Source of the DNA: a virus
Taxonomy: Duplodnaviria > Caudoviricetes
Direction: 5' to 3' (one strand)
Length of the DNA: 31,961 nucleotides
Virus record (IMG/VR): IMGVR_UViG_3300006105_000075
Span: 1-31,961 of that record
Part shown: piece by piece, positions 1-31,961 of the stretch
How positions within the stretch are numbered: position 1 is the first letter of the stretch
Layout: each line of letters starts with the position of its first letter
Program-made: the position numbers and the translations under genes
Notes under the pieces: generated by a model
The model's database searches: none
What the model saw: the letters and a program-made list of their open reading frames with translations, nothing else
Told to the model about the DNA's origin: nothing

Positions 1-1
1 T

Positions 2-175
2 TTCTCTATGTCATTGAATGGCAAACAAGAAAAGAAAACAGAAGATGCAGCAATTATTGCAACAGGTAACAAAGGGTATGTTGCTAATGGTAAAATAAAA
101 TTGGGGCAAATCGAACAAACAAAAACACCAGTAGCGGCTACTGAAATTGAGTCGGTAGATGATTTGCCATTTTAG
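2..175 (+). CDS. C-terminal part of a probable single-stranded DNA-binding protein (5'-truncated by the window)
   Basis: The frame from position 2 reads FSMSLNGKQ...TEIESVDDLPF* and ends in the acidic DDLPF tail typical of SSBs. It lies in a replication module and is absent from the ORF track. Confidence 0.7.
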   Translation, partial: FSMSLNGKQEKKTEDAAIIATGNKGYVANGKIKLGQIEQTKTPVAATEIESVDDLPF

Positions 176-182
176 TCCTCAC

Positions 183-211
183 TGGCTGCTATCATCACAA
201 AGTAGCAGCCA
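183..211 (+). terminator. Hairpin / possible weak intrinsic terminator
   Basis: Perfect 9-bp inverted repeat TGGCTGCTA(183-191)/TAGCAGCCA(203-211), followed by CATTTT. Confidence 0.5.
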
Positions 212-225
212 CATTTTAATTAATT

Positions 226-660
226 ATGAAAATATACACCAAAGTAGATGTTTTATTGCAAGACATTTGCGACATATTTAAAACCCCGATTAAGCTAGTT
301 AAAGCTAAATGTAGAGAATCACAACTAGTTAAAATTAGACATTATTTTTTTTACTTCGCTCATAACTATTATCACTTTCCCCTAACAGTTACAGGTCGTG
401 AATGTGGTAACCGTGACCACACAACAGCAATAAATGGAAGGGATAGAGTTATTAAGTTACTAGATGCAGGTGATAAATTAGTCGTTGCAGATGTTAAAAT
501 TATCAAAGCTGCATTAGACATTACTGATGATAATACCTTAGACTATCGTGAACTGATAGAAAAAAATAAAGCGTTAATACAACAGATTAAAGATTTAAAA
601 CTTGCTAACGTTAAATTGAACCATGAAGCTATAAAAAGAAAATTATGCAAAATAACATAG
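226..660 (+). CDS. DnaA domain IV-like helix-turn-helix protein with C-terminal coiled coil
   Basis: R..FFYF....PLTVTGRECGNRDHTTAING resembles the DnaA C-terminal signature (SL..IG..FGGRDHTTV). There is no AAA+ domain. Confidence 0.75.
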   Translation: MKIYTKVDVLLQDICDIFKTPIKLVKAKCRESQLVKIRHYFFYFAHNYYHFPLTVTGRECGNRDHTTAINGRDRVIKLLDAGDKLVVADVKIIKAALDITDDNTLDYRELIEKNKALIQQIKDLKLANVKLNHEAIKRKLCKIT

Positions 661-723
661 TACAAGAAGTTATTTATGCAAAATTTAATGTGTAAGAAAT
701 TAGTATTGAGGATATATAATTAT

Positions 724-731
724 TATATTTG
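724..731 (+). promoter_or_regulatory. Bacteroidota sigma-A -7 promoter element (TATATTTG)
   Basis: Exact TAnnTTTG in an intergenic region, directly upstream of a structured leader. Confidence 0.7.
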
Positions 732-738
732 CAATAAA

Positions 739-826
739 TACGGATGCGACCCGTACATTAACTTATTGCCCCTTTTATTTTGATAGATGTCGCATATCTG
801 TTATTATATTAGGGGCTATTTTAATT
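739..826 (+). ncRNA. Structured 5' leader with loop-loop (kissing) pseudoknot, copy 1
   Basis: P1 TACGG(739-743)/CCGTA(751-755), loop ATGCGAC. P2 GCCCCT(768-773)/AGGGGC(811-816) plus TGATAGAT(781-788)/ATCTGTTA(796-803), loop GTCGCAT. The two 7-nt loops are exact reverse complements. A T-rich tail follows. Confidence 0.7.
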
Positions 827-833
827 TTAAAAA

Positions 834-2987
834 ATGGAAGATTACAAAGAGTTTTTAAAGTCGAAGCAGAAAACGCACATTGAAAGCGGCTTCGATGTAC
901 CCGACAAATGGCTCAATCCTAATTTATTCGACTTTCAAAAGTTTGTAGTTAAGCGAGCATTGAAGGCAGGTAAGTACGCCATCTTTGAAGATTGCGGTTT
1001 AGGTAAGACTTTACAGCAATTAGTATTCGCTGAATGTGCAGCCCGTAAAACAAAGAAGCCATCTTTAATACTTGCCCCTTTAGCAGTGACAGGGCAAACA
1101 AAACAAGAGGGCGAAAAGTTTGGAATAAACCTTACTAATATTCACATAAACAATTACGAGCAAATAGATAATATTGATTGTAATATTTATGGTTGTATTG
1201 TTTTGGATGAGAGTAGTATATTGAAGAATTACTCTGGAAGCTACAAGCAAAAAATAATTGCAGCCTTTGAAAAAACACCTTATAAACTAGCTTGTACTGC
1301 GACACCTTCCCCCAATGATGAGTTAGAAATTGGAAACCACGCCGAGTTTCTTAATGTGATGTCTTCACAGGATATGAGGTCAATGTTTTTTACAACAGAT
1401 AAAGAACTTATTAAAGGCGATAAATACCGACTTAAAAAATATGCCGAAAAAGATTTTTACAAATGGATAAGTACTTGGGCGGTAATGATTTCTAAGCCTA
1501 GTGATTTAGGATTTAGTGATAACGGGTACACTTTACCCGAATTAAACTACATCGAAAAAAAGATAGTCACTGAATCTAGAGATAACGGTTTATTGTTTAA
1601 TTCCGTATCTGTATCAGCTACTAACTTTAATGATGAACTTAGAGCAACTAAAGAAGAAAGACTTAAAGAAACAGCTAAGATTGTAAACGCATCAAATGAA
1701 AACTTTATTATTTGGATAAAACAAAATGAAGAGGGGGAACTATTGCGTGAACTTATACCAGATGCGATAGAAGTAAAGGGTAGTGATACCAATGAATATA
1801 AAGAAGAAAAACTACTAGGCTTTGCAAATAATAAGTTTCGTGTTCTTATAACAAAAAGCAAAATTGCACAATTCGGGCTAAACTATCAAAACTGCCATAA
1901 TCAAATATTCCCATCTCTAGACTTTAGTTTTGAAAGTCTTTATCAATCAATAAGACGTTCACACCGTTTCGGACAAAAACAAAATGTAAATATTTACTTA
2001 ATAACAACAGACACTATGCAAAATGTAATTAACTCTATTGAAGAGAAAGAAAGCAAGTTTATAAAGATGCAGGATGAAATGAGAGAAGCTATTCTCATAA
2101 ACTTAAAAGAAGAAATTAAAGTAAACAAAGGAGAGACTTTTATAGGCGATGGCTATACGCTTATAAACGGTGACTGCGTTGAAGAAGTAAGTAAGCTACA
2201 AAATAACAGTATAGACTATTGTTTCTTTTCGCCACCTTTTGGGGCTTTGTATGTATTTAGTAATGACCCTAAGGATATGAGCAACGTAAAAAACAATGAT
2301 GAGTTTTTACAGCATTTTAAATATTTAGTTAAAGACCTTTACAGGGTAATAAAGTCGGGGCGTTTAGTTTCTATTCACATGATGCAAAGCACTACCTTAT
2401 TAGGTCGTGATGGCTTCTACTCAATAGTAGACTTCAGGGGTGATTTAATTAGATTATTTCAAGATTGCGGATTTCATTTTCACGCCGAAAATATGATAAG
2501 AAAAGACCCAAAGACAGCAGCTATAAGAACTAAAAATAGGCAGTTAATGTGGGGGACTACAAAGAAAGATAGTGCAATAGTAAGACCCGGACTTGCAGAC
2601 TATATTTTGACTTTTAAAAAGGGCGGCGAAAACTTAGTACCTATTCAAAATAATATACCTTTCGACCTATGGTGTAAGATAGCTGAACCTGTATGGATTG
2701 ACATAAATGAAGGTGATACTTTAGACTATCGTGCAGCCCGTGATAATGATGACGAGCGGCACATAACGCCTACTCAATTAACGCCTATTGAGTGGTGTTA
2801 TTTAATGTGGTGTAATAAATGTGAAACTGTACTTAGTCCTTTTAGTGGTGTTGCTAGTGAAGGTTATGTAGCTTTGAAAACAGGGCGTAAATATATCGGT
2901 ATAGAATTAAAGCCATCATACTACGAGTTGAGTAAAAAAAACCTACTATCTGCCATCGAAAGTAATAAACAACAATCCCTATTCTAA
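834..2987 (+). CDS. SNF2-like helicase fused to a beta-class N4/N6 DNA methyltransferase
   Basis: Helicase motifs: CGLGKT Walker A, LDESS motif II, TATPSPND motif III, QSIRRSHRFGQ motif VI. MTase motifs: FSPPF catalytic motif before the SAM-binding SPFSGVAS..., and YIGIELK. Confidence 0.9.
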   Translation: MEDYKEFLKSKQKTHIESGFDVPDKWLNPNLFDFQKFVVKRALKAGKYAIFEDCGLGKTLQQLVFAECAARKTKKPSLILAPLAVTGQTKQEGEKFGINLTNIHINNYEQIDNIDCNIYGCIVLDESSILKNYSGSYKQKIIAAFEKTPYKLACTATPSPNDELEIGNHAEFLNVMSSQDMRSMFFTTDKELIKGDKYRLKKYAEKDFYKWISTWAVMISKPSDLGFSDNGYTLPELNYIEKKIVTESRDNGLLFNSVSVSATNFNDELRATKEERLKETAKIVNASNENFIIWIKQNEEGELLRELIPDAIEVKGSDTNEYKEEKLLGFANNKFRVLITKSKIAQFGLNYQNCHNQIFPSLDFSFESLYQSIRRSHRFGQKQNVNIYLITTDTMQNVINSIEEKESKFIKMQDEMREAILINLKEEIKVNKGETFIGDGYTLINGDCVEEVSKLQNNSIDYCFFSPPFGALYVFSNDPKDMSNVKNNDEFLQHFKYLVKDLYRVIKSGRLVSIHMMQSTTLLGRDGFYSIVDFRGDLIRLFQDCGFHFHAENMIRKDPKTAAIRTKNRQLMWGTTKKDSAIVRPGLADYILTFKKGGENLVPIQNNIPFDLWCKIAEPVWIDINEGDTLDYRAARDNDDERHITPTQLTPIEWCYLMWCNKCETVLSPFSGVASEGYVALKTGRKYIGIELKPSYYELSKKNLLSAIESNKQQSLF

Positions 2988-3030
2988 CATGACATCAAAA
3001 GAAAGGTATAATGTTTTGTTAAAAGTTTAG

Positions 3031-3038
3031 TATATTTG
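3031..3038 (+). promoter_or_regulatory. Bacteroidota -7 promoter element (TATATTTG)
   Basis: Exact TAnnTTTG, identical to 724-731, directly upstream of the second structured leader. Confidence 0.7.
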
Positions 3039-3041
3039 TAG

Positions 3042-3148
3042 CGTAGTGTAGCACCTACGATTAGAAACTAATTAATGGCTTTAAAAGGGATGGTGTACCT
3101 GTTTTACAGGGTGCTATTACATCATCCACTTTAAAGCTTTTTTATTTT
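3042..3148 (+). ncRNA. Structured 5' leader with loop-loop pseudoknot, copy 2
   Basis: P1 CGTAG(3042-3046)/CTACG(3055-3059), loop TGTAGCAC. P2 GGCTTTAAA(3077-3085)/TTTAAAGCT(3130-3138) and GGATGGTGTA(3088-3097)/TACATCATCC(3118-3127), capped by hairpin CCTGT/ACAGG. Unpaired GTGCTAT(3111-3117) pairs with GTAGCAC(3048-3054). A T tract precedes the ATG. Confidence 0.7.
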
Positions 3149-4600
3149 ATGTCATCATACGAACTTTACCCGTATCAAAAGAAGTTTAAAGAAAATATAC
3201 GGTCATCACTTGCCAAAAGTAAAAAGGTAATTGCTTGTGCTGCCACAGGAAGCGGTAAGACTAAAACTTTTCTTTCGATGGTTAAAGATGCTTTAGAAAA
3301 GAAAACTACTGTTTTAATAGTATCCGAAACATCAAAGATTTATAAACAAATACACGAAGAGCAAAGCGATTGCATAACCATTGGAGACGGTGTAAAGTTT
3401 GTAGATATTGAAGTAGGTAAATGCTACGTTGCAATGGCTCAAACATTGGTACGCAGACCATTTATAATATCACAGTTTCAAAACTTTGGTTCAAAACTTT
3501 TAATCATAAATGACGAGTGTCATGTGGGAACGTCTACGAAATTATTGCAACAATTAACAGATGCCTATCTTATTGGGTTTACAGCAACACCAGACTACAG
3601 AGTAGCAAAACATCTACCGCTTTTATACAATGATATTGTAATCGGAGCACAACCACAGGAACTATTAGAAGGTGGATATTTGTCACCTTATTACCACTAC
3701 GAAAGACAGGCGGCGGATTTAAGCGGATTAAAAAAAGATAGTAAAGGTGAATTTTCGGAGGCATCTCAATTTGATGCGTTTAATAAGCCAAAAGTATTTG
3801 CAGGACTTCACGAAGATTTAGAAAAGTACCACAATAAAAAAACAATAGTTTATTGTGCCTCAATAGCGGATTGTGCTGCCTTATCTCAAGAACTTAGAAA
3901 CGTTGGTTTTGTAGTGTCGGAAGTACATAGTAAAAATGAACAATCAGATATTGAACTTAACCAATTTACACACGGTCACGTTGATATTTGTGTTTCTGTT
4001 TCTGTATTAACAAAAGGTTGGGACTTTAAACCAATAGACTTAGTAATACTTAGACGTGCCACTACATCACTAGCTTTGTATTGTCAAATGGTTGGGCGTG
4101 GTGCAAGGGTTATGGATGGTAAAGAACGCTTTACCGTACTAGATTATGGCGGTAACGCATCCCGTCACGGACTATGGAACTTTGAATTTGATTGGGCTAA
4201 AATGTGGAATAAACCGCCTAAGAAAAAGAAAGACGGCGTAGCACCTATAAAAGAATGCCCTAAATGTTTTTTGATACTTGCACCTCGTGTTATGACTTGC
4301 CCAGAGTGCGGACATACATTTGAAACAAAAGAAAAAGAATACGTTGAAGGTAAGCTAGTAGAGGTCACGGAAAGTTATAATAAACTAAGGGGTAAATATA
4401 TTGCAGACCTTACTCCGATTGAATTAGCCGACTATGCTAAGATAACAAATAAGAAACCTTTTGCGATAAGAGTAGCGAAAGCAAAGCAAGATGTCCTATT
4501 TTTACAATCTTTTGCTACTGCAATGGGCTACCATTCGGGATGGGTTAAGCATCAAGACATAAGTGAACCATTAGAATTTTACAACATTAAAATTAAATAA
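3149..4600 (+). CDS. SF2 (DExH) helicase with C-terminal zinc finger (RadD/YejH-like)
   Basis: ATGSGKT, NDECH, GFTATP, LTKGWD, QMVGRGAR, and CPKC-x10-CPEC. Confidence 0.9.
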   Translation: MSSYELYPYQKKFKENIRSSLAKSKKVIACAATGSGKTKTFLSMVKDALEKKTTVLIVSETSKIYKQIHEEQSDCITIGDGVKFVDIEVGKCYVAMAQTLVRRPFIISQFQNFGSKLLIINDECHVGTSTKLLQQLTDAYLIGFTATPDYRVAKHLPLLYNDIVIGAQPQELLEGGYLSPYYHYERQAADLSGLKKDSKGEFSEASQFDAFNKPKVFAGLHEDLEKYHNKKTIVYCASIADCAALSQELRNVGFVVSEVHSKNEQSDIELNQFTHGHVDICVSVSVLTKGWDFKPIDLVILRRATTSLALYCQMVGRGARVMDGKERFTVLDYGGNASRHGLWNFEFDWAKMWNKPPKKKKDGVAPIKECPKCFLILAPRVMTCPECGHTFETKEKEYVEGKLVEVTESYNKLRGKYIADLTPIELADYAKITNKKPFAIRVAKAKQDVLFLQSFATAMGYHSGWVKHQDISEPLEFYNIKIK

Positions 4601-7063
4601 ATGAATACTACCTTTCAACAGTCAATAAAAGAATGTGAATACTACTTAGATAACGGAATTTCAATTATACCCGTAAGAGATAAACCACAAACATTTAATG
4701 GTAAAGAATATCCTGTAAAGTCTGCTTACCCTTGGAAAAAATGGCAAACAGAAATAATATCTAAAGCAGAGTTATTATATCTAATGACTGAAAAATACGA
4801 TACTATCGGTTATGGTATTGTAGCAGGTGCAGTAAGTGGAAACTTAGAAATAATTGATGTAGATGTAAAAAATTGGGTTGGCATTGATGCTATGTTATTT
4901 GCAGACATTAAAGCAATGTTTCCGCACATATTCGAGCAACTAAGAATAACACAAACACCATCAAAAGGCTACCATATATTTTACCGTATAAGCGACCACG
5001 AACCCGCAGGAAATTTAAAGTTAGCTTGGAAAGAAGATGCAAAAGAGTCAGCGATAGAGACTAGAGGCACAGGTGGATATGTAGTTGCTGCAACACAAAT
5101 GAATTACAAGGTAGTTAAAGACAATCCAATACCAACTATTACTTGGGCTGAAAGGTGCAGTATTATTGCTATTTGTGAAGGGTACAATCAAAAGAAAAAA
5201 GTAGCAGCAATAGCCCCTACAACTATATCGAATGACTATTACGACCAAAATCCATTCGACCACTTCAACGGTAGTGCAGCAGCAGAAAGCGTACTTACTA
5301 ATAATGGTTGGAGTTTATGCGGCAGTAGTAATAATTTTATTTGGTTTACCCGTCCTAATAAAACGACGGGAATTTCTGCATCATTTAACAGACATAAACG
5401 ATGTTACTACATATTCACATCATCCACAGACCTAGAACCATCAAAAGGTTATAATCCTGTAACGCTATTATCTATACTAGAACACAAGGGGGATAAAAAG
5501 AAAACTTATGCTTGGCTATGTGATAACGGATATGGTATCATAAAAGAAAAAAAGCAAAAGATATTAGCCCAAAATGCAGCCCGAAAAGGTTACACCCTTC
5601 CAAAAAATGTAAGTGAAGAAACAAAACAACTAGCAGTAACGATACAAGGTGAACTGCAAGAACTACACCCACACGGTACTTTTTGGGATTATGACGAAGA
5701 TGGTAAAATGACTATTAACCGTGAAAAACTTTTATTAGTTGCCACTTATTTAGGTTTCCGGTATTATAAGGGTAATGTAGTAAGGATATTGTCTTACCTA
5801 ATTCATAAGATTGAAGAAAGGGAGTTTCAAGATGTACTAAAAGAATACATAAAAGAACCCGATAATGAAGAATGTATATCTATTTGTAATGCTTTGGAAT
5901 CATTTTTAGAAGCACATGGTAAATATACAATGAAGCGTCTTTCAATATTGGCAGAGGATACAATATTGAAAGATACCGAAAAAACTTGTTTTAAGTTCTT
6001 TTTAAACGGTTATTTAGTAATAGATGCTACATCAATTAGCTTCCTTGAATACGATGCCTTAGAGATGCTTATTTGGGCTGAAAAGCTACAACAGCGAAAT
6101 TATAATAAAGGCGAAGGCGGAAAGTATGTAGACTTTTTGAAATTAGCAATAGGCGAAGAACACATTACACACACGCAAAAAATACTTGGTTTTCTTTGTC
6201 ACGAATATAAGGACGAAACAACGGGCTATATTATTGTGCTAACAGAACAATGTCGTGACCCTAGAGATGGCGGTGGTAGTGGTAAGAATGTATTTTGTAG
6301 CTTACTAAAACACACCACTTCTTACACTTCAAAGCCGGGCGCACAGACTAAATTTGATGAGAAGTTTTTTCAATCTTGGAACGGGCAACGTATATTTTGC
6401 ATTAGCGATGTGCCTAAAAATTTCGACTTTTCTTTTTTGAAAGAACCATCCACAGGCTCATTTATTTGGAAGAAACTATTTAAGGATGAGGTGGAAGTTA
6501 GCAACGATGAAGCCCCTAAGTTTATGGTGCAGACTAATTACAGTTATGAAGTAATTGACGGCGGTTTAAAACGTAGGATAATACCTATTGAATTTACTAA
6601 TTTCTTTACAAACGTTGGCGGCTTAGACGTTCATTATGGCTGCCATTTTCCGAAAGGATGGACTAATGAAGATTGGGCAGGTTTCGACAATTTTATAGCA
6701 CAATCAGTACAAGTATGGCTTAAAGGTGGAAAGAAATTAACTGCACCTACATTAACTGAAGGTGGATGGCTTAAACAGTTTGAACAAACATACGGATCTA
6801 TAATATTCAATTTTATTGAGCAGAATTTCAATCATTGGTGCGAACGTGTAGAAATTAGTAACGATACCTTTAAAAGTTATTTAGAAGCCTACTACGCCGA
6901 AAATAACACTCCTAAGCAATACCAGCCTTCAACCCAACGAATTAATGCCGCTATTAAGGCTTATTCTGAAAAAAAGAAAGTTGATTATAAGCACGATATT
7001 ATTAAGACTATTAATAAAGTATCTGTTAAAATGCGGATATTTTCAGTAGAAATACCTTTTTAA
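4601..7063 (+). CDS. Primase-polymerase (Prim-Pol) fused to a P-loop helicase
   Basis: N-terminal Prim-Pol motifs IIDVD, TPSKGYHIFY and ETRGTGGYVV. C-terminal GGSGKN Walker A, CISD Walker B and GGLKRRI arginine finger. Confidence 0.88.
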   Translation: MNTTFQQSIKECEYYLDNGISIIPVRDKPQTFNGKEYPVKSAYPWKKWQTEIISKAELLYLMTEKYDTIGYGIVAGAVSGNLEIIDVDVKNWVGIDAMLFADIKAMFPHIFEQLRITQTPSKGYHIFYRISDHEPAGNLKLAWKEDAKESAIETRGTGGYVVAATQMNYKVVKDNPIPTITWAERCSIIAICEGYNQKKKVAAIAPTTISNDYYDQNPFDHFNGSAAAESVLTNNGWSLCGSSNNFIWFTRPNKTTGISASFNRHKRCYYIFTSSTDLEPSKGYNPVTLLSILEHKGDKKKTYAWLCDNGYGIIKEKKQKILAQNAARKGYTLPKNVSEETKQLAVTIQGELQELHPHGTFWDYDEDGKMTINREKLLLVATYLGFRYYKGNVVRILSYLIHKIEEREFQDVLKEYIKEPDNEECISICNALESFLEAHGKYTMKRLSILAEDTILKDTEKTCFKFFLNGYLVIDATSISFLEYDALEMLIWAEKLQQRNYNKGEGGKYVDFLKLAIGEEHITHTQKILGFLCHEYKDETTGYIIVLTEQCRDPRDGGGSGKNVFCSLLKHTTSYTSKPGAQTKFDEKFFQSWNGQRIFCISDVPKNFDFSFLKEPSTGSFIWKKLFKDEVEVSNDEAPKFMVQTNYSYEVIDGGLKRRIIPIEFTNFFTNVGGLDVHYGCHFPKGWTNEDWAGFDNFIAQSVQVWLKGGKKLTAPTLTEGGWLKQFEQTYGSIIFNFIEQNFNHWCERVEISNDTFKSYLEAYYAENNTPKQYQPSTQRINAAIKAYSEKKKVDYKHDIIKTINKVSVKMRIFSVEIPF

Positions 7064-7371
7064 ATTACTAAAATTACTAAATGATTACTAAATTTTTTTA
7101 AGGTTTAGTAATTCTAAAACCTTTACTACTATTGACTTTTAAAGATAAATTACTAAAATTACTAAAAATAATTCTATTTATTGTATAAGAAAAATATAAA
7201 GAATATAAAGGATGTTAAAATAAAACATAAATAATCAATAGTATTGTTACTTTATATAAATAATAGATAGGTAAATTTTTAGTAATTTGGTAATTTTTAT
7301 ATTGAAACCTTTACTACCATTGAATTACAGCGATTACTAAACTTTTACAAAAATTACTAAATATGACTAAA
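7064..7371. repeat. Iteron array; probable phage replication origin
   Basis: ATTACTAAA at 7064, 7073, 7084, 7149, 7158, 7333 and 7353. Inverted TTTAGTAAT at 7104 and 7278, plus TTTGGTAAT at 7286. 19-bp repeat AAACCTTTACTAC(T/C)ATTGA at 7117 and 7305. AT-rich core; located just after the primase-helicase gene. Confidence 0.8.
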
Positions 7372-7719
7372 CAACAATTTTTAACCACCATTTACGCTAA
7401 TGAAGACCAATTTACGGCAGCAACCCACAAGTATATCAACCACAATTACCCAGCATTAAGGGGATTTTACTTCCACGTTGCCAATGAATCGGCTACAAGT
7501 ATGGCAATGAGGATAAAACTTCATAGTATGGGAGTTTTAGCAGGTTGCCCAGATTTCTTATTTGTATATCCTAAATTTTGGGGATTAGAATTAAAGATGC
7601 CAAACGGTAAACTTTCAGATAAGCAGAAATACCTACATAATCATTGGGCTAGTGTTGGGATTACAATAATAACGGCGTATAGTGCGCAAGATGTAATAAA
7701 TGCTTTAATAAAACTTTAA
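7363..7719 (+). CDS. VRR-NUC family PD-(D/E)xK nuclease (Holliday junction resolvase-like)
   Basis: FHVANE...GVLAGCPDF...LELK.PNGKLSDKQ motif pattern. Confidence 0.85.
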   Translation: MTKQQFLTTIYANEDQFTAATHKYINHNYPALRGFYFHVANESATSMAMRIKLHSMGVLAGCPDFLFVYPKFWGLELKMPNGKLSDKQKYLHNHWASVGITIITAYSAQDVINALIKL

Positions 7720-7740
7720 CATTTGTTATTGATATTTCTG

Positions 7741-7748
7741 TATCTTTG
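7741..7748 (+). promoter_or_regulatory. Bacteroidota -7 promoter element (TATCTTTG)
   Basis: TAnnTTTG ending 6 nt before ATG 7755, upstream of the packaging genes. Confidence 0.5.
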
Positions 7749-7754
7749 CAACAC

Positions 7755-7904
7755 ATGGCAAAAGAGATAGGTGTAACACCCGAAGCACTTTGGCGAATGG
7801 AAAGCGGTAAGTATTGGATTAACTCTAAAAACTTATTTGCTATATTGGAAGTGTTAAATATTAAAATGATTGAAGATGGCGCACCCGACAAGGATATTTC
7901 ATAA
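7755..7904 (+). CDS. Small XRE/Cro-like helix-turn-helix protein (49 aa, possibly N-terminally truncated)
   Basis: MAKEIGVTPEALWRMESGKYWINSKNLFAILEVLNIK matches the XRE HTH pattern. It is below the ORF-track size cut-off. Confidence 0.65.
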   Translation: MAKEIGVTPEALWRMESGKYWINSKNLFAILEVLNIKMIEDGAPDKDIS

Positions 7905-8298
7905 TGAATTAGAAATTAGCAAAGCCTTTGAGGAGTATAAGGAATCTTTAAAAGAAGAGGCTAAGAAATGGGGTAAGGTTCAATATGTTGGCAAAGATGG
8001 TAAACAAGTAATTGATTACCCTAATATGCCTTACACTCTTGAAGGATTTTATATTTATTGCCGTAAACATTATGGAGAAATAAGGCAATATTTTTTAAAC
8101 CAAGATAATCTATACACCGACTTTATTACTATCTGTCACGCAATTAAGGAAGAAATACGCCAAAATCAAATTACAGGGGGTTTGTTGGGCTTTTATAATC
8201 CTTCGATAACACAACGACTTAACGGGCTTGCAGATACCACTAAAAACGAAACTACATTAAAAATAGGAGTTGATGCAATAGAGGAAAAGTATGAGTAA
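7876..8298 (+). CDS. terS: Terminase small subunit (P22 gp3-like DNA packaging protein)
   Basis: PYTLEGF...GLLGFYNPSITQRLNGLAD motif; immediately upstream of and overlapping TerL. ATG 7876 is preferred over TTG 7870. Confidence 0.8.
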   Translation: MAHPTRIFHNELEISKAFEEYKESLKEEAKKWGKVQYVGKDGKQVIDYPNMPYTLEGFYIYCRKHYGEIRQYFLNQDNLYTDFITICHAIKEEIRQNQITGGLLGFYNPSITQRLNGLADTTKNETTLKIGVDAIEEKYE

Positions 8299-9781
8299 AC
8301 AACCGACATTTAAACGGGAATGGTTTAACCCTATATATTTTATACTAAAAGAATTGTGCGATGATGATACCATACGCACAATTTTGTTTTATGGTGGTAA
8401 ATCTTCAAGCAAAACCGTTTCTATTTGTCAGTTGTTAGTTATCAAATGTGTAGTTAAAGGTGAAAGCACAATAGCATACCGTAAAGAAAGCGCAATTATA
8501 CCTACTACACTAAAAAAATCATTTAACCTTGCAGTTGATAGTACAAGAGTGTCAAATGCCATAGAAAGGCAAGATAGACGATATTTATGCCGCAATTTAG
8601 CAGGTGGCGTATCTGAAATTGTAATGAAAGGATTAGATACAGAAGAAAAGGCGAAAGGTATTGAAAGTTACAAGTATGTTTATTTAGACGAGTTGAACCA
8701 TTTCGAGCAAGCGGAATATGAACAATTTAACCTTTCACTTCGTGGGATAAAAGGGCAAAAGATATTTGCGGCGTGGAATCCTGTGGACGAAAATAGTTGG
8801 GTAAAAACCGAGTTAGTAGATAAATTCGACTGGCTTCCAACAGATTACAAACTACCGAGCGAGGATAGTTTTATACACCGTTCTAGCTGTGGAAAGGTGG
8901 TATTGATTAAAACCAATTATAAGGATAATTATTGGATTGTAGGCAGCCCAGATAATAGCTACGGTTATAGGGATGACAATTTAATAAGCGAATACGAAAA
9001 TTTAAGAACCAAGAATTATAACAGTTATAAAGTAAACGTTTTAGGAGAATGGGGTAAAACTAATTTTGGTGGCGAATTTTTAAAAGCGTGGCGAAGTGAA
9101 AAACATACGGGATTGTATAAGTATGACCCTGAATGTGCTTTATATGTTTGGTTTGATGAAAATGCTGTGCCATTTTTTCCATGTGGTGTATTTCAAGTAG
9201 GTCAAGATAATAAAACCCCTAGAATGATTTACCACATTGCAGCTAAAAGCCCTAACAATACTGTTAAGTGGGTATGTAGTGAATTAAAAAGAAAGATGTT
9301 AGAATGGGGGCATAAAGGTCGGCTTTATATTGGTGGTGATGCTACAAGCCAAAAGGATGATGTTAAGCAAGAAAAAGGACACGACCTATTTAGATTGATA
9401 TTAAATGAATTAAAAGAATTTTCGCCTATTCGTAGTTTGTCACCAAGTAATCCGAGTGTTATAATGTCGGGCAACTTCTTTAATTCAATATTAGATGGAA
9501 ATGTAGAAGGTTTAACGTTTGGAGTTGATAAAGAATGTAGAACCGTTATAGTTGATTTTGAAAATACTAAAGAAGATAAAAACGGTAAAGTAGATAAATC
9601 AACAGTTACCGACCCCGTTACAAAAAAATCGTATCAGCCTTACGGTCACTTTGTAGATTTAACACGATACTTCCTTTGTTATGTATTTTCAAAAGAGTAC
9701 ACGGCGTATCAACGTGGGGGTAAGCTATTCAAACCCAACGGCATCATGCAAATACAACGTGGCGAACAAATTACATTCTAA
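8291..9781 (+). CDS. terL: Terminase large subunit
   Basis: YGGKSSSKT Walker A, YVYLDE Walker B, AWNP motif, LGEWG linker and C-terminal nuclease H..D..RY. Confidence 0.92.
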   Translation: MSKQPTFKREWFNPIYFILKELCDDDTIRTILFYGGKSSSKTVSICQLLVIKCVVKGESTIAYRKESAIIPTTLKKSFNLAVDSTRVSNAIERQDRRYLCRNLAGGVSEIVMKGLDTEEKAKGIESYKYVYLDELNHFEQAEYEQFNLSLRGIKGQKIFAAWNPVDENSWVKTELVDKFDWLPTDYKLPSEDSFIHRSSCGKVVLIKTNYKDNYWIVGSPDNSYGYRDDNLISEYENLRTKNYNSYKVNVLGEWGKTNFGGEFLKAWRSEKHTGLYKYDPECALYVWFDENAVPFFPCGVFQVGQDNKTPRMIYHIAAKSPNNTVKWVCSELKRKMLEWGHKGRLYIGGDATSQKDDVKQEKGHDLFRLILNELKEFSPIRSLSPSNPSVIMSGNFFNSILDGNVEGLTFGVDKECRTVIVDFENTKEDKNGKVDKSTVTDPVTKKSYQPYGHFVDLTRYFLCYVFSKEYTAYQRGGKLFKPNGIMQIQRGEQITF

Positions 9782-9796
9782 TAAATTAAATTTACC

Positions 9797-9804
9797 TACT
9801 TTTG
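9797..9804 (+). promoter_or_regulatory. Bacteroidota -7 promoter element (TACTTTTG)
   Basis: TAnnTTTG in the short gap before the head gene cluster; the same octamer precedes the capsid gene. Confidence 0.6.
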
Positions 9805-9810
9805 TAAATT

Positions 9811-10248
9811 ATGGCAATAACTATCGCAGACATTCAAGCCTTGAACTTCGGCTATCTAACGGGTGAGGACTTATTGCAGTTCTGTTCACCCCAACTATTG
9901 ATTAAACAATATACGGTTGACAGTAACAGTTTGCAGAACGCTTTTAACTTCGCACAAAGTGAGGTTATAGGTTCATTTACGACCCGTTATGACCTTAGTG
10001 GCGAACTTGTAAAGACAGGCACAGATAGGGCGTTATTGTTGGTTAAAATAATGTCATTATTGACCGTTAGAAATGCACTAGGTAGTTTCCAAGAATTAGC
10101 CGAAAAGATGAAAGACGATTTTAGTTGGGCTGATTATACGGTTAGGGCTATTCGTAACGGTCAAATGAATTTACCAATATCATTGGCAGCGTGTACAAAA
10201 GCATCAACAGCATATTTAGTAGATTCAAACTATTTAACATTAGGGTAA
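9811..10248 (+). CDS. Mu gp36-like (DUF1320-like) head-tail adaptor
   Basis: Size, A.SEV.G....RYDL..EL pattern, and position between TerL and portal. Confidence 0.65.
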   Translation: MAITIADIQALNFGYLTGEDLLQFCSPQLLIKQYTVDSNSLQNAFNFAQSEVIGSFTTRYDLSGELVKTGTDRALLLVKIMSLLTVRNALGSFQELAEKMKDDFSWADYTVRAIRNGQMNLPISLAACTKASTAYLVDSNYLTLG

Positions 10249-11685
10249 ATGAGCAGAGCAGAACGCAGGGCAAACGACCCCAAAATACAACAAAGAAAAC
10301 AACAATATAGTAGCCCGTTGGGTTTTCCTGCTGGTACTGTAACCCCTAGCGGCTCAAAGGGTGCAGGTGGGTGGGGTGTATCAAATCCAAAAGCTATACC
10401 TGCAACAGGCACAGCCCCAAGCGTTAATCCATTTGTTATTCCTAAGTCGGCAGGTTTAACCCATACTTCTCAAACGTTCCCTAATAACTATTATGTAGAT
10501 TGGAACTTAACAACGTGGCGTTATGCTTGCGACCAAGCCGTTAAGTTCGGTTATCCCGTTAGTTATGCTACAATGGTTTGTTGGGTATTTGAAAGTAGCC
10601 CTTTTGTACAATCATTGTTTAATGCTATTACGTCTGCTATTGGGAAAGTGCCGATAATGTACGTTGATGAAAAGGGCGAAGAATTGCCCGAGTGGACTAT
10701 TGAATTATGTTCTAAGTCATGGCAAAAAGAACTTATAAAAGAAATTGCATTATCACACTTTTGGGGTTTCACGGGTATTAACATAGACCCCGTAAATAAT
10801 AAGATATACAAGTATCCGCAACAAGACTTAGACCCGATTAATAGAATGTTGAGACAATCGACTTACTCATTTTATGACGGTGAAAAGTTTGATGATACCC
10901 CTAACTTATTGTGGATTCAGCCTTCAACATCTTACGAAAAGTTTTTAGGATGGATGCAGCCGATAGCTCGTTCATTTATCCAAATGAATATCAATAAAAA
11001 TTCATGGGTACAAGCTGCAAGGCGTTTGGCGTTTCCATTACTTACCGTTGGTTATCCACAAGACGATAGCGGCTATGATGTTTTTGGCAATGAGATTAAC
11101 CCTTATAAAATACAGGCAGAAGCAATAGCAGCGAATATAGATCCTTCAAAAGGGCTAGTATATCCTTACACTTTAGACACTAGCGGAAAAATAGTTAAGT
11201 CTATTGAGATTGATTTTGAGGCAACAGGAACAAACGCAAAATCACACGGTATATTTTCAGATTTTAACGAAGCCGAAAAGAACGAGATAAGGGAAATGAT
11301 TTTAGGGGGGACATTAACCTCTAGTACTGCCAAGTCGGGAAGTCGTGCGTTAGGCGATGTTCACGCCGATAAGTTTGAAAGCGTTATAATGGATATGGTT
11401 GAATACGTAGAGGCGTATTTGAACGATGAATATTTAAAGAAGATTACTAAGTTTTATAAGGAATTTCCTGCTGGTAAGTTTGTAGCTAATAAGGCTAAAC
11501 AAATGACGCTAGAGGAAATTACTCAAATATCTACTGTATTGGTGCAAAACGGAAAACGATTAACGGATTCTTTCTTTGAAGCTAATGGTTTAGTAAAAGA
11601 ATTTTTTGAAGATGCAGCCCCAACAGCACCCGAAGCGGAAGTTAAAACAATGAGTGCAGGTTTTATAGTAAAAAAAAAACTTTAA
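10249..11685 (+). CDS. Portal protein (Mu gp29/DUF935-like)
   Basis: EI..MILGGTLTS...GSRALGDVH motif, 478 aa, located upstream of MuF. Confidence 0.85.
   Translation: MSRAERRANDPKIQQRKQQYSSPLGFPAGTVTPSGSKGAGGWGVSNPKAIPATGTAPSVNPFVIPKSAGLTHTSQTFPNNYYVDWNLTTWRYACDQAVKFGYPVSYATMVCWVFESSPFVQSLFNAITSAIGKVPIMYVDEKGEELPEWTIELCSKSWQKELIKEIALSHFWGFTGINIDPVNNKIYKYPQQDLDPINRMLRQSTYSFYDGEKFDDTPNLLWIQPSTSYEKFLGWMQPIARSFIQMNINKNSWVQAARRLAFPLLTVGYPQDDSGYDVFGNEINPYKIQAEAIAANIDPSKGLVYPYTLDTSGKIVKSIEIDFEATGTNAKSHGIFSDFNEAEKNEIREMILGGTLTSSTAKSGSRALGDVHADKFESVIMDMVEYVEAYLNDEYLKKITKFYKEFPAGKFVANKAKQMTLEEITQISTVLVQNGKRLTDSFFEANGLVKEFFEDAAPTAPEAEVKTMSAGFIVKKKL
11670..11680 (+). other. Candidate -1 frameshift/slippage site (A10C) joining portal to the MuF frame
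   Basis: GTA AAA AAA AAA CTT TAA. The -1 frame is stop-free from 11646 to 12890, with no ATG until 11841. Confidence 0.65.
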
Positions 11686-11840
11686 TTGAAAGGTTAACAG
11701 GCGAAAAGAAAAAGAAAAAACCGAACCTAATTAGCGATGATTTAAAGAACGACCAAATAGAATATATTTATGTCAACAATAAAGGCAAAATAGTATTCTA
11801 TCCAATTTATAAAGAATATAATCAATACTTTTTTGAGGCG

Positions 11841-12890
11841 ATGGCTAAAGAAATTCCTATAAAAGGAAGTTTTGAGGCTATGAAAGACACTAGCGTATTT
11901 GAGCGATATATGCAAAACGCTTATCAGTTTAGTGCAAGCCGAAACGCCGAAATAGCTAAAGAAATGCAATCGGCGGTATTTGATAGCAAAGGAACTATAA
12001 AAACATTCAGCCAATACAAAAAAGATGCTGCACAAATAGCCGAAATAAACAACGAAGTACATTTAAGGGTAGAGTATGAAACTTGCCGTAAAGGTGCGGT
12101 AATGGGTGAGCGTTTTAGGCAAATTGAAAGTTTGAAAGATTATTACCCATATTGGGTGTACAAGGGTGAAATGGATGGTAGGGAACGTGAGGAACATATA
12201 GAGCTAGAGGGTAAAGTTTACAAGGTTGGTGACCCTGCTGGCGATGCTATATTTCCGCCGAATGGGTTTAATTGCCGTTGTGATGGCGTTAGTATTGACA
12301 ATGATGAGATAGAGGGTAAAGGCTATAACATTTCTACAAGCAAAGAAGCCGAAGAAGATTTGAAAAATGAAGTAGACCCACAATTTCGCTTCAATCCTGC
12401 ACATCAAGGTATGTTGCCAAAAGAAGGTATAACCAATGGTAATACTTTCAATGCTGATATTTTCGGACTAAACAAACCAAATGCGGATAGTGACCCCGAA
12501 GGTTTTAGCAGTCGTTTATTAGCTGCAACAGGACTGCATCAGGTTATGGCAATAGTAGACGATTGGAAAGACAAATACACAACAGACAAGAAAGGCAATG
12601 TAATATTTCAAAACAACGATACCTATACAAATGTCATCCTTAGCAATATATCTATCCACAATATACAAAAGCATCCAAGAGGATTTGAAGGGCTGCCAAG
12701 TACGATAGAAAAACCTGACGAGATTTGGGGAACGTGGGAAAATGAAAAACAAACGGTAGTATTAAAGAATTATATTACCTTTGGCAAGAAAATAAGCTAC
12801 ATTGTGCAAACTAAAGACGGGGTTATAACAGATGCGTTTGCGGTTAGTAATGGTAGTTTGAGTAAGTTTAGAAAAGGAGTAATTTATTAA
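11841..12890 (+). CDS. MuF (Mu gpF/SPP1 gp7-like) minor head protein with a C-terminal PBECR-like nuclease domain; coding frame probably extends upstream to ~11670
   Basis: MuF motif YWVY....DGR.R.EH..LEG......D.....FPPNGFNCRC. The C-terminus L.STIEKPDEIW...KFRKGVIY resembles PBECR2-type domains. Confidence 0.8.
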   Translation: MAKEIPIKGSFEAMKDTSVFERYMQNAYQFSASRNAEIAKEMQSAVFDSKGTIKTFSQYKKDAAQIAEINNEVHLRVEYETCRKGAVMGERFRQIESLKDYYPYWVYKGEMDGREREEHIELEGKVYKVGDPAGDAIFPPNGFNCRCDGVSIDNDEIEGKGYNISTSKEAEEDLKNEVDPQFRFNPAHQGMLPKEGITNGNTFNADIFGLNKPNADSDPEGFSSRLLAATGLHQVMAIVDDWKDKYTTDKKGNVIFQNNDTYTNVILSNISIHNIQKHPRGFEGLPSTIEKPDEIWGTWENEKQTVVLKNYITFGKKISYIVQTKDGVITDAFAVSNGSLSKFRKGVIY

Positions 12891-12892
12891 CT

Positions 12893-13018
12893 ATGTGTAC
12901 ACATTGCCACATACCACATCAAGACCCACACAGGAAAGATAAAGTAATAGTTACGGCTATTATGGTGGCGATGTTTATTATCATAGCAACACTTAAATAT
13001 TGCGCAAATCATGGCTAA
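12893..13018 (+). CDS. 41-aa single-pass membrane protein with a Cys/His-rich N-terminus
   Basis: MCTHCHIPHQDPHRKDKVIVTAIMVAMFIIIATLKYCANHG* exactly fills the gap between MuF and the next gene, overlapping its start. Not in the ORF track. Confidence 0.55.
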   Translation: MCTHCHIPHQDPHRKDKVIVTAIMVAMFIIIATLKYCANHG

Positions 13019-13508
13019 ACGTTCGATGCAAGATTTAATGAATGATTGGCGTGAAGCTAGTAATAAGTTCAAGAAGTTTCAGGGTGACTTGCCTATGATA
13101 ATGGGTGAAGAAAGTGTAAGAATAATAAAAGAAAATTTTAAACAAGAGGGCTACGATGATGGAACGGGTTTACAAAAATGGAAACAAAGAAGCCCTAAAA
13201 CTAACAAAGCATACGATAGGCGAAGCGGTGTAAAAGGCACAACTTATAATAGTTCTGCAAAGTTATTGCGACAAACCCTAACTTTGTATAATTCTTTGAT
13301 GTTTAGGGTAACGGGCAAACGGGTATTCGTTGGAACAAATACTTCTTTAGTGCCTTACGCACCTGCACACAACGAAGGGAGTAATAAAGTACCACAGCGT
13401 AAGTTTATACCAGCGAATGGCGAACCACCTAATTTAAAGATAGTAAAGAAGATTGAGCGAAAAATAGTAAGCACACGAAATGAAATAATGAAACTTTTTA
13501 AAAGATGA
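13011..13508 (+). CDS. Virion morphogenesis protein (Mu gpG / P2 gpS-like)
   Basis: NF..EG....W, LRQT..L.NS, YA.AHNEG and VPQRKFI motifs. Confidence 0.8.
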   Translation: MAKRSMQDLMNDWREASNKFKKFQGDLPMIMGEESVRIIKENFKQEGYDDGTGLQKWKQRSPKTNKAYDRRSGVKGTTYNSSAKLLRQTLTLYNSLMFRVTGKRVFVGTNTSLVPYAPAHNEGSNKVPQRKFIPANGEPPNLKIVKKIERKIVSTRNEIMKLFKR

Positions 13509-13876
13509 AAAAAAAAATTATCGCAATCGCTGCCTTTATAGCAATGGCATCATGCACAAAGACAACAGTAAGTAATCCGACAAACACCGACAACAAGAAT
13601 TATACTGTACATCTAAAGCCGTCTATTTTATTTGACGGTCACCAACTACGGGCAAACTTAATAGCCGACATTATTCCTAACAATACAATTATAGGGGCTA
13701 ATGTATCCTATGATTGGGATAGTGCAGGATTTTTTAACAACCGTTATACCTTCGATAACTTGCAAGTAATGGTAGAGCAAAACATAGGCTACACAAACAG
13801 AAGCCAATGGACTATTGCCAATATAAAAATAGATACGGCGTGGAGTGATAATGTGAATGTAAAATTAATCTACTAA
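13505..13876 (+). CDS. Lipoprotein of unknown function
   Basis: MKKK, a hydrophobic stretch, then a lipobox-like MASC (Cys17). Confidence 0.75.
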   Translation: MKKKIIAIAAFIAMASCTKTTVSNPTNTDNKNYTVHLKPSILFDGHQLRANLIADIIPNNTIIGANVSYDWDSAGFFNNRYTFDNLQVMVEQNIGYTNRSQWTIANIKIDTAWSDNVNVKLIY

Positions 13877-14082
13877 TGAATTACACTTTAATCCAAACTA
13901 TTAACGGCTCAAATCCTTGCAAGGTTCACAAGAGTGAAACCTTAGTAAATGTTTATCATAATAACGATTGGAACTTTGAGGCAGCCGATGTAGATAAATT
14001 AAAGTTTATTTGCAGAAGTTGTGAAAGTGTGAGAGTGTATAAAATTAACCCCGAAAAAGTATTATTAAGCAATGAAAACTGA
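13876..14082 (+). CDS. Small hypothetical protein, possible zinc ribbon
   Basis: CKVH...CRSC; translationally coupled on both sides. Confidence 0.6.
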   Translation: MNYTLIQTINGSNPCKVHKSETLVNVYHNNDWNFEAADVDKLKFICRSCESVRVYKINPEKVLLSNEN

Positions 14083-14290
14083 TATATTAGATAATCATTT
14101 GTTACTCATCCAAAATGAGTTAGTTACAACCGTTAAAAAGATAGTTGAAACGGAAAACGTACCCGTAAAAGAACTAAAGCGACTAGCAAAAGAACACGGG
14201 GAAAATGTTAGCGTTTTTAGTTGGTTGTGTGAGTTAAAGACCAAGATTGAAGAAAACAATAAGAAGGAAAGTAAAATAGTTTCGTTATGA
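14072..14290 (+). CDS. Hypothetical protein
   Basis: Overlapping start/stop with both neighbours. Confidence 0.6.
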   Translation: MKTDILDNHLLLIQNELVTTVKKIVETENVPVKELKRLAKEHGENVSVFSWLCELKTKIEENNKKESKIVSL

Positions 14291-14820
14291 TAGATGACAT
14301 CCTTAACGCCGTTTCCCAAGAGTGCAAGCAGTTTCTTGCTGATAGCGGTGGCACTATTATCTTAAAAACGGATTACAGCCCTAAAAAGATGGAAGGCTAT
14401 ACTATGCCTTTACTTATTATTGAGATGCTTCCGGCAAGCGAAGCTTATCAATATTGCGGCGGTGTAAGTCGTGTAGATTGGATGTTTAAACTAAATAGCT
14501 ACAACTATATGCCCGATGGCATGATAGACGATGACACGGATTATAGTAGGGGGTTATTAAAAGTTATTGATGATATTAGGCAGCATTTTAGTAAGGGCGT
14601 TTATATTAGTAGCCTTATGACAGATGTGTTAAATAACTACTGTTTTAAGTTTACTTTATCTAATGTGCAAAATGCCGATAACTTAGACGGCGAAGGATTG
14701 AATATAGGCTACGGAATAGTATTTGATAGTTGTGCTATTGACCCTTCAACTAATTTTACTCAAACAAGCACAAACGCATTAACAACGGTTACGCAAGTGA
14801 ATAACCCACCGTTCAACTAA
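14287..14820 (+). CDS. Probable tail terminator / head-tail joining protein (Mu gp37-like)
   Basis: Acidic 177-aa protein with a P.LIIE strand, positioned after the gpG-like gene. Assignment is mostly by synteny. Confidence 0.55.
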   Translation: MIDDILNAVSQECKQFLADSGGTIILKTDYSPKKMEGYTMPLLIIEMLPASEAYQYCGGVSRVDWMFKLNSYNYMPDGMIDDDTDYSRGLLKVIDDIRQHFSKGVYISSLMTDVLNNYCFKFTLSNVQNADNLDGEGLNIGYGIVFDSCAIDPSTNFTQTSTNALTTVTQVNNPPFN

Positions 14821-14858
14821 TAACATACATTTTTTCATTTTTTTCATGTGTGTTTTAT

Positions 14859-14896
14859 CCCGTTGGTGTTTCTACATCTGACGGGTTTTTTATTTT
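14859..14896 (+). terminator. Intrinsic terminator between convergent gene blocks
   Basis: CCCGTTGGTGT-TTCT-ACATCTGACGGG stem followed by TTTTTTATTTT. Confidence 0.8.
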
Positions 14897-15257
14897 ATAG
14901 TAATTCAATAGGTGGGGGTACATTTGCAAAAGATTCGTAATTATAATTGTCACCTTCTTTAATTGCAATATAAAGTATTGCCATATTTTTAAACAATACA
15001 TTTACTTCTTCATATTCTTGTTTGTCGGTAAACACTTTCATCCTTTTATCAAAAGTTGTATTATCGGGGAAATTGCTTTTTAAAATAGGATGCCTAGTAT
15101 ATTCACTCTGAATACTCATTATTATTTGTTTGTTGCCCTTTACAAACTTTCTATTTGGCATATAATATTTATGCAATCCGTACCAATTAGATTGAATATC
15201 ACTTTTACCGTATTCACATTTATAACCTATACTTATTGCGTGTTGTAGCCAATTCAT
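14895..15257 (-). CDS. Hypothetical protein
   Basis: 120-aa ORF, last gene of a coupled minus-strand operon. Confidence 0.7.
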   Translation of the reverse strand: MNWLQHAISIGYKCEYGKSDIQSNWYGLHKYYMPNRKFVKGNKQIIMSIQSEYTRHPILKSNFPDNTTFDKRMKVFTDKQEYEEVNVLFKNMAILYIAIKEGDNYNYESFANVPPPIELL

Positions 15258-15430
15258 TTGTAATGTTTATTATTGTAATCGTAAATTATACCGTACTGCC
15301 TTATCAACCTTTCTACTACCCTACGGGAAACAACACCCAAGTCTTTGGCAGCAGTAGTAAAACATTTATTTTTATTTAATGCTTTAACAGTTGCACGCCT
15401 TATGTGGTAGTCGATGTTGAGGGTAATCAT
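15254..15430 (-). CDS. Fis-family helix-turn-helix protein (58 aa)
   Basis: MITLNIDYHIRRATVKALNKNKCFTTAAKDLGVVSRRVVERLIRQYGI fits the Fis/HTH_8 pattern. ATGA overlaps at both ends. Not in the ORF track. Confidence 0.75.
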   Translation of the reverse strand: MITLNIDYHIRRATVKALNKNKCFTTAAKDLGVVSRRVVERLIRQYGIIYDYNNKHYK

Positions 15431-15672
15431 TTTAATTCTAAATTATTTTTTATATATAATGGTATTGCCACTTCTTTACCACCTTTAATCATACGCCAGC
15501 CGATGCGTTTATAATCCTGCCCGCCGAACCTTCGAAGTACAGTTACTACATAACTATATCTTTCTTCCTGCACTTTTATTTCAGTCGTGTAGTATTTGCC
15601 TAACTTATCATCTAGCTTACCTATGACAGTCGTGTTTTGTGGGCGATTGAGGTAAAAGATTTGTCGGCTCAT
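15427..15672 (-). CDS. Hypothetical protein
   Basis: ATGA-coupled to both neighbours. Confidence 0.7.
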   Translation of the reverse strand: MSRQIFYLNRPQNTTVIGKLDDKLGKYYTTEIKVQEERYSYVVTVLRRFGGQDYKRIGWRMIKGGKEVAIPLYIKNNLELK

Positions 15673-15857
15673 TTTTTAGACCATTTATTGTTAGCAAATG
15701 TATAACCCATATCTTCAAAAAACTTCTTAATAGTAGCAGGTTTCAATAACCCTGCTTTTAGCCTTATCATATAATTACTATAAGAACCTTGTGGCATAAT
15801 TCCGATATATGGCTTTACCTTTTGTTTCAATTCGTTATATACTTCTTGTTCTGTCAT
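15669..15857 (-). CDS. Small basic hypothetical protein (possible DNA binding)
   Basis: 62 aa, coupled to the downstream gene, AT-rich start region. Confidence 0.7.
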   Translation of the reverse strand: MTEQEVYNELKQKVKPYIGIMPQGSYSNYMIRLKAGLLKPATIKKFFEDMGYTFANNKWSKK

Positions 15858-15869
15858 AATTAAAATAAA

Positions 15870-16202
15870 TTAATCTGCTAAGTAAATAGTTGTAGGTCGC
15901 TTATAATGATAAGTTTCTTTTTTATTTGTTTCTTTATTTGTTTCAATTTCCCAATCATCAACTTCGCCTAAATGTGCGTTGTCTGTTTGCACGCAGTACA
16001 TTACTTGACACCCCATAATTAGCATACTTCCGATTTCAATAAACCAATTTGCATGGCTTCTTGAAGTATCAAACCCGAAGGTTTCTTTTGAATTATACAC
16101 TCCATTTAATGTTCCGTAAACAGTTTTATATTGCCTGCCATCTTTACCATAAAACCAATTACTTGTTGTAATTAAAACTTTTTTGCCTAAATACTCTTTC
16201 AT
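15870..16202 (-). CDS. Hypothetical protein
   Basis: Start moved to ATG 16202 (MKEYLGKK): it has an A-rich start region, and the ORF-track start at 16223 falls inside the promoter octamer. Confidence 0.75.
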   Translation of the reverse strand: MKEYLGKKVLITTSNWFYGKDGRQYKTVYGTLNGVYNSKETFGFDTSRSHANWFIEIGSMLIMGCQVMYCVQTDNAHLGEVDDWEIETNKETNKKETYHYKRPTTIYLAD

Positions 16203-16220
16203 GTTTATTATTAAAATATG

Positions 16221-16228
16221 CAAATATA
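16221..16228 (-). promoter_or_regulatory. Bacteroidota -7 promoter (TATATTTG) driving the minus-strand cassette
   Basis: CAAATATA on + reads TATATTTG on -. Confidence 0.7.
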
Positions 16229-16266
16229 GCGTTTATTTCTTTACATAAACACACTTTATAATAAAA

Positions 16267-16274
16267 TACTTTTG
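16267..16274 (+). promoter_or_regulatory. Bacteroidota -7 promoter (TACTTTTG) driving the capsid operon
   Basis: TAnnTTTG ending 4 nt before ATG 16279; divergent from 16221-16228. Confidence 0.65.
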
Positions 16275-16278
16275 TGTC

Positions 16279-18720
16279 ATGGCAGGTAAAAGAATTTATT
16301 TCACAACGGAAACACCTAATGACCAAGGGGGCGTAATTCCTAATAGTGTTATTGATTTTACCCGTTTTAATGCTAACCCCGTAGTCCTTAAAGAACACGT
16401 TTGGAATAGCGACCCGATAGGACTATGGACTGACATACAACTAGATAGTAAAGGATATAGCGGCGTGCCTGTTTTCCACAAACTAACAGAAGCAAGTAAA
16501 GAAACGGCGGCGTTATATGAGGGCGGATGGTTAAGGGCTTGCAGTATTGGTGGTGAAGCAATATGGGAAACAAACGCAGCAGGTCAATTGGTATTAGATA
16601 AACAAGGTAACAAGATTTGTAAAGTTTTCTATCTATACGAAATATCAATAGTAACGCTTCCAAGTAATGAAGATGCTACTCAAGTAGAACCCGTTGCATT
16701 GGCAGCGAAGATATACAATAGCGAAGAAATAGACACTTTGACAAGGACAATAACAACACTTTCGAGCAAGTATTCAATCACTAATAATAAAACAAACGAA
16801 ACAATGGCAGAAGAAGTAAAAGAAGTAGAATCCTCAAAAGTAGAGGAAACTACTACTACCACACTTGCAGCCGATACAAAAGGGACAGGATTACCTCAAT
16901 GGTTGAAAGACATCATTGGCTTAGGTGGTAAAGTTTCTTTCGGCAGTAAAGAATCATTTGAAGCAGATGCTCCAGCACCGAAAGGTACTCCTGATTCTAC
17001 ACTACCGAAAAAAGTAGATGTAGGGCAACCAAATGAGCAAGATGTTAAACTGAAAGCTAAAGCTGAAAAAGCTAAAAAGCTAGAGGAAGCAAAAAGTAAA
17101 TTAGACGAAGCCACCAAGAAATTGGAAGCCGCTAAGAAAAAAGCAGAAGCAGAAGATGCAAGTGCAGAAGATAAAGAAGCCTACGAGGCTTGCAAAACTG
17201 AAGCAGAAGATGCTATGAAGGCTTGTGATAAATATGCTGCCGAATCTGACGAAGATGAAGACGAAGACGGCGAAGGTGAAAAAGTAAAAACTAAGAACAG
17301 CGCAACTAAGCCCGTTCTTAAATCCGTTGAACAATTAAAAACAGAATATAAAATGGCAACCGCACCCGTAGTTACCGCTAAAGTAAAGGCTTACGGTGGT
17401 AAGACCTTTACACAGTTGATGGCATCAACTGACGAAAGAGACAAAGCACTTATTGACAGGGCTAAGAAAGGAGTTCAACACAATGAAGTTTCAGAATATG
17501 CCGCTGTATTAAGTTCAATCATTGCAGACCCTAAGTATAGGGCAGTAGTTGATAAAACCCGTATCCTTAACACCACAATGGCACAAATGCAAGACGCACA
17601 AGTCAACGTTAACGGTAGACAAGGTGGAGTTGGATTATCATCTATTATGGGCGAATTGCAAAGAGGTGAAGTTGCTGTATTGGGCGCAAATGGTCAAATG
17701 ACTACACGCACTACCCTTACTTCTACTGATGCTGCTTTAGCTAGTCCTGCATTGAATACGATTGAATGGCTGTCTTTAGCTATCTTCAATTTGTTCCCAA
17801 CAACAAGTTGGAAAAACGACATTCCAATGTTCGGCGCACAATACACAGGCGCAAACACAGGTACTATTTGGGCTAACATAGCCGCTGCACCAACAGTATA
17901 TAAAGGCAATAAACCTAGCACTAGTGTTTATACTTATAGCGATACTGCGGTTAGTTTGGCACTTACCCCATATTGGTTACAGCCTATGCAATGGACACCA
18001 TTAACAATGCACCAACTACGTTACGACCAAATGGGTACAGGTTGGGCGCAAGCGTTCATGGTGTTAAATACTGCAATTGACGATACATTGCTTTATACAC
18101 TTGCATCAACAGTTCCTGCAAGTTCAATCGTAGCAACTAGCGGTATTAGTGGTTATCAAACATTACCTCAAACCGTTCAAATCGGCGGTTCAGCAGCATA
18201 TAACAAATTCTACTACAACCAAGCATATGCAGGTTCACTTGTTGCACCAGTATTAAATGACATTGTAAACTTAGAGCAACTTTATGCAGCGCAAAACTTG
18301 CAACTAGAAGGAGAAAAAACTACTTTAGTAGCTGACCCTATTATGATTGCATCTTTGAACAAAGACCCTGAAACCAAATCATTGCTTACCCGTTGGGTAA
18401 ATGATAACGGTGGTGGAACATTTGTTAAGTTCAAAAACACAATCTTGAACGAAAGAAGTAGAACAATCATAGTTAACCCTTCTGCAAGTAACCAAGTAGT
18501 AGACCCAACAGGTATCATACCATCAACTGCAATAAGTGCAGGTTTGAGTTTCGTACCTTCACAAGTAGGTATGGGTATTGGTATGCTGGATGTGTTTATG
18601 GTTCAAGACCCTGTAAACTACGGATATACAATGAGTGCTGATATTCGTATGGGTATTGTTCCATTGCGTGCTAACTTTAACGGTACTGCTATCCTTAATT
18701 ACGGCGCACCAAACGTTTAA
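16279..18720 (+). CDS. Prohead protease-scaffold-major capsid protein fusion
   Basis: N-terminal HK97-type protease motifs NPVVLKEH, LRACSIG and LYEISIVTLPSNEDA. Central K/E/A coiled coil with an acidic tract. C-terminal ~330-aa capsid-sized domain, followed by a terminator. Confidence 0.85.
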   Translation: MAGKRIYFTTETPNDQGGVIPNSVIDFTRFNANPVVLKEHVWNSDPIGLWTDIQLDSKGYSGVPVFHKLTEASKETAALYEGGWLRACSIGGEAIWETNAAGQLVLDKQGNKICKVFYLYEISIVTLPSNEDATQVEPVALAAKIYNSEEIDTLTRTITTLSSKYSITNNKTNETMAEEVKEVESSKVEETTTTTLAADTKGTGLPQWLKDIIGLGGKVSFGSKESFEADAPAPKGTPDSTLPKKVDVGQPNEQDVKLKAKAEKAKKLEEAKSKLDEATKKLEAAKKKAEAEDASAEDKEAYEACKTEAEDAMKACDKYAAESDEDEDEDGEGEKVKTKNSATKPVLKSVEQLKTEYKMATAPVVTAKVKAYGGKTFTQLMASTDERDKALIDRAKKGVQHNEVSEYAAVLSSIIADPKYRAVVDKTRILNTTMAQMQDAQVNVNGRQGGVGLSSIMGELQRGEVAVLGANGQMTTRTTLTSTDAALASPALNTIEWLSLAIFNLFPTTSWKNDIPMFGAQYTGANTGTIWANIAAAPTVYKGNKPSTSVYTYSDTAVSLALTPYWLQPMQWTPLTMHQLRYDQMGTGWAQAFMVLNTAIDDTLLYTLASTVPASSIVATSGISGYQTLPQTVQIGGSAAYNKFYYNQAYAGSLVAPVLNDIVNLEQLYAAQNLQLEGEKTTLVADPIMIASLNKDPETKSLLTRWVNDNGGGTFVKFKNTILNERSRTIIVNPSASNQVVDPTGIIPSTAISAGLSFVPSQVGMGIGMLDVFMVQDPVNYGYTMSADIRMGIVPLRANFNGTAILNYGAPNV

Positions 18721-18728
18721 ATAAACTA

Positions 18729-18760
18729 AGCCCCTGATGTAATAGTCGGGGGCTATTTTA
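18729..18760 (+). terminator. Intrinsic terminator after the capsid gene
   Basis: AGCCCCTGAT-GTAATA-GTCGGGGGCT followed by ATTTT. Confidence 0.7.
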
Positions 18761-18785
18761 AAACTTTTATAAACAACAATTAACA

Positions 18786-19271
18786 ATGAAGAAGTTATTA
18801 ATTATCGCTTTATTATTTATTTCAGCTAGTTCTTTCGCACAGACAAGAACATACACGGCTAACAACATCCAACAAGGTCAATACATTGACTTAGGTGGTA
18901 CTCCAACTACCCCAACGGATAGTTTGCAAGTAACCGATTCTTTGGCTTACATAGTGCCTATTACCCACTTAAATGTAAATGACGTATTTCATACTTTTTA
19001 TTGGCAAAAAGTAGGCGCAGGTACAGCTACTTTGACTATCAATTATTTCCAAAGTAACGACAATGTAAACTATTTCGCAGTACCCAAAGGGGCGGCTCAA
19101 AGTGCATATACAAAAACTTTCACCCTTTCGGCTTCAACTCCTAATTATGTTTCATTTGCAGCCGACACGGCATTATTGCAAGGCCGTTATTTGAAAATTC
19201 AATGTATTACATCAAGCACTGCAAGCGTAAAGGGATATTTGAGCCATAGGGTAAAGACGAATATTAAGTAA
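18786..19271 (+). CDS. Secreted beta-rich protein in capsid-decoration position
   Basis: Signal peptide MKKLLIIALLFISASSFA|QT and a beta-strand-rich mature part (QSNDNVNY, GRYLKI). Located directly after the capsid gene. Confidence 0.75.
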   Translation: MKKLLIIALLFISASSFAQTRTYTANNIQQGQYIDLGGTPTTPTDSLQVTDSLAYIVPITHLNVNDVFHTFYWQKVGAGTATLTINYFQSNDNVNYFAVPKGAAQSAYTKTFTLSASTPNYVSFAADTALLQGRYLKIQCITSSTASVKGYLSHRVKTNIK

Positions 19272-19291
19272 CCACAAAAAAAATAAAACAC

Positions 19292-19669
19292 ATGAGTAGC
19301 ATTCAATTTGAAAGACTGCACGAGCATAACTTAAAGTTATTAAAGGCAAGTGTAAAGAAGTTTGGAACGGTTTGGATTCACGGGGATGGCAATATTTACA
19401 ATAGCAAAGAAAATAGCGACATCGCTCAAAAGTATGTAAATACACCTTTCACTCCGCCAACATACAGAGCTAAGTTTACCACTTTAGACAAGTTGCCTAC
19501 TACATTGGAAGAGTTAGAGATAGCATTACAAAATGGTAGGATGAATGAAATTAAAGACGAGAAAATAGCAACGGTTACAAACAGTTTGCCTACTGTTTCA
19601 TTGGATGACGAAGAAGAAGAAATAACAGTTATTAAAGAAACAAAGCCTACCGCAAAGGCAGGTAAATAA
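19292..19669 (+). CDS. Hypothetical protein (head/tail region)
   Basis: 125-aa ORF with an A-rich start region and a charged low-complexity C-terminus. Confidence 0.75.
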   Translation: MSSIQFERLHEHNLKLLKASVKKFGTVWIHGDGNIYNSKENSDIAQKYVNTPFTPPTYRAKFTTLDKLPTTLEELEIALQNGRMNEIKDEKIATVTNSLPTVSLDDEEEEITVIKETKPTAKAGK

Positions 19670-19680
19670 TACTTACAAAA

Positions 19681-21084
19681 ATGGCTGAACATTTAATTAA
19701 AATTAGTGTAGTAAACAATCAAACAGGCGTTGCACCTTCAAGTGATGGCGTCATGATGATGTTTATTCACGCAACTGCAATAGGCAGCACATTCGCACTA
19801 GATACGCCGTACTTGCTTACTAAGTTAGCAGATGCGACAGCATTGGGGATTACAGCTGCTAACGATGCTACCAATGCAATAGCTTTATTCCAACAAATAA
19901 ACGACTTCTATGCAGGTGGCACAAATGACGGGTTATTATTGTGGATTCAAGGCGTAGCAAAAGCTACTGCAATGGCTACATACGTTGCAGGTACAGCCTT
20001 TGCAAACGGTGTAAGGGCAACAAGCGCAAGCAGCCCAAGCAATAGAGCTAAGATGATAGGTATATGCTATAAATTGCCAACAGCAACACAAAGCGCAACA
20101 GATTTCCCTGCCGATGTTCCAGCGACTATCACAGCACTACAAGCTACACAAGTAAGTCTATTTGCACAAGGCTATCAATTTAGCGCAATAGTAGACGGCT
20201 ACAATATGAGTACAACTGTAACACCTTCAACAATTGGTGATATTAGTTTAAAATTGTGTAGTTCTATTAGTTTATGTATAACAGGAACACAACCTAACGG
20301 TGTTAGTTCGGTAGGTTTGGCTTTGTCACGCTTTGCACAAATATCTATCGGTCACGGTTTCGGCGCAGTTTCAGATGGCAGCGTAGCTAACACAGCGTAT
20401 TTAACTAAGTCTTTGGCGATACAAGCAAGTGGCACATTGACAGTAGGTAAAGTTTACACCGTTTACAATGGTAGTGTGGTTTACAATAGTGTTACTTATG
20501 TTAGTGGAACGGATTCACAACCTACACAATTTACGGCGGTAACAGGGTTCACAACTTTCACTACTCCAGACACGGGTTATTGCGTAGAAGCGTTTGCACC
20601 AGTTGTTAATTTAACACCAAGTAACGCAAATGGCACAGGTGACATAGACCAATTAGGACTTAAACAATATATGTTCTTACGTCCATGGTTTAACAAAAGC
20701 GGGTTCTATTGGAATGACGGCGCAACTTGTACCACTTCAACACTTGCACTTAGTACGCAAGAGTATAACCGAGTAGCAAATGCTTTGAGTGCCGATGCGT
20801 TGGCTTTTTTCATTAATCAAATTGGAAGTAATCAGCCATTGGATACTAAAACGGGCGCGATTGCTCAAAATGTTCTTAATAGCCTTCAACAACAATTTTA
20901 CGATGAATATATTTCGCCGTTAAGTGTTGTAAATGGCGGCACAGGCGATTTGACAGACGGTAAATTGATTTTGACCGCTCCTAACTTCAACAGCACAAAG
21001 ACAATGAACTTTCAGTTAGACATAGTACCTACTCCAATATTGGGAAGTGTTACGGGTACTATTCAATTTGTTTCAACTTTATAA
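19681..21084 (+). CDS. Tail sheath protein (DUF2586-like)
   Basis: 467 aa. L...QYMFLR.....SGFYWND..T......EYNRV pattern, C-terminal IVPTP....VTGTI.F, and position before the tube gene. Confidence 0.8.
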   Translation: MAEHLIKISVVNNQTGVAPSSDGVMMMFIHATAIGSTFALDTPYLLTKLADATALGITAANDATNAIALFQQINDFYAGGTNDGLLLWIQGVAKATAMATYVAGTAFANGVRATSASSPSNRAKMIGICYKLPTATQSATDFPADVPATITALQATQVSLFAQGYQFSAIVDGYNMSTTVTPSTIGDISLKLCSSISLCITGTQPNGVSSVGLALSRFAQISIGHGFGAVSDGSVANTAYLTKSLAIQASGTLTVGKVYTVYNGSVVYNSVTYVSGTDSQPTQFTAVTGFTTFTTPDTGYCVEAFAPVVNLTPSNANGTGDIDQLGLKQYMFLRPWFNKSGFYWNDGATCTTSTLALSTQEYNRVANALSADALAFFINQIGSNQPLDTKTGAIAQNVLNSLQQQFYDEYISPLSVVNGGTGDLTDGKLILTAPNFNSTKTMNFQLDIVPTPILGSVTGTIQFVSTL

Positions 21085-21095
21085 AACAATAACAA

Positions 21096-21512
21096 ATGCC
21101 TAATTATAACGCATTAATTATAACAGCAGCCGAGTATAAGGTAGCATGGAATATACCAGGTACGGCTGTTTTTCCTTTACTTACTGTAAACGAAGTTGGT
21201 TGGACTGAAACTCAAGAGGGCGAGTTAATCTATTCAGTTGGTGATGTTAACCCTATTGGTAACAAAGGAAACGCACTAGCAGTAAAGGGTAAGATAACTA
21301 TTCAAGAGGGTGAATTACAGGCTATTTTAACAGCAGTAGGCGTTAATAGCGTAACTTTAGTTCCCTCAAGTACTATTGCAGTAGTAAGCCTACAAAATGC
21401 AGCATCTTACACATTTACTCAATTAGTATTCACATCTTCCGCAATTAGTGTAAAAGCTAAGGATAAGGAGAGCATGAGAAACATTGACTTTACAGCGTTA
21501 GCAGTAGTTTAA
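21096..21512 (+). CDS. Tail tube protein
   Basis: 138-aa beta-rich protein between the sheath and the chaperones. Confidence 0.75.
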   Translation: MPNYNALIITAAEYKVAWNIPGTAVFPLLTVNEVGWTETQEGELIYSVGDVNPIGNKGNALAVKGKITIQEGELQAILTAVGVNSVTLVPSSTIAVVSLQNAASYTFTQLVFTSSAISVKAKDKESMRNIDFTALAVV

Positions 21513-21528
21513 ATTAAATACACAACAC

Positions 21529-21927
21529 ATGGAAAAGGTTTTCAAAAAGGAAATTACTTTCCTTAGTAAGCAGCCCGTAATGGAAGCGACTAAGGATAAT
21601 AAAGTAGGGGAAATTATCGAAGTTGAAGTTACGAAAGAAGCGGTTTTTAAGGATTTAAGCCGTACAGATAGAACACAAAGGGACTTAGTGTTTTCTATCA
21701 TGGGAACAATGAAGCAAAGCGGAACTAATAAGGCTACTATTGACAGCGAAGGGATAGCAACATTGACAGATAAAGCTATTGAATTATTGTTGATTACCGA
21801 TGCTAAGGGCTTTACAGTTGGGGATAAGACAGAATTTTTAAATGACAATATCGCTGTTTTGAACTTTGGGCTTTGGTTCTTTTCAGAGAAAGTTACCCCT
21901 TTTTTTGCTCAATTGAAAGTGAATTAG
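21529..21927 (+). CDS. Tail assembly chaperone (gpG-like)
   Basis: Located between tube and tape measure, with a slippery sequence near the 3' end. Confidence 0.75.
   Translation: MEKVFKKEITFLSKQPVMEATKDNKVGEIIEVEVTKEAVFKDLSRTDRTQRDLVFSIMGTMKQSGTNKATIDSEGIATLTDKAIELLLITDAKGFTVGDKTEFLNDNIAVLNFGLWFFSEKVTPFFAQLKVN
21897..21906 (+). other. -1 programmed frameshift site of the tail chaperone (CCCTTTTTTT)
   Basis: Heptamers C CCT TTT and T TTT TTT. The -1 frame is open to 22133, where it abuts the tape measure start. Confidence 0.8.
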
Positions 21928-22133
21928 AAGAAATAAATTACAGCCACGAAACGGCTAAAACTAAATTAATCGCTCGAAATGCTGTTTTTTACAATAAAAC
22001 AATGTTTCGGGCGTTTTTGATGTATAGCGGCAAAGAGTTGGAAGATATGACATTACAGGAGTATATGGATTGTCAAATAATGTTACCCGAAGTATTGAAA
22101 ATTATTCATGCACCTTTTCAAAAAACTGACTAA
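21900..22133 (+). CDS. Frameshift extension of the tail chaperone (gpGT-like)
   Basis: -1 frame ORF containing ELEDMTLQEY, typical of gpT-like segments. Confidence 0.7.
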   Translation, partial: FFCSIESELEEINYSHETAKTKLIARNAVFYNKTMFRAFLMYSGKELEDMTLQEYMDCQIMLPEVLKIIHAPFQKTD

Positions 22134-23800
22134 TGGCAGATTATGGCTTTGATATAAATGTAGGCGGCGATATTCTTATGCAGTTAGCTAAGATAAACGA
22201 AAGTATTTCCGTAATGGGTACTAAATCCATTCAAGAAGTGGAGAAAGCAGAAAGCGCATTTGCATCTATGGGTGAAAAAATGTCGGAAACATTTAGCGGC
22301 ATTAAAAATATGCTTTTATCTGGTTTGGGGTTAAGTGCTTTATTTGAAGGGTTCGAATTTATAAAAGAAAGTAAAGGCGTTTATGATGAGTTGCAAAAAG
22401 CCACAACTGACTTAAATCAAACCATGAAAACAATGGGTGGGTCAGTAGGTGTAAGTACTGAACACCTTTCAAAGATGGCGGAGGAAATGAGCAATGTAAC
22501 TGTTTTTACAAAATCATCTATCATTTCGGCTCAGGCTCTGATGTTGACCTTTGGTAATGTAAAGGGGAAGCAATTTGAGGAAGGTATGCAATCGGCAGGT
22601 GATTATGCTCAAAAGTTTTTTAAAGGTGATTTATTAGAAGCTTCCAAATCTTTAGGTATAGCATTGGATGACCCTATTAAGGGTATGGCTAGGTTGCACC
22701 GTACGGGGGTAAGTTTTACCGACCAACAAAAAGAACAAATTAAGAACTTACAAGAGGCAGGGAAATTAACAGAGGCGCAAGAAATTATATTAAAAGAAAT
22801 AAGAAGGGAGACGGGTGGGCAAGCTGAAATGTTTGCAAAGACAGATGCAGGACAAATTGCAATGGCTAAAAAAGGATGGGAGGAAATACAGGCATCCATA
22901 GGGGGGGTTGTTAATAAAATACAGGCTGCATTTGTGCCAGCAATGATGAGGGCGCAACACGCAATTGAAGCAGGTATTGAATGGATGCGTAAACATAAAG
23001 ACGTATTAAAAGAAATTATTTTAGTTATAGGGCTATTTACCGCTGCTTTAGCTATCAATGCAACAATAGCAGCATTTACAGCAGCTCAAGAGGCTATACT
23101 AGCATTTTCATTTGCGAATACCGCATTAGGTGCGTTTACTGCAATGGTAGCAACAGAGGGGCTAGGTGCTGCAATGTTAGCGTTACCAATAACGTGGGTT
23201 GTTTATGGCATCGTTGCAATAGTAGCTGCATTGATGTATTGTTGGGACAACTTTAAAGGCTTTCGTGAATTTATGGGCGGCTTGTGGGGCGGAATATTGC
23301 AATATATCAAACTTGTAATATTAGGATATCAAACATTGGGAAATGTTATAGGAGATATTTTTCACGGTAACTTTTCAAAGGCAATAAAGGACGGCAAAAA
23401 AGGATTGGCAGATTTAGCAACAGGATTTACTACGGGAATGGTAGATGCTGTTAAAAAAGGTGCGGATGCAGCAGGAAATAGCAAATTCAAATTTGGAGAT
23501 GTTATTCATAAGTTTTTACCATCAAGAACAAACGCAGGAGACCCAACCGCAACGGGCGATGGTAAAAAAGGTGAAGGTGGGGCAAATCAAACCGCGCAGT
23601 CAGCAATGAACACCTCCGCCCTTAGTGGTGCAAGTGGTGGATTAGGACAAGCTAAAGTTATTAACATTACTTTTAAAGATGCTTTCCAAAAAATTACAAC
23701 AACGGATAACAAACAGTTACCACAGAAAGGAGAGGAAGCAGTAGAGCAAATGATTAGGGCTATTAACAATATTGCATACAACGAAGGACAAACACAATAA
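22133..23800 (+). CDS. Tape measure protein
   Basis: Helical A/G/K-rich 555-aa protein with LG.ALDDP.KG...L.R.GV.FT motif, hydrophobic segments and YCWDNFKGFR. Confidence 0.88.
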   Translation: MADYGFDINVGGDILMQLAKINESISVMGTKSIQEVEKAESAFASMGEKMSETFSGIKNMLLSGLGLSALFEGFEFIKESKGVYDELQKATTDLNQTMKTMGGSVGVSTEHLSKMAEEMSNVTVFTKSSIISAQALMLTFGNVKGKQFEEGMQSAGDYAQKFFKGDLLEASKSLGIALDDPIKGMARLHRTGVSFTDQQKEQIKNLQEAGKLTEAQEIILKEIRRETGGQAEMFAKTDAGQIAMAKKGWEEIQASIGGVVNKIQAAFVPAMMRAQHAIEAGIEWMRKHKDVLKEIILVIGLFTAALAINATIAAFTAAQEAILAFSFANTALGAFTAMVATEGLGAAMLALPITWVVYGIVAIVAALMYCWDNFKGFREFMGGLWGGILQYIKLVILGYQTLGNVIGDIFHGNFSKAIKDGKKGLADLATGFTTGMVDAVKKGADAAGNSKFKFGDVIHKFLPSRTNAGDPTATGDGKKGEGGANQTAQSAMNTSALSGASGGLGQAKVINITFKDAFQKITTTDNKQLPQKGEEAVEQMIRAINNIAYNEGQTQ

Positions 23801-23802
23801 TA

Positions 23803-24327
23803 ATGGCTATTAGTATAAATAACCCGAATGCGCACCAAAGTACACCAAGTAATCCTCCACAGTTGCAGGTGACTTACAATAATGTAGGCGCAGACCCTAC
23901 GAATTACCCAGCGTTAGTAGTTATTAATGGTGTAACATTGCCAAAGGATGCGCTTATAACAATTGATGGTAAAAAGCTATTAGTTAATTCTAAAATATTA
24001 GACGGCGTAAATGTTACCGAAAGGATATTAAGAGAGCCTTATAAGATTGAGATTGAATGTGTGTTTAGAAAGACCAATGCAGTAGGCGAAATTAATTATG
24101 ATGGTACTTTTTGGATATTCGACCAAGATAGCCTCAACACAGCGTGGACTAAAATATGGATACCAGATAGTGTGTTAAATATTACTAATACTTATTTAAA
24201 CGCATTGGGTGTAAGTGAGATAATTGTAGAAAGTGTTAATCCTACAATTTCGAGAGGCAGCACAAATATAGGGTTCAAGATTTCAGCAATTGAAAACGTA
24301 GCGGGGCAAACGCTTATAATATCATAG
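23803..24327 (+). CDS. Tail tube initiator-like protein (P2 gpU / DUF6046-like)
   Basis: Directly after the tape measure; V.E.I....Y.I.I and N..LNALGV..IIV.S patterns. Confidence 0.6.
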   Translation: MAISINNPNAHQSTPSNPPQLQVTYNNVGADPTNYPALVVINGVTLPKDALITIDGKKLLVNSKILDGVNVTERILREPYKIEIECVFRKTNAVGEINYDGTFWIFDQDSLNTAWTKIWIPDSVLNITNTYLNALGVSEIIVESVNPTISRGSTNIGFKISAIENVAGQTLIIS

Positions 24328-24328
24328 T

Positions 24329-25441
24329 ATGTATTTTAACGCACATCTTACGGTAACAATTAACGGCAATACTATAAAGACTATTTGCAGCGTTAGTAAA
24401 AAGCATGACGGCCACTCTTTAGGTAGTGAGTGCGATATTACGTTGCCTATGAATTGCGTGATACAGTACAAAGATGGAACGCATGATAAACTAACACAAT
24501 ACACGGTAAATACTCAAGCAGCATTCGGCGTTGGTTCTACTGTATTAGTAACGGCTAATTATGACACTTACAACGAACAAACTATATTTGAAGGCTTTAT
24601 AACTGATTTTGTTTTCGGTAATCCTATAAAGATTAAATGTATGGATTATCAATACTTTTTTAATTTAGGAATATTCGGGCAAGAACGGGGGGCAAGTGTA
24701 AAGATTAATAAAAAAAAGAAGTCACCAGTAATAAATACTTACGGCTGCCATTATGCTAGTATCACATTGAAAGACCTATTAACAAATATTATAGGCTTCG
24801 TAAATGATACAATAGACATAAAGTCAACAGATGCCGAACACGTTACTTTAGTGCTACCAATACCTGACATTGAATTAGTAAACATTACTTTTTCAATGAT
24901 GACACCTGCCTCTATATGTCAATACTTTATTAAAGAGTTAGGTTTGGTATTAACATTGAATGGCACTAACTTATATTGTAATGTTGCATCAAATACAACG
25001 GATGTTATTAACTATGCAACAAATAGAAACGTGATAGTGTCCGACCTTCAAAAACCTACTTCTACATTCCAAACATATAAGGTTAAGGCGTGGTTTTATC
25101 AGCCAACAGGAAAGAAAGATAGTATTGAAGTAGGTGATACAAACGGGCAACAAAGGGACGTTTATTTTTACAGAGTGAAACAAGATGCAGCCCTTTACCT
25201 AAAAATGGCAACAGAAGCACTAAACAAAGTGCGCCAAATGCGTTTTAACGGTTCAATTACTACTTATCTTTACCCCGAACCGATACTATTTGCAAAGGCT
25301 GTTTATACTGATATTCGTTATCCTGCAAGAAGTGGCAATTATGTTATAACAGCTATTGAAACAACAATAGACCAAAGTGGTTATAGGCATAAATTAAAAC
25401 TAGCATATTTGACTGACTTAAATGATACAACTAATTTATAA
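24329..25441 (+). CDS. Baseplate hub protein (P2 gpD / Mu gp44-like)
   Basis: 370 aa; C.ITLP, FEGFI, IKCMD, G.ITT...P and G.YVI..I motifs, plus synteny. Confidence 0.75.
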   Translation: MYFNAHLTVTINGNTIKTICSVSKKHDGHSLGSECDITLPMNCVIQYKDGTHDKLTQYTVNTQAAFGVGSTVLVTANYDTYNEQTIFEGFITDFVFGNPIKIKCMDYQYFFNLGIFGQERGASVKINKKKKSPVINTYGCHYASITLKDLLTNIIGFVNDTIDIKSTDAEHVTLVLPIPDIELVNITFSMMTPASICQYFIKELGLVLTLNGTNLYCNVASNTTDVINYATNRNVIVSDLQKPTSTFQTYKVKAWFYQPTGKKDSIEVGDTNGQQRDVYFYRVKQDAALYLKMATEALNKVRQMRFNGSITTYLYPEPILFAKAVYTDIRYPARSGNYVITAIETTIDQSGYRHKLKLAYLTDLNDTTNL

Positions 25442-25989
25442 TGGATAACGAACAAACGGCGAATTTAACGGATGCGTTTTATAGGGCTATCAAGGCAACA
25501 ACTAAATATAGTAACATTTGCGATGGTACTGTAATTGCGGTTGATGAAACAGCCTATACAGCCGACATTCAGTTAGATATTGACGGGCAACCCGTTTATT
25601 ATGCCGTGCCTTTATCTGTCCTTATTGGGAGTGTTGGGGGGGTTGTTACTATCCCCGTTATTGGTAGCGATTGCCTTATAACGTTTAGAGATGGCAACAA
25701 AGGCAGACCTCAATTATTATTTTGCAACCAAATTGATAAATTGTTAGTAAATTGCAACCTTGTACAGTTTAACGGTGGTGAAAACGGGGGGATGGTAGAA
25801 GTTTTAAAGCTAATTGATAGGTTGAATAAAATAGAAAATTTACTAAACAGTTTCTTTACACTTTACAACAGTCACACACACGTTGTTAGTAGTGTAGGTG
25901 CGCCAACGGCACTACCCGTACCGTTAGAGACACAAACGTTAACACCAACACAAAGGGGGGATATTGAAAATACAAAAATTACGCAATAA
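25441..25989 (+). CDS. Baseplate spike (P2 gpV / Mu gp45-like)
   Basis: OB-fold-like P.IGS.C segment and C-terminal YNSHTH iron-binding HxH. Confidence 0.82.
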   Translation: MDNEQTANLTDAFYRAIKATTKYSNICDGTVIAVDETAYTADIQLDIDGQPVYYAVPLSVLIGSVGGVVTIPVIGSDCLITFRDGNKGRPQLLFCNQIDKLLVNCNLVQFNGGENGGMVEVLKLIDRLNKIENLLNSFFTLYNSHTHVVSSVGAPTALPVPLETQTLTPTQRGDIENTKITQ

Positions 25990-26195
25990 TGAAAATAAAA
26001 AAAGTAGTATATTGGTTGATAGTTTTGTTATTAACTTATTTAATAGTTGTTATTTTTAATTATTTTAAAATTAACGATAGTTATGTTATATTTTTTGGGG
26101 TTATTTCACAATCTATTTACATCCAATATTTAAAAAATAGAATATTAAAGTTAGAAAATGGAATCAAAGAATTAATTAACAAACTTTCAAAATAA
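25989..26195 (+). CDS. Small AT-rich membrane protein (two hydrophobic segments), moron-like
   Basis: 68 aa, TAATG-coupled on both sides, visibly more AT-rich than its neighbours. Confidence 0.65.
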   Translation: MKIKKVVYWLIVLLLTYLIVVIFNYFKINDSYVIFFGVISQSIYIQYLKNRILKLENGIKELINKLSK

Positions 26196-26503
26196 TGTTC
26201 GACATACTTTTTGACATATTAGCAAGGGATATAAGTTACGCCAACGGGGACTTTGTTACCACTACTAACGCCTCTACGCAAAACGGTGGCATCATTGAAA
26301 GGTCACGTTGTGCAATATTAACTAACCCAATGTTAGGCGTAGGACTAGAGGACACTATTAACAACAAGTCGCAAGAGGCAGCCGTACAGATGAATAGATG
26401 GAAGCAGCAATGTATAAATGACGGGGCAACGATAGCAACGTGGACTAATACAACAGGGCAAAACGGTGTATTAAACATTTCAGCAAACGTGAGCTATGAG
26501 TAG
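26195..26503 (+). CDS. Baseplate wedge / sheath initiator (gp25/gpW-like)
   Basis: GDFV and P.LGVGL motifs, 102 aa, located after the spike. Confidence 0.7.
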   Translation: MFDILFDILARDISYANGDFVTTTNASTQNGGIIERSRCAILTNPMLGVGLEDTINNKSQEAAVQMNRWKQQCINDGATIATWTNTTGQNGVLNISANVSYE

Positions 26504-26837
26504 TATTTATATAGTGCAGCAAGGGATGAGCATTAATGACGTTGTATTGAACGCCACAGGTAGCCTTATAAACCTAAATGCAGTACTAGATGCCAATAGC
26601 TTTACAGATTGGACACCGACATTAACAGTCGGGCAAGAGATAACAATACCAGATACAGTTACAAAGGATTTAAACGTTATAGGACAATTGACAACGTATC
26701 CAGCAGTGAATAATTTAACAGATTTGATACTTTCTAGCATAAACACAATATTTGATACATTACCTTTGTGGATATTATCCACAAGCTATTGGAATGACAA
26801 CGGATTATGGGTAGATACGGCATTTTGGATAGATTAA
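26496..26837 (+). CDS. LysM-like baseplate protein (P2 gpX-like) with a Trp-rich C-terminal extension
   Basis: Y.VQQG.SI.DV.L...GS......L.AN.......L.VGQ.I.IP LysM-like pattern. Confidence 0.7.
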   Translation: MSSIYIVQQGMSINDVVLNATGSLINLNAVLDANSFTDWTPTLTVGQEITIPDTVTKDLNVIGQLTTYPAVNNLTDLILSSINTIFDTLPLWILSTSYWNDNGLWVDTAFWID

Positions 26838-26849
26838 ACTTTTAATAAT

Positions 26850-27227
26850 ATGGCACAAATAGTTATAAACAATGGTGATAGCGGTTTAGTAGTTAGAAAC
26901 GCCCTAAACGGTATGTTTGCCGAACTTTACGGCGCAATAGCTTTACCTATTAAAATAGCAGGATTAACGGGAAATTACACACAGGTAATTTCGGCTAATA
27001 CGATAGTGGTTAGTGGTGCGGTTCGTTGGATTAGTGGCAGCGTTACCGTTAAGATAGGCTCAACGGGTGGTGGGAGTGATATAATGCCATCAACTGTGTT
27101 ATCTTCAGCTAATTTAGTACCCTTAATTATCGGACAATACTACAACAGCGCAGGTAATATCTACATAACTTTAACAGGTACAGGAAGCGTAAACGTTAGA
27201 TTTGACCAAATTACAAACTACAACTAA
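26850..27227 (+). CDS. Baseplate/fibre adaptor-like protein
   Basis: N-terminal GDSG..VR.ALN.MF.ELY resembles T4 gp9/gp10-type N-terminal trimerisation segments; beta-rich C-terminus. Confidence 0.5.
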   Translation: MAQIVINNGDSGLVVRNALNGMFAELYGAIALPIKIAGLTGNYTQVISANTIVVSGAVRWISGSVTVKIGSTGGGSDIMPSTVLSSANLVPLIIGQYYNSAGNIYITLTGTGSVNVRFDQITNYN

Positions 27228-27229
27228 CA

Positions 27230-27991
27230 ATGGCTAGCACTCAATCAATTATACAATCAAACCTAAACGCTTTAGGCTTTACAAACCCCTCGCAAACGGG
27301 GATATTTGAGAAAGTGAGCGAAGCATTGGGAAACGTTATAGACACAACATTAACAGAATTTACCAATACAGAAGCCACAATAGTAAGCACTATAACCGCT
27401 AAGAATTACGGAAAGGCAGGATACTATACAGGCTATGCTTTAGCGTTTCAATACGGCGATAGTCTTTCAATTGATAGTAACGGAAATTATTACTACCCTA
27501 CTATTGACACAACTAAACAAATAATTAAACAAGCGGCATTTAGTGCAACAAGTGGCGGGGATTTATTCTTAAAGGTGGCAAGTGCGGATATTACGGGAAC
27601 GACTATGCCATTGACATTATCACAGTATAATGCTTTTGTGGCGTATATGCAAAACTTCGAGATACCGGGATTGCCCGTTAACTATATTTCATCGAATGCG
27701 AATGTATTGTACTTTGTAGCATCTTGTACCTATTACAGTAGCTTCGATTTACCTACATTGACAGCTAATATAAACACTTATCTTACTTTGTTTATGAATA
27801 GCTTTGCGTTTAATGGTACTTTCTTCACGGGTGACTTAGAAACATATATACAGGCAAATGTAGCAGGGGTAAGAAACTTTTATTTATCACAAACACAAAT
27901 AGACGGCGTATCTTTTACGGGTAGTGTTAATTTGAGTGCAGGATATTTTAACTATAACGGTAGCAACGTAATTAATTACAATGGCATTTAG
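27230..27991 (+). CDS. Baseplate J-like wedge protein
   Basis: Y...ALAFQYGD.L, IIKQAA, LKVA, FNG.F....L...IQ...GV and AGYF motifs, plus synteny. Confidence 0.72.
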   Translation: MASTQSIIQSNLNALGFTNPSQTGIFEKVSEALGNVIDTTLTEFTNTEATIVSTITAKNYGKAGYYTGYALAFQYGDSLSIDSNGNYYYPTIDTTKQIIKQAAFSATSGGDLFLKVASADITGTTMPLTLSQYNAFVAYMQNFEIPGLPVNYISSNANVLYFVASCTYYSSFDLPTLTANINTYLTLFMNSFAFNGTFFTGDLETYIQANVAGVRNFYLSQTQIDGVSFTGSVNLSAGYFNYNGSNVINYNGI

Positions 27992-28469
27992 AAACATCAA
28001 TTATAGAAAGTTATTGTTTGAAAGTCTAAGGAATTTCTTTAGCGTTACTGCTATTGGCAGTATATCAACTTTTTTTAAATATTTTACCGCTTTTGTACAG
28101 CCACTAGAAGCACCTTTTACAACGTTTACAACTTTTCGCAATAAAGAACTATTAATATCGCAATGTAAGTGGCAAGTGGGTCAATTGGCAAATGTGTTAA
28201 ATATATTGTATGATGCTACTTTAAAAAGAATTTACTGCACACAGTCGACTTACAATATATTAACAGCCCCCGAATTTGCGTACACAAGTACAACTTATTG
28301 CAGCGACTTCGGTAGTACACCGTTAATATTTGCAAGTGAATTTAACGACAAAGTAAACACAACAGCGTTTACTATTAATGTGCCTACAAGCGTGTACACT
28401 AGCGACTTATTGGCAACGGTTAATCAAATAGCTTTTGATGGTTCAAATTTTACAATTAATCAATTTTAA
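27981..28469 (+). CDS. Baseplate wedge protein (P2 gpI-like)
   Basis: QV..L..VLN..YD....RIY and F.I.VP patterns; follows the J-like gene. Confidence 0.62.
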   Translation: MAFRNINYRKLLFESLRNFFSVTAIGSISTFFKYFTAFVQPLEAPFTTFTTFRNKELLISQCKWQVGQLANVLNILYDATLKRIYCTQSTYNILTAPEFAYTSTTYCSDFGSTPLIFASEFNDKVNTTAFTINVPTSVYTSDLLATVNQIAFDGSNFTINQF

Positions 28470-28472
28470 TTT

Positions 28473-29330
28473 ATGAGTTTATTTCAGTTTCCCGCAATAC
28501 GCAAATCTTATGCAGGGCTACAAAATCCTTTATTTAGTAGTGATTTAATCGTTGCAGAACAAACCGCTTACGACGGGCTTATTGCTTCTTTAGGGTTACA
28601 GCCTACCGACTTTGCTATTGTTAGCGGATTAACTTACGTTACAGGAACGCCTAACACTTACACAACGGGGGTGATATATTTTAATGGGTATTTCTATTAT
28701 GTAGCTGCATTATTTGCAGAGGGGCAATATTTACAGCCAACTACAACCGATACAAATCCCGAAAATTTTGGGGATAGTGTAAGCCGTAATACTTACACAT
28801 TATTTACCGCTACACCTACAAGCACATCAACAGGGGCAACGCCACAGTTTGCAGGCAATATGAATAGTTATCGCATTGACAATAAAACGCTAAAGGCTAG
28901 TATTTCGGCTATTACAGCGGATTATATCACTTCCACTTTACTAGCTACCGCCCTATCTGCTTACGTTGCAAAGGCAGGGGCTACAATGACGGGTGCGCTT
29001 ACTTTAAATGCAGATCCTACAACAGCACTAGGGGCAGCAACTAAGCAATACGTTGATAATAACGCCGTAATAATTTTGGCAAAGGGTTACACACATATAG
29101 GGGATATATATTCGGGATTACAACATTACGATGTAGCATTAGGGACAACATTAACAACGACAGCATATAAAGTATTTTTAACAATTGTTAACAATAATTC
29201 AGTAGATGCTAGAACAACATGGTATATTGATGCTACAAACCAAACTACTACATCATTTAGAATATATATTGCGGAGGCCACCAGTAGTGTACAAGACATT
29301 TACTTTGATTGGATAGTTATTGCACGATAA
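28473..29330 (+). CDS. Baseplate-attached (short) tail fibre protein, no signal peptide
   Basis: G.TMTGALTL.ADPT.AL.AATKQYVD fibre motif and a C-terminal TTTSF......DWIVI beta domain. Confidence 0.72.
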   Translation: MSLFQFPAIRKSYAGLQNPLFSSDLIVAEQTAYDGLIASLGLQPTDFAIVSGLTYVTGTPNTYTTGVIYFNGYFYYVAALFAEGQYLQPTTTDTNPENFGDSVSRNTYTLFTATPTSTSTGATPQFAGNMNSYRIDNKTLKASISAITADYITSTLLATALSAYVAKAGATMTGALTLNADPTTALGAATKQYVDNNAVIILAKGYTHIGDIYSGLQHYDVALGTTLTTTAYKVFLTIVNNNSVDARTTWYIDATNQTTTSFRIYIAEATSSVQDIYFDWIVIAR

Positions 29331-29356
29331 TTTTTAAAATATACTAATATTGCAAA

Positions 29357-31450
29357 ATGAAGTTTTTATTAACATTACTTTTATGCGCTTCAATTGCTTA
29401 CGGGCAAACGATAATAACTCAACCTTATGCGTTTCAAAAATACATAACCGTTAAGGATAGTAGCAATTTACAAGGTCGTTTAACCATCCCAACTGATACC
29501 ACAACAAACAAGAATGGTATTGCACAAATTGGCACATCTATATACACGGGCAACGGTACTTATTGGACTTTAGCGAGTGGGGGTAGTTCAAGTTCTTTCA
29601 ACAACGGCGGTAATTCATTTGGTTCAACTGCTATAATAGGGACGAAAGACAATAACGACTTGAAAATAATCAATAACAATACTAATTATTGGACTTTCGG
29701 CAAAACAGGCACATTAAGTAACAGTGGCGTTTCTTTTGATTTTGCAGGTGACGTAACCGCATCGAGTAGCGCAGCCATAACAGGAGGTGCGATATATCCT
29801 ATTAATTACTTATCATTGCCCGACACCAACAGAAACGTTGCTTATAATTTGATAGGCACTCATAATGGTAGTTTATTTGCTCAAATAGGTTCGGGGCAAT
29901 ATTTTAGGCAAGTCTTAATGGCAAAAGATAGTAGTTTATACGTTACCCCTACTCAATTAACGGCAGCATCTTACACCCTGCCACAAGCTACTAGCAGCGT
30001 ATTAGGTGGCGTTAAGATAGGAAGTAATATAAACGTAAGCAGTGGAACGATTAGCCTTAATAACAGCAATGTGATAGCAGCATTGGGGTATATGCCTATA
30101 CAGTTGTCTTCATTAAGTGCCACTCGAAATGTAAGTTCGGGTAGTATATTTTCGTATAATAATCTTACTGGGGCTTACAATTTCGATACAACTAAACTAT
30201 TAACGCTTACTTCTATAAGTGCTACAACTCCAATGACATTTAACACTTCGACAGGAGTTATTGCGATAGGGCAATCATCTACTAGCACTAACGGGTATTT
30301 AAGCAGTACTGATTGGAATACGTTTAATGGAAAAATTAATTTATCCTCTCTATCTGCAACTCGCAACGTTTCAACAGGGTCGATATTCACTTACAACAGT
30401 TCAACGGGGGCTTATAATTTGGATACGACTAAATATCAAGCACCAATAAGCGCAGGAACGGATATAACGATAGCTAGTAATGTAGTTTCAGCCGACACCA
30501 CAACAGGCGCAACTAAGTTAGCTACGCAAGGGTATGTTACGAGGAATAGTGGGAGTGGGGGATTGACGGGCGGATTTACGGTATCCTCAACAGCAGCCCC
30601 TATATTATTTGGGAGTGTTACCAATAGTAAAATTAGCGGTTCACAAAGTAGGATAACAATTGATACATCAAAATCAGTAGCTACCATAATATTAGACACT
30701 GCTGGCGGTTCATTAGTTACTACTACAACCCCGCCCTCAATAGATTTTGGTAATTCTACAACTACATTAGGAAATTTAGGTAAATACCCAAAATTAATTT
30801 TGGAGCATAACTCAGGTGCTCTTTCGGGTATTTGTACAGGTAGCGGCAGTTTGGGATATACCGCACAAAATTCCCACTATTGGTACACAGGGGGGTATAA
30901 TTCACCTACACAAACAATGTCATTAGACAATAGTGGTAATTTACAAGCTTTTTCTTTCACCGCTACCCCTTCATACTTATCTAAAGGATTTGAAATTTAC
31001 GAAAGTGGGCTTATCATTCAATTGTATAGAAGCGGCTCTTTTAATGGAATAAATTCTGGCATTTACGGTGTAAGTTTTGCCAATAGTGGAACGGTAGCAG
31101 GGCAGATGTTTAGTACAGGTAGATGGTATTTCGGTGCTAGCCCTAGTGACGATGGGGTGAATATCGCTCAGTTCAATGGTTCTATAAAACTAGAAACAGC
31201 AGGTAATAAAATCAACATAGCCACAGGTACAAACGCCTCTATCGGTACAGCCACACTTTCATCGGGAACGGTAACGGTAAGCACTACGGCGGTAACTTCA
31301 TCTAGTAAAATATTCGTTACCCACGCAGGAAGTAGCATAAGTAATGCAGGCACACTATATATAGGAACAATTTCAGCAAATACATCATTTATTATTAACT
31401 CCACTAATTCTAGCGATAACGACAGCATAAATTGGTGGATTGTGAACTAA
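29357..31450 (+). CDS. Long tail fibre-like protein carrying an N-terminal Sec signal peptide
   Basis: MKFLLTLLLCASIAYG|QT. S/T/G-rich body with fibre motifs YTLP.AT.SVLGGVKIG, NGYLSSTDWNTFN.K and LATQGYV. Located at the end of the tail module. Confidence 0.75.
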   Translation: MKFLLTLLLCASIAYGQTIITQPYAFQKYITVKDSSNLQGRLTIPTDTTTNKNGIAQIGTSIYTGNGTYWTLASGGSSSSFNNGGNSFGSTAIIGTKDNNDLKIINNNTNYWTFGKTGTLSNSGVSFDFAGDVTASSSAAITGGAIYPINYLSLPDTNRNVAYNLIGTHNGSLFAQIGSGQYFRQVLMAKDSSLYVTPTQLTAASYTLPQATSSVLGGVKIGSNINVSSGTISLNNSNVIAALGYMPIQLSSLSATRNVSSGSIFSYNNLTGAYNFDTTKLLTLTSISATTPMTFNTSTGVIAIGQSSTSTNGYLSSTDWNTFNGKINLSSLSATRNVSTGSIFTYNSSTGAYNLDTTKYQAPISAGTDITIASNVVSADTTTGATKLATQGYVTRNSGSGGLTGGFTVSSTAAPILFGSVTNSKISGSQSRITIDTSKSVATIILDTAGGSLVTTTTPPSIDFGNSTTTLGNLGKYPKLILEHNSGALSGICTGSGSLGYTAQNSHYWYTGGYNSPTQTMSLDNSGNLQAFSFTATPSYLSKGFEIYESGLIIQLYRSGSFNGINSGIYGVSFANSGTVAGQMFSTGRWYFGASPSDDGVNIAQFNGSIKLETAGNKINIATGTNASIGTATLSSGTVTVSTTAVTSSSKIFVTHAGSSISNAGTLYIGTISANTSFIINSTNSSDNDSINWWIVN
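30104..30433 (+). repeat. Internal 31-codon duplication in the fibre gene
   Basis: LSSLSATRNVSSGSIFSYNNLTGAYNFDTTK (30104-30196) vs LSSLSATRNVSTGSIFTYNSSTGAYNLDTTK (30341-30433). Confidence 0.9.
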
Positions 31451-31460
31451 ATTTAACAAT

Positions 31461-31826
31461 ATGAAATATTTATCAACCATTCTTGCAGCATTATTAATTG
31501 GTGCAACTTCTTACGGACAAACAGTGGACACTACTTTAAAAGACTGTACTTGTGCAGCAGTCAATAGCGTGACAATATCTCACGGCTTCCCGATAATCAC
31601 CGACACTATCAATCACATTGGCTTCTTTAACTATACCGATTCGCCTCGTGACAGTTCTTGCGTGGTTAATTTCACGGTTAAAGCCAATTCAAACAATCAA
31701 AATATCATATTCAATACTTACACACTTACTAAGAGTGAGTATGCGGCGTGGAATACTGATATTGACTTGATAGTAGACATCAAAAACTATCTATCCCGTA
31801 GCGGCATTCAATTAACATTCAAATAA
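31461..31826 (+). CDS. Secreted protein in tail-fibre assembly/accessory position
   Basis: Signal peptide MKYLSTILAALLIGATSYG|QT; located directly after the fibre gene. Confidence 0.72.
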   Translation: MKYLSTILAALLIGATSYGQTVDTTLKDCTCAAVNSVTISHGFPIITDTINHIGFFNYTDSPRDSSCVVNFTVKANSNNQNIIFNTYTLTKSEYAAWNTDIDLIVDIKNYLSRSGIQLTFK

Positions 31827-31846
31827 TAAAATCACATTAAGAGACT

Positions 31847-31961
31847 ATGTTACACCACATTAAACAGACAGCAGACGGATTTGCAACACTAATAGGGGGA
31901 TTAGGTTTTTTTGCAGTATCGGCAAATGTAGCCGATTGGACTATGAAGATTATCTCATTTG
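31847..31961 (+). CDS. Start of a probable holin-like membrane protein (3'-truncated by the window)
   Basis: MLHHIKQTADGFATLIGGLGFFAVSANVADWTMKIISF is hydrophobic and follows the fibre genes. Confidence 0.45.
   Translation, partial: MLHHIKQTADGFATLIGGLGFFAVSANVADWTMKIISF

Follow-up and report, generated by a model that had tools for sequence, protein, structure and literature searches.

Why should two small hairpins with perfectly matching loops stand between a promoter and the start codon of a phage helicase-methyltransferase gene? The question is raised by positions 724-836 of the IMG/VR record IMGVR_UViG_3300006105_000075 (Caudoviricetes), analysed here over the whole virus record of 31,961 bases, hereafter the window. 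A first-pass annotation, made from the letters of the DNA, had listed a promoter, a 5-bp hairpin, a linker, a long hairpin, a T-rich tail and a start codon, and all of these are present in the sequence (Table 1). The two 7-nt loops are indeed exact reverse complements, and the downstream gene encodes, as it had said, a helicase fused to a methyltransferase. It had also suggested that the loops pair with each other in a cis-regulatory switch or attenuator, for which SAM or SAH deserved a trial as ligand.

The window includes genes for terminase, a Mu-type portal, tape measure and Prim-Pol. Its host is probably a Bacteroidota species, since the promoter boxes are of the TAnnTTTG type and the best cultured hits of the protein encoded at 834-2987 are Flavobacterium phages, at 46% identity. 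The window also holds a Mu gpF-like protein fused to a PBECR2 nuclease-like domain (11841-12890), a tail protein with a K1-lyase C-terminal domain (29357-31450), an AT-rich gap after Prim-Pol (7063-7363) whose repeated TTACTAAA-like words on both strands could mark a replication origin, and a short hairpin with a T run behind an upstream, cut-off gene (179-210), which gave a chance-level Rfam match to Histone3.

Table 1. Coordinates of the two leader copies and of the genes that they head.
Feature	Position	Strand	Basis or remark
Promoter box TATATTTG, TAnnTTTG type (Bacteroidota sigma-A -7 box)	724..731	+	Sequence; predicted promoter, kept in orthologues
Predicted RNA start	~736	+	From box position
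Hairpin 1, 5 bp, TACGG/CCGTA, at predicted RNA 5' end	739..755	+	Fold; compensated stem in L447
Loop 1 ATGCGAC, kissing partner	744..750	+	Reverse complement of 789-795; swapped with loop 2 in L447
A/U linker, 12 nt	756..767	+	Shortest among 48 members; without the usual family AAAACAUU
Hairpin 2, terminator-like, GC-rich base	768..816	+	-20.8 kcal/mol, loop held open
Loop 2 GTCGCAT, kissing partner	789..795	+	Sequence and pairing energy
U-rich tail TATTTTAA and translation start region	817..833	+	5 T in first 8 nt, interrupted; 17 nt to ATG
Start codon ATG	834	+	Sequence
SNF2-like helicase fused to N6/N4 DNA methyltransferase, 717 aa	834..2987	+	Pfam PF00176, PF00271, PF01555
Copy 2 leader overall	3031..3151	+	Different code from copy 1; loop pattern, model R2
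Copy 2 promoter box	3031-3038	+	
Copy 2 hairpin 1	3042-3059	+	Loop TAGCACC 3049-3055
Copy 2 hairpin 2	3078-3137	+	Partner GGTGCTA 3110-3116; small hairpin inserted
Copy 2 U tract and ATG	from 3138; 3149	+	
ResIII/DEAD helicase and Prim-Pol genes headed by copy 2	3149..7063	+	

In Flavobacterium the TAnnTTTG box covers -12 to -5, according to the available text of PMC9723704, so that the RNA of the first copy is expected to begin near 736. The RNA 736-824 folds with z = -5.66, none of 200 shuffles being equally good, and the opposite strand of the same interval gives z = -2.87. Watson-Crick pairing between the two loops ends at the loop edges (7 bp). The earlier description of both loops as fully exposed was slightly too strong, in that the fold model closes loop 2 to a triloop. 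The 2.2 kcal/mol needed to open it compare with about -9 kcal/mol for the 7-bp kiss helix. A search of copy 1 for a mutually exclusive antiterminator helix returned, apart from the kiss, nothing beyond a weak pairing of 740-746 with 795-801 (-5.1 kcal/mol). The order of parts is that of an intrinsic terminator: a hairpin with a GC-rich base stands between the promoter and the first codon, and a U tract comes after it. The tail of copy 1 is interrupted, and a simple terminator scan of the window did not have this copy among its calls. The heptamer occurs three times in the window against 2.0 expected and TANNTTTG 43 times against 51 expected, while a full promoter-kiss-terminator match turned up once in 5 of 25 shuffled windows and twice in none. 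Neither the heptamer nor the box, nor even one full match, exceeds what chance may give in a single window, and the case rests on the relatives.

Direct orthologues of copy 1 show what is kept. In L447, whose protein is 72% identical, the leader flanks agree with the window almost letter for letter, and the loops are exchanged: loop 1 reads GTCGCAT and loop 2 ATGCGAC, so 5 of the 7 kiss pairs are altered on both sides, both apical stems are rebuilt and the stem of hairpin 1 is compensated. Such a swap may have arisen by template-switch flipping of the loops. L461 and L533 retain the code, and their apical stem of hairpin 2 has been replaced yet is still paired. The sister phage L542, whose next helicase is 96% identical, keeps the promoter and the tail around a different body; this positional orthologue of copy 1 has a canonical body at the same spot, with the code TGGCGG/CCGCTA (one G-U pair), and is scored by the family model R2 at 27.2 bits (E 0.0085). 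Loop-loop covariation at homologous loci, by which the first-pass annotation had proposed to judge its kissing contact, is thus present in L447, in L542 and, as described below, across the family. As read from these alignments, shape and contact are conserved in the orthologues and the letters are free.

Some further peculiarities of these loci may be recorded. The apex of hairpin 2 in L533 (204-310) and L461 (1091-1196) looks like hairpin 1 copied in inverted orientation, and a single event of this kind might produce a new matched code. Near-identical sister phages (L542 from 1517 onward, L534 1-1500, L535) exchange the gene in the methylase slot and copy 2 stays fixed; the genes swapped in are a different helicase-methylase that shares the first codons only, or other genes. 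Upstream of copy 1, at 645-695 on the plus strand, a 16-codon stub (MQNNIV...) overlaps the end of a DnaA-type HTH gene and looks like a deletion remnant, because L461 and L542 carry a 110-aa gene with the same start.

The window contains a second copy of the leader, which model R2 finds with 41 bits (E 2e-5) and whose own orthologues (L526-L528) vary. A leader directly after the methylase gene is likewise found in L002, L006, L010, L013, L039, L048, L050 and L057. Matches at 24939 and 15268 of the window were considered as further copies and dropped as weak.

Beyond the orthologues, the leader layout precedes the viral homologues of the methylase gene in 13 of 69 unique upstream regions (12 recognised by script and 1 by eye), which amount to 9 distinct elements, and the metagenome homologues in 8 of 66, one of them identical to the window. 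Nine upstream regions proposed by a loose detector (L009, L026, L028, L044, L056, L066, L068, L072 and L079) were dropped, as they are without the promoter-terminator layout. With a loop-blind pattern, in which only the box, AAAACATT and TTTTATG were specified, complementary loops were present in 31 of 75 unique viral matches, whereas joining the 5' half of one match to the 3' half of another gave them in 206 of 5550 pairs (3.7%), and in 92 of 930 among the positives. A slightly stricter pattern yielded kissing in 14/30 viral matches against 4/108 cellular ones, none of the four convincing; a GGGGGAG-anchored pattern gave 25 unique matches with 4 true members, none of them new. A scan of viral contigs for the exact heptamer pair gave at least 120 loci, which stand outside these counts. 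In a structure-blind alignment of 19 members, 6 of the 7 kiss pairs are altered on both sides and covariation reaches 0.533 against 0.226 in shuffles despite register errors, a count that is partly circular in that the rows had been picked for kissing. Less circular is the search with a model from which the kiss was removed: it reached eight new places, six of them with a kiss of 6-8 bp (5 by script, 1 by eye), the other two being weak or partial matches with no kiss. R2 was built from the 19 members, and a model R1, which held 3 pairs only, was left unused. Model searches of cellular genomes gave 0/5, 0/151 and 0/151, a weak negative as 26 candidates were scored per large genome with no positive control.

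Cultured phages carry the element too. FCV-1 and hemulen6-1 each have two copies, those of hemulen6-1 lying at 13726 and 14761, and among the Flavobacterium LMO6/LMO9 phages it occurs in 34 records. One hemulen6-1 copy shares with its HNH gene a segment that is held by another gene in lillamy9-1; the other (14761), which lillamy9-1 has too, heads primase genes, and 51 nt separate its U tract from the ATG. The genome G004 has four copies with four codes. Taken together, these comparisons indicate that the element is real and widespread in phages. FCV-1 also has, at L433 11954-12054, a promoter, a GAAA hairpin and a terminator before a structural gene, and no kiss was detected there.

The anatomy of the family was drawn from 48 curated members. 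Hairpin 1 begins 2-5 nt past the box in 32 of them, the kiss measures 6-9 bp, the loop-to-loop spacing lies at 37-47 nt in 37/48, and the plus strand folds better than the opposite one in 40. Since 26 members came from a pattern demanding TTTTATG, the counts for tail and start codon are biased: a U-rich tail (at least 5 T) follows the stem in all 48, and the ATG lies within 19 nt of the stem in 46 and at 9-13 nt in 37. The U tail of hemulen6-1 nevertheless remains at the stem despite the distant ATG. There are 43 loop codes among the 48 members and no invariant loop base, although 26 codes begin with GU; AGUA/GAA-type internal loops sit beneath loop 2 in 14. With so many codes, differences between copies of one genome are expected anyway, and selection for unlike codes within a genome cannot be claimed. 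Copy 1 obtains only 16 bits from R2 (E 1.3, at 724-831). Its layout fits the family (box-hairpin offset 7, kiss 7 bp, spacing 38, ATG at 17 nt), and its hairpin 2 can be set against a median of -13.8 kcal/mol over the 48 members. It is atypical in the shortness of its linker, in being without AAAACAUU and the AGUA/GAA loop, and in the reversed polarity of its code. Copy 1 is placed in the family by layout and by its replacement in L542, not by sequence.

The genes behind the leader bear on what it might sense. A scan of 34 of the 48 downstream proteins, with near-duplicates, the protein of the window and most homologues of the helicase-methylase set aside, recovered 16 nucleases, 5 HTH or initiator-like proteins, 1 antirepressor, 1 SNF2 helicase and 11 unnamed proteins. 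Because the leader precedes few of the methylase homologues and many nucleases, it is not methylase-specific and SAM sensing is unlikely; together with the diversity of codes, this leaves the SAM/SAH lead of the first-pass annotation without support. The unit looks portable from its genomic contexts, travelling with nuclease and methylase cassettes and also heading replication operons. Nearly the same leader (code GGGACG) lies before a helicase-methylase at L540 291 and before an HNH nuclease at L201 1501. Start regions of methylase genes contain 8.8 T per 16 nt behind a leader (n = 9) against 4.2 in those lacking one (n = 37; p = 8e-5), in a comparison made with no 3' selection and after regions without a called ATG were dropped; the leaderless ones are A-rich. 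In F. johnsoniae, as the available text of PMC6847099 reports, A-rich starts are favoured; initiation profits from A at -12/-13 and suffers from structure between -20 and +20. Given this preference, and with T-rich starts behind a leader, the U tail reads as the tail of a terminator.

The reading that we favour, with confidence evenly divided for and against it, is that the leader serves Bacteroidota phages as a ligand-free transcription attenuator, the kiss allowing some transcripts to be extended into the gene. An RNA of about 85 nt would start from the predicted host-type promoter, and the loop of hairpin 1 would pair with the loop of the terminator-like hairpin as loop 2 leaves the polymerase. 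With this kiss in place the terminator would close less readily, and a fixed share of polymerases would enter the helicase-methylase gene. The kiss would thus favour read-through without a small-molecule ligand, and translation of the extended transcript would also be damped by the base of the stem and by the U-rich start region. In this scheme we infer transcription from the box, termination at the tail, the timing of the kiss and ligand-free read-through. Its direction is modelled on guanidine-IV, where, as far as the available text of PMC7736828 and PMC11611296 goes, this contact between loops favours read-through, and the terminator stem takes up linker as it grows and opposes the kiss. 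Perfect kisses of 5-7 bp generally form unaided (PMC10907184, available text), and for this reason, together with the missing fixed loop base, no ligand is proposed. A read-through role is further favoured by the replication genes, which must be read although they lie behind a terminator. At equilibrium hairpin 2 outweighs the kiss helix, and any effect of the kiss would therefore be kinetic or partial. A fully stretched linker would reach across a straight stack in almost every member (median reach/span 1.45), copy 1 alone falling below 1 (0.84). The prediction that the linker lengthens with helix length failed: longer stacks go with shorter linkers (rho -0.57). Against an attenuator also stand the stem-to-ATG distance, which at 9-13 nt in most members is tighter than a terminator requires, and, for copy 1, the interrupted tail and the low family-model score. 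The covariation of the loop-loop contact supports a cis-acting, attenuator-like RNA, which may act as a switch or only set a level, and whose short product might have an effect by itself. It is tempting, if rather speculative, to go further and to imagine a portable, protein-free phage antiterminator read by its shape, in which either the free 7-letter kiss would clamp the terminator or host RNA polymerase or Nus factors would recognise the kiss, the module moving with selfish nuclease cassettes and gating replication operons.

The same architecture may be read otherwise. The kiss could stabilise the terminated RNA or aid folding of the terminator, the product being a compact, end-protected small RNA and read-through needing a protein that recognises shape, of which Rop is an example; we consider this unlikely, though it deserves some weight. 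Such a product would be bounded by hairpin 1 at its predicted start and by the terminator at its 3' terminus, the linker is long enough for the kiss plus the full stem in most members, the AGUA/GAA-type internal loops offer a further structured feature in some of them, and a free code on a fixed shape suits Rop-like recognition. The closeness of the start codon in nearly all members argues the other way and, besides the methylase, no protein is common to the window contig, which is possibly partial, and both cultured phages examined; as nothing beyond the methylase links the contig to either phage, a host factor is the likelier partner, if there is one. In phage and plasmid leaders of the P4 CI and P1 c4 immunity and pT181 attenuation type, termination is decided by short complementary segments; these systems act in trans via a separate RNA. 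That the leader is the target or the source of such an antisense RNA seems highly improbable. The short variable codes do differ between copies of one genome, as in G004, but such differences are expected from the code diversity alone; antisense promoter boxes follow 11/47 members against 38/178 background windows, in three genomes the codes recur as isolated matches, about as often as chance would give, no extended third copy was found, and the leader shows neither a sign of a separate trans RNA nor an Rfam c4 match. As for a chance or DNA-level origin, in which a promoter and a terminator happen to carry an inverted repeat, be it coincidental or copied by mutation, the single matches in shuffled windows and the L533 apex, from which template switching might create matched loops, speak for it; in view of the family-wide covariation, the confinement of complementarity to 6-9 bp at the loops and the plus-strand folding bias, its probability is close to negligible.

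Translational control, whereby hairpin 2 and the U-rich start region would limit ribosome loading and the kiss would tune the stem base, is in our opinion quite improbable. It draws on the peak of the stem-to-ATG distance at 9-13 nt and on the initiation preferences of F. johnsoniae cited above (PMC6847099), whereas the U tail keeps to the stem with the ATG 51 nt away, CAU in the linker stands in no register with the AUG (rho 0.13, n = 35), and the stem of copy 1 ends 17 nt upstream of its ATG. An RNA that docks on host RNA polymerase and confers resistance to downstream terminators, as put of phage HK022 does, is very doubtful for this family. Both are promoter-proximal two-stem phage RNAs of similar size, the leader heads replication operons (copy 2; hemulen6-1 14761), and put acts on the host polymerase with no need of a phage protein (PMC9378689, available text). 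According to the same text, however, put has no loop-loop helix, depends on specific bases and is not itself a terminator, while the second stem here has a terminator shape, the code is free and many copies head single nuclease genes. A small-molecule riboswitch for SAM, SAH or an unknown ligand is very improbable indeed: a topology like that of guanidine-IV, the methyltransferase gene of the window and the frequent GU at the start of the code are outweighed by the lack of any invariant loop base, the perfect kisses of 6-9 bp, the diverse downstream genes and the result with Rfam.

Returning to the attenuator reading, we asked how far the element is already known. Its dissimilarity to named riboswitches, noted at first sight, holds for Rfam: the whole window and 20 family loci returned nothing, and 1-2000 nothing but four chance-level matches. 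For a SAM/SAH riboswitch, there is thus neither an Rfam match nor a steady link to SAM-related genes. The nearest likeness is guanidine-IV (mepA / GGAM-1), in which, in the available text of PMC7736828 and PMC11611296, the first hairpin of a 5' leader pairs through its loop with that of an intrinsic terminator, linker strain is the proposed cause of read-through, the ligand-binding loop bases are more than 97% conserved and the carriers are mostly Firmicutes, before exporters. Here the pairing of a loop with the terminator is borne out by covariation, but the code is free, the kiss perfect, the carriers found are phages and the genes mostly nuclease and replication genes; a conserved pocket, an Rfam match and exporter genes were not found. 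Part of the family may already have been catalogued, without kiss or function, as DNAVirus_8377 (Fremin et al. 2023, PMC10690425), an entry of 105 nt and 88 sequences with the terminator call 'yes', mostly from freshwater and Bacteroidetes hosts, upstream of HNH_3/NUMOD4/AP2/GIY-YIG genes; going by the description only, its host, downstream genes, length and terminator call fit those of the kissing-loop family. The main text of PMC10690425 contains neither 'kissing' nor 'Bacteroid' and gives no function for DNAVirus_8377, and that of PMC5737381 contains none of 'kissing', 'Bacteroid' and 'HNH'. No description of a kissing-loop leader family was found in the literature covered, most subscription papers lying outside the search. 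The element would accordingly be a variant of the terminator-loop attenuators that is absent from Rfam, with a predicted function.

As far as we know, the timing and dosing of gene expression in Bacteroidota phages have been little studied. The family provides a concrete, testable control element that is present in cultured phages, and the loop-swap orthologue L447 is a ready-made compensatory variant of copy 1. If the kiss tunes termination without a ligand, the leader would represent a reduced natural version of the guanidine-IV mechanism, described as new by its discoverers, and, if this holds true, the family would be a source of orthogonal regulatory parts for Bacteroidota.

Follow-up and report, generated by a model that had tools for sequence, protein, structure and literature searches.

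An uncatalogued family of phage leader RNAs with a putative tethered terminator ahead of replication genes

The locus and its genes

The window analysed here is an entire virus record of 31,961 bases with a G+C content of about 36%. Its genes encode, among others, a helicase-methylase, a helicase, a Prim-Pol primase, a terminase, a Mu-like portal protein, a DUF2586 protein and a tape-measure protein. In gene set and gene order the record is similar to Flavobacterium phage lotta8-1 (Winoviridae), and we therefore infer a host among the Bacteroidota. Two leaders, copy 1 and copy 2 (3031-3148), each precede a helicase gene (Table 1). Both genes had been annotated as SF2 helicases and the domains are indeed present in both, the first carrying an N6/N4 methylase in addition.

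Directly ahead of copy 1, positions 226-660 encode a protein with a DnaA C-terminal helix-turn-helix. Similar genes also lie upstream of the leaders of phages phi18:3 and phi13:2, and the protein is a candidate regulator. Behind the primase gene there is an A+T-rich gap (7060-7360) with direct and inverted ATTACTAAA repeats, which is origin-like and iteron-like.

Table 1. Features of the two leaders and adjoining genes in the window, and leaders in cultured phage records.
Sequence	Feature	Position	Strand	Basis or remark
Window	Copy 1 leader, plain-hairpin subtype	724..833	+	sequence, folding
Window	Copy 1 box	724..731		
Window	Copy 1 P1	739..755		
Window	Copy 1 P2	768..816		
Window	Copy 1 kissing strands	744..750 and 789..795		
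Window	SNF2-type helicase / N6-N4 DNA methylase fusion, gene behind copy 1	834..2987	+	domain matches
Window	Copy 2, Bacteroidota sigma-A -7 box TATATTTG	3031..3038	+	sequence
Window	Copy 2 P1 hairpin, 5 bp (CGTAG 3042-3046 / CTACG 3055-3059)	3042..3059	+	sequence, folding
Window	Copy 2 P1 loop TGTAGCAC	3047..3054	+	sequence, folding
Window	Copy 2 5' kissing strand GTAGCAC	3048..3054	+	sequence, folding
Window	Copy 2 A/U linker, 18 nt, degenerate version of family motif AAAACATT	3060..3077	+	sequence
Window	Copy 2 P2, predicted intrinsic terminator hairpin, ~20 bp	3078..3137	+	folding, z -6.7
Window	Copy 2 P2 basal stem, then 2x2 loop	3078-3085/3130-3137	+	folding
Window	Copy 2 P2 upper stem	3088-3097/3118-3127	+	folding
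Window	Copy 2 inserted hairpin (CCTGT 3098-3102 / ACAGG 3106-3110), makes three-way junction	3098..3110	+	folding
Window	Copy 2 3' kissing strand GTGCTAT at P2 apex, single-stranded in junction	3111..3117	+	folding
Window	Copy 2 U-tract TTTTTTAT, 7/8 T	3138..3145	+	sequence
Window	SF2 (ResIII/Helicase_C) DNA helicase, first gene behind copy 2 leader	3149..4600	+	domain matches
Window	Prim-Pol primase, abuts SF2 helicase gene, same predicted operon	4601..7063	+	ORF and domains
FCV-3 KY951963.1	Leader	40356		ahead of HNH gene
elemoA MT497075.1	Leader	near 20761	minus	ahead of small ORF, replication protein, primase
tooticki6-1 MN812240.1	Two elements	11590, 12625		
11b NC_006356.2	Leader	33621		
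phi18:3 KC821620.1	Leader	near 3183		by eye, model E 0.42
phi13:2 KC821633.1	Leader	near 3191		by eye, weak P1

Anatomy of the copy 2 leader

The first-pass annotation had described an octamer, P1, linker, P2, inserted hairpin, loop pair and T tract, and all of these lie where it had placed them. The TAnnTTTG box sits at -12 to -5 in Bacteroidota (according to the available part of PMC9723704), which places the predicted +1 at 3043, in the first base pairs of P1. No clear -33 TTG was seen at the usual spacing upstream of the copy 2 box, and the window shows no excess of TAnnTTTG (43 found against 51 expected). The kissing strands would pair through six Watson-Crick pairs and one G-U pair, and the 3' strand continues directly into the 3' arm of P2. 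The P2 hairpin with its U-tract lies 11 nt ahead of the helicase ATG.

Folding gives z = -4.2 for 3040-3150 and z = -6.7 for P2 alone, and none of 200 shuffles was equally stable. Taken by itself, the loop match of copy 2 is only moderately unlikely, being reached in 2.7% of cases when the P2 interior is shuffled 5000 times; for copy 1 the corresponding figure is 0.04% (n=5000). The copy 2 pairing is nevertheless beyond chance, as the evidence from the family described below removes the chance explanation.

The two copies had been read as covariation within one genome. They belong to different structural subtypes, a plain hairpin and a three-way junction, and a model of the junction type gives copy 1 no better than E 0.07; position-by-position covariation can therefore not be drawn from the pair, and the covariation evidence comes from homologues. 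A proposed pattern in which P1 loops end in AC and their partners start with GT is not a family rule (5/52 and 9/52). The copies cannot cross-pair, as had been suggested, their cross-pairing scores being 3.0-3.25 against 9.0 and 7.75 for their own pairs. Selection for insulation of the copies was rejected as unsupported, since random pairs of members score as low (mean 3.9 for any two family members), and in all seven loci with two copies the loops are non-matching in the same way as those of random members.

A family of phage leaders

A descriptor search of 88 helicase loci gave 39 matches among 1092 boxes, about half of them convincing by eye. Over all 696 loci, with 3996 promoter-like boxes, there were 121 matches compared with 5 in shuffles. 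The family comprises 113 distinct cores with 70 different kissing strands in 90 clusters; these counts are lower bounds, the descriptor having found one of five elements in the cultured-phage check. Nine of 61 clusters (false by eye), two long matches and locus L638 were left out before counting.

Stronger evidence comes from a structure-blind search, in which patterns held no pairing information and two hairpins were then picked by energy alone. Among the viral two-hairpin matches the P1 loop fits its own P2 in 40 of 56 (score at least 7), whereas 2.5% of 2838 swapped pairs reach that score. A second viral set gave 15/26 against 4.6% swapped at the same threshold. In genome contigs the structure-blind matches fit their own partner in only 4 of 38.

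Whole-subtype MAFFT alignments were out of register, and pairs were therefore counted in two sets chosen by hand (10 and 15 sequences, none from the window). In both, pairing of the kissing helix is complete (100%), with changes on both sides at 4/8 and 6/7 pairs, compared with 27-50% paired in slid-register controls; members of these subsets were chosen for kissing, so the structure-blind tests weigh more. Models built from these subsets also singled out copy 2. Model R1, built without the window, gave position 3031 as its best window match (E 1.1e-5) with filters off and missed the element with default filters, and model R2, also built without the window, gave it as the only window match (E 6.3e-5). 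R2 had no match when run on 101 genomes from the family of G001, a negative that carries no weight, since it also missed elements in two of three known-positive genomes. The second-best R1 match in the window (E 0.017) is a G+C-rich hairpin at 18716-18772, followed by AAAAC and T, which is probably an ordinary terminator behind an 813-aa ORF.

At the gathering threshold Rfam 15 has no matches in the window, and between 600 and 3300 there are only chance-level matches at E up to 10; the same search on 20 member loci gave one unrelated match (E 3.1). A lead, the 'ssNA-helicase' motif, gave no Rfam match, a single unrelated paper and no mention in the available portion of the main text of PMC5737381. 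Literature searches gave no description of such a leader; the supplements of PMC5737381, PMC10690425 and PMC8040213 may hold an unnamed candidate, and short motifs of family members are absent from the searchable supplement parts of the latter two. No RNA holder of the sequence at 600-4700 is listed. We conclude from comparative sequence evidence that the leader almost certainly represents a real, conserved and uncatalogued phage RNA family. The earlier reading of a modular, uncatalogued family with compensatory loop changes is thus upheld by the homologues, without the part of it that rested on the two copies.

The promoter and the linker are the only sequence common to all subtypes. The -7 octamer is present in 61/90 clusters, partly as a result of search design, and P1 starts at most one base from the predicted +1 in 52/90. 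Among 36 members recovered by queries lacking it, the AAAACATT linker motif is exact in 7 and loose in 21, and linker length has a median of 18 nt (interquartile 17-21). U-tract quality is partly built in, the descriptor requiring at least 6 T in 9. By apex the 90 clusters divide into 33 loop-E-like (a count inflated by one search pattern), 17 tandem-GA, 17 with a three-way junction as in copy 2, and 23 others; the labels loop E and tandem GA are our presumed assignments. A recurring chromosomal leader in Lutibacter (L330, L337, L343, L352 and others) shares the -7 box and AAAACATT with the family and has a long P1 together with further hairpins; it gave no convincing loop match and lies outside the family as defined.

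Downstream genes and cultured phages

Genes were tallied in the 72 clusters found by DNA pattern rather than through a helicase gene. The first gene is initiator-like (DUF6291, Lin1244_N, DnaD-like or primosomal) in 26, a primase in 3 and a helicase in 5; the rest comprise one MT-A70 methylase, 11 HNH/T5orf172/DUF559 nucleases, 6 other genes, 19 without a match and one cluster without an ORF. An initiator-like role for DUF6291 is suggested by PHROG matches and the annotation of elemoA. Virion, packaging and lysis genes were absent from the matches. For 26 first genes, mostly nucleases or of no known kind, an initiator, helicase or primase follows within two ORFs in 11 cases and an Erf recombinase in 4. 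The start codon lies 9-25 nt past the stem in 49 of the 51 members with an ORF. The link to SF2 helicases drawn from the window alone was too narrow, as the tabulated first genes point to replication initiation in general.

The leader is also present in 6 of the 11 records of cultured Bacteroidota phages that were examined, 4 of them whole and 7 in part (Table 1). No element was found in phi46:1, P12024S or the parts examined of phi17:1 and BI-TP1, and lotta8-1 has one doubtful match; blastn of the leaders against cultured phages returned chance fragments only. The leader thus occurs in uncultured and cultured phages alike. Little is known of how phages of Bacteroidota set the dose and timing of their replication initiators, and a common uncatalogued leader sits at this very place.

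A putative tethered terminator

Attenuation had been named earlier as one of several options for the leader, and on our model an attenuator is the most likely of them. By analogy with known leaders, it seems somewhat more probable than otherwise that the leader is a kinetic transcription valve, a tethered-terminator attenuator that sets the flow into the replication genes. Host sigma-A transcription would start at 3043 and P1 would fold at once. Kissing of the P1 loop and the P2 apex would then tether P2 and block closure of its base, allowing the polymerase to read into the helicase-primase genes, and transcripts missing the kissing would stop at the U-tract, releasing an RNA of about 100 nt. 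RNA polymerase has a footprint of about 14 nt. With this subtracted from the U-tract plus a 3' arm of 20 nt (16-18 nt across the family), the kissing strand would emerge from the polymerase some 11 nt ahead of the stop point. Stacked end to end, P1, the kissing helix and P2 would measure about 30 bp or 85 A, a distance that the 18-nt linker would have to span at about 4-5 A per nt if straight, so that full zipping of P2 and kissing would compete. By default the leader might fix the proportion of read-through and so limit how much initiator, primase, helicase and nuclease is made. A regulating input is possible, for example by the released leader itself or by a protein acting at the linker or at loop E; no conserved ligand pocket was seen in the family.

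Several features of the family are consistent with such a geometry. In 45 of 52 the kissing strand continues straight into the 3' arm, so that P1, the kissing helix and P2 would stack. Measured between the kissing strand and the final G-C pair, the 3' arm has an interquartile range of 16-18 nt, and its length is narrow in all subtypes (16.7, 16.7 and 17.5 nt). In 78/90 the + strand gives the more stable P2, which is T-rich on the 3' side only. Linker length shows no rise with stack length (Spearman -0.51), and a simple ruler is unsupported. Bending of P2 by loop E, tandem GA or the junction could let kissing coexist with a closed terminator, and the fact that a fixed valve could be built more simply counts against the valve reading. 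A classical antiterminator strand was rejected, as upstream pairing with the P2 5' arm (-4.76 kcal/mol) resembles that of shuffled sequence (-4.62 kcal/mol). The scope of a sigma-70/terminator scan leaves out the Bacteroidota-type box and long loops.

In a rather unlikely extension of the attenuator, the leader would be a self-counting replication switch that needs no ligand. The closed hairpin would free both loops of terminated leaders, which would build up as genome copies increase and capture the P1 loop in newly made transcripts, stopping synthesis of initiator and primase; in one clade a loop copy near the AUG would be captured too. If true, this would amount to copy control as in plasmids, or to an infection timer, built on a single sense RNA without any antisense gene or protein and with 7-nt addresses that are freely reprogrammable.

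The clade in question has NNGCAG loops. The P1 loop recurs 0-5 nt ahead of the AUG in 17 of 26 GCAG-loop members, and the repeat follows the loop through six versions (GT, AG, GA, GTT, AA or AT before GCAG), as seen in L216, L230, L227, L234, L627, L695 and their relatives. Such a repeat is found in 9/90 clusters against 1.2% of swapped pairs, and may form a third pairing site for the terminator apex that covaries three ways. General pairing with the start region was rejected; only this clade has the repeat. The six loop-following versions are what would be expected if the leader controlled translation or mRNA stability, P2 being a leaky or pause element whose apex pairs with P1 or with the AUG-adjacent copy and so determines access to the start region. 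Initiation in Bacteroidota proceeds without Shine-Dalgarno pairing and is tuned by structure (PMC6847099, available part), which also fits. We regard such control as unlikely for the family, however, since copy 2 has no loop repeat before its AUG, the AUG lies outside P2, and terminator-like U-tracts follow the stem.

The same clade has the seqA-CI-seqC layout of P4 (PMC4825925, available part), as would be expected of trans control of the P4-CI/IsrK type, in which P2 RNA, after its release or processing, would pair with the P1 loop or the AUG copy in new transcripts and cis pairing would be secondary. We hold this to be quite improbable. The third site is absent in 81/90 clusters, and constant linker and arm lengths indicate a cis geometry. 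Moreover, in 50 disjoint related pairs the change per site is 0.14 at kissing positions compared with 0.16 in P1 and 0.13 in P2, unlike specificity loops under diversifying selection. For the same reason, selection of the loops as a 'barcode' or for immunity was rejected; they change no faster than stems.

The slowest-changing class is the unpaired bases of P2 (25/377 = 0.07, against 0.13-0.16 in stems). These are loop-E- or tandem-GA-like and could bend the helix, and P1 sits at +1, both of which would suit a static fold where kissing and a closed hairpin together only compact and protect a terminated small RNA or bind a protein, the genes being reached by constitutive leak. This too appears unlikely: beyond promoter and linker nothing is shared by all subtypes, which argues against a fixed target, placement directly before replication genes is consistent, and the clade with the third loop copy has an alternative partner.

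A forked subtype of about 130 nt has the same promoter, linker motif and U-tract, and would form two tethers as a double pseudoknot, one loop pairing with the P1 loop (4-5 bp) and the other with the linker (6-7 bp). The linker pairing has 8 covarying versions in 13 of 15 elements, in loci picked by length (L210, L213, L229, L233, L236, L238, L244, L254, L256, L271, L273, L293 and L341). This suggests that what is kept is the tether and not a sequence, and together with the three-site clade it suggests a switch rather than a static fold. The three-site repeat and the forked two-tether form are new aspects of this leader family.

Comparison with known regulatory RNAs

The guanidine-IV riboswitch (GGAM-1/mepA) and Gd4v likewise consist of a pair of hairpins linked through a pseudoknot, the second (3') being a terminator (PMC9788692, available part). 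In guanidine-IV, kissing promotes read-through and competes with P2 elongation over 17 nt, being lost as P2 extends from 88 to 105 nt (available parts of PMC11611296 and PMC7736828). The phage leader, with its pseudoknotted hairpin pair and terminator-like 3' hairpin, likely works by a similar kinetic competition but without the ligand pocket. It differs in having no conserved bases in or around the pseudoknot and no known ligand, and in its A-rich linker motif and loop-E/tandem-GA modules. The gene context of guanidine-IV and Gd4v (sugE, MATE, GNAT and transaminase genes) is seen in 0/71 phage-leader first genes. Membership was rejected, as neither the conserved core nor the gene context was found. 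A small-molecule riboswitch of guanidine-IV type is very improbable, given 70 kissing strands in 113 cores, four interchangeable apex types, no association with transporter or metabolic genes and no Rfam match. The leaders provide dozens of natural variants of a tethered-terminator mechanism previously linked to this riboswitch, making the mechanism testable apart from ligand binding, and they could supply orthogonal RNA control parts for Bacteroidota genetics.

In P4, CI RNA pairs with seqA upstream and seqC downstream, blocking its own replication genes, and the short form of IsrK of Gifsy-1 acts on its own read-through mRNA (both from the available part of PMC4825925). The phage leader would resemble these systems, as far as that part describes them, in gating its own replication or lytic genes through premature termination, with a short RNA from the same promoter. 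Upstream and downstream complementary sites of the P4 kind are confined to the NNGCAG clade, and copy 2 has no downstream site. Unlike P4 CI and C4, the leader has a single 6-9 bp helix and a U-tract terminator, and there is no sequence or Rfam similarity.

In plasmid antisense control of replication, as in the pT181 and pIP501 attenuators and the IncI repZ pseudoknot, the initiator is governed by loop-loop pairing within its leader. The phage leader differs in that both partners are in one strand and antisense promoters are not enriched. An antisense promoter was rejected, antisense -7 boxes (consensus box only) occurring in 12/90 clusters against 11.1 expected, and being scattered. The leader does adjoin replication genes, as would an origin forming a single-stranded DNA structure or a plasmid-type antisense-RNA attenuator. 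These explanations are extremely unlikely in view of the promoter, the U-tract, 153 G-U pairs among 1497 and the + strand bias, and the iteron-like region lies elsewhere.

Orthologues and movement of the leader

Relatives of the helicase at 96-100% keep the leader, with changes to wobble pairs only. At 71%, L004 and L005 have a P1 pair changed from C-G to U-A and a P2 pair from U-A to G-U, and their kissing pair is shifted to GGTAGCA/TGCTACT with the register kept; in L002 a P2 pair is changed from U-A to U-G. Three relatives at 42-45% are without the leader. Four DNA runs from four studies list no alternative letters within 3031-3148, and the sequence upstream of the leader diverges at about 2966-2982. 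In L003 the same leader and helicase lie behind a different helicase-methylase, which has another leader. The upstream divergence and the arrangement in L003 therefore indicate that the leader travels with the gene behind it.

Positions 2966-3013 form a module boundary, where other assemblies attach different upstream DNA; some contigs depart at 3013 into other sequence, and the interval may be a shared recombination point. Helicase-methylase genes are often flanked by a leader on each side (L002, L003, L005, L018, L056, L058, L065 and the window). Leader and methylase resemble a cassette, as if inserted ahead of the replication operon's own leader.

Follow-up and report, generated by a model that had tools for sequence, protein, structure and literature searches.

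Signal peptides followed by glutamine on the post-capsid, fibre and post-fibre genes of a contractile-tailed phage: candidate virion parts with predicted maturation in the periplasm

Results

Gene content and signal peptides of the contig

The window analysed here is a whole virus contig of 32 kb (31,961 nucleotides), and the features given below with start and end coordinates lie on its + strand. It encodes a terminase, a Mu-type portal, a protease-scaffold-capsid ORF, a DUF2586 sheath, a tape measure and a baseplate, and the sheath, tape measure and baseplate together with the head and packaging genes identify a contractile-tailed phage. The ORF at 16279..18720 encodes a prohead protease, a scaffold-like linker and the presumed major capsid protein (about residues 480-813) and has no signal peptide. 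It matched Peptidase_S78 weakly (E 0.0013). Its capsid part matched no family, and the C-terminal 330 aa were conserved in 12 phages; the capsid identity is presumed from position, size and conservation. The tail sheath (19681..21084) and the baseplate J-like protein (27230..27991), which served as controls, had no signal peptide, and neither did the short fibre-like protein (28473..29330); the latter two are named from their positions. The last gene, starting at 31847 and running off the contig at 31961, encodes the beginning of a small membrane protein and is likely a holin. In a close relative (locus L039), membrane ORFs, a lipoprotein and a lysozyme-family endolysin were found downstream, placing the lysis cassette directly after the fibre region.

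Three genes of the window encode a signal peptide followed by Gln: the post-capsid gene (18786..19271, 161 aa; signal peptide 1-18 at 18786-18839, Gln19), the 697-aa fibre gene (29357..31450; signal peptide 1-16 at 29357-29404, Gln17) and the post-fibre gene (31461..31826, 121 aa; signal peptide 1-19 at 31461-31517, Gln20). Signals were called by a custom rule rather than by SignalP, with a basic n-region, hydropathy of at least 2.4, small residues at -3/-1 and Gln at +1. A sequence-only reading of this DNA had reported signal peptides followed by Gln-Thr on these three genes and none on the neighbouring sheath, baseplate and short-fibre genes. Both observations held: the coordinates, n-region, h-region and small-residue site were seen in 3/3 proteins, and the neighbours lacked hydrophobic N-termini in a scan of 35 window ORFs. 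N-terminal 8-residue hydropathy was 2.88-3.69 in five of the ORFs scored, namely the three genes, a lipoprotein (13505) and a small membrane protein (25989), and at most 1.9 in the remaining 30.

Initiation downstream of the hydrophobic segment, which would have removed the signals, was rejected for the post-capsid and fibre genes. In frame, no ATG, GTG or TTG occurs ahead of codon 47 in the post-capsid gene or within the fibre gene's first 80 codons. At codon 22 the post-fibre gene carries a GTG, an unlikely start, in a column that is V, I or L in relatives. The signal pattern on the three genes is real and far beyond chance, and it is a family-wide feature. Judging from these N-termini, export of the three proteins is very likely, and the Gln-type signals point to a Bacteroidota host. 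A host search gave a single weak match in a Bacteroidales MAG (E 2e-5), which a profile search did not recover, and no close relative in culture turned up in the searches.

The post-capsid gene and its family

Among 51 relatives of the post-capsid protein, identity to the query was 27% in the h-region vs 59% in the mature part, while M1, K2, A18 and Q19 were at least 90% conserved. The sequence-only reading had called for a survey of signal peptides in homologues, which was made here with the custom rule. Sixty-six distant sequences were drawn from the query and 77 profile hits, with fragments and long outliers excluded; 47 had a signal with Gln, 17 had a signal for which Gln was not called and two had neither, so that 64/66 had a signal-like N-terminus. 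A class survey of 1156 ORFs from 70 loci and the window, collapsed to 675 clusters, found signal and Gln in 15/20 non-redundant post-capsid representatives (the other five have hydrophobic N-termini by inspection) and in 0/279 representatives of 17 core structural and packaging classes.

The post-capsid gene lay directly after a head gene in 29/29 loci with an upstream ORF (33 loci examined, near-copies included). The upstream head genes were window-like in 24 loci, HK97-type in three (phrog_617, E 1.6e-43) and phrog_7231 in two, the last being a head-and-packaging family whose protein we took for a capsid protein. These three head protein types are mutually unrelated. In a tree of 21 post-capsid proteins, two members beside other capsid types fell apart with weak support, too weak for us to claim transfer of the gene between capsid types. 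GenBank phages contained no match to the family.

A GC-rich hairpin (18729..18754, z -4.3) lies between the capsid and post-capsid genes, and folding of five related loci gave a similar hairpin in each (z -2.3 to -5.5). It was not in the output of the terminator scan, and is likely a terminator or an RNA-stability step-down that may lower post-capsid expression. A hairpin at this place speaks against a cement made one-to-one with the capsid protein.

The AF2 model of the post-capsid protein showed the mature part as a confident single jelly roll (pLDDT 88.6). Its fold matches were generic jelly rolls with Z up to 9.9, and the structure searches gave no standout cement or decoration match, a result that excludes nothing. 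No sequence match was found in Pfam or the PDB. Atlas neighbours were viral clusters, two of them with 11-14% Bbp16 members, a low-share lead. A complex prediction with two capsid-domain and two post-capsid copies scored 0.00 and speaks neither for nor against binding. The 161-aa protein is a putative head decoration by position and predicted fold.

The fibre and post-fibre genes

The 697-aa fibre consists of a conserved N-terminal module, in which motifs lie near D34 and D47, followed by a mosaic Ser/Thr-rich shaft and a K1-lyase_C domain (626-696); one segment is common to crAss-like phage proteins. The N-terminal module was shared by 16 first fibres, and 12/12 mosaic relatives had hydrophobic leaders ahead of Gln. 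Genes with signal and Gln followed the short fibre in 19 of the 21 loci displayed, out of 34 baseplate loci; of the two exceptions, L067 has signals without Gln and L062 ends too early. Signal-less long fibres are also or mainly used in L057 and L064. In the short-fibre class, signal and Gln occurred in 1/20, a 977-aa fibre. Among the signal-bearing proteins, one of 19 proteins scanned matched Peptidase_S74 (E 1e-8), and three long fibres among 16 proteins scanned matched PHROG virion, tail spike or tail fibre families; most proteins in these two scans had no match. Some members carry enzyme domains (GDSL, PHB-depolymerase-like). The hallmarks of fibres were found in this set, including the post-baseplate slot, the conserved N-module, mosaic C-termini and fibre domains.

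In the post-fibre family Q20 is invariant, and D23-T24 and D48-T49 were kept down to 22% identity. The model of the post-fibre protein was weak (pLDDT 62.7), and its only matches were weak ones to small uncultured-phage proteins. We consider it likely to be a fibre partner or chaperone. A likeness noticed by eye to a signal-less freshwater phage family (L050, L101, L103) failed BLAST, HMM and profile tests. Export by the T9SS was rejected, as Pfam and NCBIfam scans covering the three proteins and a set of relatives detected no C-terminal T9SS sorting domain.

O-glycosylation motifs

According to PMC12871550, Bacteroidota O-glycosylate D-S/T-hydrophobic motifs solely in non-cytoplasmic proteins, and after leaving the cytoplasm the motifs as a rule carry a glycan at almost every site. 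We counted the motif D[ST][AILVMT], on which the sequence-only reading had not remarked, and give observed/shuffled counts. Over pooled homologues, which are non-independent sequences, the counts were 50/9.0 (about 5-fold) in post-capsid proteins, 205/72 (2.9-fold) in large exported proteins and 28/9.5 in small exported ones, against 290/248 (1.2-fold) in core proteins and 254/189 (1.34-fold) in unclassified signal-less ORFs. E- and N-variants of the motif were not enriched in the exported sets. The 66 post-capsid sequences gave 204/40. The window's post-capsid protein has motifs at D45, D51 and D127, and within these 66 sequences a motif started at the three positions in 65/66, 57/66 and 38/66, respectively, with S/T exchange; D45 and D51 were the only near-invariant mature columns in a family with a mean column identity of 20%.

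Twenty-six exported fibres, after removal of the first 60 mature residues, gave 149/62, with counts above expectation in 18/26 (sign test p 0.076), and several exported fibres had no motif at all. Eleven signal-less proteins of the fibre slot gave 22/23.5. The window alone showed a modest signal (p 0.014, 0.037 and 0.16), and the signal-less baseplate J reached p 0.034 among 30 window genes tested.

Cultured Cellulophaga phages

The GenBank records of five Cellulophaga phages were compared. Cellulophaga phi39:1 gp25-26 and phi10:1 gp91-94 have signals with Gln, and these six proteins carry notes of MS/MS detection in virions, an evidence taken from record annotation and of a kind that does not separate virion parts from co-purifying proteins. 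The phi10:1 protein gp95 has a signal and no MS/MS note. Such signals were not seen on the structural genes inspected of phi18:1, phi38:1 and phi46:1, nor among 19 genes inspected of crAss001. The motif was depleted in the seven Cellulophaga signal proteins (6/18.5; 0/500 shuffles as low) and near expectation in 27 signal-less ones (47/50.3). This depletion means that export cannot in general be explained by glycosylation, which is likely a lineage-specific gain. Signal-bearing sets alone depart from chance, in both directions, which suggests that these proteins meet the periplasmic machinery and that some lineages seek glycans and others avoid them.

Discussion

A virion role of the signal-bearing proteins is likely. 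The sequence-only reading had proposed that head decoration and long fibres are exported, mature in the periplasm and dock at lysis. Its export part is well supported by the conserved signals, and the link to the virion by the post-head position, the fibre hallmarks and the Cellulophaga MS/MS annotations, whereas the decoration identity draws on position and fold. We consider it reasonably probable that the three proteins are outer accessory parts of the virion, exported by Sec/SPI, matured in the periplasm and added at lysis; the export signals together with the sugar-attachment motifs predict such a course. The proteins would pass through the host Sec system and be cleaved by signal peptidase I before Gln, which a host glutaminyl cyclase would convert to pyroglutamate. 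A periplasmic host system would then O-glycosylate the D-S/T-hydrophobic motifs, presumably selected for in this family. As no T9SS tail was found, the proteins would be stored in the periplasm until the holin and endolysin let the compartments mix, and would then dock on particles. The conserved N-terminal module of the fibre may attach it to the baseplate or to the short fibre, the short fibre-like protein (28473..29330) being a candidate docking site made in the cytoplasm. The jelly roll may bind the head; the hairpin behind the capsid gene suggests that it may do so in few copies. Export may generally benefit folding away from the cytoplasm, or may keep adhesive fibres off unfinished particles.

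Other explanations were weighed against the same data. The proteins could be exported without joining the virion, as envelope modifiers, exclusion factors, decoys or lysis-released enzymes that reuse fibre modules. All signal-based observations fit this equally well, the Gln-rule genes of P. gingivalis phages were interpreted in this way in parts of PMC10367356, and the enzyme domains of some members and the hairpin after the capsid gene agree with it. We nevertheless hold it to be unlikely, because the post-capsid gene lies directly behind three unrelated head genes, the window has no other long-fibre candidate, attached fibres typically combine a conserved N-module with exchanged C-termini, as is the case here, and the six Cellulophaga proteins of the same type are annotated as virion proteins by MS/MS. 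Less probable again is export of virion parts for folding or sequestration with glycans irrelevant, the D-T/S-hydrophobic motifs being structural strand caps. The D45 and D51 motifs do lie at or within strands of the predicted model, and both the avoidance of the motif by Cellulophaga virion proteins and its lack in several exported fibres suit this idea. However, enrichment recurs in unrelated folds (the jelly roll, the post-fibre protein and fibre shafts without the N-module), is specific to Asp and is absent in signal-less proteins of the same slot, and the near-complete substitution described in passages of PMC12871550 also speaks against it.

The hydrophobic leaders could also anchor the proteins in the membrane without being cleaved, or be removed in the cytoplasm, so that assembly stays cytoplasmic. 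Prohead-protease cleavage was suggested for signal-like capsid leaders in P. gingivalis in parts of PMC10367356, and 17/66 post-capsid relatives have no Gln call. Gln at +1 behind a small-residue site and the variable h-region argue against such leaders, and motif counts off chance only in signal-bearing proteins point to the periplasm, making this the least probable explanation, and a very improbable one.

Periplasmic maturation with addition at lysis is the reading we prefer for this phage. Its extension to a widespread class of Bacteroidota tailed phages is a tentative proposal that we rate a little short of even. Virions of this class would be made in two compartments, a core in the cytoplasm and decoration and fibres with pyroglutamate and host-specific O-glycans in the periplasm; the halves would meet at lysis, and the glycan coat would record the last host. 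If true, a second, periplasmic assembly line would be an extra step in the Caudoviricetes life cycle, infectivity would be tied to host secretion and glycosylation with new routes to phage resistance, and the surface chemistry of the particle would be set by the last host.

Comparison with known systems

Tailed-phage assembly is regarded as an entirely cytoplasmic process. In T4, Soc, Hoc and the long fibres bind finished particles and in this resemble the late-docking parts proposed here, yet they are made and added in the cytoplasm. The coat proteins of filamentous phages also use host export, but these phages assemble at the membrane without lysis. Bbp16 of BPP-1 is a capsid cement protein, and cements of its type (PF21190) resemble the post-capsid protein in being small single jelly rolls whose gene neighbours that of the capsid; there is no match at the sequence level, the window protein has a signal peptide, and its capsid binding is putative.

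Exported virion parts of tailed phages were not described in the full-text literature covered, to which most subscription papers do not belong, and no precedent appeared in the available parts of papers on HFTV1, marine phage proteomics, crAss001, Hankyphage, Salinibacter and Cellulophaga (PMC10172136, PMC6199706, PMC5776456, PMC12014285, PMC11946311, PMC12494034, bioRxiv 10.64898/2026.09.13.751334). The Q-rule of Bacteroidetes, by which Sec/SPI substrates have Gln at +1 and meet a periplasmic cyclase, fits all three window proteins, but was described for envelope and secreted proteins of the host and not for tailed-virion parts in the abstract of PMC5837995. The general O-glycosylation system of Bacteroidota recognises the same motif in signal-bearing proteins; the word phage does not occur in the main text of PMC12871550, while the putative substrates here are viral. 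The tail-slot proteins of Cellulophaga phi39:1 and phi10:1 combine signal and Gln with MS/MS annotation, but are analogues and not homologues of the window's proteins. They differ in the depleted motif and the absence of a post-capsid jelly-roll gene, and their GenBank records are silent on signals. Going by the main-text passages of PMC10367356, the nearest published case is that of the Gln-rule genes of P. gingivalis prophages. These five genes have no assigned function; they were interpreted as modifiers of the outer membrane, with no link made there to fibres, decoration or glycosylation, and as phage genes they carry the same type of signal as the three genes described here.

Gene Fusions and Insertions in the Window

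A single ORF (16279-18720) encoded a prohead protease, a charged scaffold-like linker and the presumed capsid protein. The same fusion was present as one ORF of 770-900 aa in 12 of the 12 aligned relatives, and the presumed capsid part had no match in Pfam or PHROG. Immediately upstream of this gene, minus-strand ORFs formed a short inserted block (14895-16223), across which GC and AT skew were both reversed. Two further fusions were identified: a Mu F-like head protein with a PBECR2 nuclease-like domain (11841-12890), whose parts are two separate ORFs in some relatives, and an SNF2-type helicase with an N6/N4 DNA methylase (834-2987).

A 123-aa gene with a lipoprotein-type signal, with Cys after the h-region, was located between the neck and tail-terminator genes (13505-13876). 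This gene was also found in phage locus L005, and the same place lacked it in most of the relatives listed. Ahead of the tape measure gene, two tail-assembly-chaperone-like ORFs (21529-22133) overlapped in an arrangement typical of programmed frameshifting.

Exported-Type and Post-Fibre Proteins in Other Phages

Three or four successive genes encoding a signal peptide with Gln at +1, called by our own rule, were found in loci L046 (11277-20658), L056 (12262-19614) and L060 (12226-20764). Some of these proteins exceeded 1300 aa and carried at least 20 putative O-glycosylation motifs (D[ST][AILVMT]), and one combined PKD repeats with a PHB-depolymerase-like esterase region. The signal-less post-fibre protein of L050 (16091-16525) contained a fourfold proline-rich tandem repeat, present as a single copy in relatives L101-L103.

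The putative O-glycosylation motif was depleted in the exported-type tail proteins of Cellulophaga phages phi10:1 (gp91-95; L076, 41847-48878) and phi39:1 (gp25-26; L074, 16625-20172), which are experimental models to hand.
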